Source: Massalongia carnosa
Lineage: Eukaryota
Length of the DNA stretch: 64,000 nucleotides
Reading direction: 5' to 3'
NCBI GenBank assembly: GCA_965645245.1
Contig: OZ287087.1
Coordinates: forward strand, 868,001 to 932,000
Within the stretch, counting starts at the first letter, position 1. The number at the start of each line of letters is the position of its first letter. Of the stretch, positions 1 through 64,000 are shown piece by piece. Under the pieces are notes generated by a model. It searched no databases. It was given only the letters and a program-made list of their open reading frames with translations, and had not been told where the DNA came from. A program made the translations under genes and the position numbers.

Positions 1-3000
1 AATAGACCCAGAAAGCTGGGAAGTGGAATACCCGTCAAAGGATATGAGCACATTGAAAATAAAAGTAAAAATCGGAAACGGAACAAAAATGATTCACATA
101 CACAACGTATACAATCCATCGCCCTTATCCACTTCCTCGATAACTAGCCCGTCCACCCTATCGACCGTATTACACCAATTACAAGACCTCGGAGAGCATA
201 TTCTTCTAGGAGACTTCAATCTCCATCACCCATACTGGGGTGGAGCAGGGGTACGAGGACAGCACGAGGCGTCCGAACAACTGCTGGACATTATAGAAAA
301 CAAAAATCTCTCTCTCACACTTCCAAGAGGAACAATTACATGGGAAGCAAGAAACTCGACCAGCACCTTTGATCTGGTGTTCATGACAGAAGATTTAACG
401 GAGAGATTGGAACACTGCACCACGGTCCCGGAGATGAATCAAGATTCCGATCACATACCGATTTCAACGAGACTGCGGCTCTCCTGCGAACCCCTGACAA
501 AGCTCCCTCGAAGGGCCTGGAAACTTCTAAACATGGACAAGGTAAAAGAAATCGAGAAAAGAACCCCCGCACCACGCATGCCGCACAGCATCGAGGAAAT
601 CGATCAATATACCAAGGAAATCCAGGATTACCTCAAGGAAATCGTAGATAAAGCAGTACCATAGGCCAGACCAAGCCCGGAGGCGAAACCCTTTTGGAAT
701 AAGGAATGCGACGACGCAACAAGAGAGACTCGTAGGCTACGAAGAATCTGGACCGCGGAAAGAAACCTAGCGGATTAGAAAAACTACGTTAAAGCAAACG
801 ATAAGAAACAAAAATTATCGGTAAAGCAAAAAATCTCTGCTTCAAACAGCAAATAGCCACAATCACAACTTCCCAATCCGGACTCTTCCGTCTAGCAAAG
901 TGGGGTAAAAACAAAAGTGACGCCCCCAGAGAAATCCCAAAAATGCCCCCCCTGGCCACAACCCAGGACCCTGATACGATAGCCAATACCTTCGAAGAGA
1001 AAGCGAAAATGCTAAAGAAACCTTTCTTCCCCCTATCCCCGGACGCAGATCTCAGCGACATCGTAGGATACACGTACCCGCAAACCCCAGACTGCCCCAT
1101 CCTGATCACGAAAGAAGAATTGGCGGCAGCGCTTCGTAGGTCGAAACCAGACAAGGCACCCGGTCCGGACGGGATCACAAATAGAATTCTCAAGGCATGC
1201 TCGGAAAATCTGATCAAGTTGCTGACACCACTGTTCCAGGCCTGCGCAGAGCAGGGTTATCATCCTCGAGCGTTCAAAACCGCCAACACCATCACGCTGA
1301 AGAAACCAGGAAAGAGTAATTACGCGGATCCTAAGGCGTGGAGACCCATTGCGCTCCTAAACACGCTTGGAAAAATGCTAGAATCCATTATAGCAAGGAA
1401 AATAAGCTATTTAACGGAAAAATTCAGATTAATTCCAGACACGCAAATGGGAGCAAGACCAGGCCGCGCAACGGACACAGCGCTCGAACTGCTCATGGAG
1501 CAGGTACACACAGTCTGGAATCAAGGGAAAGACAAAGTAGCATCGCTTCTTAGTATCGACGTCTCAGGCGCCTTCGATACGGTTTCACATCGTAGGCTCA
1601 TTCATAATCTGAGAAAGAGAAACTTTCCGGAATGGATCACGAAATGGACAGAAAGCTTCCTCAAGGAAAGAGAAACCACTCTCACTATCAATCAACGAAC
1701 AACCAACGCATTCCAGCTGAATATAGGAATTCCGCAAGGATCTCCTTTGTCTCCCATTCTATATCTCTTTTATAATGCAGACTTACTCGATATTTGCAAT
1801 AGACCAGGTACCAACGCAGCGGGCATGGGTTTCGTAGACGACGTCAATATTCTGGCGTACGGAAAGTCCACCGAAGAGAATTGCAAAACGCTGGAAAAAA
1901 TACACAACGACTGCGAACGATGGGCCGCTCGCCACGGCTCCGTATTCGCGCCACACAAATACGAGCTGATACACCTGGCAAAGAATCCAAAGAAATTCAA
2001 CCTGGACGCATCCTTCGCGGTAAGAGGCAAGATCCTGAAGACCAAGACTTCGATAAGAGTCCTGGGAGTATACATTGACACTAGACTCGATTGGGCAGCG
2101 CATTACAAGGAAATTCAGAAGAAAATGACGAGACAAACAATGGAACTGACCAAAATCGCAGCCTCAACCTGGGGGGCGACCCTCCTACGAGCCCGCCACG
2201 TGTACACAGCAGTGATACGCCCCGCCATGTCGCACGGCTCGATAGCATGGCACATGCCAGCCGAAGCAAGAAAGAAAGCCAAAGTCGAATCAAGAAGCAA
2301 ACTCGAAGTCATACAAAACAAGTGTTTACGAGTCATAGCCGGATCGTACAAGGCTACCCCAATTGAAATATTACAGGCAGAAACCCACATCCCTCCCTTA
2401 ACGCAACATCTAGACCGCTTACAAGCAAAAACGAGATCCAGAATCTCGAACAGCGAACAGGAAAAAATTATAAAGCAGGCGTGCAATAGAATTCAAGTGA
2501 AACTCAGAGGTAAAAGAGGTCAATCGCGAGTCGCAGAGGAAATACCGGGAACTCGTAAACGAGAATGGGTAACAAAGATGACGAAAGACGCACCGAAAAC
2601 AGTTAAACTGGATCAACCCTCTCCCCCTCCCTGGACAACGATCGACGAGGCACAGAAGAGACAACGCACAGCGCAAGTAACGACGCAGAACCAACGAGAC
2701 GGGATAATAAAGAAGCACTTTGAGAATCAGTGGATCAACAAGTGGAAAGCATATCAAGCAAAACACACGTTATATCCCACGATCGCACAACAGGCGCCTA
2801 TACACAGGAAAAAGCTTAACGCACACAAGTTACTAGACAAAGCGCAAAGCTCACTAGCAACACAGATAAGAACGGAAAAAATCGGACTAGCCAACTTTCT
2901 ATATCGGCGCAAGGTCCCAGGTGTGAACTCGGCGGCATGTCCCTGCGGAAGCCTCTTACAGCCAAACATGTAATCATGTTCTGCAGACTGCACGAACACA

Positions 3001-3366
3001 GAACGCACATGCTACGAACGGCAGGCTCGTTAGACTACCGCAAGCTAATCACCGAACCCAAAGCTCTCAAAGTAGTAACCGCGTGGCTCATGCGCACAGG
3101 TATTTTAACACAGTATTCCATTGCCACGCAACTGCTTGAACAGCAGCCGGGCAGTCTCTCTTCAGTTTGAAAAACAGGTATCGCAGATTTTCGAGATACA
3201 GGAATCAATCCGCGGGAGCGGCGAACCCCCGATGAAGCGGATACGCAGGAGTAGTTTTTCACCTTTGGGTTTTCTACTTATTACATAGCTTATATAGCAT
3301 CTCCCGAATGGGCCGGCCTTCGGCCGGTGACACAACGGCGTAAGAATAATCAAATCAAATCAATCA
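1..3366 (+). mobile_element. Tad1-like LINE, 3' part (ORF2: APE endonuclease, RT, C-terminal zinc motif), inactivated; 5' end outside window
   Basis: ORFs carry HNVYNP, LLGDFNLHHP, SDHIP (APE) and PGPDG, WRPIALLN, GIPQGSPLSP, FVDD (RT). Stops at 662 and 776, frameshifts near 820 and 2960. 3' hairpin at 3312-3328 and TCAAA-repeat tail at about 3346-3366. Confidence 0.95.
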
Positions 3367-3399
3367 GCAGTTTACATTCGATTCGACATTTTTTATTTT

Positions 3400-3990
3400 G
3401 TAAAAGTGCTCAGCCGCTATTGTAGCAATTTCGAATTTATTCATATTTAATTGATCAAACAAATTTTTCGTTATATATCAGAAACAATGATATTAAAACT
3501 GATATTTACGACTGATTCTTCAAATGAATTAATTAAATACACTGATTTCGATTGAATGGAAATCATAAATTAAAGAAAGTCGATCGATAATATATCTTTC
3601 ATGCTTTCAAGCAATTCAATTTTTTATCAATCAAAATAACAATCGACAGTTGCTCTGTCATCGTGTAAAGCTGAATATATGATTATCATCGAGGCAAGCA
3701 AAGAAATTCTGTGATGTTTTCGATTTCTCGAGATTCTCGAGCACAGACGATTTGATTAATCAGCAGATCTTCGAACATACTACAAGAAAACAATTGATCT
3801 TATCGCTAATTCAGATTTCATAAGTGAAAAAAGCTTATCGACGTACGACATCATTGAATAAGAGAGATAATGCTAGGCAAAAAGATAGTCATTTCATACA
3901 TCTCATTCAATTAGAAGATAGCTGATAAAATAACGACGTCCTTATCTTTACAGAAGTTCAAGGTTTTCAGAATCATTATGAGCATCGGGT
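3400..3990 (+). pseudogene. Heavily mutated Copia RT/RNase H relic
   Basis: Around 3641-3715 reads QSTVALSSCKAEYMIIIEASKEIL*; near 3835-3860 a degenerate KHIDVRHHWIRE. AT-rich with many stops. Confidence 0.8.
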
Positions 3991-4193
3991 AATCGGATTG
4001 AAAAGGCAAAGATATCAAATTGATAACGACGAAGATGAATAACATCAATCGTCAGGCAGACATTATGTCTGAGTTAAAGTTTTGGTGTTTTGGGCTAGGA
4101 GGTCCAAACCAGAATGTCTCAGGCGGTTGGTGACTGCCCGTTTAGGCCTAGCGTGCATTTTGGAGTTTTGATAAAATCTCTGCAGATAGTATA

Positions 4194-4501
4194 TGTTATG
4201 GAACTGGTTTGGTTCCTGGAATCGAGATCGAACGCCTTAGCGCTGTGCCAAGCATCGGGACCTTCGGAGGCCTATCTTACACCACATGTCTAGCTATCTA
4301 AGTATCCTTACCTAGTCAGCAAAAGAACTTTCCATGCATGGTAGGCCCTGGTAGAAGGAGATTGCGATGGAAAGGATCGAGGCATAGGGGTAAAGGGTGT
4401 TAGTTGTATATAGTCTCTCAGGTGCTTCATGGTTTTTGGTCCTCGTCGGACGTCTTGTATATACATCCCAAGTATCTAGTTTATATGACCAATCCCTGAC
4501 A
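4194..4501 (+). repeat. 5' LTR of Gypsy element 1
   Basis: Direct repeat of 11683-11992, differing by a few transitions and 1-nt indels; TATATA at 4407-4412. Confidence 0.95.
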
Positions 4502-4515
4502 TTACGTCCGACCAA

Positions 4516-5704
4516 TCGTGGTACTGAGGTGGCAACAAGGTGGCTGGGTCGACGTCTTTTTGTCTACGATAGGCCTCAAGTTCTTCTTGAGTGACTGAAG
4601 TTTCCAGGGTGAGTTCTCTACTCATCGTGGATATGGCTAAGTGGATTTCCTTTTCACTAAGGCTTGCTCCAGGATTAAGCGGTGGGAATGCTTGGAGATG
4701 TACCTTGAGGTTGACTGCAGTCGACCTCGAGGAAGGAATACTAGGGCTGGGTGATGCTTCTATTCCTAAGAAGCTGTCGATTTCTCGGATTGAGATATTA
4801 AATATCTCATGGTCTTTTTGGCGGGCTAGGTGATCAAAGGTGATGGCACTTATACCAAAAACCTCCAAAGGTTTGGGAGGCTTGATGTGAGTCGCGGATT
4901 TGTGCGCACTCTCCTGGGGAGCTGGGCGTAGGCGGACATAGCTGCGGGCTCGCTGTCGCATTCTGGGAATGATTCCTTTCCGAATAGCCATGTCTATGCG
5001 GCTGGGACGATCTTCACTTTCTGGGTCCAAGACTAGCGGACTAGGCTGACTAGACTGCAGAGATTTCTTTTGATCTTCAGTTTGCCAAATGGCACGATTT
5101 TCAACGGTCCGTAAGAATTTTTCCTCCTTGTCGGTGATGGAACGCACCATGACAGGAGAAGGTCAACAATGAGCTAGGCAGAAAGAGGAAGACAAAGACG
5201 AGGTGTTATTCGAGAAATTGGCGATTGCACCGTGTCGTCGCAGCCAAGGATGACCTAAAATGATAGGATAGTGTCGCAATCCCGTAACATATAAGAAAAG
5301 CTTTTCTACGTGACCGTTTAGGTCCATAGTTACTTCAGCGACATGGTTTATGCTTCCTATTAAAGCAGGTCGTCCATCAAAGGCTCGAAGGAGTCTAGGT
5401 TTCTAAAGGGGATGCAGAAGTAGGTTGTGGGTTTGCGCAAAGGTTTTATCAATGAAGGAATATGCCGAAGCACCACTGTCAACAAGAGCAAGAGTTTTCA
5501 TCCTAGCCTGAGAACGGCGTAGTATACATGGGACGACCATATGGCCGTCTCTGAAAATCTCGTCGGACTCAAATAATTCCAACGCTGGTTTTACAGAGAA
5601 CCTGGTGCTGGACCTAAGAGAGGGAAAGACAGGGGAAGACATGATACCACAAGAGATTATTAAATCCTTTTCAGGTCCCTGCACGCGACTATGCGCAGGG
5701 ACTA
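4516..5704 (-). pseudogene. pol: Inverted 5' part of Gypsy pol (aspartic protease and spacer)
   Basis: ALVDSGASAYSFID protease motif and DVDPATLLPPQYH, collinear with pol at 58461-59780; in-frame stops. Confidence 0.9.
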
Positions 5705-5777
5705 GGCTGGCAACGAGGACCACCTGTACGCGGTGCCGGCTACGAACCTTCTGCTTGCCAGAAGAGCCAAGTGTCTC
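5705..5777 (+). ncRNA. Predicted HDV-like self-cleaving ribozyme
   Basis: P1 GGCTGGC/GCCGGCT, P3 ACC/GGT, L3 TGTACGC, P1.1 GT/AC, P4 CTTCTG/CAGAAG, J4/2 GCCAA, imperfect P2 GAGGACC/GTGTCTC; located at the first base of the insert. Confidence 0.7.
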
Positions 5778-6987
5778 TCTCCCTTCGGTGACGGGTGGGT
5801 GTCGGAGGTGAATCGGGGGGTGGGTGAGCACTCCGTGCGGTTTCACCAAAGCACACACATCGCGACGAAAGTTGAGTATCGAAAGAACGAACCACAAACG
5901 CCATAGTTCTCGAGGTGTTTTCTGAAGGACACAGTCATAGGAGGAGTAGCTCCTAATCTGGGGGTCGAGGAAGAGTCGAACTGCCACAAACGCGAAAGGG
6001 GTGACGCCCGACAGTCCTCGTACCCGTACGGGGGCCGACACGTTTACGATTCGACTACGAAGCGATTTACCGGGTGGAAAACAGAGTTTTCGGTCACACC
6101 AAAGAGCACGAGAGTATTGCTCCCATCGAAGTAAGAGCTTGGGAAGGCGGACGAGTCGGCACAGCCTCGAGGGGTCCTCGGAGGGAGCACATGGGAAGGC
6201 GGGCGAGTCGGTACAGCCTGAAAAGGAATAATGAGGCATAAGGAACTCCCGTTGGGGCTCGTTTGTGACGGCTATGTCACCGACGACCTCACCGCGGCCG
6301 GTGTACGTATATGACTTCAGGAATAGTCCTTGCTACTCTACAAGCTTGGTGCCCTAGTTCTTTTCGAAGAACGGTCAAACTACGACACGGTATTGAGGCC
6401 TGGTGGAAGGTGCACTTCTCTACCTTATTATTCTCGGAAAGGCCTCTGACCCATGGTTTTCGAGGTGGATGCAACGAGGTCATCTGACCCATGACTTATA
6501 ACGAAGGCGTATGCACATTCGGTCGACTTGAAGGGATAGAGGTGACGACATCGACACGTACGAGCAGCGATAGGCATGTCGAGGGCGATAGACACACAAA
6601 AACAGTCAAAAGTGGGAAGCAGGAATACATCTGGATTTGATTTCGATCTACTGGATGACCCGGCTCGGAGGGGATACGGGGGTCTTCCGCTGAGTCCCCG
6701 CTGGATAACGATTCGAGATCAAAACGACCAAGGCTCAAAAAAGTCCCTACCCTGACCATAGTGCGCGATTCATCGTGCCATTTCTTTTTCTTTCTGGTCA
6801 TGCAGTCCGCATAGACGTCCGAATCCGTTCCGGCCCCTAGGAGTCGGTGATGGAGTGTTGAAACACAGGGTTTTTGTCACCTCGTAAGGTTTTTTCACCC
6901 CTGTATATAGCCCCATAGATGTGCCCGCATGGGCCGTCCTTCGGACGGTGCCACATCGGAGAATGAATTATCATCATCATCATCATC
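5705..6987 (+). mobile_element. Non-autonomous non-LTR retroposon (SINE-like): ribozyme-like head, LINE-type 3' end
   Basis: 14-bp TSD ATGCGCAGGGACTA (5691-5704, 6988-7001), (ATC)n tail 6970-6987, 3' hairpin shared with the LINE ends at 3312 and 37434, no recognisable ORF. Confidence 0.85.
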
Positions 6988-6998
6988 ATGCGCAGGGA

Positions 6999-8415
6999 CT
7001 AGGCTTTTTCCGCATTGGCTGGAATTTCGTCATATAAGACGAGAGCGCGGACTTCAGAGGGTTTGTTGCCCTTGTTGGGGCAGTTGATGGCAGTTTTGCC
7101 AGGATGTTGAAGCTTGCAATAATAGCACAACTGCCAGTCATTACAAACTTTTCTAACCGCAGGGGCCTTGAGGCTCTGGCCTTTGACGAAGGCCAATGCT
7201 TGGGTCAGGTCCATAGGGTCTCCGGCAGGGAGATCCACGGCGACGGGGGGAAGAGCGGGGACGGAAGCGGAGGGGGCCCCTGTGATGAGGGCCGTGGAAT
7301 ATGCAAGCTTGGCCGAGGGGGCGCTCGGCGCCATAGGGTTGCCTCGACGCTGGCCGGCGGCTGCACTGGTGGTTGTGGAGACAGAAGCAAGGGCGACACT
7401 TTTAGGATATCGATGCTTAATTTGACGGAGCTTCCAATCTGTACTGGACCACATTTCCACATGATCCTGGAAGGTGACGGGCTCCGATCCGTCAGGTTTT
7501 CTCCAAGCTATTGCGGCCGCTTGGGTGGCATAATTTGTTGGAATACTCGCTTAGCCCCATTAGCTCTAGCTCAGCCCTGCAGGCTGCCATGACTGCTATA
7601 AGCAGTCACCTCCGTAGTAATTTCAACATTATGCCGTCAACTGTTTATTTAACATAATTGACGTTAGACCGCATGGCGTCTATGAGAGATGCATTCTCCA
7701 TGCCGGAACGTTCCTTCTTTTGGGCGAAGAGGTTGTAGTACTCCTCGAAACTCATCGTACCTTGCTTGAGGGTTTCTCTCAAGTAGATACGGGAATCTTC
7801 CTCCTCGAATCTGTTGCCACAGGTCTCTCGAAGTATACGGCGCCAGTCCATGAAAGAGGTCAGGATGCAGAGGCCCTCTACTCAATACCGGTTCATAAGG
7901 TTATGAGCTTTCTTTCCGATGGTTAGTCGAGACTTGGCATAGGTTATCTTTTCCCTCTCGGAGGGATATCGGTCCTGGTTGACATCCATCCATTGAATAA
8001 GGCTCTGTTCCCAGGCGTCCAGCTTAGCCATATCGCCGTCATATTCGGCGATGTCTAGTAATTTTTCCGACTTAGATGCCTTAGGCTCCGAGGCTTGGGG
8101 CAAGGCGGCGAGAACGGCGGCGGTGATGGAGGCGATGATCTGGGGGTCAATCGCCGAAGCAGAAAGGACGGAGAATACGGGCGTGAGAGAGGTAGCTGGC
8201 GGCGGAGGAGGAGGAACAAGGGGAGGCGATTGCTGTTGCGACAGCAGGCGAATCGTGTCATGCAGGGCAGAGATTTGGCTCTGAATTTTGTTAATTTCCT
8301 GTAAGAAAGGCAAGAGGGTTGTTTTGTGCTTCTTGCACCAGGGTAGCGGCTTGTTTTGCCTCAATGGCAGCAGAGGGAGATGTTGGAGTGATATCTTCCA
8401 TAGGTGATTCATCCA
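6999..8415 (-). pseudogene. gag: Inverted Gypsy gag, frameshifted and interrupted by a solo LTR
   Basis: SEKLLDIAEYDG...LDAWEQSLIQ, GDPMDL and LCYYCKLQHPGKTAINCP match gag at 57301-58443. Confidence 0.9.
7536..7654 (+). repeat. 119-bp solo LTR (TGTT...AACA) inserted in the inverted gag
   Basis: Perfect 5-bp TSD TAATT (7531-7535, 7655-7659); removing it restores gag NVNYATQAAA; TATAAG near 7597. Strand inferred from the TATA box. Confidence 0.8.
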
Positions 8416-8492
8416 TTGAATCGGACATTGCTGACTTAATTGACGGGGTTTTTCAACCAGCAGAGCGAAGGCGAAGACTTGAGAGAAGTGCT

Positions 8493-11400
8493 ATGTCTTT
8501 TCAAAAAAAGACTCTAACATCCTGCCCAAGCACCGACCTTACGATCATGCCATAAAACTAAAAGAAGGTTTCCATCCACCCAATCAGGCTCTTTATGGTA
8601 TGAGTCGCGATGAGATCCTTGAACTCCGCCGTTATCTAGACGACAATCTAACCAAAGGCTTCATTCGAGCCAGCAGTTCTCATGCCGCATCGCCTGTCAT
8701 GTTCGTCAAGAAACCTGGAGGAGGACTCCGCTTTTGTGTAGATTATCGAGGACTAAATGCAGTCACCATCAAGAACCGTTACCCTCTGCCCCTGATTGCC
8801 GAAACCCTGAACCGGCTGTCCAAAGCTAAGATTTTTACGAAATTAGACATCATAGCAGCGTTCAACCGCCTAAGAATCAGAGAAGGTGACGAAGAACTCA
8901 CCGCATTTAGAACTCGATTTGGTCTTTTCGAGTATCTCGTCATGCCCTTCGGTTTATGTAATGGCCCTGCCTCGTTTCAGCATTACATCAATGACACTCT
9001 TAGGGAATACCTGGACAACTTCTGCACCGCGTATCTATATGACATTTTGATCTACAGTGAATTCGAGGCCGAGCACGAGATTCATGTAAAACGTATTCTC
9101 ACAAAGCTCCGAGAGGCCGGTCTGCAAGTAGATATCACCAAATGCGCGTTTCATGTCACCGAAGTCCCCTACCTAGGCTTGACGGTGACCACTAAAGGCA
9201 TCAAGATGGATCCAGCCAAGATCGAGACGGTCGTCAATTGGCCAACGCCTAAGACCATGAAAGATGTTCAAAGCTTCCTTGGTTTTGCAAATTTTTATCG
9301 TCGTTTCATTCTAGGGTTCAGTAAAATCGCCGAGCCGTTGACCAAGCTTACTAAAAAGGATACCAAGTTCGTCTGGAGCGAGAAATGCCAGCAAGCCTTC
9401 GACTTCATGAAGGGAGCATTCACTTCCGATATGGTCCTACTGCATTTTGACCCAGACATGGAAATCATATTCGAGACTGACGCCTCCGACTATGTCTCTG
9501 CAGGAATCTTGTCCCAGTATGACCCCGAAGGCGCCCGTCGCATACATTTCCAAAAAGCACAACCCAGCCGAGTGTAATTACGAAATCTATGACAAAGAAC
9601 TCATGGTCATCGTCCGAGCTTTCGAGGTGTGGAGACCTGAACTAGAAGGATCCGCTCTCCCTATCAAGGTTATTTCCGACCATAAGAATTTAGAATACTT
9701 CGCCTCCACCAAGCAACTTAGCCGTCGCCAGACGCGCTGGAGCGAATTTCTGTCTAGATTTGACTATAAGATAGTCTACCGGCCAGGGAAAGCTGGTGGG
9801 AAACCTGACGCATTGACCCGAAGGTCAGGAGACCTCCCTCAGGAGGGGGATAGCTCTGATGAAAGACATCAATTTCAGCATCAGACGATCCTCAAAGCCC
9901 ATAACCTAGACGAAAATGTAGCGCAGAGCTTCAATCTAGACGATTCACTCATGTTAGCCCCAGCTTCTTTGGACCAAGAACACGAGCTCGACGCCGAGTC
10001 CGACGCTGAACCGAATGACGACCTAAATCCCAATGAACCTCAGTTAGACTTAGACTCGGATCAAGTCGCACCAGATCAAGACCCTATGGATGTAGCTACA
10101 CAGCATTTATGGAACCTAGCCCAGGACCGAGACCAGTTTGCCCCCAGAATCCTAGATATGCTCGCCAATGGTGCTCGATACCATAGCGGCATCCAACTAG
10201 CAGAGTGCGAAGATAGAGACGGATCTCTATATTTCAGGAATCGAAAGTACGTACCCAAGTCCGATAGACTAAGATTGAGGATCCTCCAGTTGGCCCACGA
10301 CAGCGTCGCAGGTGGCCACCCCGGCCGGGCAAAATGCCATGAATTGGTAAATCGAGCCTATTGGTGGCCCAACATGCATAAGACCGTCTAGAGATTCGTG
10401 CGTAATTGCCATGTGTGCAAGCGATCTAAGCCATCCCGCCAACGATATCAAGGCTGGTTACGTCCCTTGCCCCCACCCGAACGCCGATGGCGCGATGTTT
10501 CCATGGACTATGTCGGTCCCTTGTCGGCAAGCACCTTTATGGGGGTTACCTATCGATACGTCCTAGTCTTTGTTGACCGTCTCACCAAGATGCGTCACCT
10601 AGTCCCGGTCACCTCCATGGAAGTCGAGGAAGCGGCGAACGTGTTCTATCAAAGCGTGTGGAAACTGCACGGCCTACCAGATGTTTTAATATCTGATCGA
10701 GGAAGCCAATTCGTGTCGGAGTTATGGAAGATGTTTTGCAAACGATTGAGAATCGATGCTCGTCTGTCCACCGGTTATCACTTAGAAATAGATGGCCAAA
10801 CCGAGCGAGTCAACGCGGTCATGGAACATTACCTAAGAGCTTATGTTAATTACATGCAGGATGACTGGGCTCAATGGTTGCCTGGTGCAGAATTTGCTGC
10901 CAATGACACCGATTCCTCCAGTATTCTAGCATCACCGTTCTTGGCCAACTCGGGTCAACTTCCTCGTATGGGTTTCGAACCTGAGGAACCCTTGCCTCAA
11001 AACATCACCGCGCAGTTCCGTGCCAATCTAGTCTCGGCCAACGCCTTCGCCGATCGTATGCAGGAAATGGAAAGTCATCTACGAGATGAAATGCTCGTCG
11101 CTCAAGCCACGTATGAATCCACCGCCAATTCCAACCGTCGTCCCTGCCCTCGCCATACCGTAGGAGATATGGTCTGGCTGAATACCAGAAATATCCAAAC
11201 CGCTAGATCTACAGTCAAATTAGTCGACAGGAACATAGGACCATACCGCGTTAATCGAATCTTCTCAAATCCTCTAGTAGTGCAACTAGAACTCCCTAAA
11301 TCCGTAAAAACCCATCCAGTCTTCCATGTTAACCTATTGCAGCATGCTGCTAACGACCCACTGCCTGGTCAACACCCAGAACCCAGAGACCCTGTCATCG

Positions 11401-11669
11401 CTGAGGACGGCCAAAGAGAATGGTTTGTCAATAGCATCCTAAATTCCAAGTATGACCGACGTCATCAACCACACCTGCTCAAGTACCTTGTCGATTGGGA
11501 AGGATATTCCGCCACTTGGGAACCCTTGCATCTCATAACCAATTGCCAACAGGCACTAGATGATTATCATCTAGCTCACCCGAATGCCGCTGGCCCTCAC
11601 GTCACCCCTTGCACTATCCCTCGCTGTGCCAATGTCAGGACTAGCCGCTTCGCAGGAGCTCGCCCTTAG
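8493..11669 (+). pseudogene. pol: Gypsy pol RT-RNase H-integrase-chromodomain, disabled
   Basis: [19 protein letters not shown] (YLDD mutated), ETDASD, HPG..C..C zinc finger, SDRG, YLVDWEG; frameshifts near 8550 and 9530, stop at 10389. Confidence 0.93.
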
Positions 11670-11682
11670 AAGGGGGAGCTAC

Positions 11683-11992
11683 TGTTATGGAATTGGTTTG
11701 ATTCCTAGAATCGAGATCAGAACGCCTTAGCGCTGTGCCAAGCATCAGAACCTTCGGAGGCCTATCTTACACCACATGTCTAGCTATCTAAGTATCCTTA
11801 CCTAGTCAGCAAAAGAACTTTCCATGCATGGTAGGCCCTGGTAGAAGGAGATTGCGATGGAAAGGATCGAGGCATAGGGGTAAAAGGGTGTTAGTTGTAT
11901 ATAGTCTCTCAGGTGCTTCATGGTTTTTGGTCCTCGTCGGACGTCTTGTATATACATCCCAAGTATCTAGTTTATATGACCAATCCCTGACA
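11683..11992 (+). repeat. 3' LTR of Gypsy element 1
   Basis: Follows the PPT; TGTTATGG...CCTGACA. Confidence 0.95.
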
Positions 11993-12059
11993 GTAGATAG
12001 AACAATCATACCTTCTAATATTCGTGTCAGGTATTAAGGTGATCAATTGTGACCCCAAT

Positions 12060-12790
12060 ACAAATAACACCGATTTGAAAGCCAGTAGAGAGCACGTTCA
12101 AGTAACTCTACATTAAAGAACATGGCGAGACACCACCGCTGCTGAAATCGGAGCCTTCATCGGAATTTTGTTATATATGGGTTATACGCGCATGTCTCGA
12201 ATTGACGACTATTGAAACGTCTATTCGAAACACGCTTTGCATGCCACCGTTATTGCCTGCATGGGTCGCTGTCGATGGGAGTAAATAAAGCGATATTTGA
12301 AGATATGCAACCCCGTTGAAGACCAAAAGCTTCATACACGTGGCCCGATTGGTGAAAGAAATTGAAACCGTTGATGATCGAGTTCCGAATAGCTTCAAAA
12401 AAGCATTGGATTCCAGACAACCACGTGTCTGTTGATGAGCAATTAGTCAAATTTAGAAGAAGAAGTCGTCATGTCATGCAGATAGCCACCAAAGCCCAAG
12501 GAGTAAACACCAAGGTGTATAGTCTATGTGATCAAAATTATCTCTATGAATCCCTTCTTTCATTCAAGGTTTGAAGCAAAAATTCGAGAATTTAGGCTTA
12601 AATAATTGATTTTCTGCTCAGATCACCAAGGTCAGCGAGTTGAAAGCAGCCAGGCAATTGAATTTTTCAGCTACCAAATGGGGGTTAACTTCTTCCTCTT
12701 TGACGATTATTCAGCTATGCAAAAGTCTTTCTACGAACGCCAATCACCTTTTATTTGTCAACTAACAGCTATGCACATTCGAGATCTCAC
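12060..12790 (+). pseudogene. piggyBac-like transposase fragment
   Basis: WRDTTAAEIGAFIGILLYMG and VSVDEQLVKFRRRSRH...TKAQG..KVYSLCD..YLY; many stops; termini not found. Confidence 0.75.
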
Positions 12791-12814
12791 CACACCTCAA
12801 GCGCTCAACCTAAC

Positions 12815-15800
12815 TCATGACTCAACCGAATTTATAACTAAATCAGAACACAGTCTTTGCGAAATTTTAAACCCGTACTTTCCCTCTTCAAAAATTGAAC
12901 GGCCCTCACTTTCCATCAAGGTACGATCAACAGCTTGACTCGCTCGAAATATCTGCTCGATCTCATCCACTTCGTGAAACTTCCTCTGATCTCGAAGTAC
13001 CGAACCAAGGTTCCTCATACTTCTCTGTGTGTGCGGATTATTAGGACCAAATATTTTTAGCCGGGTTTGCAAAGCTCTGCGATGATATTGTTCGCTCTCT
13101 TCTGGACGCTTGAGGTGTCGAAGGACAATGCCAAGCATATTAACACATGTTAGTGTCTGAGGATTGTCTCCTCCTAATCGCGTCTCCCTAACAGTAAGAC
13201 CTGTCCGGCTGATAGTCTCACTTTCCCTGAATGCTTGCATTGCCAATAAAATATTGCCCATCTCATTGTGGCGTAAGCCAATCTCCTTCAGAGTGGCAGC
13301 CAGATAGTCCATTGTCAGCACAGCCTCCAGGCTATTCTCGCCAAAGACCCGGTTCTTCTTGATCAGCGTCGTACGTGAAAGGGCTTCCGCCTCTTCGAAG
13401 AGACCTTGCTCTGCCAACGTGTTGGCTAGCCCATCCTCGGATAGAAGGGTATCTGGGTGATTGATGCCCAGTAGTGCCCTCCGAAATAGTAAAGATTGTT
13501 CGTGGAGACGTCTACTTTCGTCATGGTTTCCCATTCGAGTCAGGACAGAGGCAAGCAGAACATGGAATTTAAAGTCACTTGATATTGTTCCCCCAGGGTC
13601 CGTATGCGGCCGTCCAAGACTTCACGGTGCAGTACCGCAGATTGTGTCCATTCCCCGCGATAATGTAATAATTGAGCGAGCTGAAATTTTGTCTCTAAAG
13701 TCTCGGGATGATCTGCACCAAAATCCATTGTTCTCCGCTGAACAACTTCTTCGAGGCGCAAGCGGAAGCAGTCAACAACCAAAGCGAGACGAGGGTCCTG
13801 AAAAACGCAATTTCCAATCCAGTCGTTTAGGAGTTTCTGCGAAACGAGCAGATTGCTAACTGAAAAACCAGCATTGTTAACGGCGACGCACCGCTCTATA
13901 TAAGCCAGCAGCTGATCAGATTGGAGGAACAAATGCAAACGGCGTAACAGATCCATTGTTGGTGCTCCAGACTGAGCCAAATGTCGAACCCAGAACATCG
14001 CGGCATATTCGAGAAGATCGGAAGAAGGGTTCGTAGGGGCTGGGCAAGAAGCAATGATTTTAGATCTGTCCTTCCACTCTTTAAAGTTCAGATATGTGAT
14101 ACAGATGCTGCCTAAGTGTTGATTTGCTTCTGATTTGACAACGCGGAACTTTGCGACTGGAATCTGCTGAGAGCTGCAGGGCTCTTCAGAGACTAGTAGG
14201 TACTCCTTGACAGTAAGATGTACAAAACTTACGACGCGTTCAGCACGGTCCTCGCTAGGCTCGGAGATCTTTACAAGCGACCCAAAAATATCTTCCAAAA
14301 AACCTGTCAGATCCAAAACTCGATCATCAGGATCGATCTCTGAGGCTCCTGGCCGAATAGCTAGAGCTGTGGCTAGCTCTGATACTGTTAAGTGCCGCTC
14401 TGCACATGCAAGCCAATTAAGCAGAAGTTGAGCCGTCCTTTGCCGTCGATGGTTTTCCGCCAGCAGCTTCTCCAAGATCCGACCATAGAGTTGACTCAGA
14501 CCGCGAGGGACGTTGTTCAAAATCTGATTGATTTCAGAGAGACAGGTTGCTTTCTCGAGTGACTCAACCATCAGTCGCGTCCACAGGAACTGTCCGTCTG
14601 CCTTCGATATTAGTGCTTGTGTGATTCGATGACTCATAGTGTTATCTAGGAAATTGGAAAGTGGAGATCTCTGAACCACTTTCCGTATGTATAGAGTCAT
14701 GTCTTGCTCGATCACGTTCGAAGTAATCTCAAGTGAAGACCACGTCGATAGTGCAATGCGAAGCCATGGCTCACTCCGACTAAAAACCGATAGATGAAAT
14801 TGATGGTTGGCGGATAATTCAGCAAGTTGCTGCAGCAAAGTAGACTCACGGCCACTCTCGCACTCATCCAATGCATCAATGATAACAAATATCGGATGAG
14901 AGCGATGCGTGATCATTGCCTTGAAGAGATCTAGTAGTTCTAAGAAGGATGTAGATTTTTCCTGGCCACTTTTTATGATAACCTCACGAGCCAATTGTAC
15001 AAGATCGGTGTTTCCAGCTACGAGCTGCGCAATAAGTGACCGCAAAACCCCAATAGGGGTTCTCTTCGCTGGATCTCCTTCGTCGCAGAAGAAATATATG
15101 ACTGAGATTGATACTTGCTGTGCTTTCATGTGTGCGACTAGAGAAGAGCTGAGCATGCTTTTCCCACACCTAAAATTCCGTTCAACATATACATAACATT
15201 TGTCGCAAAGGGAATGAAAGGATGGCTCACCCTGGTATACCTTTAACCCATAGTAATTTTTGAGTTCCGCTTGACCAAGCTTTCACCTCTGGTCTCATGA
15301 AGAACCATGTGCCGGTGCCTTCTGCTCGCGCTCGCTGAAGGTTCTCAAAGCGATCCTTAGTATCGGCAGGACCGAGCCATTTGATGACCTCCAGACATTC
15401 TAAAAGTTCTTGATGCGAGTTTTGTCGACGTCTTGCAGATTTAGATTCCTCGATATGACAAAAATTGGCTTCGAGATCAACGAGATTTTTGTGCTTCTCT
15501 AAGTTAACAATGATTCTATCTGATTTTGCTTCAAAATCGCTCCAGAGAATCTTTTTAAACAAAAGAAAGCCTAGGCAATGATTGTAAGCCTTAATATTAG
15601 CAGAATAGAGAAGCATAACCGACTCTTCTTGCAAAAGAAAGTAGTCGCAAGAATGCAGAAGTCTATAACATCGGCGTACACTGCAGCGAGCATTTCGCAA
15701 AGCTTTGTGCTGTCCGAAAAGATGTCGACGACTTGCTGTATCCTAGGCAAATGATCACCGAGATCGTTGATAACCTGGGAGAATTTATCGAGGTAATTGA

Positions 15801-16273
15801 GAACTCGATATGAGACCTGTGGAAACGAGTTATTGACGCAATTCGCAAACACGAGGGCAGAAACAGTACGCCTACCACCAATAGAAGATTGATTGAGCCC
15901 CACAGAACCGCAATAGCCATATGGCTATTGGAATATATTTTTAGCACCTCGTCGTAGTGCGTAACACTCTCGAGAAAGGACCGAAATTTGCCATAGAAGT
16001 GGAAGACCCCTCTTTTGGCGGTCTTGATTTGGAGCAAGCGTAAGCGATGGAGGACATCCTCAGCTGACTTAGCAGAAGCAATAATGGCTAGTTGATTTTG
16101 CGAGTAGTGCTGCTCCGCATATCGCTGCGCATTCTGCCATGCGCGCTCAAGTGGGTCTACATTTTTGAGTGTGGGGAGACTGCAGCATCGATCTATTGCT
16201 TAGCTGTGGCAAACAAGTATGGAACAGACCAAGAGCACCTGAAATGTGGTGAGCCAGACGAAGATATGGACAT
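12815..16273 (-). pseudogene. Fungal NLR-like gene: helical N-terminal domain, NACHT NTPase, winged helix, TPR repeats; apparently frameshifted
   Basis: P-loop GIPGCGKS is rebuilt across intron 15170-15230; Walker B VIIDALDE; KADGQFLW; TPR-type G.DHP.TL repeats. 1-nt frameshifts near 13558 and probably near 16165; start codon tentative. Confidence 0.85.
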
Positions 16274-16780
16274 AATCGGAGAGTCAGTGACAATGGGAGC
16301 TAAAGCAATGTTTTGGTAAAGCAAATCTTGCCAGTGGCATCGCTATGCCTTTATGGAACTCATTTATCGATAGGCACAGGCAGGCAGGCAGCGAAGCGCT
16401 CTCATGTATAGCAAAGTGGGGCGCAGTCAACATAATGGATTTGGGCACTCTTGAATTTGCGGTAGGGATATCTATTGCGTACAAGAAACAATGAGTTAGA
16501 ATGATTAGATTTCTATCTATAGACAAAATGGGTAGAAATGTCCCAATTATGCTTCGAAACTTTACCACGTGTTCCAGGACCATCGGTCTTTGGATTAGGG
16601 CTAAGCCTACTCTAATCAGGTAATTGCAGGCGGCTTGGCATATATCAACATGAATCAAATTAAATAACGAGAAAGACAGAAGCTAACCACTTCATCGTTG
16701 GTGCCTACCTATTTTTGTATAGAAAGGTTTCCTGGCGAATTAACTATCTCAAAGTATCCCCTGTATCCCCTTATACCAGC

Positions 16781-17334
16781 GAGATGCTTAGGGACAGTTC
16801 CCCTGTGTAAATCTTTACTAGTACTCCGTAAACATCCCTTTTACTACTCATCCAGGGTGCGAACAAAAGCTAGCAGTTACACTAGGTATTAATAATGTTG
16901 CGCTTACTGACTAAGTGTATTCAACACCTACAAATCTACCTATTGCGATGACTTCAACTCCAAGAACTCGTCAGCCAATTGCGATACATCATCTTTTCTA
17001 GGCTTCATGGTTGTTGCCACCTTTCTCATTGCCGTTTCCTTTCTCGCTTGAGCCCTATCAATCTAGGGTTGCGTATTCGCTGTTGATTGCACAAAATCTC
17101 CTGATCTAATTGTTTTTTCCGCACCTCATCACATATTTTCTGCACCGATTGTCTTATAGGAGTGTTTCTAGTAGCAATAACACGTCATACGATTTAAACC
17201 GAAAAGAGTTTGATGTGCTGTTGGCAGTTGCATTACTAGCTTGTACGCACCCTGGATGAGCAGTAAAATGGCTGTTTACTAGCAAAGATTTACACAGGGG
17301 GGACGGTCAGGGGGGGACTGTCCCTAAGCATCTC
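16781..17334. mobile_element. MITE-like element with about 110-bp imperfect TIRs (GAGATG...CATCTC, Mutator-like termini)
   Basis: GAGATGCTTAGGGACAGT..CCCCTGTGTAAATCTTTACTAG..CTCATCCAGGGTGCG is inverted at about 17230-17334; no TSD seen. Confidence 0.6.
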
Positions 17335-17344
17335 GGTAATGCCC

Positions 17345-18877
17345 GACCTCTACTAATTCGAAGTTAGTGCAACATCATTGTGGACGAGGCTCTTCACATC
17401 TGGCTGCACGACTACGAGTCGACACACGGCACCGCAGTCGGCCAAAATGGCCAGAACCAGACGGAGGCGCGGAGGAAGGAGACGTGGATCCTGGCTTACG
17501 CGCCCGGTGCTCCCAATGAATTTGAAGAGAGGACGATCCACTGCAGCAGCCTCGCGATCAGGATTGAGTTTCCCAACCACGCCGCAGCACCTCCTCGCTA
17601 TGTCGAAAACTTGCGGGCGTTCGTCAAGAAGTGCCAGGAAGTAGCTGAGAAGAGCGACTCAAGCACCCAGCGAAGCTCCGACTCCGCGTGAGAGGCTCAT
17701 CTACTACGAGGTCAAAAATATTGGAGAGGGAGCGTTTGGTCGAGTTCATAAGGTCATCAAGGCGCGAGACGGGAAGGTCTTCGCCGCTAAGATATTTAAC
17801 CCTCCGCCCAATAAGAACAAGCGGAGGGACGAACCGGACCCCGAGTGGCTCATTAGGATACGGAGAGAGTTTACTCTCATGAGAGATAACCCTCATGTAC
17901 GTGTGCTACCGTGCATGTGTTAGTTTCGACATAGAACTAACCACCACATAGCCGAATGTGGTACAGGTGTTTGAACTTCGGGAGACCCCAGAGCCTGCGA
18001 TTATCATGGCCTACTATCCCCTTGGATACATAGTCGACGCGGGCATCGTTGACGAGGACAGATACGTCAGTGCTTTGGGACAGATACTCGACGGCCTCAG
18101 CCACCTCCACGCAAAGGGGGTGGCCCATCGCGATCTCAAACCTGAGAACATCTTGATCGAGATGGATCCGCTCTTTAAGGTCGTCGTCGCCGATTTCGGC
18201 ATGGCTAAGGTCGCAACCGATACCGCTTTGCTGAAGACTTTCTGCGGCTCGCTCAAGTACGCGGCGCCTGAGATGTTCCCATGCCTCAGTTCCGGCCACG
18301 GGCCTCTGGTCGATATCTGGTCGATATCTGGTCGCTGGGCATCATCGTCTTCGAATGGATCTACGGCATTCCAAATCCCACAGATGTTCCCAAGCCGAAA
18401 ATGAAGACCGGGGAAGTCTCCGCACAGAAGTTGTACGATTGGGTTGGCACATGGGCCAAGCTACTCCTCAACAAGTTGGACGAACAAGAAAACGACCTGG
18501 TCATCCACATCCTAGTTCACATGATTGAGATCAAGGTCAGGAAAAGATGGCCTGCGAGTCGGTGCCTGGCGCAAGGTTTCAAGAGCGGCTTATTCAAAAG
18601 GAGGATGAATGATGGTCTCGTCGTGTGCGCAAGCGACCCGGAAGACCTTGATTTGCCCGCGGAGGAAGGAGACAACGGGACAAAGACGCCGACTGCGGTG
18701 TCACCGCCTGGCTCAGAACCATCACGGTTTACGGCCTCGATGTCGTTGGCGGGCCTCGACCCCGAAGCCACCATCATAATAGGGAACATGTTGGGTGGAG
18801 GAGGATCGGCAAATTTGCACCAATTTTCCTCCAGTGGAACAGAGAGAGTGCGGGATGACCCTGAAATCCAGAACTAA
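17345..18877 (+). pseudogene. Ser/Thr protein kinase with partial FHA-like N-terminus, 5'-truncated and frameshifted
   Basis: GEGAFGRV, AAK, HRDLKPENI, DFG, YAAPE, DIWSLG; probable intron about 17897-17951; 11-bp duplication at 18308-18329. Confidence 0.85.
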
Positions 18878-20806
18878 ACGAAGGGTTATCCGACTCGTAT
18901 CTAGCTCATAAGCGAACCAGGCTTGGAGTCCTCAAACTTCTTGAGAGTCAATCTTGTCTCAGAGCTAGCGAAACTTATCACTACCATTTCACATTGGTTT
19001 ATGTTCCACGGGCCATGTCCCTCTTCTAATTGGAATCCCCCTTCCTTAAGGAGTATCATATCGGAGAACCTCATGTTGAAGATGTAGCAGACGAACGGTC
19101 TTCTCCTTTTTCAGGATCATTATTACCTAGAATTTTACGATCTAAGCTGTCATGCTTTCCCTTCGCTAGGCTATCCTACACCTGCAATTTCCTCGACCCA
19201 CATTGACAAGCTCTTCAATTCATAACTTCTATGAGATTTTGGGTTTCTGGTTATCTCTAGCAGGAGTAGTAACTTTCTTGTGGTCATCATCTCTACCCAG
19301 CCATTCATCATCATAGACCATTTCTCTAGTGGGCCGTGAAGCCGCTTCTTTCATAAAGTCCCCACCAGAACGAAAATTCTTGTGCCCTGCTACACCTAAT
19401 GTCTGATAAATCGTTTGTAACGATCACGCCTGCCTAACCCCATAACAATGACTGGTATATCTCCGGCGGCTTCCGCCATCCGTCGGCCGTGGCTTTTGGC
19501 GATAGGAGTGTCTCTACGTTTGCCATCGCTGGAGGTGGAAATTCGATCGATCTTACGAGGTATTGGATCGCCGCGTACGGTAGATTTGCCCTTTGGCTGG
19601 TTAATAGTCGCCTGACGAATATATAGTGCAGAGTGTGCTTATATTCCATCATAGCCACTAGATTCCAACTCCTTTTCGATATGGTCCACTTCGGCTTTAG
19701 TGCGGTTCTTATAATATTGGCACCTATTTATCTTAGCTCAACCTGAACGGAGGCATTGTGGATTTGTTTTACCCTTCGTAGTTGTTCTGTTGCTTTCCCC
19801 TTTCCTCATGTCCGTTCTCGTCAGAATGTGCGCGCTTCCTCTTATCTCTGTTATCCTCCTCCACGTCATCCGTTCTGAATTGCAATTCAAGTTTGTGTTC
19901 GACCATTGCAGCGTCTTCACTTAGCCAACAAAGGGAGCCACAGGCGTGAAAGGAAGGGATGTTCATAAAATATAGAAAGTAGATATGCAAAAGAATGTTT
20001 ATCTGCTAATGTTTGCTCTAGTCCCAGACATGTCAATGTGCCAATGCAAGGAGAGCGCTCCGGGAGGACGACTTTAACCCATTGCTGCTACCTCCAAGCA
20101 GCTACCCGAACTTGACGCACAATAGATGATGCTGCATTGGATGACACATAGTTTGAGATGTGGCGATCCTTACATCTTAAATGGCTTAGGAGGTGCGCGA
20201 TGCAAAAGTGCACGATTCATCGGCCCTTACGTTGTCTCTGTCCTCTAGTCTCGCATTGAAGGATATTGTATTAGAAAGTTTTGAAAGAAACAAATAGATT
20301 GCCTATTTAGACACTGTTATAAATGTTAGTATCAGCCTACATAGTATTTCCGGATCAGCGCCGACTTACTATGTTACATGAATCTCCCATAAGAGATAAA
20401 GCTGACTGCTAAGATTTATCTAGATCCATAACTCGAATTATCCGGCGGCTGCGTGCACGCCTTGTGTACCACTTATTCAAATCGGATCTCAGCAGCAAGG
20501 GATAAGTTTCAAAGCGTGATTGATTCTACCAGTCTCGCCGATACCACAGTGTCCACAAGTCGCGCAAGGAACAGCAGAGAGGGTCGACGTATAGATCGCA
20601 ATGTGATACTGGCTCTTTCAGCTCTCTCCGCCACCGACTTTGAGTTCAAGCTCGTCCCCTGTTTAGAGCTTATACTTGCGCATTCATACCTCGCCAGTCA
20701 ATGGGAACAGGACTTTAAAGCCTGACTGAAGTTTGGCGGGATGATGCTGATGGATGAAGCGGGGACGCGGAGGTTGAAAATCGGTAATGAAGACGATGAT
20801 GACTAA

Positions 20807-23800
20807 TGCCCTCAAACGTAAGTGCCCTGAAACGTAAGTGAAAGAGTTAGGTTATGGAAGGAAAAACGGGGTGGGCTCGGTCTCCGCAAATGATTCGCTC
20901 TCAGCGTTTCCAATTCGGGCTCTCATTGGTCATTAATGCGGACACTAGGAATTTTGTCGCTCCGAAAGTCATTACTCTAACCCAAACGGTCCATCTAGGG
21001 CAACCGTACACAGTAGATGGAACGTTCCTTTCGTGTTACGGTGGTCACAAGGGCTTCATAGATGGATGGAATAATTGCTAACAGCCTTTAGTCTAACCTC
21101 AATGGTTCATCTAGGGCAACCGTAGATGAAAGGTTCGGTATGGTTGAATGAACCTTCACGTGTCTTATTTTGATATTATGGCTATCTGCTGATAGATGTA
21201 ACCCACTTTTCCTTACTCAACCGACTTTGAATAAGCGTTGTGCTGCCTTTGTAACTTCTTTCTGATGTTTGTAAAGGGGCAACGATCGTTTTCGAGTTTG
21301 ATTCTTTCGCATATAGCTTGTATAAAATGGCCAATTCTTTTAATCCTTCTGTGCCAAAGCGTCTGATTGATGCTTCTCCTACACGTACTCGGAAACGAGG
21401 GAGACCCTCACATACGTCGCTATTAGCGACCTCTTTTCGCCGAATACTACCACGACCGTCTGGATCAAATGAGAGGAGGCCAGAGCACCGCCCTTGTTCT
21501 ACATCTCGATCCGTTCTTCAGCCTACGGCCCACAACGGCCTTCTTGACTTCAATCCTAGAGAAGTATTGATTAATGATTTCAATAAAAGGAAAGCCGCCG
21601 CTTCGTCCTTTCCTCCTGTTCTCACCGGTATCTCTACTCGCGAAGCTGTCAGGCGTTTCCAGACTCATGTAGAGACTGTCGTGGCCGATACTACGAATGT
21701 TTGCGCTTCTTGTGGACAGTTCATATCTCATGCTTTCGTTAACATGCTGCACAACACAGATCTTGTATTTAGAAAGGCTGTGTTATCAAAGACAATCGTG
21801 GAAGCTGACCTTGATTGTTGTGGATTGAAGGATGACAAGTTTTACTTCTGCAAAGCCTGTTTCGGAATGCTTTTGCAATCGAAAATCCCAAAATTTGGAT
21901 CCGTCAATGCTGTCAGCATGTCAGCTTGTCAAAGTTATCCCATAATTCTTAAAGACCTGACGTCGGTAGAGGAAGCCGTCATTGCTCGAGCTCATCCTGT
22001 GATTTCGATAATGAAGTTAAGACCTAGTGGAGCCAGCCGTTTCATCTCCTATCAACGAATACGCGGTCATGCCGTAGTACTTCCCCAAAATCCTGGGCCG
22101 TTACTCGATATTTTGCCGTCGAGCTCCTTAGTGTTGCATGATGTGATCCGAATAGTGTGGGCTAGCAAAAGGCCTCATACCGTTGAAGATATTCGCCCCT
22201 TTGCTCGCATTAGAAGAGACAAAGTTTTACAAGCCTTGCTCTGGCTTAAAGACAACAATCCACTATACAAAAACATTGTCATCAACTACGGCTTGTTAGA
22301 AAACTGGGAAGACGAATTCGTTCCAGCCGGTATTGCTGATCGTGTGTTACAGTGTGGATCAGATTTTGCGGAAAGAGAAGGGTACACTATGAATCTTGAA
22401 AGTGACAACTACGAAAACGACCTGCATCATGCCGTCGAAGACGCTGGATTGAATGATTCGGGTATATTAAGTGGATGTTTATACACAGACGCTGACGATA
22501 CTCGAGAACATCCAACAATGAAATTAGTGGCAGCAATTACGAATCATAAGCGCGCTGAGGATTCGATTAGTGCGTCTGATTCACCAATCCTTACTTACGA
22601 AAGCAAAGGCCATCCGGTTCCCTTGAATGACTGAGATAATCCAGACTTCTTTACAGCTGCCTTTCCAACGCTTTTTCCCTTTGCCGTCGGTGGTCATATC
22701 ATCAAGAAGAATGAATCTAGACAGACAAGGGTGTCGCTTCAGGCTTGGGCAAAATGGGCCCTATCTCATCATTCGAGACGGTACGCTAATCTACATTTCT
22801 ATGGAATTTGGCTGATGCATTTAGATTTGCCCGTCATCCTGCATTTATGTTTCTTGTGTACGATGTGATCAATCGACGTCAGGCATCATTAGGATATTCT
22901 CTACTCACCAAGACGAGACAATGGGAGGAAACACATGCTTTAGTGGATGCTATCACGTTCTCACAGCTTGAAGCTGCGGCTATAGAGATTAAAAAAACCG
23001 GGAAATGTACCGATTCGACCATTATTAAATTGGAGCGTCAGGTTCAGGTAGTGGCCGTCACGACACCACACTCCTTCGCTAAATGCGCGAATCAAGCAAT
23101 TCATATGAAAGCATTAATGCTGAGCGATGGAATGCCTGTTTTGTGGATTACGATTAATCCATCTGATCTTCGCAGTGTTTTAGTATTGGTTCTTGCTGGC
23201 ATGCGATACGAGGACAGTAGTAAAGACAATTCTGCAGAAGAATTTGCAAGAACTACAGCAATAATGAATCCAGTAGCAGTGGCTCAATTTTTTGCGGCTA
23301 CTTGCAGAAGTATTTTTGAGCATTTATTGGCCGCAGGTTCTGAAGACGGAGGTCTTTTTGGGCCTGTATCAACATATTTTGGTACTGTGGAGACAAACGG
23401 CCGAGGAATGTTGCATTTGCATTGCCTCGTATGGCTTCGCGGTGTTTTTCACATATCAAAGCTACGCAATCAATTGCGTTCCGATCCTGCATACACAACT
23501 CGCATGATACAGTTTATCGATCGTATAATTAAATGTTCCATTGTTCCTTCAGGAAGATCGGATGTCCCAAAGCTGAACGCTCCATTAGCCTCTCTAAATG
23601 AGACTGATCAGGAATTCGCCCAAAAACTGGAGGATGATAGCAATGCCGTTGCCTCCAAGTTTCAATTGCATTCGTCGTCTCACAATGCAACGTGCTTTAA
23701 ATATGGAGCCGCTGCCACCGGCCAATGTCGATTTGACTTCCCGCGACCTTGTAACGATCAAACGAAAATGACGGAACAAGGCAATATCGAAGTGTTTAGA

Positions 23801-26800
23801 AACGGTGTCTGGATCAATCCTTGGTGTCCAGCCTTTGCCTCCCTTATCAGGTCAAATCACGATATCAACTTCATTCCTTCGAATGTTAAAGCCTTGGCCC
23901 TCGTACGCTATATAACTAACTACGCTACTAAGGGGAACTGCAGTCAATATCAACGGGTTATGGGGGCAGCATTTATTCGCAAAGCCTTTGAAGATGCAGC
24001 AGATAAACGTGTCGCGGCTGGTCATCCAGAACAAATACGGATCGTAGATGTTGACAAATTCGCTCTTCGGGCCTTTAATCGGCTCGCATATGATCGAGAA
24101 ATTAGTGGCCCTCTTGCTGCTAGTTCTCTGTTAGATTTGCCCGAATATTTTACCCCGTGCCGGAATATAAAAAGACTCAATCTGTTTGCTCTTCGTCAGA
24201 GATTTCCAAAATTGCTCTTTGCAGACATGTTTGAGTCGGATCCTATTGACAGTTTTGTACGTTTTTGTCCATTCAAAGAATTGTCAGTTAGCATGTTTGA
24301 TCATTATCAATGGAAGGGATCAGAGCTTGCTCAGTATTCGCTATACGATTATTTCAAACTTATCACAATTGTCAGTGATCGCAATAGGGTCGACGACGAT
24401 ATTCCTTTCGGCAGCGGTCATCCACATCAACAATGTGGTGCGCAGCGTCCTTTAAAAGTATCTTCATGCAGCACTTTGGTGGCTCTGATAGGGTCATTGT
24501 CAACAAACGAGGCCGCTGAAGACGCTATACAGGGAGGCCATCCAGATACAGATGCAAGACAGAATGATCTGGGTTTGATTTTACTCGGTCTATTTGTTCC
24601 CTGGGATCAACTATCGAGGAAATTTCATGCTCATAATGCTACCATATCGTCCTTTCTCAATTTTACCTGGCAAATTTGGTTGGAGGCTACGGAAACTCTT
24701 GACGAATATGCGTTATATTGCGCTGACAATATTTTACAGATGAGAAAGAGTCAAATAGAATCGAAATTAGATCAAGAACAGCGACGTGCTGCCAAGAATC
24801 AGGCCATGGAGATGTCAGTTCGAGAATTATTAGAAGAAAATGAAACCGGCCAGGCCGATGAAGCAGAAGAATCAGAAATCGACGAATATCTAGGCCTCCC
24901 AAACGCTCATACACTTTTGAATGTTGTAGATATAACTCGTCATCGATGGAGAGAAATGGATGCTGCAAACAGTCGCGGGGTTTCGGTTTTGTCTCATATG
25001 CAGCACTCTTTGCAAAGAGCTGACGATGAGGGTACTTCTCAAAGCGATTTACGATATGATCTGAACCCATCTGGAGCGGAAACAAATATTTGCTCCTATC
25101 TTGACGTCAGTACCAATTTCAGCCAAATCACAACTGATTTATGGAAGAAGGTGCAAAATTTGGCCAACGCTCAACAGGGTGAATACGATGCTGAAGACAG
25201 AACAAATGACTTTAGCGATCATATCGAGGCCTCTATACACCGTACATCTGCTTTAGGGGAATTGGAGCCTGTAATAAATCATATTTCATCATAACCGATC
25301 GTCATGGATCTCAACTGCGGAGTCTTACTGCCTGATAGTGATTGCAATACGGTTTCAGATCATATACACACTGTTTTGCCTTTGAATTACTTACAGCGAT
25401 TGGTTGTCGAGGAGATTCTTGATCATGTCATACAACCAAGGGAAAGGCATGCCTCAGAAGAGAAGATCAGTTGTTATTGTACATCAGAGGTGAAGGAGGT
25501 GTGGGGAAAAGTCGAGTCGTGAAAGCTCTAGAGTTGGGCTTTGCTTTACTAAATAGACGAGCGGAGTTAATAATTACAGCACCAACTGGATGTGCGGCCG
25601 AGAGTATTGGGGGGAGCACCGTATACACAGCGTTGAAGATTAACACTCGACGTGCAAATGATAATGTATCCAAAATAAGTTCATCATGGACTCGGCGATC
25701 AGCCCTCGTCGTTGATGAAGTGAGTATGATTGATATCAAACTACTCACTGCGATGGATAAGCAATTGCGAAAGGCTAGAGGTTCGGATTTTTCTTCCACC
25801 GCTCTCTTCGGAGGTCTACCTCTTGTAGTCCTTATGGGGGACTTTTATCAATTCGCCCTGGTGAGTGGACATGCTCTTTGGGATGAAGCTGTAGGTGAAG
25901 ATGAGATACACGGGAAAACGTTATGGAATAATTTCACATACGTCATAACTCTCACAGAGCAGATGTGTCAAAAAAACGATTCATTATTCCAAGCATTGCT
26001 CAAACGAGCAAGGAATGGAGAACTCAATCTTGAAGACGTAGACACTCTGAACGATCGAGTCGCAACAAATCTTCCGATCTCGCAGTCAATGGACAGCGTC
26101 GTTGTTGTGCAAAAAAACAAGACGAGACATCTAGTGAATCGATTGCAGATCGAGAGATTCGCTCGATCTCAAAATCAAGACATACTTCTCTTTCCTGCCG
26201 AGCATTTCCGGACCAAAAAAGATGGTGGTAGAATCGTTGAACACGAAGATCTTTTCAACGCACAGGATGGGGAAGGCAATTGCACAGGACCAGGCTTGTT
26301 ATTTACTGCAAAGGCATGCCCGCTGGATTGTTAGCCAATCAATGCACACCGTTAGGAATAGTTAACGGGGCCAGAGTTGTGGTTTATGGCTTTGTACCCT
26401 ATCCTGATAGTACGCTTCTTCTCTATTATCAAGAATCTCGCTGCCGTCGTCTAGCGACCTTTCAAAGACTGGACATTCATACTGTTCTGTGTTCCCATCC
26501 GCCACGCTGTGTTTTACTTCAAAGGCGTACTCGCCTACAAAAGTCTTTTCCTGAACTCCCTGATGATGTTTTTCCAACGTTAAAGTTACCTGGCTTGAAA
26601 GTTACTAGAAATCAAATTCCGCTTACCCCTGGATTTGCTGTCACAGATTACAAGGTACAAGGAGCTACATTTAAAACTGCGGTCTTAGATCTACGCCGAG
26701 GGCAAAAGGTTAGAAAGGAATCTCACAAAAGATTTTGCTCTACCTATGTACAGCTGTCTCGCCTTCAATCTTTAGATGGTGTGCAATTGCTGGAGAGAAT

Positions 26801-27108
26801 AGAGCTGAGCTTTATCAACCAAAAACCACACATAAATCTTCAACAGGCGAGAAAAGAACTTGACATCTTTTCCGATAACACCTTGAGTTCTTGGACTCTT
26901 CGGTTTAATGCGAGACGCCAGAATGCTTGGTTTACTCCCAGGGTCAATTGAAGGTTGAAGGTTTATAGATCTATCAACGAAAATAGCATCTACGATTGCC
27001 CTAGTTGAATCATTGAGATTAGGCTAAAGACTTATCGCATTGAGCTGAGGGTGTGATTCATTAATTAACAATTATTCCTTTCAGCCCGCCACATGAAAGT
27101 TCCATCTA
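20807..27108 (+). mobile_element. Helitron-like element, approximate extent
   Basis: The 5' region is repeated at 28355-28970 and partly inverted at 26960-27108; true termini not identified. Confidence 0.6.
21327..26951 (+). pseudogene. Helitron-like RepHel (Cys-rich/DUF6570-like N-terminus, HUH Rep, PIF1 helicase)
   Basis: WITINPSD, YFGTVETNGRGMLHLHCLVW, YITNYATK (Rep); GEGGVGKS, VDEVSM, GDFYQ, KVQGAT, YVQLSR (PIF1). Stops at 22632 and 25292, frameshifts near 25455 and 26300, GTACGC-AG introns near 22780 and 26410. Confidence 0.9.
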
Positions 27109-27620
27109 ATCGTACCAAAACACTAAACCCCAACCGAGTCAGGGTCTAGTGCCCTCACCCTACTAACGCATTCAGCCTACTGACGCACTTTTCCTATTTT
27201 TACTACTATTTCTACCACGTCGTTCATCCACCACAATCATGACTAATTCATATTCTAATAAGGAGGATCGAGTTTTTGACGCTATAAACGCGGGAAACAC
27301 GATTGAATTTCGAAGTATACGCGCAGCAGCCATTGATTTTGACGTGAACATTTATACTCTTCAAAGACGACTCCCTGAAGGATACTCGCGCATTGATCGA
27401 TCCCCCCCCAACAAGACGTTATCTGATGAACAGGAACTGGCTCTTTGTGATTATATTCGAATGCTCGATCAAGCCGAACAATCAGCCAGATTTCCAATGA
27501 TTCGTGAAGTTGCCAATAATCTACTTCGAGAAGTTTATTTAGACGCCTCCACCCTTCCTCACGTCAGCAATTCTTGTACCAAACGTTTCCTCAATCGCAA
27601 TCCTCAGTTCTTCAAACAGC
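27109..27620 (+). mobile_element. 5' fragment of pogo/Fot1-like transposon (left TIR and HTH region)
   Basis: TA followed by ATCGTACCAAAACACTAAACCCCAACCG, matching the TIRs of 35226-37406; SIRAAAIDFDV..TLQRRL and LSDEQELALCDYI. Confidence 0.85.
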
Positions 27621-27768
27621 TCATTGAATGGTGTCCTTCGAAACCTAAGGTTTAGCATAATCCTCCACGCTATCAAGGACCTTTCATGTCATACTCCGTT
27701 AAAATAAGTAAAAATCTGTTGAGGTACACACAGAGATAAAGCGATTAGGAGATAGCATTAACTTAGTA

Positions 27769-28216
27769 TGTCATGAAATCGAACCAACCCGATCCAGAAT
27801 CAATCCCGCAGATGAATCTGACTAAGCTCCCGTTCCTCTATTCAGCTTAGTCAGAATCTCATTAACTAAATCGAGTTTAGACCCCTCTCAACGGCTTCAG
27901 GTCAAACCTGTACCATCACCATCAAAGCGTACCAACGACAGGAGAACCTCATCTACACCTTTTATCGTCAAACACCTCGTCAAACCTTCGTGCCGTACGT
28001 CTCCTAATAGGGGGAGATGAACACTGATCGAATCTTCATGCAAAGGGGTTCGAGACAAATATAAAAGGAAGGACAAGTTAATTAGATTGTTGACTCCTTG
28101 TCCGACGTCTTGTATAGCAATCCATCACCTAGCTATAGCCTTATTAATAAAGACATCTTGATCACCCAATCCAATTCCTAGGAACATTAGTTCAATCCCC
28201 TGCCCAGTCCTTGACA
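27769..28216 (+). repeat. Solo Gypsy-type LTR (448 bp)
   Basis: TGTCA...TGACA, perfect TSD TAGTA; near-identical inverted copy at 51297-51744. Confidence 0.9.
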
Positions 28217-28354
28217 TAGTAGCTTATCAAGTAAATAAAGCATTTCGTTTTCGTTATCGGTCGTCATGACTCGTTTAGGACTAGCGTAGCAGTATATAGA
28301 CGAGCTCAGCTCAGTTCAAATTAAACATACTTTTTACACCCCAACAAATTCAGA

Positions 28355-29230
28355 ATGCCCTGAAACGTCATGAAACGGTTATGGAAGGAAAAACAGGGTG
28401 GGCTCGGTCTCCGCAAATGATTAGCTCTTAGCGATTCTAATTCGGGCTCTCACTGGTCGGATTTTGGCAAATGATTGGCTTTCAGCATTTCCAATTCGGG
28501 CTCTCATTGGTAATTTATACGGACACTAGGATTTTTGTCGCTCCGAATGTCATTAGTCTTACCCAAACGGTCCATCTAGGGCCACCGTAGATGGAACGTT
28601 TTCTTTCGTATTATAGTAGTCACAAGGGCTTTATAGATAGGTAGAATAATTGCTAACAAGTTTTTATTCTAACCCCAATAGCTCATCTAGGGCAACCGTA
28701 GATGGAAGGTTCGGTATTGTTGAATGTACCTTCATGTATCTTATTTTGATATGATGGCTATCTGCTTATAGATATAACCCACTTTTCCTTACTCAACCGA
28801 CTTTGAAATTTAGATTTTCAATTTTAAGCATTGTGCTACCTTTGTAACTTCTTTCTGATATTTGTAAAGGGGCAAGGATTGTTCTTCGAGTTTGATTCTT
28901 TCGTATATAGCTTGTATAAAATGACCAATTCTTTTAATTATTCTGTGCCGAAGCGTCTGATTGATACTTCTTCTCGCGAGGCTAGAGTGGGTTAGCGCGA
29001 CACTCGGTAGAGATATTTCTAATGAGTCGCGCACAATACTTCTTTTCTTCTTTGTAGATAAATTTTGGTTTAATATCGGTTGATTAGAATCGACGACAGC
29101 TTTCTTACATTCGAGACGGTACGCTACTCGATATTTCTATAGAATTTGGCTGATGCATTTAGATTTGCCAGTTATTCTGCATTTATGTTTCTTTTGTACG
29201 ACGTGATCAATCGACGTCAGGCATCATCAT
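28355..29230 (+). mobile_element. Internally deleted copy of the Helitron-like element 5' region
   Basis: 28355-28970 aligns with 20807-21380; 29108-29227 aligns with 22768-22888, including the intron. Confidence 0.8.
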
Positions 29231-30272
29231 CATCATCATTTTAAGTAGAAAATGAAAGGATTTAACGTGGTAGGCTCGGCCTCCGCAAACGATTGGCTCT
29301 TAGTGGTTTGAAATAATTGATTCTCGATCCTCCAGGTCTGTGCTTGCCCTGAAACGTATAGTAAAAGGGTTATGAAAGGAAGAAACGGGATAGGCTCTGT
29401 CACCGCAAACGATTGGCTCTCAGCGTTTTGAAATAATTAACTCTTAATCCTCCGGTTCTGTGCTTTCATTAATTGTATTTTCGTAAATGATTGGCTCTTA
29501 GCGTTTTCAATTCGGGCTTTCATTGGTCGAATTTTGGCAAATAATTGGCTCTCAGCATTTCGGATTTGGGCTCTCATTGTCACGGTTTAACCACATTCAC
29601 CCAAGGCTAATCAAAAGAAAGTACGGCATCTGCCGGCGTACTAACCGCTTCCCTTACTCAAACCTTTTAGCAATCATAGGGGCAATCAACGGAGGTCTGA
29701 AAGGACCGCATCGGAACGATCTTCTAAAGCAAACACAAATAGTAAAAGGAACAAAGGGCAGAAAGACTATTTGACTAAACTGTTCACTTATTGATAGAGA
29801 AACGAGCAGCTGGATCGGGCCAAGCGATTATCTCTATAGAATCCTAGAGAGATCATCTATTGCTTGTTTCCTTTCTGCATCTTTGATATATCTAGTGCAT
29901 AGCTTCTCAGTAGATAGTCAATTCCATATCCTGGTTAAACCGCCACACTCATTGGTCATTAATGCGGGCACTATGAAGTTTGTCGTTTCGAAGCCGACGC
30001 TGTACTGAGGTTGACATAGAAAGTCCTTGGATGCGCTTATAATGACACTAAGGATTTAGCGCAGCGCTACTGCCCCTTTTCTTATTTGATTCATCGTCTC
30101 TATTCTCTATATCAATCTTATTTTCAAACGATGTAATGCATTAAAACCCAGACCTTCACATAAACTTATTATATCATCTATCTACATTACTGTTATCAAA
30201 TATAATGTTTTTACAATAACGAATGCGACGATTTTGATAGTATATAATCGAATCACACTATTGTCTTAAACC

Positions 30273-30814
30273 TGTCAGGGGACTGGATTGGATGGTCAAG
30301 CTTTCTAATTGACTGAGTCTATAGCTACAGCTAGGCTAGATTGGCTATTCAAGACGTCGGACAAGGAACCAGAACTTTCGAGACTCGACCCCTTCTTTTA
30401 TATCTGTTCCTCACCTCCTTACCCCTTTGTTTCCTTGATCTTCGATGTCTCATATTCATCTCCTTTTCCTAAGTTAATACGAAGACACCAAATGGGGACC
30501 GGGTAATTATGGTTTCGAAGATCGGAGGCGGAGCTGTACTCGATCTAACCGCATCGAGAAAGGTTAGAACAGGGCGCACTGACCAATGAACCTGTGTTAG
30601 GTCTAATGAACCTGCGGTGGGTCTAATGAACCTACGGTAGGTCTAATAAACCCGCGGTAGTTCCAATGAACCTGCGTTAGGTCCAATGAACCTAGGGTAG
30701 GTCCAATGATCCTGCGGTAGCTCCAATAAACCTGCGGTACGGTAGAGGGACAGGATAGAGGGGGCAACTACGGATAAGGCCGAGATCCTTTTGGTTCGAA
30801 GCCGTTTCATGATA
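30273..30814 (-). repeat. Solo Gypsy-type LTR (542 bp) related to the LTRs of the element at 56738-63418
   Basis: TSD AAACC on both sides; terminal TGACA mutated to TGATA; shares the GACGTCTTGAATAGCCAA block. Confidence 0.85.
30581..30740. repeat. 8 x 20-bp tandem repeat inside the solo LTR
   Basis: Units resemble GTCCAATGAACCTGCGGTAG with exact 20-bp period. Confidence 0.9.
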
Positions 30815-30889
30815 AAACCTCTCAATACTCATTTCCTCCATTCGAATCGATAACTTTCTCTATATTTCGTGAAATTCGTACTATCCAGT

Positions 30890-31040
30890 TACGCCGCGCA
30901 ACGGATCGGGTTTATCTATTGAAAACCCAACCCGTTTGTGGCATACCCTATGATTTTTAGTGTCCGAGTTGAGTTTTAAAAGAAAAACCCGGTGGCGAAA
31001 AAGCAATTCTGTGACGAAACTCGACCCGTTGCGCGGCGTA
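30890..31040. mobile_element. hAT-type MITE, short form (151 bp)
   Basis: TIR TACGCCGCGCAACGG, perfect 8-bp TSD TATCCAGT. Confidence 0.9.
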
Positions 31041-31303
31041 TATCCAGTGCTGAATCAGTTTTTGTTTCAGATATTTTGACCAACTGTAAAGGTAATTATT
31101 ATAATAAGGGTATGTAAAAGGATATCTAATAAAACATGAAAGTAAGCTCGTCTATATACTGCTAATCTGTTCTTGTCCAAATCTGGACCTGCTTCTATCA
31201 TGGAAGGACTAAAGAGTTACCCGGTTAAGCCGGGCTTATCACGGAGATAAGTAATTGTTAGAGTACGAAAGCATTCTATGTTATATTAACGTGATACCAA
31301 TAC

Positions 31304-31474
31304 TGTAACGGTTCGACCAAGCGTGGTGCGGACGGCAGGACCTACAGCGAACATAGCAGGAGTTCTAGTTATAGTAGAATAGAGCTTGGTCTGCGGACTA
31401 AGTATTGTGCCTTTTGGTCGGGAAGGACAGGTGGCGCAATGGTAGAAATCTATTCACTATCTCGCTTCGTCACA
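31304..31474 (+). repeat. 171-bp LTR, copy 1
   Basis: TGTAACG...CGTCACA; direct repeat of 32086-32256. Confidence 0.8.
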
Positions 31475-31516
31475 GAATACTTAGTCATCAATCGGTGTAC
31501 TAGTCATGAATTCGAT

Positions 31517-31906
31517 TGTCAGGACCTGCTATAGAGACTACGGAGAAGGATACGGAAAAGGGGCATCAGCATGGACTCGGCCGCCGAACCCGGCCCGACC
31601 CTAATGGGCTGATTCCGCTGTCGGCCACATGCCGTCTCAGGGGGACGGCTGGCGAGGGGGACGGCTAGAAACCCATGTCGGATGGCACTAACCGCCCAAA
31701 GGGGCCAAGAGCCATTTGGACCAATCAGATAGCTGGGGGCTATCCGATAAGGGAGTCTTAGGGGGAGACACGTCTGTAGAATAAAGAGGTCGATGCCCGC
31801 CTTATTCTAAGGGTATAGATCAATAACATACATTAATGATACACCCCATTCACGTGACCAACACGCCCTCTGAGTAGAAGCATACGTCTTACATCGATTC
31901 CTGACC
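31517..31906 (+). repeat. Probable LTR
   Basis: TGTCAGGA...TCCTGAC terminal inverted repeat; no TSD. Confidence 0.45.
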
Positions 31907-32085
31907 TGAGTTCCTCGCTTTTTCGCCTTGCTTTGACGGACAGAAGCTAGGACGAAACGGGAAAGCGTTGGATGAAAACTCTCTAAGTCGGATCGGCGAG
32001 GGCCGTACGCTAAGAAGAGCCCATTCTTCGGGGCTAACTATAATTGGAAGCGGCTAGGGGCTAGCCGCAGCTGGACGGGCGGTAG

Positions 32086-32256
32086 TGTAACGGTTCGAAC
32101 ATGCGTGGTGCGGACGGCAGGACCTATAGCGAACATAGCAAGAGTCACAGTTATAGTAGGATAGAGCTTGGTCTGCGGACTAAGTATTCTGCCTTTTGGT
32201 CGGGAAGGACAGGTGGCGCAATGGTAGAAATCTATTCACTATCTCGCTTCGTCACA
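32086..32256 (+). repeat. 171-bp LTR, copy 2
   Basis: Preceded by purine-rich GGACGGGCGGTAG (PPT-like). Confidence 0.8.
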
Positions 32257-32814
32257 CTAATCGAGGTTCATCATGCACATATTCTACCTTCAGTATTCGG
32301 GAAACAGTGGGATAATATCCTCGATCTCGTGCCTTGCGTTTCAGATAGCTGAGAGGCTAAATAGAGACACCGGTGACTGCTTGAACGACTTCGGCTGTTA
32401 TGCCATGTTCAATTAATGATAATGCTAGTAACTTTTAACCAATAGTAAGACTATTGTTCTAAGTTCGTGATGTCATGATTTGAAGCATGAAAAATTTTAC
32501 TTGATAATATTTGTTAAATAAAAGATACTGCATTAGTCAAATTGTATTGTTAGCGTTCTTTCTGCATGACGCTACAACAGCACTAATGCACGCTACCAAG
32601 GACTTTTCGTGTCAACCTCCGTACGGATAACAAGAAAAGTTCTCGAATACGCTAATGACATTAAGTTAACTTTATATTCGAATTTGCCGAGAAACCTGAA
32701 TATTAGCGATCGAGGTTCTTTTGCCTTCGGCTTACTAATTTCAAGATTAGGCGATTATATGCTATATGCGGAAAGCTTCAGATAATAGCACGACTTCGGT
32801 AACTAAGAAGAGGT

Positions 32815-33240
32815 TACGCCGCGCAACGGGTTGGGTTAAACCCGTCGGGTTACCCAACCCGTCGGGTTTGGGTCGGGTTTTTTATGCGGGTTACCGGGTT
32901 AAACCGTTCAACCCGGTCAGTTTTTTCTGCAAATTAAATATGAAAATTCGATGAAAATATTTCGTTTAAGCTAATAAATTGTTTGCTTACTAATCATCAT
33001 TTCTTGATGACTAATTTTCAGAATTCTCGGAATTTTCAAATGTATTTAAAACGTCTTAAAAACACGTTTAAAATTGACATAAAAAATCTACCGGGTCGAT
33101 CGGGTCAAACGGGTTTACCCGGGAACGGTTCCCCAACCCAGCGGGCTGAGCCCTACAAGATCCCCAACCCGGTAGCGGCTCTGGTTCGACTATTTCAAAC
33201 CCGACCCAACCCGACCCAACCCGACCCGTTGCGCGGCGTA
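32815..33240. mobile_element. hAT-type MITE, long form (426 bp)
   Basis: Same TIR, subterminal ACCCG repeats, degenerate TSD GAAGAGGT/GAGGAGGG. Confidence 0.85.
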
Positions 33241-33381
33241 GAGGAGGGAAAGATTTACAGCAAAAATGCTACATTTCGGAGGCAATTCAGCTGATAATAA
33301 TCACTAATTGTCTCGGTATCTTCGGTCAGCAATAAGGTATATCTTGCCAAGCTGAAATATTTCAAAGGAAGCAGGCTTATA

Positions 33382-33842
33382 TACGCCGCGCAACGGGTTG
33401 GGTTAAACCCGTCGGCTAACCCGACCCGTCGGGTTTGGTCGAGTTTTCTGGTCGAGTTAGACTCCCTCGAACCCAACCCGACGGGTTCAGGTTTTTTATG
33501 CGGGTTTCCGGGTTAAACCGTTCAACACGGTAAGTTTTTTTTGCAAATTAAATAAGAAAATTTAACGAAAATATAACGTTTAAAGTGATAAAATTTTTGC
33601 TTTCTAATCATCGTATCTTGATGACTAATTTTCAGAATTTTCAGAATTTTCAAATGTGTTTAAAACGTCTAAAAAGACGTTAAAAATTGAGATAAAAAAT
33701 CTACCGGGTCGAACGGGTCGAACAGGTTAACCCGTGAACGGTTCATCTACTACCGGGTTGAGCCCTACAGGTTCCCCATCCCAGTAGCGGGTCGGGTTCG
33801 ACTAGTCAAAACCCGACCCAACCCGACCCGTTGCGCGGCGGA
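33382..33842. mobile_element. hAT-type MITE, long form (461 bp)
   Basis: Same TIR; TSD GGCTTATA/GGTTTATG; collinear with 32815-33240. Confidence 0.85.
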
Positions 33843-34309
33843 GGTTTATGCATTTGATATAGGCCGATATAGAGGCCTTCAAGTAGTATAAAGAGGCGTT
33901 AATTTATCATATAATTTAGCTATTTAGTCGTTCAGAATTCAGTTTAGCAGATAACTAAATTTAAAGTATCTTCGATGAAAATATGAAGTACCTGTATCAC
34001 GTTTGCCAAGTACTACTCTTTGCCTATCCTTGATAGCCCTAGATCCTCTTCTCTTGTATCCCGCTGCAGTATACCTGATTGGTTTTTATTCATCACTTTA
34101 GATCAATACACATTTTTTCAAACAAATATTACTCTTTAGTTAGGCCAATTGAAGATTATCTCCTCCGCATGCAACAAAATAGTTGACAAACTTCGAGGCA
34201 AGGCAGGTCGCAAACCACTTCAAAAGCCCACCCCGGGAGAGCTGAAACATATCTGGGCTAAAAGCCTACTGATCGACTCAAAAATAGTTCAACCACTAAA
34301 GACACACCC

Positions 34310-34793
34310 TGAAACGGGGAGACCTTCTCCCAGCAGGCATTCACTACTGGAAGATGGGATCCACAGGGGCTACATAACGTAATAGTCACAATAGAGATAC
34401 AAATAGGTTGGGTCGGGTCAAAGGGTAGACTAAATGCTACCCTTTTAAAGTGCTTGATCATTGATCTATATAGGATAGAACAATCCATAACCTAAGCTCT
34501 TCTTCCATACCTTGCCCATACTACCTGGTATTTTCGGACTCCGAAATACTTCGGACACCGAAAGACACGGGTAGATAAGACTAGGCAGGTGAGCTAGGGG
34601 AGGTGAGGCGAGGCGAGGGGATACTTCGTGTACTACGAAAACACCTCCATAATAAGTTAAGTCCCCACACTATGCCTAACTGGGTTTGGCGGGACCTTAT
34701 TGTCTTGGTGGTTGTTTTGGCTGTACGTATCCCATATAGCCACATAGGCCAGTCTTACGTTCAACGAACGCATACTAGGCCTACCCTATTACA
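34310..34793 (-). repeat. Probable solo LTR (484 bp)
   Basis: Reads TGTAAT...TTTCA on the minus strand; TSD CACCC/CACCT; interrupts the LINE remnant. Confidence 0.6.
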
Positions 34794-35225
34794 CACCTAC
34801 TATTATTCGAAGTCTACACGGCGTGGCACCGCGAAGCTACCGTTGCGGCGACGGCCCGACACAAGCAGATGCAAACAATCAAAGCACGACATATGACGGT
34901 CTAGAACGACTCGTGGTGCGCATATCAAAATCGTGTTATCGAACCCTCCATAGTACAATTAGTCCTACTGAGCCAAAAAATAGCTGAAAATACACGCGTA
35001 GCTAAAAAAGGCAGAAAGCGCTCTAACAACACATATCCGCACTGGCAAGATCGGGTTAGCTGACTTCCTCTACAAGCGGCGGGTGCCCTCCGTCACCTTA
35101 CCGGCACATGTGGCTGGTATACAATCAACAATAGTTGAACCTTTCTTCTTTTCTTCTCTTTTCACAAGGCATTGCTGTTCCCACACGTCTTTTGCACTGC
35201 GTCTCCCACCCGACGTCAACCGGTA

Positions 35226-37406
35226 ATCGTGCTAAAATATTAAACCCTGTTATGATCTACCTAGAGACAAGTCATAGGGACACTAGAAACGAATAAAATA
35301 AAGATGAAGAAGGAAAAAGACTATCGACAACCAGAACCTGCTCCTATATATGCTCTACTGCGCTAGTACCCATATGGTATAGTCGTCATGGAATCTTCTA
35401 GTAGCTGCGGGAACGAAATCGAAAGTGCCTGCATGTTCCATCTAATATTACCCTAGGCGGTGCCGAGTGCCGAGGTCGTGCCGTGTAGAATCGTGACAAA
35501 CCCCAACCGAGTCAGGGTCTAGAGCCCGACGGTCTACTGACGCATACAGTCTGCTGATGCACTTTTCCCATTTTCACTACCATTTTCACTACGTCGTTCC
35601 TTTACCACCACAATACCTAACTCATATTCTAATAAGGAGGATCAAATTGTCGATCCTATAAACGAGTGGAATACGGGTGAATTTCGAAGTATACGCGCAG
35701 TAGCTATTGAATTCGATGTCGACATTCGTACGCTTCAAAGACGACTTGCTGGAGGGGGTTCGCGCATCGGTCGATCTGGCCCCAACAAGGCCTTATCTGA
35801 TGAACAAGAATTGGCCCTTTGTGAATATATTGTGATGCACGATCAAGCCGAACAATCAGTTTTCAATTGTTCGGGGGGCTGCCAATTATCTACTTCGAGA
35901 AGCTCATTTAGACGCCTCCGTCCCCCCCCCTCATGTCAGCGAAGCCTGAACCAAACGTTTCCTCAATCGTCATCCTTAATTTTTCAACCGAAAACAAAAA
36001 CCTCTGGACGCTGAGCGAAAACACGCGCACAATGCAAAGGACATGCTCGAGTATTTTGAAGCATGTCGAACTGCGCGAAAGACGCGGGGAATAGCGGACG
36101 AGGACGTTTGGAACATGGATAAAACGGGCTTCCGAATTGGCTGTGGCAGGGCTCATTGGGTTATATCAACTTACTCCAGAAAGCCCTTGCTATTGAAAGA
36201 TCTAGATAGTAGAGAATATGTCACCTCATGTGAGTTTGTTAGTGCTGGGGGGCGAAATATTCCCCCTACGGTGATTATCGCGGGGGTTTTGATTCTCCAA
36301 AAGTAGACACAACAAAACGATCTGAATAACGATGTTTGTTGACTACTAGTCCTGCCGGCTATTCCAGTGACGATTTGGCTATTGATTTGTTGAAATATTT
36401 CGATAAACATAGTCGAAAGGGTCAGGTAGGGGCCTGGCGTATATTGATCATAGACGGGTATGGATCTCATATGACGTATAAGTTTTTTACATATACCAAA
36501 CGAAATCAGATTGAATTGTTTCGTTTGCCTCCTCATACAACACATCTCACTCAGCCATTGGATATAGGATGTTTTCAGCCGTTCAAATATTATCATTCCG
36601 AAGACATTGACGAAATGGTGCACTCGGAGGGGCAGATTTCGACAAACTAGATTTTTTCTTCATTTTTCAGCGCATGCGAAATCAAACATTCACCTCATCT
36701 ACCATATTATCGTCATTCAGAAACACGGGTCTGGTGCCTTATAACCCCAATATGGTAATTCGAAAGTTGGAGGCAATTCAAACTCGGAGACCTGCTACCC
36801 CGCCCCCACCTTTGTCAGCACTGCTCGCCAGAACACCCCGTACGACTAAAGAGGTAGTTGAATATGGCTTACACCTTCGAATGAGTTTGAAGAAATACAA
36901 CGTGCTAGATAATAAAGGGGATTGTAATATGAATCGATTTGTGAAGGGCTCTATTTCCAATGCGCATACACGTTAGATTATCGAGCGGAACCTTTGAGCC
37001 AGTCAACAACAGTCCATCTCGAAGGCAGCTCGTAGAAAATTGTATGGAAAGGTCGCCCAGAAGGGAGGGGTTATAAATGTAGGAGATGTACGGGCTATAA
37101 CCTCGAAACGTTGTCAGAACGAGGTGGAAAAGACCAGACTAGCTTATGAACGTGGGATACTAGCTGCTGAAAAGAAGCAGATTGCCCTAGACAAAAGGTA
37201 TAAAAGAATCGCCAGATCGATACCCAGACAAGCGAAGCTATTTTACCAGCGTCATAATCAATCAGTTTTTCCATAACCGTTGTTGTCCTCGATTTGTAGC
37301 AGAAATAGTAGTGAAAATAGGAAAAGTGCGTCAGTAGACTATATGCGTCAGTAGACCGTGGGGCACTAGACCCTGACTCGGTTGGGGTTTAGTGTTTTGG
37401 CACGAT
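35226..37406 (+). mobile_element. Full-length pogo/Fot1-like DNA transposon with pseudogenised DDE transposase (about 35612-37276)
   Basis: TA TSD, long TIRs ATCGTGCCAAAACACTAAACCCC..., motifs WNMDKTGF, ILIIDGYGSH, TQPLDIGCF; frameshifts and stops. Confidence 0.92.
35248..35498. repeat. 251-bp solo LTR inserted in the left TIR of the pogo element
   Basis: TGTTATGAT...ATCGTGACA, perfect TSD AACCC. Confidence 0.88.
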
Positions 37407-37573
37407 TAGTTATATAAAACCACGCCCGCATGGGCCGGCCTTCGGCCGGTAACATGTCGGTGTAAGAATTTATCATCATCATTATCATCGTCTTGTTTCG
37501 ATAAATTGAATAATTCGACAGATTTAATTTAATCCTTTACGCGACGTAAAGACAAAATTATTTATAATACGAA

Positions 37574-37644
37574 ATAATCGTCGGCCTCGCTTAGCTGCCT
37601 CCATACGAGTCGTATGAAGGCAGCTAAGCGAGGCCGATGATTAT
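37574..37644. repeat. 71-bp near-perfect palindrome (foldback core)
   Basis: 35-bp arms around G37609 with 2 mismatches. Confidence 0.9.
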
Positions 37645-37857
37645 ATTATATATAATATTTTTTTCTCGATTTCGCTGTTAAATTTGTCTTTGTATTATAT
37701 TCTCTTTTTTAAACTTCAAGCGATAAAGTCGTGAAAGAGAGTTTCACGTTATCTCGTGATTCATGCCTGCTGAACAGCATGTGCATATACGATTTCTGGA
37801 GGTGCACGAATCGGTTCAACTCTACTAGGCGAGGAGTAGAATCTTGTCAAGTCAGGT

Positions 37858-38009
37858 TACGCCGCGCAATTGGTCGGGTTTCTCTACTTAAAACCCAAAC
37901 CGTTGATGGCAAATCTTATGGTTTTTGATGTGCGGGTTAATTTTTGAGTCAAAAACCCGGTGACAAAAAAGCAAATTTCGCTCGAAAACCCAACCTGTTG
38001 CGCGGCGTA
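37858..38009. mobile_element. hAT-type MITE, short form (152 bp)
   Basis: TIR TACGCCGCGCAA, perfect TSD AGTCAGGT. Confidence 0.9.
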
Positions 38010-38011
38010 AG

Positions 38012-39921
38012 TCAGGTGTCTTGCCTCACTTGTTCATTAGGTTCATCATCATCATTCTTTCTCAACCTTCTCCTTACAAACATATGTTCCATTTGTAGCC
38101 GTACCTCCTCGCGCCAGCAAAATATGCACCATAGAAGAAGCACAACTCCGGTGAGCGGGAATGTTATGACAGCCCAAAACCACCACATGTCCGACACGTG
38201 GATCGATTTATGCTGAGCAACAGCAGAATACAATCCGGCTCCCAGGATGGACTTAAAAGGCGCAGTGTCAGACTTGGACTGCCCAGACCTGATGAAAGGA
38301 GGTACCTACAGAGGTAAACGTCCCAGGTAAAAACACCATGGTCAGTAAGGCGATCCCATTCATCGAAGAGCTATCCTTCTTCATACTCTTTGTAAGTTCA
38401 ATGTTGTTAGCGGCATCCTGCTGCGTGACCAGGTTAAAAACCAAACTCATTGCGATATCTTTCCGATCCCTGTAGTTATAAAGCCACATCTTCTGCTTAT
38501 CCATCGATGAGTATAGATACTGTAGTGTATCCGCAAGCTGCTGACGATGGGTGAAAGGGATGCTCCGAGTACAACAGAATATATTCAGACGAGTGAGCGC
38601 TTCTTGCATCTTCGCCAGGTTACGTGATGCGACGTCGATGTCGCTGATGAGTTTGTTAACGTCCTTGGAGATGATCTGAAGCTCGATGGTTACATCAGCG
38701 AGACCTTTACGGTTTGCAGTCTTTTGAGCGGATAGCACGTCCACCGCGCGTAGCTACAATAATGTTATCAGCCATTGAATGTGAACTCAAGGCAGAGTGT
38801 GTATACCTGAGCGAACATGGACTGGCGGAAATAATTGATGAATCCTTGAGAAGACTCGCAGGAGAGCTTGGAAAGAAGGAGATGTGCTTCTAGCGGATGT
38901 TGAAAAAGAGCTTTGTTGAAAGGATTTCCTTTCCCATCGTGTGAGACCATATTCAGGAGATTTTTGAAGCTCTTGATACATTCTTCGGACGCGGAAGAAG
39001 AAATAATATAATAGGTCAGGTTCTTCAGAACGTCGTATCTCATGTAAATGGAGACTGGAGATCTCTGCTTGAATCCTGGACCGTGTATATCGAATCGGGG
39101 ATATTGGCAAAAGAAGTCTCGAAAGGTAAGCAAGCAAACTCCAAGACATCAGGAAAAGAGGCTTACCAACAGCGCCGGATTCGTCTCCATTGGTGGAAGA
39201 GCTATAGAGCTCTGGAGACCAATAATTAGGTCTTCCAAGTAGATCTGGAATGAAATGTGCATTCAAATTCCATTGGGATATCAGAGCCTCGATGGCTGAT
39301 TTGCTGAACGAAGATCTCGCTTTGTAGGTTGCATTCTGCGCAAATTCCAGGGCAGTAAAGCTTTATTCCGTCAGCAAGCAGTCTACTACACCATAAAGCA
39401 AAGCTCACAACAGAAGGACTCGATGTTTCCGTCCGCTATCACAATCTGCTGCTGATGACTGACATGGTTGGCTTGATGGTCGGATTGGCTTGGAGAGCTG
39501 ACGGATGACATACAGAGAGACACTCATTGAATCCTGTCTCGTCGAGACACTGCCGCTCTTATTTACAAGTTAGTTTGCTCATGACCTTAGAAACTAAGAC
39601 TGGAATCCTGGAACATTTTCCATACGTACTTATTGAACACCTATCACTCTCATAGTACTCGACATCCGTGGTTGGTGCAAAATTCGAGTCGTTGTTGAGC
39701 AGCTCGCTACACTTCACAGCATTTGCTAGGCTCAACAACGAAGAGTAGGATAAGGTTTGCAGACTGTTGGAGTGGATTTTGATGGCGGAGTCATACCCGG
39801 AGTCGTTCTGCACAAGTGGGTACGGTTGGGGACGCTGTCGGTTGCGATATATGTCATTTTGCCTGTCTATAGATCCAGACGTGTAACCGGTCATCGACGT
39901 ATCGATAGGTGAAGCGGCCAT
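38012..39921 (-). CDS. Multi-exon gene, fungal CorA-like protein with two C-terminal TM segments
   Basis: DSSSMNGIALLTMVFLPGTFTS and MWWFWAVITFPLT; exon boundaries not fully resolved. Confidence 0.75.
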
Positions 39922-40836
39922 CTACTCAATGGAAACAACGGAGGCTGTGAGCTTGATTTTAGGAAAGCACCGTTGGTTTAAAGCGAATACTTTGAGAGTA
40001 TTCATAAGGATAAAAGAAGCAGAACTAAGGCTGAACTAAGGGTGTCTGATGCCCTCCCAAAGCAACGAACCAGCCATAACTTTTCTGGATCCATTAGCAA
40101 TCAATGGCCTGTTAGACCGCATATGGGAGAACAAGAGGGGAGGATTGAATGCGAAGCCGATAGGTGGAGAACAAGCATTGACTCACACGATATCTTGGCT
40201 GTTCGGAGTGCACCTGCATAAGCGCGTACAGAGCACAAGCTGTTGCATCGGGGCTAAACATAATTTCCGAATTAGCTGCCATGATCCCTAATCTTAACTA
40301 CCAAAATGATTGTCATTATTAAGCGATTAACGAATGGATTTAAATAAGGACTCAATGAATCGATGATGCTATATTGTTTAAACAGTGCCATAATGATTTA
40401 ATTGAGTCTCTCCAGTGGATAAGACGTAAAGCAAAGAGGGTGGCATAGATGAGGCTGAACAACGTGGTAAGTTAAACGGAAAAACAAGTACTCGTACCTA
40501 GACTCGTGTTCACCATTTTTGCAACAGCGCTAAACGCGGCCGCTAAATTAGCTTCATGACTTGATAATCACATAATCAAATATCAGTCGCGACAATGACT
40601 ATGACGACGAAGAAAAAATTTTATTGCCAAGACAGTATCTAGTGAAATTGATAACTATCCGAATTGATGATCCTGAAAGTTTGGGACAGTTATACAGAGA
40701 TTGGCTTTTTTGCTAATATTTATATTTTTAGCGCTGGTGCAAAAGAGGGAGAACACGAAACACTAGTAGTCGGTTGCCGGGTGGTTGTTAACTTCCGGGT
40801 TTACTGTGGCTCGAATAAATGCCCCCTCGTCTTGCA

Positions 40837-41771
40837 ATGTCGGAGCAGCAGCAGCCGCAGCAGCAGCGAATCAACCACAAGGACGTCCTCGCCAGATTCG
40901 ATGACGCTGTCGCCGACTCCCACATTTCGTGGGTACCAACATCTCCCATCCTCCAATCAGACAATAGCTTTCAGGCACGCTCCCTTGCAATCTACCTTTC
41001 TTCTAGACGCTACACGTTACTGATGACTCAACTCCTCAGCTACAATTCCGCATCTGCCCCCAATTGCTTCACAAACCGCATCTTCCAGAGTTCAAGCTGA
41101 AAGACCAAACCACATCAGATATCTCCAATCCCCCTTCATTACGCATTGCCTTCATTCCTCCGTTCCATATTCTAACCTTGAACGCCTATCCTGTCCTCCG
41201 CCCTTCATTTCTCCTCCTTACTACATCTCCGGATCAGAAGCAATTCTTACCTCTCGACCTCTCAGATATTCACGCCGCCTGGACAACAATTAATCGGCTT
41301 GAGAGCGGTAGCGATGGGGAGGGGTATATGATGATCTATAATTGCGGCAGCAAAGCCGGTTGCAGTCGCTCGCACAAGCACATGCAACTATTTCCTCGCC
41401 CACTCGATTTCGTACTTTTCCCGGATCGTTTGCCGAATGAGAACGTGAAGGTGCCCTACGAATATGATATTATCCGCCGCAGCCCGTCATCCTCAATCGC
41501 GGATACCACGGCTCACATATTCAGCACCTACCTTTCCTGTCTTCAACGCGCCAGGGCAATCCGCGGGCTCCGAGAAGGTGAGCATGTTCCGCACAATGTT
41601 GTGATGGTTCGAGATTGGTTTTTGGTGATCCCGCGGAGGACAGCTTGCGTTGGCAGTATGAGCGCGAATGCGGCGGGTATGATGGGGCTGGTATGGGTCG
41701 GGTCGAGAGAGGAATTAGAAGATTGGAGGAGAGCGGGGGAATGTAGTGTTTTGAAAGAGATGGGAGTTTAG
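40837..41771 (+). CDS. APA2: ATP adenylyltransferase / Ap4A phosphorylase (Apa1/Apa2 family); exons 40837-40974 and 41040-41771
   Basis: QFRICPQLLHKP, YNCGSKAGCSRSHKHMQ, PHNVVM..W.LVIPRR, NAAGMMGLVWV. Symbol is family-level only. Confidence 0.85.
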
Positions 41772-42087
41772 TTGATGCGTCTTAGACGAGCAATGGACGA
41801 ATGAACCCGCAGTTATTGATTTCAAGCCCATGAATCAAGGATTGAATCCTCGCTTCGCAAGCGACCTACTTTTGAAATGAATGCAGAAGTCAGACTAGCG
41901 GAAATTCACATTCATCTACATTCCTATCTTGATAATGTCTTCGGTAAACATACATTGTGACTAAAACATCTCTGAATAATCAAGATCTTTAGATCATTTC
42001 AAGATCATGTCAAAATACCCTCAACCGCCCTGAAGGTAATTATGTCGGGAAATTCTTTAGAGAACATCAATAGGAGACAACAAAAAG

Positions 42088-44157
42088 ATGCTTCGACATG
42101 TTATTGATGCAGCAGCTGATGCCTGTGTATTATGTCGGAGCTCTCTAATTCCAGGAGACATTGTTCGTGCCGGTATGATGGTTTATCAATCTGGCTCCCT
42201 TTCTCTGATATTTCATCGTGGTTGGTTACAGCATCGATAAATATTTAGGATATACTGAAGAGTTCCTTTTTGCTTCCCAGGTCGAGGTATTTATTCATTC
42301 GGAAACAATTCCTCTTCCCCCACTACTTGTACGACTTAGAGCCTGCCCTTTGAGACTTTGCACACATAGGCAACACATCAAGCTTGCATTGTTATTCCAC
42401 CAGGACTGCTACAAGCTACTTTCGACTTATTCGGATATTGAGTCAAACCTTGTCTCCTTACCTAACATATGGAGATTAGGGAAATCTACTTTGTGGATTT
42501 CAGTGCCGGATATAACAGTACAGTTCAAGCAGCGCCGGATTATAGTTATTCTGTCAGCCTTTTCGGCCGGAATAGTGCTTAGACCTCTCGCAACTTCCAA
42601 TTCGATCACTGGCTCAGAAAAGCCTTTGTCCGCCTTATACCGAACCGTGCATACTTTGCCGCAAGAGTTACTTCGAATGATCTTGGAGATTGCTTGGCCG
42701 TCTCCATTCTTCTCTCCAGCAGTAGTTCTTCATGAGTGTCGCCATTTAAAGAGCCTCAAAATTGATTTTACTTCCTCCATCAGCTTGCATTCATCAACAC
42801 CGGTTTTTTTGCGCTACATAACCTACGGAGCCGTTGAATATATCGCCAATGTTAGTAATAGACGGCAATCGACTTCTGATGAAGAGATCCACCGAGCTGG
42901 CGATACGTATGAGTTGAAACTAAAGATGGACAGTACAGGCATTCGCTCTGTCTATTTCCTTGGTCGTGATGAAGAATATAAGGCTTCCTGGCCTAACGTC
43001 AATGATTATTTAACTTACATGAGTCTGCAGTCGCCTGATACTGGCCCGATTAAATGCATTGCTGTTGTCAAAGATGTAAGATTGGGGATTCTCTTGTCCT
43101 GTATATCATGTACTCAACTGAAAATAGTGTCTGTTTCTTCGACGCATTATAACGAATGAGCATATTTCAACAGCAGCTTTCGACAAATCTTTTGAGTGGA
43201 ATACTCCCTATGTTCCAGATATTGAACCGAAGCATTGCTTTTACGCTTTATATTCAGATAATATCCCCGATAGATATTGCCGGGTTCCGTTGAATGAAGA
43301 CTTGAAAGGTCTCGTTGTTTGTTATGGTGCTAATGGCCCACTTTCTTTGCAACCTTGGCGCGGAGAGAAGGACATGGAATGGTTAGACAGATCCTGGTCT
43401 TCACCATGCGAAAGGACACTCTGGATGTTTTTTCCCCTAAGCCCTGGAGAATTCATTGCAAATATAGTGGTTCGACACTGGTCCCGCGTTGAACCCTTAA
43501 GTCTAGTTGTAGTCCTCTGCATGATTGAAGGTTTGGTTATACTGACATGTTCAGGTCAAATCAACATATGGTAGATTTCTTATGATAGGCCCACATCCAC
43601 ATGAGTCTGATGCTCAACGGTTGAACCTTGTCGATCTTAACGAAAACAATCAGGAGATCGTTTCCGGCATATTTTTCAACATGCCGCAAATTAATCATCG
43701 GGCTATTTCATACATTGGGGTTACTTGCAAACCATTCAAGGGCATTATACGGAGTTGTGCGCCATCATTTCGCTATAATGTTCCGCAAAGCTTAAGACAG
43801 TTTGGATGGTTCCTCTCACATGCTGCTTTGGTGGACGTTTCATTCGTGCGACTTTGCAGAGATGATAGAAAACGTGATGGGCCTTGCATAGGCATGCTGC
43901 TTAATTACCGAGATGGATCTCGGGAAGCTCTTGGTCAATGGCGATGGAGTGCAAGCATTGAGACCATCATTCTGGACGATAAGCAAAAGATCATGTATTA
44001 CAAATTAGAACATGACTCAATTATGGCGATCGAGTTCAGCCGTGAACCCACAACTACAGGAGTTTATGATGATACATGGAACCGGGGTAAATTACTTGGC
44101 GAGCTTGTGTGGTGGTTTAATGAGGACTCGAACAGTATGTTGGAGTTTCGAAACTAA
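42088..44157 (+). CDS. Multi-exon fungal hypothetical protein with F-box-like motif
   Basis: N-terminal CxxC, LFHQDCY, LPQELLRMI, CIGMLLNYRDGSREALGQWR; GT-AG introns near 42172, 43075 and 43510. Confidence 0.65.
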
Positions 44158-44573
44158 CTCAAATTGTCATGAGAGCTACACTGTGTCTACTTGAAATTAC
44201 GAGAGCGCGGAGACCCGGCTCTTTCACCTAAGCCGTATACCTCGATTGTCGTTGTTCGTAGTCCGCTTGCTCTCATAACCCCAATCACCAGCCTCGTTCA
44301 TATTCCAGTTATAGCAAAGACCTCTAGCAACATGTAACTCGTCGCTTGGATAGACGACGATAGCTGATTCATTAATAGTAAAAAAAACAACAAGCCGCAT
44401 GTAGCAAGATTTTGACTGCTGAATGAGCTTAAGATATCGTGTGTGTTGGCAACGTGGACGATCGATCGGTTCGATAACCTTGGATATTGCAGCCCTCTAA
44501 GTTGAAAGTGTTTTGATGTCTTCAAGTGCTTTTCGAAGTATAGTCGCTCCTGCCGAATGTGCTTCAATGTACT

Positions 44574-47500
44574 TGTTAAAACGGGCAACCGATGCCAAAT
44601 ACCGAAACTAGCTGACAAAGCAATTTGCATCTACCTCGGCAAGGAATGGCCTGTGGCGGTGGCAAATTTGCATGGAGTCAGAAATCGCATCGGAAGAAAC
44701 AGCCGGTGAGATGGGAATGGAGGCTTCTGGAATGACTGGTGGACGGGGCATAAATAGGAGCAGTTTTACTCTACGTAGTGGTAGATAGTCAATCGTTTCT
44801 CCCAGTTTGTTTTGCATGTGCAAGAACTCGTTTGTCGAACTAGTCATATCAATTGCCCAGTGCTACCATTCCGCCTGTTGCAGTCACAGTTCCAACAGGT
44901 TATGGGCCCGGTCAGCTAGACTGAGTGATTGATTTGTTCCACCAAACCCCCACCCCAGAAACGATTCCGATGGAGTCCACCCCAGAGAGCACCACTGGGG
45001 GCCGTGAAGGTCGGGCGACCGAGTCGCCGTTCACTACCATCGAAAGGGAGGGCGGCAGGTCGATGTCGCCCGGTGGTGTCAGAAATAGGCAACCACCTCA
45101 GGTGTTGGATAACACCTACCTGAAGGGTCTCTTGAAGGGAGACATAAAAGTTACCAAGCTGAACAGGGACAACTATCAATCTTGGGCCAGGAACATGAGA
45201 ATATCCCTCGACGCCAAGCTGCTATGGGACCTGGTGAAGGGGACCATACCAGAACCTGATGTAAGGATCAGACCGAACGACCACCGGGCATGGTGGATCG
45301 ACAACAACCACGCCAAGATGTGGATCAACAACAACTTGGAAGAAGATCAACAGACACACTGCAGTGAGGAGGAGAGATACGCCCACAATATCTGGATGAC
45401 GTTATACAAAGTACACGGGGTGGATAGTCAGGGTCGAATGATGATGCTGAAAAGAAAATTTTACACGTACAAGGCCAGAACGGATGAGACCATTGACGAA
45501 ATAGCTAGCGAACTAACCCGAATCCGGTTACTTATTCGGAACATTCGATCATCCGAGGCACCTAGTGATTTTGATGTTGCTATGTGTTTAATGAACGCGG
45601 TCGACCACGAACAGTATGAGTTCGTTAAACTACACCTCGAGGAAGATAACAACCTCACTCTCGAATACGCAAAGCAGCGACTAAGAACGGTCGAGCAAAA
45701 ACTCGTTGATAAGGGACAAAAGGAAATTGCTAACAAGGTTCTCACCACTTTGCATGGTTTGTGTTTTCACTGTCACAAGCCCGGGCATTTCAAGACCGAG
45801 TGCCCTGAATGGCTGAAGACTGACGCTGGAAAATCGTTCAGCAAGAGAAAAGCAAAAGAAGGTAGCAAAGAAGGTGAAGAAGGGACCAAGGCAAATAAGT
45901 CCGAAAACGGCAGCGGAGCACCCCCTCGGAAAAAGCCCGGAAAGACAAAGCATAGGCGGAAGGGAAATGCTCGACAGGCTCAAGAAGAGCAGGAAAATGA
46001 GGCCTCGGAGTCGGAAGATGACGAAGAGATAGGCTTCATGATAAAGGAATGGAACGGGAGGAGTGAAGAAATCCTGAAGACAGAGGTCTCGGAAGAAATC
46101 CTGGAGACAGTGGTCTCGGACGAAAACCTGGAGACGGTGGTCTCGGATAAGGCCAGGAAGGCGGACATCTTCATTAAAACTCCTCGGGGTGACAGAGATT
46201 TGGGCAGGTGGATTATCGACTCAGGAGCGAGTCGGCACATGACGCCCGACAGGAAACTGTTCACCAAGTTCCGGAATATGCTAACCAGTGTCACCATTGC
46301 AGATGGGACAAAGCTATCGTCGCCCGGAAGGGGTGACATCAGTGTGGACCTTGGAGGAAAGAAGGTCCGGATGGAAAATGTTCTGTGGGTACCTCGGCTT
46401 GATTCGAATTTGCTGTCCATAAAGGCTCTGAATCGGAAAGGGCTCAGCATTCTTTTCCGCCCAGAGGGGGTGGAAATCACCAGAGACGGTACCTCGGTCG
46501 CCACCGGTTTCTTTAAGGGCAACATGTTTCTACTCCGAAACTCGGAAGTTGCATTGGAAACTGGAGTGCAGGAAGACCAGGAAGAACAGAAAGAACAGGA
46601 AGAACAGGAAGTTCCGCAGGAAGTCCAGACAAGGGAATTGGTCGGGACTCAGCGAAGCGAGCCAAGGGCAGGGCCAAGTAAGTCGAAGTCAGAACAGGGC
46701 AAAATAAGCGCATATTTACTCTGGCACTCTCGACTGGGGCACGTCAGCGCTCGAAGAATTCAACTTTTGTCCAAGAAAATTCCGGAAGCAGGGAAAGCAA
46801 TAGACATTGAAGGCACCCCTTTATCATTTTTTGACAAGGTGGAGTGCTCAGTCTGTAATTATACTAAGATGACTAGGGCCGTTTACCGCGTACCCCCTCG
46901 CCGAGTTGATAGGAAACTAGGGAGGGCATATAGCGATGTCTGGGGGCCATATCGAATAACTAGCCTAAATGGCTACCGATACTTCATCAATTTTGTGGAC
47001 GAGTTCACCAGGAAATCGTGGTTGGAGCTCATGAAAAGTCGAAAGGAAGTTCAGGGAAAAGTACTAGAGTGGAAGAAGGTGGCAGAAGTGGATTCAGGTG
47101 AAACTCTCGCCAAGCTACGAACTGACAATGCAAAGGAGTTCGAGCACATGGCGAATAACCTCAGAAAGGAAGGGGTCGTTATGGAATTTACTACCCCACA
47201 CACACCGGAAGAAAACGGCATGGCCGAACGATTAAATCGAACCATCATTCAGATGGCTCGAGCTATGCTACATTGGGCCGAACTACCGAAGACCTTTTGG
47301 GGGGAAGCAGCTAAGACAGCAAACTACCTCCGAAACGTGCTTCCATTGGCCAATAATCAGCCTTCACCAGATGAACAATGGTATGGTTATGCACCTGTCA
47401 TCGACCACATTCGAACCTTTGGGTGTTTAGTGCATGCGCACGTACCAAGTGCCAGCAGAGCTAAACTAGATCGGGTATCGTTCCAGGGGATTTTCGTTGG

Positions 47501-50061
47501 CTACCATTCGCATCACCAATTTAGGATTTATAATCCAAAGTCTCGACGAATCGGATGGCACACCTCAGTAAAATTTCTAGAAGACACACCTGGAGGCACC
47601 CTTCTAAAACCACCTACTAAGCCCGAGCAGTGGGAGTCTGACCAGGAAAACCAGAGTGATGATGATTCAGACGACTCCGACCAGAACGAGTCTAGCCAAT
47701 CACATCACAGTCCCTCATCTGGCCCTACAGGAAGAATAACACATGGACAATCTCTCGGAGAAGACGTTCCCGAAGCAGTGGGAGACAGAGAAGTTGTTCC
47801 CCTAACTGACCCAAACAACTCTGACAAAGGAGCAGACGTGCTCCCAAATACACCAAAAATTGGTACGGTTCGGAGCAGCGACGCTCCAAAATCAAAAAGG
47901 CAAGGGAAAACTCTGGTTCAAAAATCCAAACCGAAAGGGAGGGAAATTGAACAACCAATTAGACGTAGCACGCGGACAACTAAACCATATGATCGATACG
48001 CTTTTGACAATGAACAGGGCCGTTCAGCAATCAATAACCTTCGGAGAATACCTGAACCCAGAACATTTCAAGAGGCCATTCACTGCCAATACAAACGCTG
48101 GTGGATAATATCGATCAAAGATGAACTCCATGCGCTGATAGCAAATGGCACATGGATAATTGTCCGATTACCACCCGACCGAAGGGCAATCACCTCCAAA
48201 TGGGTGTTCAAGGTAAAATATACCCCCACTGGCCTAGTCGATCGATTTAAAGCAAGACTAGTCGCCCGAGGATTCACTCAGAAGTATGGGTTTGACTATG
48301 AAGAGACTTTTTCACCCACACTGAGGATGGAGTCACTCCGGATGCTACTCTCATTGGCTATTCGTTTCGGTTTATATGTTGAACAGATGGATGTACCAAA
48401 CGCCTACCTTCGAGGTGACCTAGACGAGGAGGTCTACATGGAAATCCCTGAGGGGCTAGACCTGCCCCCCAACACTCCAAAAGGTATGGTGTTACGTCTT
48501 CTGAAAGGACTCTATGGCCTAAAACAATCTGGTCGTATCTGGAACAAGAAGATAAAGGCTTTCTTGATTTCGATCGGATTCATCCAATTAACAGCCGACA
48601 ATTGTGTCTACATTAACCATTCGACAAAGGTCATAATATCATTGTATGTCGACGACCTACTGATTTTTTCGAGGACAATGGCCCCAATCAACTCCGTCAA
48701 GAAACAGCTGCATGAGGAGTACAACATGAAGGACCTAGGCCCAGTCAAACAAATCCTAGGCATTCGGGTCCGAAAGGAGGAAAGCCGATTGGCCCTTGAT
48801 CAAACTCAGTATATCAACAACTTTCTGAAGGAATATTCGATGGACGAGGCACGGACAGTGCAAACTCCAATTGACGGATATGAGGCCCTAACACCCGCTC
48901 GGCCCGAAGAGGAACGGACCAACCAGCTGGACTACCAAAAGCGAATCGGTAGTGCCATGTACGCCATGATTGGAACTAGGCCTGATATAGCCTTTGCCGT
49001 CGGAAAGTTAAGTCAGTTCAGTCATGATCCTACCATTCGACATATGAACGCACTAAATCGGGTGCTCCGATATTTGAAAGGAACCACTGACTTGGCTTTG
49101 ATATATGAGTCTGACAACACTTCTAGCACCCCAGTGTGCTATGCAGACGCGGCCTATGGTGATGATAAGGTGGATAGGAAATCCACCTATGGCACAGTGA
49201 TGATGATGGGAGGTGGGGCGGTCATGTGGACCAGTAAAAAACAACGAACCACATCAACCTCCACCACCGAGGCTGAATATGTGGCCTTATGCCATGCGAG
49301 TAAGGACATCGTCTAGGCGACCAGATGGATAAATGAACTCGGATTCAACAATGTCTTAACCGAACCAATGGTGCTGGCCGGAGACAACAAAGGCAGTCAC
49401 GACCTAATCAAAAACCCCGAACATCACAGTCGAACGAAGCACATTGACGTCCAATATCACTATATTCGGGAGGTCGTCGAAGACGGAACTGCTACTATAA
49501 AGTATGTCCCTACCAAGGAGATGGTAGCAGACATCTTTACCAAGCCATTGACCCCAGCAACCTTCAATGACATGCGAGGCCGGTTAGGTCTAAGGGAATG
49601 GTAGGAAGGTAGGCTAGCTTTTCAGCTACCCCGTCTCATTGGATAAAAGGACCAATGGACATGCACCATGGAGGTTTCATATGTCACCACTTTCTTTTAC
49701 TTAAAAGGGAGTCCATCAGCTACTTTCGGAGTGGGAGTGTTAAAACGGGCAACCGATGCCAAATACCGAAACTAGCTGACAAAGCAATTTGCATCTACCT
49801 CGGCAAGGAATGGCCTGTGGCGGTGGCAAATTTGCATGGAGTCAGAAATCGCATCGGAAGAAACAGCCGGTGAGATGGGAATGGAGGCTTCTGGAATGAC
49901 TGGTGGACGGGGCATAAATAGGAGCAGTTTTACCCTACGTAGTGGTAGATAGTCAATCGTTTCTCCCAGTTTGTTTTGCATGTGCAAGAACTCGTTTGTC
50001 GAACTAGTCATATCAATTGCCCAGTGCTACCATTCCGCCTGTTGCAGTCACAGTTCCAACA
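44574..50061 (+). mobile_element. Ty1/Copia LTR retrotransposon, young and full length
   Basis: 324-bp LTRs 44574-44897 and 49738-50061 (one mismatch seen), TSD GTACT, PBS GGTTATGGGCCC 44898-44909, PPT GGAGTGGGAG. Confidence 0.97.
44970..49604 (+). pseudogene. Copia gag-pol polyprotein with one premature stop (49314-49316) in RNase H
   Basis: CCHC, WIIDSGAS, LWHSRLGH, RTDNAKE, FKARLVARG, LYVDD, TEAEY, TKHIDV; IV*A from TGG>TAG. Confidence 0.93.
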
Positions 50062-51118
50062 GTACTCCGAGGCGTCAGAGAGCGCGTCGGAACCGAATAT
50101 GAGTGTGAGATAGTCGTCATCGGCAACATAATTCCACAGCCTGGCTTTGGTTCCAATGGTGGTCATGGCCTTGATTGATCTCATGCGATAGGTTACGAGG
50201 TACGTTGCACATGCATCGAGAGCCTGATGCTCAACGTCATCGATGTCGCCAATGGTCGCGTTCTTCTTCTTCGTTCCGATAAATACAAGGACTGAGGGTT
50301 CGGGGCGACCAAGGTCCTTGATAACGAGATCGACTCGACGTCTCGAATCCTCCGCTGACGGTGGCTCCTCGGCGCTGACGAGGAACTGTTTCTCGGCAAA
50401 CAGATACTTGCCAAGTAGTTGCTGCCAGAAGGTTCGTGAAGCCCATTCAGCGTCGGCCTTTTCTTGAGCGTCCTGCCAAAGCCGCAGCAGGAAGTCGTCT
50501 GCTATGAGAGACATTGACTATATCTTAATCAATAATAGTTACAAGAGATCGAATATTGTACACGAGACTAGAACTTTCATTTGATCCCGGCTTTACGTTT
50601 GACGATAAATGTTGACAGACTGACTTGAGTTGCTGTATGATGACAACAAGCGATCGGCTGCGATGATAAACTCCGTGAGTTAACTAAATTGAATAACGTG
50701 TATGTACAGTACATTCATGATATATCCCATCTACAGCTCATCATCGAGAATTCCGGATTTGTAAACGCAATGTTCCGTTTGTTTATAATGAATAGATCGT
50801 AAAGTCTTGATTAACATATCTATACACGTTTAATATAGAAAGACTCTTCTCGAGCCATTTTAGACGTAAGAGGTTTAAACGTAACTCGAGAAAAAAATCA
50901 TCTTTCATTTAAGCCACAAGGGCTCTACGTATTGAGCAGTATTGATTGTATTCAAACATGCAGACATATTCTTCGCAGTTACTAGGTAATTCTTATTGAT
51001 AAAAGTGAAAACCGAGTCACGCGGGTGAAAAAAAAGATGCAACATGGGCCGAGGTTAACCCCTGATCACCCCACCAAAATATCCCATAATCAATAAAATC
51101 ACTACTTTCAACTACATC

Positions 51119-51296
51119 ATGCCTTCTAAACGTGGTACTATTTATTATGATATACCTCTGAAGGCCAAAGTTCAAGGCGCGCATCAATACCTTTCTGCTA
51201 AAGGAATTCCACACGACGTGCGCGATATTTTCAAAGAATCTGGTGTCAGATCAGAAAGAGCAGGATATAAAATGCTGGAAGAGGGAGCATCGTCAC
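51119..51296 (+). pseudogene. N-terminal fragment of a Tc1/mariner-like transposase, cut off by a solo LTR
   Basis: DIPLKAKVQGA..YL..KGIP....DIF...GV resembles fungal Tc1-like transposase N-termini (from memory, not a search). Confidence 0.5.
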
Positions 51297-51744
51297 TGTC
51301 AAGGACTGGGCAGGGGATTGAACTAATGTTCCTAGGAATTGGATTGGGTGATCAAGATGTCTTTATTAATAAGGCTATAGCTAGGTGATGGATTGCTATA
51401 CAAGACGTCGGACAAGGAGTCAACTATCTAATTAACTTGTCCTTTCTTTTATATTTGTCTCGAACCCCTTTGCATGTAGATTCGATCAGTGTTCATCTCC
51501 CCCTATTAGGAGACGTACGGCACGAAAGTTTGACGAGGTGTTTGACGATAAAAGGTGGAGATGAGGTTCTCCTCTCGTTGGTACGCTTTGATGGTGATGG
51601 TACAGATTTGACCTGAAGCCGTTGAGAGGGGTCTAAACTCGATTTAGTTAATGAGATTCTGACTAAGCTGAATAGAGGAACGGGAGCTTAGTCAGATTCA
51701 TCTGCGGGATTGATTCTGGATCGGGTTGGTTCGATTTCATGACA
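51297..51744 (-). repeat. Solo LTR, inverted copy of 27769-28216
   Basis: Reverse-complement match; flanks GTCAC/ATTGT do not match each other. Confidence 0.9.
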
Positions 51745-52885
51745 ATTGTCAAAAACAAAATCGCTACTAGAAAATTGATACTAGGTCAGCTAGATGACGA
51801 AATTATCGAAACGGGAGGTTAGGGAGAGATCGAACGGTAAATCAGGAATTGTGTTTATGCTGAAACATTTACGAACTTTACAAAGACAAACTATAAAATC
51901 GAAAATTCGATTACTATATGTTGTTACTAACACGGAGTAAAATCGGGGCAAAATTAAAGATTCATAGATAGGTTACAAAATGTTAATTTATCTATATTAT
52001 AGAAAAATATCCTAAAATAGTTTAGTATCATAAGATTAGGTTAAAGAAACTTAATAAATAAATTATTAAAAAATCCGATTTTTAAACAATTGTAAAATTG
52101 ACTGCCTTAGGTCCGAATGCTTTTTAGGATTTAACAAATTAACCGCATTTTACAACTCGTTTTCGGTCAAATCCGGCCAATTATCGTAATCTTCGTTGTC
52201 TTGATTCGATAAATTATCGAAATTATCGTCTATAAATGAGTTTTTGTGTAAATTGTTGCCACAAATGCATTACATTTGTCATTAAATGGAACATTTAACT
52301 TGTTCTCATAATGAATCAGTGGTATTTTTTCGAATATGCGAGGTTTGATGTATTTATACGCGGTAAATACCTCTTTATTCATTGCATTTTCTAGAAAAGT
52401 CAACTAAGTTTGTTGTTTTACTTTTCGAATTGAATAAAAATATTCGATCCGACTTTATTTAAACGTTCGATAACTAAAATCGGACGGATAATTCTTCCAT
52501 TCTCGACGATGTCTAGAAATTATTTTTCGAAGTTCGATTGAATCTTTCGACCACAAATTTTTTGATTTTGCATATGTTTTGTTCTTCGGAATAAATAATT
52601 CAGCTGCGTCTTTAATAATGTCTTGCGATAATGTTTAAACTGTGCTGTACCTCGGGATTGCGACTTATCCGAAAATGATCAACACACTCGCACAAAACCG
52701 CGAAAAACGCAAGAAGGAGCAGGCGGAGAAGATAAAGCTCTTAGGAGCAAAGATAGATGAGTACTTAAAGCCCGGTAACAGCCTAGGAGACCCGGTGGCG
52801 CAAACTCTGTTGAAGGAGGTTAAAGCCACGTTGCAAGCCCAGCTTCATATTAATTCGGAAAACGAAGATACCCTCACGGTAGCAT

Positions 52886-53070
52886 TGTCCCTACGTGTTG
52901 GATATCAACCTATGGCGCTAGACATTATTATGGTCACGTGTAACAGTAGACCTATTCCGGTATGCGGCACGCATCCTGGACTTGGATGATTTTAGACTTT
53001 AGAATGACAGAGTGATAGAATCATTAATATAACAACAATGAATAACCTCATACTTCTACACTACGGGACA
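52886..53070. repeat. 185-bp TG...CA insertion in LINE ORF1
   Basis: TGTCCCTACGTG...CACTACGGGACA imperfect terminal inverted repeat; no TSD. Confidence 0.6.
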
Positions 53071-56000
53071 TAAGAAACGCACTTTATCGCATGGAATGTA
53101 CCAAAAAGAATAACGAGCCCCCTACAAGCTACGCCGCCGCGGCCACTCCGCTGGCGCCCCAGAACCAGGCCGGGCAAAGCCCGACGTACAATCTTAAGCA
53201 CCCCAAACCCCAAAAAACTAAAGAGCCATCCCCCAGCGAGGCCAATAGGGCCCGGCAGATCACACTACCAGTCACGATCGAGGCCGATCGAGAACGAGTG
53301 AGACAGATGCCCACTCAGGAGTTGGTGGAATCGCTGCAGAAAAACGTCGAAGGGATAGTGGGAATATCGCGACTTATAAGCGGAGACATACGAATTCACG
53401 CAGAATCAGCAGAGGTCAAGAAGACCATACATGAAAACACTGAATGGATCACCGCGATTGCGGCGTCTGCTACAGTCCAACGCCGCACCTATGCAGTACG
53501 AGCTAGCGGAGTAAAGATGGCACATATCGATGCCACCAATCAAAATCAAACCATACGATACCTGCAGGCAGCTAACGTACGATTACACTCAGGCCTAAAA
53601 ATCACGAGAATCGCCTGGTCGTTCAGGGCCATCAAAGAAAATAAGACATACTCGTCGCTGCATGTAGAAGTAGAGACTCCAGCTATGGCGAACCGCCTCA
53701 TCACCGAGGGCTTCCTCGTCGATCATGAGATTAAGAATTGCGAAAATTTATAAAAAGTTGCAAACTAACGCAGTGCTTCAACTGCTATAAGTATGGACAC
53801 ATAGGAAAACGCTACCGCAACCCAACGGCGTGCGGGCTCTGCGCCGGCGGGCACTCGACCAACGAATGCAACCCAGAAACAACAGGTAAACACAAAAGGT
53901 ACGCATGCTGCGAGGAGAGAGGCCACGTAGCGTGGGCCCCAACATGCAAACTCAGATTACTAGAAATGAGCAAGATAGAGAAGGCCAGGAAAAGCTCACC
54001 CCAGCTCTTCGTCACGGGCGACCCGATCGTAGCACTGTCAGTCATCTTCTCGTCTCAAACCTCAACGGATAAGGAATGCAGCGCAACACCAGGGGTGGCA
54101 ACGGAGAGACCCGTCAACGGTGCCTGGAAGGTCGTCACTAGCAAGAAAAGGAAAACCGCCCCAGCGGGTTCCCAAGAAGTCTCCTCGGCAGGTCCCAGCC
54201 GCGTAGCCGGCATGTCATGGAAGGACACGGAGATCATGAAACCTATGAACATGCAAAGAGCGATGGCAAAGCCCACTCCTGGCAGACCACCAAACAGACC
54301 AACCGCAGCAACACCCGCCCCGTCCCGCACGGATCCTCCCCCCCCCCCCCCCCCGGCGACCCTTGAAACATCTCCCTCCCCCGCCGACCCAGAATCGGAC
54401 CACCCCAACGCCCCGGCAACGGACGTAAATGAAGAAGGAGATTTATGAAGGACACAAACTCCATTAACATACTACAGTACAACGTCAGAAATGATCGAGT
54501 AAGCACAATGATTCCACTTTTGGCAGATTTAAACACGCAGGACTACGATGTTATAGCAATACAGGAACCGTGGCGGAGCACGCACGCTCCCACATTGCTC
54601 AGCTCACATCAAAGCGGATTTCACCTTATGTATCGTCCCGGCGGTGACACACGCGTATGTTTTTACGTTAACGAGAAAATAGACCCGGAAAGCTGGGAAG
54701 TAGAATTCCCTACCGCTGATCTATGCACGTTGAAATTGAACGTGTATACCGATAGGGTCACGAAAGTGCTGCACATTCATAACATGTACAACCCGTCCCC
54801 GTCTTCTTATTCATCCACAGACAGCCCGTCCACACTCCCCGTCGTACACCAGCAGCTTGCCGCAGACGCACAGCACGGTCTTCTCGGCGACTTCAATCTT
54901 CACCACCCCTTTTGGAATGGAATCACCAGGCCAACACAACACGCAGCCGCAGATCAGTTATTGAATATAGTAGAAGAATTTGGCCTCTCAATGACGCTGC
55001 CCAAAGGAACCGTCACGTGAGAGGCCCGGAACTCTTTTAGCACTATAGATCTAGTATTCATGTCCGAATTTCTGGCGGAAAGACTGGAACACTGCATGTC
55101 AAGACCGGAAATGAATCAATCCTCTGATCACATTCCGATATCCACTCGCATTCTTCTCGGGAGTGAACAGCTAACGAATGTAAAGCGCAGAGCATGGAAG
55201 CTGCTGAACATAGAGAAATTAAAGGACGCTGAAAGCAACGCCCCGCCCGTAACCCACCCCCGCTCAACCGCAGAAATATACCAGTACGCTTAGACAATTC
55301 AAGAATTCCTGCAGAAAATCATAACCGCCTCCGTCCCCTGGGCCAGACCCAGCGAATATGCGAAACCCTTTTGGAACGAAGAATGCAACCGCGCCACCCG
55401 CGAGACTCGCAAATTGCGCCGCTTCTGGTCGTCATCGCGCCACTTAGACGACTGGAAGGCATATATGAAGTCCAACGACAAGAAGCAAACGATAATCCAA
55501 AAAGTAAAAACGCTCTTATTTCGTAAAGAGATAAGCAAAGCCACCGAGTCGCCGTTGGGCATATGGAAGCTAGCAAGATGGGCAAAAGACAAGAGTCAGA
55601 AGCCCCGCGAGATACCGAAAAATGCCGCCATTGAGGCACGAAGGGCAAACAGCGGAGACGTTCGAAGAAAAAGCGGAAATGCTGAAAGCCAAATTCTTTC
55701 CCCCCCGCCGGCCGACTTAAGTGACATATCTGGGTCGTTCTACCCCGCCGCCGCGGATTGCCCTATGAAAATCACAAATGACGAAGTGATCGCAAACGTA
55801 CAACGTCTTAAGTCCGACAATGCTCCGGGCCCTGACGGGATCACCAACAGAATTCTCAAGGCATGCTCCACAAAGCTAGCAGAGCTGCTAACCCCTTTAT
55901 TTCATGCTTGCGTCACGCATGCGTATCATCCCCGCGAGTTCAAAAAGCAAACACGATCGCGCTCAAAAAACCGGGAAAGAAAGACAATACCAGTACAAAG

Positions 56001-57300
56001 GCATACAGACCCATAGCTTTACTGAACACAATAGGTAAGGTATTAGAAGTAGTCATCGCAAGGAATATCACTCATATAGCGGAACAGCACCGGCTACTGC
56101 CGGACACACAAATGGGTGCTCGGCGTGGCCTATCTGCCGAGTCTGCGCTCGAACTCCTCACCGAATAGGTACACACTGTATGGGGATAAGGCAGCAACAA
56201 GGTGGCAACTCTCCTCAGCATGGATTTAGCAGGCGCATTCGACACAGTATCTCATCGCAGGCTAATACATAATCTGCGAAAAAGGAAAATCCCGAAATGG
56301 ATCACAGACTGGACGGCAAGCTTTCTAATGGAAAGAAGAACCACGCTAGCGATAAACGGGCGAGTAACCGAGGAGTTCGCGGTGCGCACGGGCATTCCTC
56401 AAGGCTCACCCATTTCCCCTATTCTCTATCTGTTCTACAATGCGGACCTTTTAGAGATATGCGAGAGACCCGGCACAAACACGAGCGCGCTAGGATTTGT
56501 AAACGACGTAAATGTTTTGGCATACGGCAAGAGCACGGAAGAAAACTGCAGAACCCTCGAAAGAATTCACAGAAAATGCGAACTATGGGCGGCACGCCAC
56601 GGGTCCGTATTTGCACCGGATAAGTATAAGCTCATTTATTTGTCCAGAAATCCAAAGAAATTCGACATGTCGGCTACTTTTCAAAAAGAAAACAACCTAA
56701 TAGAACCGAAAACGGACATACGAATTCTGGGCATCCATGTCATGAAATGCCTCCGACCTCACCACGTGCCTCTATCACGTGCCTTGATCTGATGACTACT
56801 CACGGACGTCGTGCCATGCCTTCGGGACCCTCATATCATTCTTCGAATTCGCCGATTACTGATCATTAATCAGCCTCGCATTGATGATTTATTCCCGTCT
56901 TTCGACTATTATCATGTCTAATAGCTTCGCATTGATGTTTGACATCTCCCGTCTCCTCGCTGACCCCATCGTGCTTATTGCCGCTATAATGCCCCTCATT
57001 CATCATCGCACTGACTAGACATCATTCGCCGTCACCCTAGAAAGATGAATATGGGAGGACAAAGATATAAGAAAGAAGTCGAATCATGGAAGTTCTGATT
57101 CTTTGTCGAACGTCTTGAATAGCCAACCTAGCCTAGCCTAGATTCATAGCTATAGACTCAATCAATAAGCTTGACCATCAACCCACCTTGCCTTTGCCCT
57201 TGCCCTCGACCTGATTTCGTGACATTACGTTCGACCAAGATTCAAAAGTGCCTTCCATAGCATTTTCCCTCATCTCCCTTTATCTCATTCCCCCTCAATC

Positions 57301-58443
57301 ATGTCTTCAGCAGAAGAGAACCTCTCCGAGCTGGATAAGCGTATTCGATTCATTCAGGAACGTCTTCAGGCAGACCCTCAGCAATTCCTGAGTCAAATGG
57401 ACAACCTAGAAGCCGAAGTAAACCAACTTCGCAACAATGCCAATACCCCTTCTATTTCCGAGCCCATACCTATCTCAAATCCACCCCCCCCTACCTTGGA
57501 TCCGCAAATCATGGCCATGATGCAGCTGCTCCTGGCGTCAAAAAACTCCCTCATCCGCTCCGAAAAGCTCCCGGACATCACGGAGTATGAGGGCGAAGAA
57601 GTCAAGCTGGATGCGTGGGAGCAGTCCCTGATTCAAAGAATGCATGTCAACAATGATCGATACCCGTTCGATCAAGCCAAAATTGCCTATGCCGAAAGCC
57701 GACTCACCATAGGCAAAAAGGCTCATAACCTAATGAATGCGTACAGGGTCGATGGCCTTTGCGTACTAACCTCATTTGCTGAATGGCGATCAGCCCTCCG
57801 CCGCGCATGCGGAAATCCCTACGAGCAGGAGGATGCTCGCAAATACCTTCGCGATATCCTCAAACAGGGAAGTAGTAGCTTCGAGGAGTACTACAACCTT
57901 TTTGCGCAGAAAAAAGACCGGTCCAAGATGGAAGATGCCAGCCTGATCGATGCCATGAAGGCAAATGTGAATTATTCAACCCAGACCGCAGCCCTAATGT
58001 ATAGGGTCCCCGGAACCCAAAGGCAACCAACCACCTTCGACGAGCACGTCACCATGTGGTTGGAGACAGATCGTGGCCTTCGGCAGATCCGCCACATTGC
58101 CCCAAAGGCGAACACCACCACTATCACCCCGACACCGAAAAAGCCAAACCCGTTATCAGCACTTCCCCCGACAGTCGCTCCCGCTGCCAAAGCACCTGTC
58201 GCTTCTCCCGCCTCCCCTGCGCTGCTCATTGGCGACCCCATGGACCTAAGCTCTGCCATGGCAGCGGTGAAAGGCCAATCGCTCAAAACCGAGGGGGTCC
58301 GCAAAATCTGCGAAGACTGGAAGTTGTGTTTCTACTGCAAATTGCAGCATCCAGGGAAGTCAGCAACTGACTGTCCCAACAAGCGAACCAACCTTCGGAG
58401 CATGGAGCTCGAAGCCCCTGATATTGATCAGGGAAAAGCCTAG
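57301..58443 (+). CDS. gag: Gag
   Basis: 380-aa open ORF with LKQG, GDPMDL and LCFYCKLQHPGKSATDCP. Confidence 0.93.
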   Translation: MSSAEENLSELDKRIRFIQERLQADPQQFLSQMDNLEAEVNQLRNNANTPSISEPIPISNPPPPTLDPQIMAMMQLLLASKNSLIRSEKLPDITEYEGEEVKLDAWEQSLIQRMHVNNDRYPFDQAKIAYAESRLTIGKKAHNLMNAYRVDGLCVLTSFAEWRSALRRACGNPYEQEDARKYLRDILKQGSSSFEEYYNLFAQKKDRSKMEDASLIDAMKANVNYSTQTAALMYRVPGTQRQPTTFDEHVTMWLETDRGLRQIRHIAPKANTTTITPTPKKPNPLSALPPTVAPAAKAPVASPASPALLIGDPMDLSSAMAAVKGQSLKTEGVRKICEDWKLCFYCKLQHPGKSATDCPNKRTNLRSMELEAPDIDQGKA

Positions 58444-58471
58444 TCTCTGCACATCGTCGCGTGCAGGGACT
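58431..58471 (+). promoter_or_regulatory. -1 ribosomal frameshift signal
   Basis: G GGA AAA heptamer followed by hairpin AGTCTCTGCAC/GTGCAGGGACT. Confidence 0.8.
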
Positions 58472-61400
58472 CCCCCCCCTTCTCATTTCCTCATGTTTGA
58501 TGGCCAGTTTTTCCCCCTCTTTGAGATCCAATACGCGATTTTCCGCAGCCTCCGCTTTGGAGCTGTTTGAATCAGATAAGACGTTCAGAGACAGTCACAT
58601 GGTGATGACAGGTATCTTGCGATTATCTAGATCTAGGATTAGAACGTATAATCTAATTGATTGTGGTGCATCTGGCTTTTCATTCATCGATGAGAAATTT
58701 GCGCATACTAACCAAATTCCCCTTCATCTTCTCAAATATCCCCGCCGGCTCGAAGGATTCGACGGCCAAAGGGCTCTATCCGGCAATATCACTCATGTGG
58801 CCGAAATCACCATGGATCTAGAAGGTCATGTAGAAAAACTCTTTCTATATGTCACCGGGTTAAAAAATTATCCCATTATCCTGGGCCATCCATGGCTCCG
58901 CCGGCATAACGCCATAGCCGATTTTGGGCATAATACGCTCACCTTTGCCTCCCCCTACTGCCTCACTCACTGTTGCCCCCACCCCGTCAAGCTTCAAGCC
59001 GTTGAGGAAGAGTTCCTCACCCCAGCCGAGAGTCGAAAAATCTGGGATGAAGAGATCCTCGAAGACGCCCTAGGAAAAGTTATCAATCAAGACACGTCTA
59101 TCAGAACGTCGATAACTTCTCTAGAAGAGGGGGAAGAAATTCCCACAATCAGAAATTCCATTCCTGACAATCCCGTCAAAATCGAGGAATCCATCCCTTT
59201 GTTCAAAACCGCGCGGCGCGATTTCACCTTAATCAAACCCGAAATCAATGAACCCGAACCCCAGCCTCAAAACCCCACCGATGAACCCAGTCGCATTGAA
59301 AATGCAATCCAGCAAGGGCTTCCCCCCCCGAAAATCCGATACCGAAGCCCGTCCAAATTGCGGACATCCACCCAAAGACGTGCTCATCAAGCAGCACGCA
59401 AAACCACCCCGCAGATGAATGTCTGCGAAATCGGAGCTATCTCCTTCAATCGACTGACTCGGAAGAAAAACCACGATAGTTTCGCCCTGTCCATGAAAGA
59501 AATTGACCTCTTTCTAGGAAAAACCAACCCCGAACCTCTAGTAATGAAAGCCTCACCTAGTTCAGCCCCCGATTTGATCGAAAAAGCCAAAAAACCCAGC
59601 CCAGCCTACCAACCATTGCCATCTCGAGCAAGCCCGCACGAGAAAGAAATCCACCTAGCCTTATTTAAGATGAATAAGGCCCTAACCCTAGCCACCGCCG
59701 TGACTCGTGAAGAGTTAGACGCTTACCGAGAAAGTAAGAACGTCGACCCAGCCCCCCTTCTGCCCAAGCAATACCACGAATTCCTAGATGTCTTCTCGAA
59801 GAAGAAATCCGAAGACTTGCCCCCCCGCCGTCCCTACGATCATGCCATAAACCTGAAAGAAGGTACGCAGGCCCCTAGTCAGGCCCTGTATGGTATGAGT
59901 CGTACCGAAATCGAGGAGCTCCGCCGCTACCTCGACGAAAATCTAGCCAAGGGATTTATTCGGGCTAGTCGCTCCCACGCCGCCTCCCCGGTGATGTTCG
60001 TGAAAAAGCCAGGTGGGGGACTTCGATTTTGCGTGGATTATCGTGCTCTGAATGCCATCACGATTAAGGATCGCTATCCGCTGCCCTTGATCGCCGAGAC
60101 CCTGCACCAATTAATCAAAGCCAAGATATTCACCAAGATAGACATCATCGCCGCCTTCAATATGCTCCGCATACGAGAAGGAGACGAAGAACTCACCGCT
60201 TTTCGCACTCGTTTCGGCCTTTTCGAGTCCTTGGTCCTACCCTTCGGCCTATGCAACGGGCCCGCCTCATTTCAGCACTTCATCAACGATACGCTTCACG
60301 AGTATCTTGCTGACTTTTGCACTGCGTACCTAGATGATATCCTCATCTACAGTGACAATGAGCTGGAGCACGAGGTCCACGTCAAAAAAATCCTGTCTCG
60401 ACTCCGAGATGCAGGCCTGCAAGCCGACATCACCAAGTGCAAGTTCCATGTCACCGAAATTGCATACCTAGGGATGATCGTGACCACCGAAGGGATAAAA
60501 ATGGACCCGGCCAAGGTGGAAACCGTCGTCAATTGGCCAAACCTCGTCAATGTGAAAGATGTGCAAAGCTTTCTGGGTTTTGCTAACTTTTATAGACGAT
60601 TCGTGTATGGGTTTAGCGACATAGCTGGCCCCCTAACCAACCTGACCAAGAAGGAGACGGAATTCCTGTGGACTGACAAATGCCAATTGGCATTCGAAAT
60701 GCTGAAAAAAGCTTTCACCTCCGATGTCATTCTCAGGCATTTCGACCCCGATCGTCCCATCATCGTCGAAACCGATGCCTCCGACTATGTTTCGGGGGGC
60801 ATTCTTTCTCAATACGACGATGATGGGATACTTCACCCCGTCGCCTACTTCTCAAAGAAGCACAATCCCGCCGAGTGCAACTACGAGATCTATGACAAAG
60901 AACTGATGGCAATCGTTCGATGTTTTGAAGAATGGCGACCCGAACTAGAAGGATCTGCCTTCCCCATCAGCGTCATATCCGACCACAAAAACCTGGAGTA
61001 TTTTGCCTCCACCAAGCAGCTCAGCCGTCGCCAAGCTAGATGGAGCGAATTTCTCTCTCGATTTGACTTCAAGATAGTCTATCGACCAGGAAAAGCCGGA
61101 GGAAAACCGGACGCTCTAACTCGTCGATCGGGAGATCTTCCTAAAGAAGGGGATGATACGGACGAGCGAAGGAAATTTCAACACCAAACCATTTTGAAAA
61201 CCGAAAACCTGGATGAGGAAGTCGCAAAAAGTTATTTGCGATCCATTCTTCTGGCACCAGCTTTCCTAGATGATGCAGATATCGAAGAAGCAGAACCTCA
61301 GCTAGATGAGGACCTCATCGATCCCGATGAGGATATCTCCACGGAGCTCCTCTGGGAACAAGCCCTGAAACGAGACCAATTCGCCCCCGAAGTCCTGGAA

Positions 61401-62888
61401 GCCCTTCGTAATAACGAGAGGCATCACAATCGAATCCAATTAGCCGAATGCGAAGATAGGGACGGTATCTTGTATTTTCGAAACAAGAAATACGTACCTC
61501 GATCCGATCGTCTGAGGCTTCGTATCATTCAACTCGCTCACGATAGCGTCGCCGGCGGACATCCGGGCCGTTCCAAATGCCATGAGTTGGTAAATCGATC
61601 CTACTGGTGGCCCAGCATGCATCAGTCCATCAAGCGATTTATCCGAAACTGCCACACTTGCAGAAGATCAAAACCATCCCGCCAGCGCTATCAGGGCTGG
61701 CTACGCCCACTCCCCCCCCCCGAGCGCAGATGGCGGGATATTTCCATGGATTATGTAGGCCCCCTGACCCCCAGCACCTTCATGGGAATCACTTATCGCT
61801 ACATCTTGGTGGTTATAGATCGCCTGTCCAAGATGCGACATTTCATTCCTATCACGTCCATGGAAGTTGAAGACGCCGCCGATGCGTTCTATCAGAATGT
61901 CTGGAAACTACATGGGCTTCCCGAAGCCATGGTTTCTGATCGTGGCCCCCAATTCGTCTCCGATTTCTGGCAGCTCATGTGCAAGAGGCTGAAAATCGAC
62001 GCCAAGCTATCCACCGGATACCACCCGGAGACCGACGGGCAGACCGAGCGAGCCAACGCCACCATGGAGCACTACCTAAGGGCTTATGTCAACTACATGC
62101 AGGATGACTGGGCACAATGGCTTCCTGGCGCCGAATTCGCCAGCAATAACACCGATTCATCTAGTATCCTGGCCTCCCCCTTCCTAGCCAACTTCGGGCA
62201 ACATCCCCGCATGGGATTTGAACCGGAGGAACCCCTGCCGCAAGACCTAACCGCTCAGGGCAGAGCAAACCTAGTTGCAGCCAATCAGTTCGTGAATAAG
62301 ATGCAGGATATCGACACTCATCTTCGAGACGAAATGCTGATGGCCCAAGCTTCGTACGAAGCAACTGCAAATGCTAACCGACGTCCCTGCCCCCGCTATT
62401 TCGTTGGCGATATGGTGTGGCTAAGCACCAGAAATATCCAAACCGCTCGCCCCACAGTCAAGCTGGATGACCGAAATATCGGCCCCTACCGCGTCAGCAA
62501 GGTGTTTTCCAACCCCTTGATCGTACAGCTGGAGCTTCCCGATACCGTCAAAATCCATCCCGTCTTTCACGTCAATCTGTTGCAGCATGATGCCAATGAC
62601 CCCCTCCCCGGGCAGAGACCGGAGCCTAGAGACCCCGTCATCGCCGAAGATGGCCAACGAGAATGGTATGTCAATAGGGTATTGAATTCCAAGCTCGACC
62701 GACGTTTTCAACCCCCGCTTCTGAAATACCTAGTGGATTGGGAAGGGCATCCTTCCACCTGGGAGCCTTTCAACTATCTCATCAATTGTCAGCAAGTCAT
62801 AGACGAATACCACCAAGCCTATCCCAATGCGGCCGGCCCTCATCTAAACCCCTGTCAAATTCCCCGTTGCCAATGCCACGAGGCATAG
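58431..62888 (+). CDS. pol: Pol (PR-RT-RH-IN-chromodomain), -1 frame relative to gag
   Basis: LIDCGAS, YLDD, ETDASD, SDRG, YLVDWEG; uninterrupted from the slippery site. Confidence 0.95.
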   Translation, partial: GKSLVSAHRRVQGLPPLLISSCLMASFSPSLRSNTRFSAASALELFESDKTFRDSHMVMTGILRLSRSRIRTYNLIDCGASGFSFIDEKFAHTNQIPLHLLKYPRRLEGFDGQRALSGNITHVAEITMDLEGHVEKLFLYVTGLKNYPIILGHPWLRRHNAIADFGHNTLTFASPYCLTHCCPHPVKLQAVEEEFLTPAESRKIWDEEILEDALGKVINQDTSIRTSITSLEEGEEIPTIRNSIPDNPVKIEESIPLFKTARRDFTLIKPEINEPEPQPQNPTDEPSRIENAIQQGLPPPKIRYRSPSKLRTSTQRRAHQAARKTTPQMNVCEIGAISFNRLTRKKNHDSFALSMKEIDLFLGKTNPEPLVMKASPSSAPDLIEKAKKPSPAYQPLPSRASPHEKEIHLALFKMNKALTLATAVTREELDAYRESKNVDPAPLLPKQYHEFLDVFSKKKSEDLPPRRPYDHAINLKEGTQAPSQALYGMSRTEIEELRRYLDENLAKGFIRASRSHAASPVMFVKKPGGGLRFCVDYRALNAITIKDRYPLPLIAETLHQLIKAKIFTKIDIIAAFNMLRIREGDEELTAFRTRFGLFESLVLPFGLCNGPASFQHFINDTLHEYLADFCTAYLDDILIYSDNELEHEVHVKKILSRLRDAGLQADITKCKFHVTEIAYLGMIVTTEGIKMDPAKVETVVNWPNLVNVKDVQSFLGFANFYRRFVYGFSDIAGPLTNLTKKETEFLWTDKCQLAFEMLKKAFTSDVILRHFDPDRPIIVETDASDYVSGGILSQYDDDGILHPVAYFSKKHNPAECNYEIYDKELMAIVRCFEEWRPELEGSAFPISVISDHKNLEYFASTKQLSRRQARWSEFLSRFDFKIVYRPGKAGGKPDALTRRSGDLPKEGDDTDERRKFQHQTILKTENLDEEVAKSYLRSILLAPAFLDDADIEEAEPQLDEDLIDPDEDISTELLWEQALKRDQFAPEVLEALRNNERHHNRIQLAECEDRDGILYFRNKKYVPRSDRLRLRIIQLAHDSVAGGHPGRSKCHELVNRSYWWPSMHQSIKRFIRNCHTCRRSKPSRQRYQGWLRPLPPPERRWRDISMDYVGPLTPSTFMGITYRYILVVIDRLSKMRHFIPITSMEVEDAADAFYQNVWKLHGLPEAMVSDRGPQFVSDFWQLMCKRLKIDAKLSTGYHPETDGQTERANATMEHYLRAYVNYMQDDWAQWLPGAEFASNNTDSSSILASPFLANFGQHPRMGFEPEEPLPQDLTAQGRANLVAANQFVNKMQDIDTHLRDEMLMAQASYEATANANRRPCPRYFVGDMVWLSTRNIQTARPTVKLDDRNIGPYRVSKVFSNPLIVQLELPDTVKIHPVFHVNLLQHDANDPLPGQRPEPRDPVIAEDGQREWYVNRVLNSKLDRRFQPPLLKYLVDWEGHPSTWEPFNYLINCQQVIDEYHQAYPNAAGPHLNPCQIPRCQCHEA

Positions 62889-64000
62889 ATAAGATGGCAT
62901 CGCAGGAGCTCTGCCTTGAAGGGGGAGCTACTGTCATGAAATGCCTCCGACCTCACCACGTGCCTCTATCACGTGCCTTGATCTGATGACTACTCACGGA
63001 CGTCGTGCCATGCCTTCGGGACCCTCATATCATTCTTCGAATTCGCCGATTACTGATCATTAATCAGCCTCGCATTGATGATTTATTCCCGTCTTTCGAC
63101 TATTATCATGTCTAATAGCTTCGCATTGATGTTTGACATCTCCCGTCTCCTCGCTGACCCCATCGTGCTTATTGCCGCTATAATGCCCCTCATTCATCAT
63201 CGCACTGACTAGACATCATTCGCCGCCACCCTAGAAAGATGAATATGGGAGGACAAAGATATAAGAAAGAAGTCGAATCATGGAAGTTCTGATTCTTTGT
63301 CGAACGTCTTGAATAGCCAACCTAGCCTAGCCTAGATTCATAGCTATAGACTCAATCAATAAGCTTGACCATCAACCCACCTTGCCTTTGCCCTTGCCCT
63401 CGACCTGATTTCGTGACACTCCAAATCGACACCAAATTGAAATAGGGAGCCCACATACGGAAAACACAGGAAAATATGACGTCACAGTCGCTGGCGCTAA
63501 CAAAAATATCGACATCCACCTGGGGAGCTTCTTTCGCGAAGGCCCGGCAGGTTTACACCGCCGTTGTTCGACCGGCAATGACTTATGGAAGCACCGTGTG
63601 GCATACACCTATGGAAATCAAGAAAAACAAGGCCACGACGTCCAAACTCAGCGTCATGCAGAACAAATGCTTACGCACCGTGACAGGGGCGTTCAAGGCA
63701 ACACCCGTCGAAGTTCTCGAAGCGGAAACGTCAATCGCCCCCATGGAGATGCATCTGGACAATCTACAGATAAAAGCAAGGTATCGTTTACGGGCCGCAG
63801 GGCAGGCGAACTAATTTCCAAAGCCTGCAATACAATAGCGAACAAGCTACGGGGTAAGGCAGGACGCAAAAGAACGCAACACCTCACCCCAGGAGAGTTG
63901 AAATACGAATGGGCCAGCAAAATATTAAATAACGAGGCACCAGTCACAATGCCCCCATTGCCCCGCCCTGGTCCACACCCGACCCGGCGCACCTCGAAAA

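What the first reader, a model, noticed from the sequence alone, without database searches (positions are those of the whole stretch)
5705..6987. Ribozyme-headed, non-coding, LINE-mobilised retroposon (candidate new fungal SINE-like class)
Seen: a 1283-bp insert with a 14-bp TSD (ATGCGCAGGGACTA), an (ATC)n tail and a 3' end matching the LINE ends in this window. Its body has no LINE coding similarity, no credible ORF and no tRNA box A/B that I can find. Its first base coincides with G1 of an HDV-like fold; the extra shared GGCT (5705-5708, 7002-7005) reads as 5'-junction microhomology. Established: HDV-like ribozymes process the 5' ends of R2, RTE and L1Tc/ingi elements and of their short derivatives (R2 SIDEs, NARTc), and Magnaporthe MINE fuses an unrelated body to a LINE 3' end. 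Inference: this is a full-length non-autonomous element that is cut out of read-through transcripts and retrotransposed by Tad1-like ORF2 in trans. I do not recall this ribozyme + unique body + Tad tail design being described in fungi.
Basis: partly seen in the sequence, partly recalled or inferred. Interest (0 to 1): 0.9.

Follow-up and report, generated by a model that had tools for sequence, protein, structure and literature searches.

The report
Ribozyme-headed non-coding LINE-dependent fungal retroposon
A 1.3-kb non-coding mobile element sits inside a Gypsy retrotransposon; it starts exactly at a conserved HDV-like self-cleaving ribozyme fold and ends in a LINE-type tail, a design known from insects and trypanosomes that I did not find reported for fungi.

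Summary
Window 5705-6987 is a clean insertion with an 18/18 direct repeat (14-bp TSD plus GGCT), an (ATC)6.7 tail and a LINE-type 3' module. A paralogous Gypsy in the same window shows the empty site. The first 76 nt form an HDV-like double pseudoknot.

A 21-mer from this head found at least 120 metagenome loci. Across 58 distinct heads, 94.1% of pair cells pair (34-53% for slid controls) and 16 of 24 pairs show compensatory changes, in all five helices. A covariance model built without the window sequence hits the window only at 5705-5780 (82 bits).

In the loci, unrelated upstream flanks (61 clusters) begin exactly at G1. Eighteen elements of 0.57-2.8 kb are bracketed by 10-15-nt TSDs and end in simple-repeat tails. 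One 6.5-kb TSD-flanked LINE (endonuclease plus RT) carries the same head, and shorter elements are its internal-deletion derivatives.

The window element is therefore a ribozyme-headed, non-coding retroposon, probably mobilised by a LINE and probably SIDE-type rather than built on a foreign body. Self-cleavage, the LINE clade and the origin of the body remain untested. The design matches R2 SIDEs and NARTc; seven searches of the held library found no fungal report.

The parts
5691..5704 (+). Left target-site duplication ATGCGCAGGGACTA. The repeat extends through GGCT 5705-5708, which is shared between target and element.
   Evidence: empty paralogous site
5705..5780 (+). HDV-like ribozyme head. 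P1 5705-5711/5735-5741; P2 5715-5720/5773-5779 (U5776 bulged); P3 5722-5724/5732-5734; L3 5725-5731; P1.1 5726-5727/5742-5743; P4 5748-5753/5759-5764; J4/2 5765-5772 with the conserved C at 5767. The predicted cleavage is 5' of G5705.
   Evidence: hand fold checked; model R1 hit of 82 bits, E 1e-17; covariation
5781..6867 (+). Non-coding body of about 1.09 kb. It contains a 42-nt imperfect direct repeat at 6126-6167 / 6178-6219.
6868..6969 (+). LINE-type 3' UTR module: GGTTTT and CATAG boxes, hairpin 6934-6948, terminal ATGAAT. It is homologous to the LINE ends at 3244-3352 and 37368-37476 and to the ends of L012, L016, L019, L022 and L031.
6970..6987 (+). (ATC)n tail. TRF reports 6970-6989; the last AT overlaps the TSD.
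6988..7001 (+). Right target-site duplication ATGCGCAGGGACTA, followed by the target's GGCT at 7002-7005.
4476..8490 (-). Host of the insertion: the gag (CCHC) and protease part of a Gypsy element, split by the insert.
1..3363 (+). LINE cut by the window start. It has endonuclease 2-664, RT 805-2973 in another frame, the same 3' module and an (AATCA)n tail. It represents the candidate partner family.
37368..37489 (+). Second LINE-type 3' end with an ATC-rich tail. It is the closest match to the element's 3' end (83% over 66 nt).

Best explanation
Window 5705-6987 is a full-length copy of a non-autonomous, non-coding non-LTR retroposon.

Proposed mechanism, all steps inferred: its RNA 5' end is made by an HDV-like self-cleaving ribozyme that occupies the first 76 nt. 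Any transcript that reads into the element from upstream is cut 5' of G5705. The released RNA is recognised through its LINE-type 3' module (hairpin, ATGAAT end and ATC repeats) by the endonuclease/RT protein of a related LINE acting in trans. It is then copied by target-primed reverse transcription. The 5' end joins at a 4-nt GGCT microhomology, which leaves a 14-bp TSD.

Most likely the element is SIDE-type: an internally deleted LINE that kept the ribozyme, the 5' UTR and the 3' UTR.

Shown here: the insertion anatomy; selection on the double pseudoknot; the coincidence of element 5' ends with G1 in many independent insertions; a LINE that carries the same head; and its deletion derivatives.

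Not shown: catalysis, co-transcription, trans mobilisation and the origin of the body.
For: Anatomy and empty site.

Head family:
- These hold 50 distinct ribozymes.
- With 7 further heads found by the model and the window head, 58 sequences show 94.1% of 1384 pair cells paired, against 34-53% for slid controls.
- 16 of 24 pairs have compensatory changes.
- 0 of 500 shuffles reach the observed value on any of the five measures.
- P1.1 covaries: GU/AC becomes CC/GG or UC/GA.
- Model R1, built without the window sequence, hits the window once, at 5705-5780 (82 bits, E 1e-17).

5' ends:
- 118 of 121 pattern matches have the P1 5' strand.
- Their upstream 30-mers fall into 61 unrelated clusters with no base preference at -6 to -1.
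- The other three matches are two 5'-truncated copies and one contig end.

Retroposon signatures in relatives:
- 18 of 65 distinct-flank loci have 10-15-nt repeats (14 of them at least 13 nt).
- These repeats bracket elements of 569-2774 nt that start 0-3 nt from G1 and end in (CA)n, (CAAA)n, (TTA)n, (AATCA)n or A-rich tails.

Link to a LINE:
- L019 holds a TSD-flanked 6.5-kb element with the head, endonuclease, RT and a (TAT)n tail.
- L012, L016, L022 and L031 keep its first 1.1 kb and its 3' end.

Shared 3' module with the LINEs of the window.

Own genome:
- Body contigs have 2.7-3.2 times the k-mer depth of the junction contig in X2 and X5.
- A variant about 92% identical lies at about 1x.
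- Two X5 contigs with unlike flanks begin at 5705.
Against: - No Rfam HDV-type family matches, even at E<=10.
- P2 of this copy has a bulged U, or only 4 contiguous pairs.
- P3, L3 and the P1 3' strand were fixed by the search pattern in 50 of the 58 sequences. Covariation in P3 and P1.1 therefore rests on 2-4 sequences, and two of those look RIP-mutated.
- No LINE in the window carries the head. One is cut by the window start, and the one starting near 53,040 has none.
- No full-length partner from this genome was seen, and no body homology to any LINE was found.
- The tool states that depth is no copy number.
- This copy is antisense to its Gypsy host, so it has no evident upstream promoter.
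Confidence: 0.85

Rival explanations
1. Composite, MINE-like element. The body is a foreign cellular or non-LINE RNA that was fused by template switching between a ribozyme head and a LINE 3' end. It is not an internally deleted LINE.
For: The body has no detectable similarity to the LINEs in the window or to any fetched locus. Different head-bearing families carry unrelated bodies.
Against: In the only family where the LINE was recovered, the body of the short elements is the LINE's own 5' UTR. LINE 5' UTRs evolve fast, and the window holds no full-length LINE with which to compare.
Confidence: 0.3
2. Ordinary 5'-truncated ('dead on arrival') LINE copy. What looks like a body is a long 3' UTR or decayed ORF2, and the ribozyme fold is a coincidence.
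For: It shares its 3' end with LINEs. 5' truncation is common, and L002 and L019 are truncated copies.
Against: - The element starts at G1 of a fold that matches an independent covariance model at 82 bits.
- Other junctions in the same genome start at 5705.
- There is no ORF2 remnant by tblastx or Pfam.
- The 3' UTR of the window's LINE is only about 390 nt (2974-3363).
Confidence: 0.03
3. The head is a conserved structured 5' element, such as an internal promoter or a protein-binding site. It folds like an HDV ribozyme but does not cleave, and the 5' ends at G1 reflect transcription initiation.
For: Catalysis was not tested. The core sequence is strikingly conserved across families. In L1Tc the same 77 nt act as both promoter and ribozyme (PMC3383444, abstract as listed).
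Against: All five helices of the HDV fold, the G.U at the cleavage site and a conserved C in J4/2 are maintained by compensatory change. That is hard to explain without the ribozyme fold being the selected feature. A dual role is not excluded.
Confidence: 0.1

Closest known systems
R2 SIDEs (short internally deleted elements) of Drosophila, non-autonomous derivatives of R2 with the HDV-like ribozyme at the 5' end (PMC3414825, abstract as listed; review PMC6765202, passages read)
   Same: Both have an HDV-like ribozyme that defines the 5' end by cleaving a co-transcript. Both have lost the ORFs, keep the 3' end used by the LINE protein, and are mobilised in trans.
   Different: R2 and its SIDEs insert site-specifically in 28S rDNA through a restriction-like endonuclease and are co-transcribed by Pol I. 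Here the partner has an AP-type endonuclease domain (Pfam Exo_endo_phos_2). Insertions are dispersed, with 10-18-bp TSDs and microsatellite tails, and the host is a fungus.
NARTc / RIME / SIDER elements of trypanosomatids, which carry the Pr77 / L1TcRz HDV-like ribozyme of the L1Tc/ingi LINEs (PMC4035085, passages read; PMC3185411, abstract as listed)
   Same: The elements are dispersed, the partner LINE carries the same roughly 77-nt ribozyme at its 5' end, the short non-coding derivatives share the LINE's 5' and 3' ends, and they have TSDs.
   Different: They differ in kingdom and LINE lineage. Pr77 is also a proven internal promoter, which is not known here. Transcription there is polycistronic. 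The tails there are poly(A) (recalled), whereas here they are (ATC)n, (TTA)n, (AATCA)n, (CA)n or A-rich.
HDV-like ribozymes at the 5' ends of RTE and Baggins elements and other metazoan LINEs and SINEs (Ruminski et al. 2011, not held; seen only through the review PMC6765202)
   Same: Promoter-less non-LTR elements are released from read-through transcripts by a 5' HDV-like ribozyme.
   Different: The review calls these cases metazoan. I could not read the primary paper or its supplements, which might list fungal hits.
Magnaporthe MINE, a chimeric retroelement of the non-coding WEIRD RNA fused to the MGL LINE 3' part (PMC2104539, start of abstract as listed)
   Same: It is a fungal, non-coding retroposon that ends in a LINE 3' part and is mobilised by a LINE.
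   Different: The part of the abstract I saw reports no ribozyme head. MINE arises by template jumps between unrelated RNAs. Here the relatives point to internal deletion of a LINE.

Membership tests
HDV-like self-cleaving ribozyme (fold class) | Nested double pseudoknot with P1, P2, P3, P1.1 and P4 in the canonical order | tested here: met
   Window fold at 5705-5779. Across 58 sequences, 94.1% of cells pair against 34-53% for slid controls, and compensatory changes occur in all five helices.
HDV-like self-cleaving ribozyme (fold class) | The cleavage-site nucleotide is G1, which forms a G.U wobble at the base of P1, with no sequence requirement upstream | tested here: met
   G5705.U5741 in the window. 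The pair is GU in 55 and AU in 2 of 58 sequences. Upstream 30-mers fall into 61 unrelated clusters. That G.U is the hallmark is recalled knowledge.
HDV-like self-cleaving ribozyme (fold class) | Conserved cytosine in J4/2 (the catalytic C) | tested here: met
   The C of GAGC (window 5767) is at least 90% conserved in alignments A1 and A3. Its catalytic role is inferred.
HDV-like self-cleaving ribozyme (fold class) | Self-scission that yields 5'-OH and 2',3'-cyclic phosphate | not testable with these tools
   Needs an in vitro transcription and cleavage assay.
Curated Rfam HDV-type families | Match to a curated covariance model | tested here: not met
   No family at gathering score in the window. 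No HDV-type family at E<=10 in 5500-7200. The head is therefore a separate sequence family.
Ribozyme-terminated non-autonomous non-LTR element (SIDE / NARTc type) | The ribozyme lies at the exact 5' terminus of a TSD-flanked insertion | tested here: met
   Window. Relatives: 18 TSD-bracketed elements that start 0-3 nt from G1.
Ribozyme-terminated non-autonomous non-LTR element (SIDE / NARTc type) | The 3' end is shared with an autonomous LINE of the same genome | tested here: met
   82-83% identity to two LINE-type ends in the window. The structured 3' module aligns, with 5 of 15 pairs compensatory.
Ribozyme-terminated non-autonomous non-LTR element (SIDE / NARTc type) | No coding capacity | tested here: met
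Ribozyme-terminated non-autonomous non-LTR element (SIDE / NARTc type) | The 5' part is derived from the partner LINE by internal deletion | tested here: inconclusive
   Met for relatives: L012, L016, L022 and L031 against LINE L019. For the window element, no full-length LINE of its genome was available and the body has no hit.
Ribozyme-terminated non-autonomous non-LTR element (SIDE / NARTc type) | Several copies at different sites in the same genome | tested here: met
   two contigs with unlike flanks begin at 5705; body contigs lie at about 3 times the depth of the junction contig; a variant about 92% identical and a shorter relative of 81-86% identity are present. The depth ratio is only indicative.
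Canonical SINE | Pol III head derived from tRNA, 7SL or 5S | tested here: not met
   No tRNA and no Rfam small-RNA family. It should not be filed as a SINE in the strict sense.
Tad1-clade LINE as the partner | RT phylogeny and domain set of the Tad1 clade | not tested
   Only Exo_endo_phos_2 and RVT_1 were found, with no further domain in the C-terminal 299 aa. No reference sequences were available for a tree.

The most novel reading that the evidence does not exclude
A whole diversified lineage of fungal LINEs, abundant in lichen-associated and other environmental fungi, uses one conserved 76-nt HDV-like ribozyme as a portable 5' module. This module heads at least four families of short non-coding retroposons (0.57-2.8 kb) with unrelated bodies and different tails. 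It may double as an internal promoter, as Pr77 does in L1Tc, which would make these promoter-less copies self-sufficient for expression. That would be a new, ribozyme-based class of SINE-like elements in fungi and, as far as my searches show, the first ribozyme-terminated retrotransposons reported for the kingdom.
Probability: 0.3. Interest if true: 0.75.

Novelty: new member of a known kind. Interest (0 to 1): 0.6.

Why it matters
- It would extend ribozyme-terminated non-LTR retrotransposons and their internally deleted parasites from animals and trypanosomatids to fungi.
- It would explain how promoter-less LINE and SINE-like copies in compact fungal genomes obtain defined 5' ends.
- It gives TE annotators a covariance model and a diagnostic: G1 of the ribozyme is the element's 5' end. 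This applies to repeats that current libraries probably label 'unknown'.
- It provides a natural set of more than 50 compact HDV-like ribozymes with rich covariation for ribozyme biochemistry.
- The heads lie next to ordinary fungal genes in several loci, so they could also cut host read-through transcripts.

Tried and rejected
Sequencing-run contigs and one metagenome scan stood in for it.
- Rfam gave no HDV-type hit at gathering score or at E<=10.
- The MFE fold of 5705-5790 is not unusually stable (z 0.65). It shows only P1 and P4, as expected for a pseudoknot.
- My loose descriptor found 10 start sites in 128 kb. It is not used as evidence beyond the coincidence with the insert's first base.
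- No RNA holder was listed among the runs. The Gypsy flank has no cover in run X3. Neither is used as evidence.
- A strict regex for the window's 3' hairpin found nothing in the loci. The relatives have a covarying hairpin instead.
- tblastn with the window's LINE proteins found no ORF2 directly behind most heads. ORFs downstream of heads are host genes: ESCO acetyltransferase, an amino-acid permease, an aspartyl protease and PigL_N.
- The 5' boundary of the element that ends at 37489 was not found; only a 10-mer matched.
- The LINE that starts near 53,040 has no head.
- The search of earlier findings returned nothing.
- Papers not held: Ruminski 2011, Webb 2009 and Webb & Luptak 2011. Their lists or supplements could contain fungal HDV-like hits.
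- Literature searches for fungal HDV-like retroelements found none in the held library.
- The 10-11-nt repeats among the 18 TSDs could partly be chance. I keep them because each follows a family-typical 3' end and tail.

Full report
**The insertion**

Window 5705-6987 (1283 bp) is bracketed by an 18/18 direct repeat, ATGCGCAGGGACTAGGCT, at 5691-5708 and 6988-7005. It ends in (ATC) x 6.7.

It interrupts the gag (CCHC) to protease region of a Gypsy element that is encoded on the minus strand. A paralogous Gypsy at 57.2-62.9 kb is colinear across the site. Read on the minus strand, that paralog shows the unoccupied target...ATGTGCAGAGACTAGGCT|TTTCCC.... The same empty-site continuation appears as loose ends 'behind 5708' in contigs of four sequencing runs.

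GGCT therefore belongs to the target.

**No coding capacity and no Pol III head**

- The longest + strand stop-to-stop frame is 93 aa.
- Seventeen frames gave no Pfam hit at E<=0.05 and one at E 0.08, far below its cut-off.
- tblastx and blastn against the window and against all fetched loci matched only the two ends.
- ARAGORN found no tRNA, and Rfam gave nothing at gathering score.

**The 3' end**

The last 65 nt are 83% identical to 37424-37489 and 82% to 3303-3352. The second of these is the end of a LINE with endonuclease (2-664) and RT (805-2973).

An alignment of eight 3' ends, three from the window and five from metagenome loci, shows a shared module of about 100 nt. It holds GGTTTT and CATAG boxes, a hairpin and a terminal GTA.GAAT before the tail. 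Five of the 15 predicted pairs are kept through changes on both sides.

**The head**

By hand, 5705-5779 folds as an HDV-like double pseudoknot:

| Helix | Window coordinates | Note |
|---|---|---|
| P1 | 5705-5711 / 5735-5741 | G1.U37 wobble |
| P2 | 5715-5720 / 5773-5779 | one bulged U |
| P3 | 5722-5724 / 5732-5734 | |
| L3 | 5725-5731 | UGUACGC |
| P1.1 | 5726-5727 / 5742-5743 | |
| P4 | 5748-5753 / 5759-5764 | |
| J4/2 | 5765-5772 | AGCCAAGU |

On its own this is weak evidence. Rfam's HDV-type models do not match, the MFE is unremarkable, and a loose descriptor of mine hits 10 starts in 128 kb.

**Relatives**

The 80 named contigs come from 16 JAABU*/JAABVA sets and 5 Ga* records.

The loci hold 50 distinct ribozyme sequences. 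These were aligned as A1. With the structure written on it:

- 94.3% of pair cells form standard pairs, against 33-52% when the partners are slid.
- 12 pairs have compensatory changes.
- 136 double-change cells are seen, against 45.6 in shuffles (0 of 500 shuffles reach this).

Covariance model R1 was built from A1 without the window sequence. It hits the window exactly once, at 5705-5780, over the full length (82 bits, E about 1e-17). This is not fully independent, because the loci were retrieved with 21 nt of this very head.

Searching the 80 long loci with R1 gave 88 hits. Seven of these lack the exact 21-mer. Two of the seven change P1.1 from GU/AC to CC/GG and UC/GA, and two RIP-like copies change a P3 pair.

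With these seven and the window head (A3, 58 sequences):

- 94.1% of 1384 cells pair, against 34-53% for slid controls.
- 16 of 24 pairs show compensatory change, spread over all five helices.
- 0 of 500 shuffles reach the observed value on any of the five measures.

Caveat: the evidence for P3 and P1.1 rests on a few sequences, because the search pattern fixed those columns in the rest.

**5' ends coincide with G1**

Of 121 pattern matches, 118 have the P1 5' strand. Their upstream 30-mers fall into 61 unrelated clusters, with no base preference at -6 to -1. The other three are two 5'-truncated copies (L002, L019) and one contig end (L096).

A TSD search over 65 distinct-flank loci found 18 with a 10-15-nt repeat; 14 of these are at least 13 nt, and L013 and L027 share one site. 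Many of the 65 loci have only 300 nt of flank and so could not reach a 3' end. The 18 repeats bracket elements that start 0-3 nt from G1 and end in simple repeats:

| Tail | Loci | Length (nt) |
|---|---|---|
| (CA)n | L010, L037, L066 | 641-901 |
| (CAAA)n | L008 | 852 |
| (TTA)n | L012, L022 | 1514, 2638 |
| (AATCA)n | L016, L031 | 2774, 1672 |
| A-rich | L001, L003, L005, L006, L013, L027, L028, L051, L055, L077 | 569-1194 |

**Link to an autonomous LINE**

L019 holds a TSD-flanked element of about 6.5 kb (7995-14499; the ATTCATTGATTCATTT repeat is at 7975-7990 and 14509-14524). Its head lacks the first 10 nt. It has endonuclease similarity at 11474-11662, RT at 12099-14102 and a (TAT)n tail. 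Its ORFs are broken.

L022, L012, L031 and L016 share its first ~1.1 kb (87-93% identity) and its 3' end, but lack the middle. L022 still carries the C-terminal RT part. These short elements are thus internal-deletion derivatives (SIDE-type) of a ribozyme-headed LINE, and their 'body' is the LINE's long 5' UTR.

Elsewhere, the DNA downstream of heads encodes ordinary fungal genes. This is consistent with short dispersed elements.

**The window's own genome**

Five runs from three studies hold the element. One is labelled as a lichen metagenome. Laying contigs of four runs showed the following:

- The same 5' junction is present in X1, X2 and X5.
- Body contigs lie at 2.7-3.2 times the depth of the junction contig in the same run (X2: 1227 against 452; X5: 2400-2700 against 835). 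The tool warns that depth is no copy number.
- A second variant, about 92% identical, lies at about 1x.
- A 9.1-kb X3 contig holds a shorter relative of 81-86% identity.
- Two X5 contigs with unlike flanks start matching at 5705.
- Further contigs share only 5721-5753 and then diverge. They have a different P4 loop, the conserved AGCCAA, and a P2 3' strand that fits the variant P2 5' strand seen in other contigs.

The element is therefore multi-copy, and other head-bearing elements exist in the same genome. No LINE in the window carries the head. One is cut by the window start, one starts near 53,040 without a head, and one is a remnant.

**Mechanism**

The proposed sequence of events is:

1. 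Transcription reads in from upstream.
2. The ribozyme cleaves 5' of G5705.
3. A LINE endonuclease/RT protein recognises the 3' module and the ATC repeats in trans.
4. Target-primed reverse transcription copies the RNA.
5. The 5' end joins at GGCT, leaving a 14-bp TSD.

What is shown: the anatomy, selection on the fold, the 5' ends at G1, a LINE with the head and its deletion derivatives, and the shared 3' module. What is inferred: catalysis, co-transcription, trans mobilisation and the origin of the body. This copy lies antisense to its Gypsy host, so its own expression is doubtful.

**Comparison and novelty**

The design is that of R2 SIDEs (PMC3414825, abstract) and of NARTc, RIME and SIDER elements with L1TcRz/Pr77 (PMC4035085, passages). 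A review states that HDV-like ribozymes head LINEs and non-autonomous elements 'in a diverse variety of metazoans' (PMC6765202, passages).

Seven full-text searches found no report for fungi. The primary survey papers were not held, so a fungal mention there cannot be excluded.

I file the finding as a new member of a known kind. It is not a strict SINE, because it has no Pol III head. It is not shown to depend on a Tad1-clade LINE. It probably does not have a 'unique' body.

Noticed in passing
window 4476-11669: The host Gypsy appears in two halves of opposite orientation. Gag and protease lie on the minus strand (4476-8490) and abut RT, RNase H, integrase and chromodomain on the plus strand (8483-11669). 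This is either an inversion with a breakpoint in the protease-RT linker or two elements head to head.
   Followed up: no
window 53040-56790 and 63425-64000: A second LINE (58-64% aa identity to the first) is split at RT residue 424 by a complete Gypsy with LTRs (about 56.8-63.4 kb; the same short repeats occur at 57127/63321 and 57186/63380). Its 5' end near 53,040 has no ribozyme head.
   Followed up: partly
window 5705-6987; loci L001, L006, L008, L066 and others: TCGA is enriched in the element: 14 occurrences against 4.9 expected, reached by 1 of 500 mononucleotide shuffles. In several metagenome families, (A)ATCGAC-like words recur just downstream of the ribozyme. This could be a protein-binding or promoter motif, or merely composition.
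   Followed up: partly
window 6126-6167 and 6178-6219: The body contains an imperfect 42-nt direct repeat (81% identity, 52-nt spacing).
   Followed up: no
window 5780, 5921, 6617: All contigs of the four runs differ from the window here: an extra C after 5780, T>C at 5921, and one base missing at 6617. This copy or assembly deviates from the collapsed consensus of the other copies.
   Followed up: no
L054 (four heads); L002 6544-6628; L016 3168-3260: Some loci hold several heads. Some heads are heavily C>T / G>A mutated (GC 0.31-0.39), which looks like RIP. P1 variants GGTCAGC and GGTTAGC keep pairing through G.U.
   Followed up: partly
L030, L043, L057 at about 9030-9227 (6795-6992 in L057): There is weak endonuclease similarity (32% over 66 aa) about 1 kb downstream of a head, with no RT hit and no long ORF. 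This may be another decayed head-bearing LINE of a different lineage.
   Followed up: no
window 13540-15282 (-), 21255-26951 (+), 44925-49316 (+): The window also holds a NACHT/TPR NLR-type gene, a Helitron (Helitron_like_N plus a PIF1 helicase) and a complete Copia polyprotein. The window is a nest of transposable elements.
   Followed up: no

What the first reader, a model, noticed from the sequence alone, without database searches (positions are those of the whole stretch)
5705..5777. HDV-like ribozyme fold with atypical compensated P1.1 (GU/AC instead of CC/GG)
Seen, in HDV order: P1 GGCUGGC 5705-5711 / GCCGGCU 5735-5741 (7 bp, G1-U wobble); 3-nt J1/2; P3 ACC/GGU; 7-nt L3 UGUACGC; AC at 5742-5743 complementary to L3 GU; P4 CUUCUG/CAGAAG; J4/2 GCCAA with candidate catalytic C5767. 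Established: genomic HDV has P1 GGCCGGC/GCCGGCU and J4/2 GCGAA; the antigenomic ribozyme has ACC-UCCUCGC-GGU and GCUAA. The L3 first U and sixth G are kept here. A double compensatory swap in P1.1 would cause motif searches requiring CC/GG to miss it. Weakness: P2 (GAGGACC/GUGUCUC) pairs only partly, so this copy may be decayed.
Basis: partly seen in the sequence, partly recalled or inferred. Interest (0 to 1): 0.85.

Follow-up and report, generated by a model that had tools for sequence, protein, structure and literature searches.

The report
Self-cutting RNA heading a fungal retroposon
The 73-base stretch is very probably a hepatitis-delta-type self-cutting RNA that forms the first bases of a small, non-coding jumping element in a fungus, a known way for such elements to trim their own RNA, here with an unusual spelling of one tiny helix.

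Summary
The pairings are in the sequence exactly as described. The fold alone is weak evidence. A loose descriptor finds 3 such folds in the window against 1.3 per shuffled window, and the fold is no more stable than shuffles.

G5705 is the first base of a ~1.28 kb non-LTR retroposon (5705-6987). The element is flanked by an exact 18-bp target-site duplication and ends in (ATC)6. Its 3' stem-loop is shared with a LINE in the same window. It sits in the gag/pol frameshift site of a Ty3/gypsy element.

Public contigs show other copies that start at the same G. They also show a second, otherwise unrelated element family carrying only this module, with J4/2 unchanged, L4 diverged and a perfect P2.

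A stricter descriptor with the conserved core bases hits 5705 only, and hits nothing in 312 shuffles. On the short stretch the best Rfam match is HDV_ribozyme, full length and in the same register, but far below threshold.

Verdict: a probable HDV-like 5'-processing ribozyme of a fungal SIDE-type retroposon. It is a new member of a known kind. Cleavage is untested.

The parts
5705..5779 (+). Candidate HDV-like ribozyme. P1 5705-5711/5735-5741; J1/2 5712-5714; P2 5715-5721/5771-5777 (5 of 7 pairs) or 5715-5720/5773-5779 (6 WC pairs and a bulge); P3 5722-5724/5732-5734; L3 5725-5731; P1.1 5726-5727/5742-5743; P4 5748-5753/5759-5764; J4/2 5765-5770 with candidate catalytic C5767. Predicted cut between A5704 and G5705.
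   Evidence: Sequence; strict descriptor: 1 hit in the window, 0 in 312 shuffles; RF00094 19.6 bits and RF02682 12.4 bits, both full length in this register; alternative P2.
5705..6987 (+). Non-autonomous non-LTR retroposon (SIDE-like), about 1283 nt, with no long + strand ORF. Its 5' end is the ribozyme and its 3' end is a LINE-type stem-loop plus an (ATC)6 tail.
   Evidence: Absent from the intact relative Ty3 element and from empty-site contigs. Summed contig depth inside is about 3 times that of the flank. No + strand ORF of 100 aa or more. No tRNA.
5691..5708 (.). Target-site duplication, left copy (ATGCGCAGGGACTAGGCT). Its last 4 bases, GGCT, are also the first 4 bases of P1, so the duplication is either 18 bp or 14 bp plus a 4-nt junction microhomology.
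   Evidence: Exact 18 of 18 identity with 6988-7005. Contigs with unrelated flanks join at 5705.
6988..7005 (.). Target-site duplication, right copy.
6926..6987 (+). 3' recognition module of the retroposon: a stem-loop (GGGCCGTCC-TTCG-GACGG core) followed by an (ATC)6 tail at 6970-6987.
   Evidence: Same motif at 3306-3327 and 37428-37449. 12 predicted pairs, 1 of them with a compensatory change (G-C to U-A).
2..3364 (+). LINE (APE-type endonuclease, then RT; 5' part beyond the window). Its 3' end, 3231-3352, is 70.5% identical to 6849-6973 of the retroposon. It is a candidate autonomous partner family.
   Evidence: Pfam Exo_endo_phos_2 and RVT_1; blastn; sequence.
37424..37489 (+). Short 3' fragment of the same retroposon or LINE 3' module (83% identity over 66 nt).
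4230..11995 (+). Host Ty3/gypsy element with LTRs at 4230-4504 and 11720-11995. Its segment from about 4505 to 8494 (gag-PR and the start of RT) is inverted. The retroposon lies in the gag stop / frameshift hairpin, antisense to gag-pol.

Best explanation
Bases 5705-5777/5779 (+) encode an HDV-like (nested double-pseudoknot) self-cleaving ribozyme. It is the 5' terminal module of a ~1.28 kb non-coding non-LTR retroposon of the SIDE type: a 5' ribozyme plus a LINE 3' end.

Inferred mechanism:
1. The element has no recognised promoter of its own and is transcribed as part of longer read-through RNAs.
2. The ribozyme cuts 5' of G5705, using C5767 in J4/2 as the catalytic base. This gives the RNA a defined 5' end.
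3. The 3' stem-loop with its (AUC)n tail is bound by the reverse transcriptase of a related LINE.
4. That enzyme copies the RNA into a new site by target-primed reverse transcription, leaving a 14-18 bp duplication.

P1.1 is formed by G5726-C5743 and U5727-A5742 instead of two C-G pairs.

Shown here: the pairings, the insertion anatomy, the shared 5' boundary, and the module shared by two element families. Inferred: cleavage, co-transcription, and the partner LINE.
For: (1) All helices are present in HDV order. Also present are the core bases fixed in a published descriptor (PMC6326823, passages read): the G1.Y closing pair, U...CG in L3, and a C in J4/2 followed by N-A-A.

(2) The strict descriptor gives 1 hit in the window, at 5705. 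It gives 0 full hits in 312 shuffles.

(3) On 5695-5800, 2 of the 4 Rfam matches are HDV families. RF00094 scores 19.6 bits (E 0.37) and RF02682 scores 12.4 bits (E 2.7).

(4) The stretch starts a TSD-flanked insert: an exact 18-bp repeat, an (ATC)6 tail, and a LINE-type 3' stem-loop. The empty site is seen in the relative Ty3 element at 58431-58470.

(5) In public contigs, 2 contigs each in runs X4 and X5 match from 5705 on and have unrelated sequence before it.

(6) A diverged family matches only about 5721-5753 (up to 5770 in one contig).
- Before 5721 it reads ...GGCCAGCAAGAGAT.
- Behind 5753 it reads TTAATCAGGAGAGCCAACGATCTCAC...
- So J4/2 AGCCAA is unchanged in 6 of 6 bases, and L4 differs at 4 of 5.
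- The P4 3' strand has one A-to-G change that keeps a U.G pair.
- P2 becomes a perfect GAGATC/GATCTC.
- Sequence beyond P2 is unrelated.

(7) Variants within the family at 5758 (in L4) and 5763 (A>G, giving U.G in P4) do not break the structure.

(8) The junction microhomology fits what is described for R2 elements that cleave at their own 5' end (PMC3774820, abstract and passages read).
Against: - No cleavage assay exists and no RNA data are available.
- The Rfam scores are far below gathering (19.6 against 50; 12.4 against 44). They appear only when 106 bases are searched. There is no HDV match in the whole-window scan or the 501-base scan.
- The fold is not more stable than shuffles, although MFE folding ignores pseudoknots.
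- P1.1 lacks both canonical C-G pairs.
- In the diverged family the P1 5' strand differs at positions 4 and 5 (C and A instead of U and G). The matching 3' strand was not shown by the tool, so P1 covariation is unverified and could fail.
- The strict descriptor was written post hoc.
- The runs may come from the organism the window was assembled from, so the copies are paralogues within a few genomes and not independent lineages.
- GGCT at 5705-5708 could instead belong to the duplication.
Confidence: 0.72

Rival explanations
1. The stretch is the 5' end of the retroposon but is not catalytic. The 5' end is set by transcription initiation from an internal promoter, and the HDV-like pairing is a chance or degenerate resemblance. 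The conservation of the first ~70 nt between families reflects a promoter or a protein-binding module.
For: Sub-threshold Rfam scores. Non-canonical P1.1 and imperfect P2. No excess stability. The first 77 nt of L1Tc are reported to act as an internal promoter as well as a ribozyme (PMC3383444, abstract in search listing), so 5' conservation has more than one possible cause.
Against: A promoter does not predict conserved J4/2 together with a variable L4, a P4 change that keeps a wobble pair, and a P2 that re-pairs perfectly in the second family. The strict descriptor gave 0 full hits in 312 shuffles.
Confidence: 0.2
2. It is a pure chance motif on the antisense strand of a Ty3/gypsy gag-pol region, unrelated to any element boundary.
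For: The loose descriptor finds about 1.3 such folds per shuffled window, and 3 in the real window, including 6662 and 8261. The stretch lies inside a 309-codon stop-free frame on the minus strand.
Against: The stretch is absent from the intact relative Ty3 element and from empty-site contigs. It starts an insert with an exact 18-bp TSD. The long stop-free run is reached by 24 of 1000 shuffles of the insert, and Pfam finds nothing in it.
Confidence: 0.04
3. The structure works on the other strand, as part of the Ty3/gypsy gag-pol frameshift signal.
For: A strong hairpin at 5676-5703 directly abuts the candidate. In the relative element it follows the gag stop and a GGGAAAA heptamer.
Against: That hairpin belongs to the Ty3 element and lies outside the candidate. 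The candidate itself is insert sequence that intact Ty3 copies lack. The minus-strand fold has z = -0.26.
Confidence: 0.02

Closest known systems
SIDEs of R2 and R2/R1 in Drosophila (Eickbush and Eickbush 2012, PMC3414825; abstract and passages read)
   Same: Short, internally deleted, non-coding non-LTR elements. They consist of an HDV-like ribozyme at the 5' end and the 3' end of an autonomous element, and are mobilised in trans. In the hybrid SIDEs, identity to the donor is confined to the ribozyme module, as seen here between the two families.
   Different: Those elements sit in rDNA and are cut out of 28S co-transcripts. This one is dispersed, found inside an LTR retrotransposon in a fungus. 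Its autonomous partner and its 5' donor are not identified.
HDV-like ribozymes at the 5' ends of non-LTR retrotransposons (R2, R4/Dong, RTE, Baggins, L1Tc/NARTc/ingi; PMC6765202, PMC3185411, PMC3774820, PMC4035085; passages read)
   Same: The ribozyme occupies the first ~70-80 nt of the element and the cleavage site is the element's 5' end. Upstream sequences vary and downstream sequences are conserved. P2 mismatches are common in R2. P1.1 varies in number and kind of pairs in trypanosomatid elements.
   Different: The hosts described in the passages I read are animals and trypanosomatids. Here the host is fungal. P1.1 is G-C plus U-A.
Fungal HDV ribozyme variants (Li and Breaker 2017, PMC5640933; section 7 and Table S1 row read; alignment files could not be opened)
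   Same: HDV-class ribozymes in ascomycete fungi that standard descriptors missed. An extra C between P2 and P3 is also present here if the shifted P2 register is used.
   Different: Those typically have a C-G pair at the cleavage site and a loop E in P4. This one has G.U and a plain 6-bp P4 hairpin. Those are described with 'widely variable gene associations', not as retroposon heads.
HDV ribozyme (Rfam RF00094) and the F. prausnitzii HDV-like ribozyme (RF02682)
   Same: Full-length alignment to both models in one register. J4/2 AGCCAA aligns to GGCuAA of the model consensus. The RF02682 consensus has L3 UCUaCGU followed by AG after P1, which is a U-A pair in P1.1 like the one here.
   Different: Scores are far below gathering. 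The other P1.1 pair is flipped (G-C instead of C-G).

Membership tests
HDV-like self-cleaving ribozymes | Five helices in the order P1-P2-P3-(L3)-P3'-P1'-P1.1'-P4-J4/2-P2', forming a nested double pseudoknot | tested here: met
   All are present at the stated coordinates. My descriptor finds the fold. P2 is imperfect in one register and 6 WC pairs with a bulge in another.
HDV-like self-cleaving ribozymes | G1.Y closing pair at the cleavage site; U and C-G of L3 (the reverse-wobble U/G); catalytic C in J4/2 followed by purine-rich or A-A bases (descriptor in PMC6326823) | tested here: met
   G5705.U5741; L3 U5725, C5729, G5730; C5767-C-A-A. The base after C is a pyrimidine, as in the 'GGCuAA' consensus of RF00094.
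HDV-like self-cleaving ribozymes | P1.1 made of two C-G pairs (C of L3 with G after P1) | tested here: not met
   Here it is G5726-C5743 and U5727-A5742. Pairing is kept but base identity is not. P1.1 composition is known to vary (PMC4035085 passage; RF02682 consensus).
HDV-like self-cleaving ribozymes | Match to a curated covariance model at gathering score | tested here: not met
   0 matches at gathering in the window. RF00094 scores 19.6 against 50 and RF02682 12.4 against 44, on 106 bases only.
HDV-like self-cleaving ribozymes | Helices supported by covariation among homologues | tested here: inconclusive
   Only consensus ends of a diverged family were visible. P2 re-pairs perfectly and a P4 change keeps a wobble pair. 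The P1 5' strand changes at 2 positions, but its partner strand was not shown.
HDV-like self-cleaving ribozymes | Site-specific Mg2+-dependent self-cleavage 5' of G1, giving a 5'-OH | not testable with these tools
   No RNA holder was listed among the public runs. This needs a bench assay.
Non-LTR retroposon, non-autonomous (SIDE/SINE-like) | Target-site duplication, a simple-repeat or A-rich 3' tail, and an empty site in related DNA | tested here: met
   Exact 18-bp TSD, (ATC)6 tail, and an empty site in the relative Ty3 element and in contigs.
Non-LTR retroposon, non-autonomous (SIDE/SINE-like) | 3' end shared with an autonomous LINE; no RT of its own; several copies | tested here: met
   70.5% identity over 129 nt to a LINE 3' end, with a conserved stem-loop. 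No + strand ORF of 100 aa or more and no Pfam hit in the minus-strand frame. Summed contig depth about 3 times the flank, and variant contigs exist.
Non-LTR retroposon, non-autonomous (SIDE/SINE-like) | tRNA, 5S or 7SL-derived pol III head (true SINE) | tested here: not met
   ARAGORN finds 0 genes in 5500-7100. There are no such Rfam matches. Hence 'SIDE-like' and not SINE.
Fungal HDV ribozyme variants of Li and Breaker 2017 | C-G at the cleavage site; loop E replacing part of P4; an extra nucleotide (usually C) between P2 and P3 | tested here: not met
   G.U at the cleavage site and a regular 6-bp P4. The extra C5721 appears only in the shifted P2 register. Their alignment files could not be read.

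The most novel reading that the evidence does not exclude
A working HDV-class ribozyme whose P1.1 contains no C-G pair in the canonical orientation (G-C plus U-A). It would serve as a portable 5'-processing cassette exchanged between at least two otherwise unrelated non-LTR element families of a lichen-associated ascomycete. If so, ribozyme-headed LINE/SIDE systems exist in fungi, and searches that fix CC/GG in P1.1 systematically miss a branch of the family.
Probability: 0.45. Interest if true: 0.55.

Novelty: new member of a known kind. Interest (0 to 1): 0.42.

Why it matters
HDV-like ribozymes at the heads of non-LTR retrotransposons are well documented in animals and trypanosomatids. In what I could read, fungal HDV-class ribozymes are described without a link to retroposons. 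This locus would tie the two together.

It also gives a natural test of how much sequence freedom P1.1 has. And it shows that a ribozyme call that is weak on its own can be judged from insertion anatomy: the duplication, the empty site and the shared 5' boundary.

It changes no principle of ribozyme or transposon biology.

Tried and rejected
- **Rfam at gathering, whole window:** 0 matches.
- **Rfam at E up to 10 on 5500-6000:** 5 matches, none an HDV family.
- **Whole genome of the window:** not held, so genomic copies could not be aligned.
- **Copies inside the window:** the 39-nt core has 1 match at up to 3 mismatches, which is itself. The diverged-family motif has 0 matches. A relaxed fold scan of 50.5-53.2 kb, upstream of the second LINE, gave only AT-rich chance hits.
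- **Metagenome scan** with a degenerate 19-nt J4/2-P2 pattern: 38 loci, and 0 of 38 resemble the ribozyme upstream of the match.
- **Viral contig scan** with the P3-L3-P1' core: 0 matches.
- **Sequencing runs:** 9 listed and 5 holders from 3 studies, with no RNA holder listed. Nothing can therefore be said on expression or on RNA ends.
- **Read laying:** it showed only 40 of 95 variant rows and 24 of 43 loose ends. The central part of the diverged family, including the P1 3' strand, stayed unseen.
- **Earlier findings of this scan:** none for this genome or this sequence.
- **tRNA-derived SINE head:** rejected.
- **Coding on the minus strand of the insert:** rejected as evidence. The 209-codon stop-free run is reached by 24 of 1000 shuffles, and Pfam finds nothing.
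- **Other descriptor hits:** those at 6662(+), 8261(+) and 30220(-) are taken as chance.
- **Li and Breaker alignment files (.sto):** could not be opened.
- **Webb and Luptak 2011 review:** not held.
- **One literature search** returned nothing useful.

Full report
**The observation**

- P1 is GGCTGGC paired with GCCGGCT: 7 pairs, two of them wobbles.
- A 3-nt J1/2 follows.
- P3 is ACC/GGT around a 7-nt L3, TGTACGC.
- AC after P1 is complementary to the G and T at L3 positions 2 and 3.
- P4 is a 6-bp hairpin.
- J4/2 is AGCCAA.
- P2 pairs at 5 of 7 positions.

A shifted P2, 5715-5720 with 5773-5779, gives 6 Watson-Crick pairs with one bulged U at -6.7 kcal/mol. It leaves C5721 between P2 and P3.

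**Chance**

Taken as a bare fold, the pattern is not significant.
- My loose descriptor found 7 core hits and 3 full hits in the window. The means in 15 dinucleotide shuffles were 3.7 and 1.33.
- Requiring a P4 of at least 6 bp left 1 hit against 0.07 per shuffle.
- The nested fold is no more stable than shuffles: z = 0.11, and 107 of 200 shuffles fold at least as well. The other strand gives z = -0.26.

I then added the bases that a published descriptor fixes (PMC6326823, passages read): the G1.Y pair, U and G of L3, and C-N-A-A ahead of P2. The window then keeps one full hit, at 5705. In 312 shuffles there were 7 core hits in total and 0 full hits. I wrote that descriptor after seeing the candidate, so it overstates the case somewhat.

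**Rfam**

- Nothing reaches gathering in the window.
- A 501-base permissive scan gave 5 weak matches, none from an HDV family.
- On 106 bases the best of 4 matches is RF00094 HDV_ribozyme: 19.6 bits, E 0.37, gathering 50. RF02682, the F. prausnitzii HDV ribozyme, is third: 12.4 bits, E 2.7, gathering 44.

This is directional support, not membership by score.

**What surrounds it**

The window is eukaryotic and looks fungal. It holds a NACHT/TPR NLR-type gene, Ty3/gypsy elements with chromodomains, a copia element and LINEs.

Direct repeats at 4230-4504 and 11720-11995 are the LTRs of a Ty3/gypsy element. Its gag, protease and RT start are read on the minus strand between about 8494 and 4505. 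The rest of pol is read on the plus strand from about 8495. So that segment is inverted.

An intact relative lies at about 57223-62888. In it, gag ends ...GGGAAAAGCCTAG and is followed directly by a hairpin. Pol opens in the -1 frame there.

**The insertion**

In the first element the 18 bases ATGCGCAGGGACTAGGCT (plus strand) occur twice, at 5691-5708 and at 6988-7005. The two copies are identical.
- Joining the flanks rebuilds the gag stop and hairpin of the relative element.
- Between the repeats lie about 1.28 kb that end, on the plus strand, in (ATC)6.
- The last ~125 nt are 70.5% identical to the 3' end of a LINE at 2-3364, which has an endonuclease and an RT, and 83% identical to a short fragment at 37424-37489.
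- All three share a stem-loop with a UUCG-type loop. It has 12 predicted pairs, one of them with a G-C to U-A compensatory change.
- The insert has no plus-strand ORF of 100 aa or more and no tRNA-like head.
- The 209-codon open frame on its minus strand is matched by 24 of 1000 shuffles and has no Pfam hit.

It is therefore a non-autonomous non-LTR retroposon in plus orientation. The candidate ribozyme is its first 73-75 bases.

A chance fold, at about 1.3 per 128,000 positions, would fall within a few bases of this boundary with a probability of about 1 in 10,000.

**Where the element starts**

GGCT at 5705-5708 lies inside the 18-bp repeat. Either the element starts at 5709 and P1 borrows four flank bases, or it starts at G5705 and the junction has a 4-nt microhomology.

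Public contigs decide for the second.
- In runs X4 and X5, two contigs each match from 5705 onward with unrelated sequence before it.
- Contigs that stop matching behind 5708 and go on TTTCCC... are uninterrupted Ty3 copies, that is, empty sites.
- Junction microhomologies are what is described for R2 elements whose ribozyme cuts at the element's own 5' end (PMC3774820, abstract and passages read).
- Summed contig depth inside the insert is about three times that of the Ty3 flank, for example 1227-2172 against 452 in X2. It is far higher at the shared 3' end.

These depths are sums over contigs, not copy numbers. The runs may include the very sample the window was assembled from.

**A second family with the same module**

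Further contigs in all four runs match only the core.
- Before 5721 they read ...GGCCAGCAAGAGAT.
- Behind 5753 they read TTAATCAGGAGAGCCAACGATCTCAC... (TTGAT... in X1). After that there is nothing alike for some 250 bases.
- One 14.4-kb contig aligns over 5721-5770 with 7 differences. By my count 5 of them fall in 5754-5762, so about 2 fall in the core.

Read against the fold:
- J4/2 AGCCAA is unchanged, 6 of 6.
- L4 differs at 4 of 5 positions.
- The P4 3' strand has one A-to-G change that keeps a U.G pair.
- P2 becomes a perfect 6-bp GAGATC/GATCTC.
- Upstream of the first G of GGCCAGC the consensus differs between runs.

Conserved catalytic strand, free loop, re-paired helix, a shared 5' boundary and unrelated sequence beyond: this is what a ribozyme cassette predicts. 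It is not obviously what a promoter predicts.

The gap is P1. Its 5' strand differs at positions 4 and 5, and the tool did not show the partner strand. Within the window's own family, the two visible variants in the ribozyme (5758 in L4; 5763 A>G, giving U.G in P4) are structure-neutral. Contigs are otherwise identical over 5728-5907 apart from one extra C behind 5780. So this copy is not a decayed one.

**Comparison with what is known**

- HDV-like ribozymes occupy the first tens of bases of R2, R4/Dong, RTE, Baggins and L1Tc/ingi elements and of their non-autonomous derivatives. They free the element RNA from co-transcripts (PMC6765202, PMC3185411, PMC4035085, PMC3774820; passages read).
- The closest analogue is the SIDE: a 5' ribozyme plus the 3' end of an autonomous element. 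In hybrid SIDEs, identity to the donor is confined to the ribozyme (PMC3414825, abstract and passages read).
- About a third of R2 ribozymes have P2 mismatches (PMC3774820).
- P1.1 varies in number and kind of pairs in trypanosomatid ribozymes. Their authors judged the original search descriptor too restrictive (PMC4035085).
- The RF02682 consensus printed already has a U-A pair in P1.1. Only the flipped G-C pair seems unusual.
- That canonical pairing, and not base identity, is what P1.1 needs is my recollection of older mutational work. I did not check it here.
- Fungal HDV-class ribozymes are known: 230 representatives in 26 species, plus 11 conventional ones (Li and Breaker 2017, PMC5640933, section 7 read). 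They typically have C-G at the cleavage site and a loop E in P4, which this one lacks. They are not described there as retroposon heads. I could not open their alignment files.
- An unpublished HDV-like fold in Penicillium is mentioned in PMC3185411.

**Verdict**

This is most likely (about 0.7) a genuine HDV-like 5'-processing ribozyme of a fungal SIDE-type retroposon. It is a new member of a known kind with a variant P1.1.

The main rival (about 0.2) is a conserved but non-catalytic 5' module. Pure chance and a Ty3 frameshift element are largely excluded by the insertion anatomy.

Nothing here shows cleavage. The bench assay and a full alignment of genomic copies are the deciding steps.

Noticed in passing
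window 4505-8494 within 4230-11995: The Ty3/gypsy element has its 5' internal segment (leader, gag, protease, start of RT) inverted relative to its LTRs and the rest of pol. One breakpoint is at the LTR edge. The other is inside the RT: ...QYHDWSDV is read on the minus strand and FSKKDSN... on the plus strand. This could be a real inversion or an assembly error.
   Followed up: partly
window 58425-58470 (and the rebuilt site 5676-5708 + 7001-7012): The gag/pol junction of the intact Ty3/gypsy relative looks like a classical -1 frameshift signal: a GGGAAAA heptamer, the gag stop, then a strong hairpin, with pol open in the -1 frame. The retroposon inserted exactly into this signal in the other copy.
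   Followed up: partly
window 6926-6960, 3305-3340, 37427-37462: A conserved 3' stem-loop with a UUCG-type loop is followed by short-repeat tails: (ATC)n or (ATCAA)n. It is shared by a LINE, the retroposon and a 3' fragment, with one compensatory pair. It is probably the RT recognition element of a stringent-type LINE.
   Followed up: partly
window about 52600-57200 and 63000-64000: A second LINE (ORF1-like frames, endonuclease, RT; 65.6% identical to the first LINE over 2 kb) is split by the intact Ty3/gypsy element. No HDV-like fold was found upstream of it.
   Followed up: partly
window 44925-49316 (+): An apparently intact copia-type polyprotein frame of 1463 aa (gag, integrase, RVT_2).
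   Followed up: no
window 13540-15156 (-): A fungal NLR-like gene piece (NPHP3_N/NACHT, winged helix, TPR).
   Followed up: no
window 36100-36650 (+): Sequence that reads like a pogo/Tc5-type DDE transposase fragment. I judged this by eye and did not search it. It lies upstream of the short retroposon 3' fragment.
   Followed up: no
window 5780: All other contigs of four public runs carry one more C behind 5780 than the window does. This is either a private deletion in this copy or a homopolymer error.
   Followed up: no
window 5705-5768 (+): A weak Rfam match to a trypanosomatid H/ACA snoRNA model (RF01552, 16.3 bits, E 0.59-2.8) overlaps the candidate. I took it as chance.
   Followed up: no
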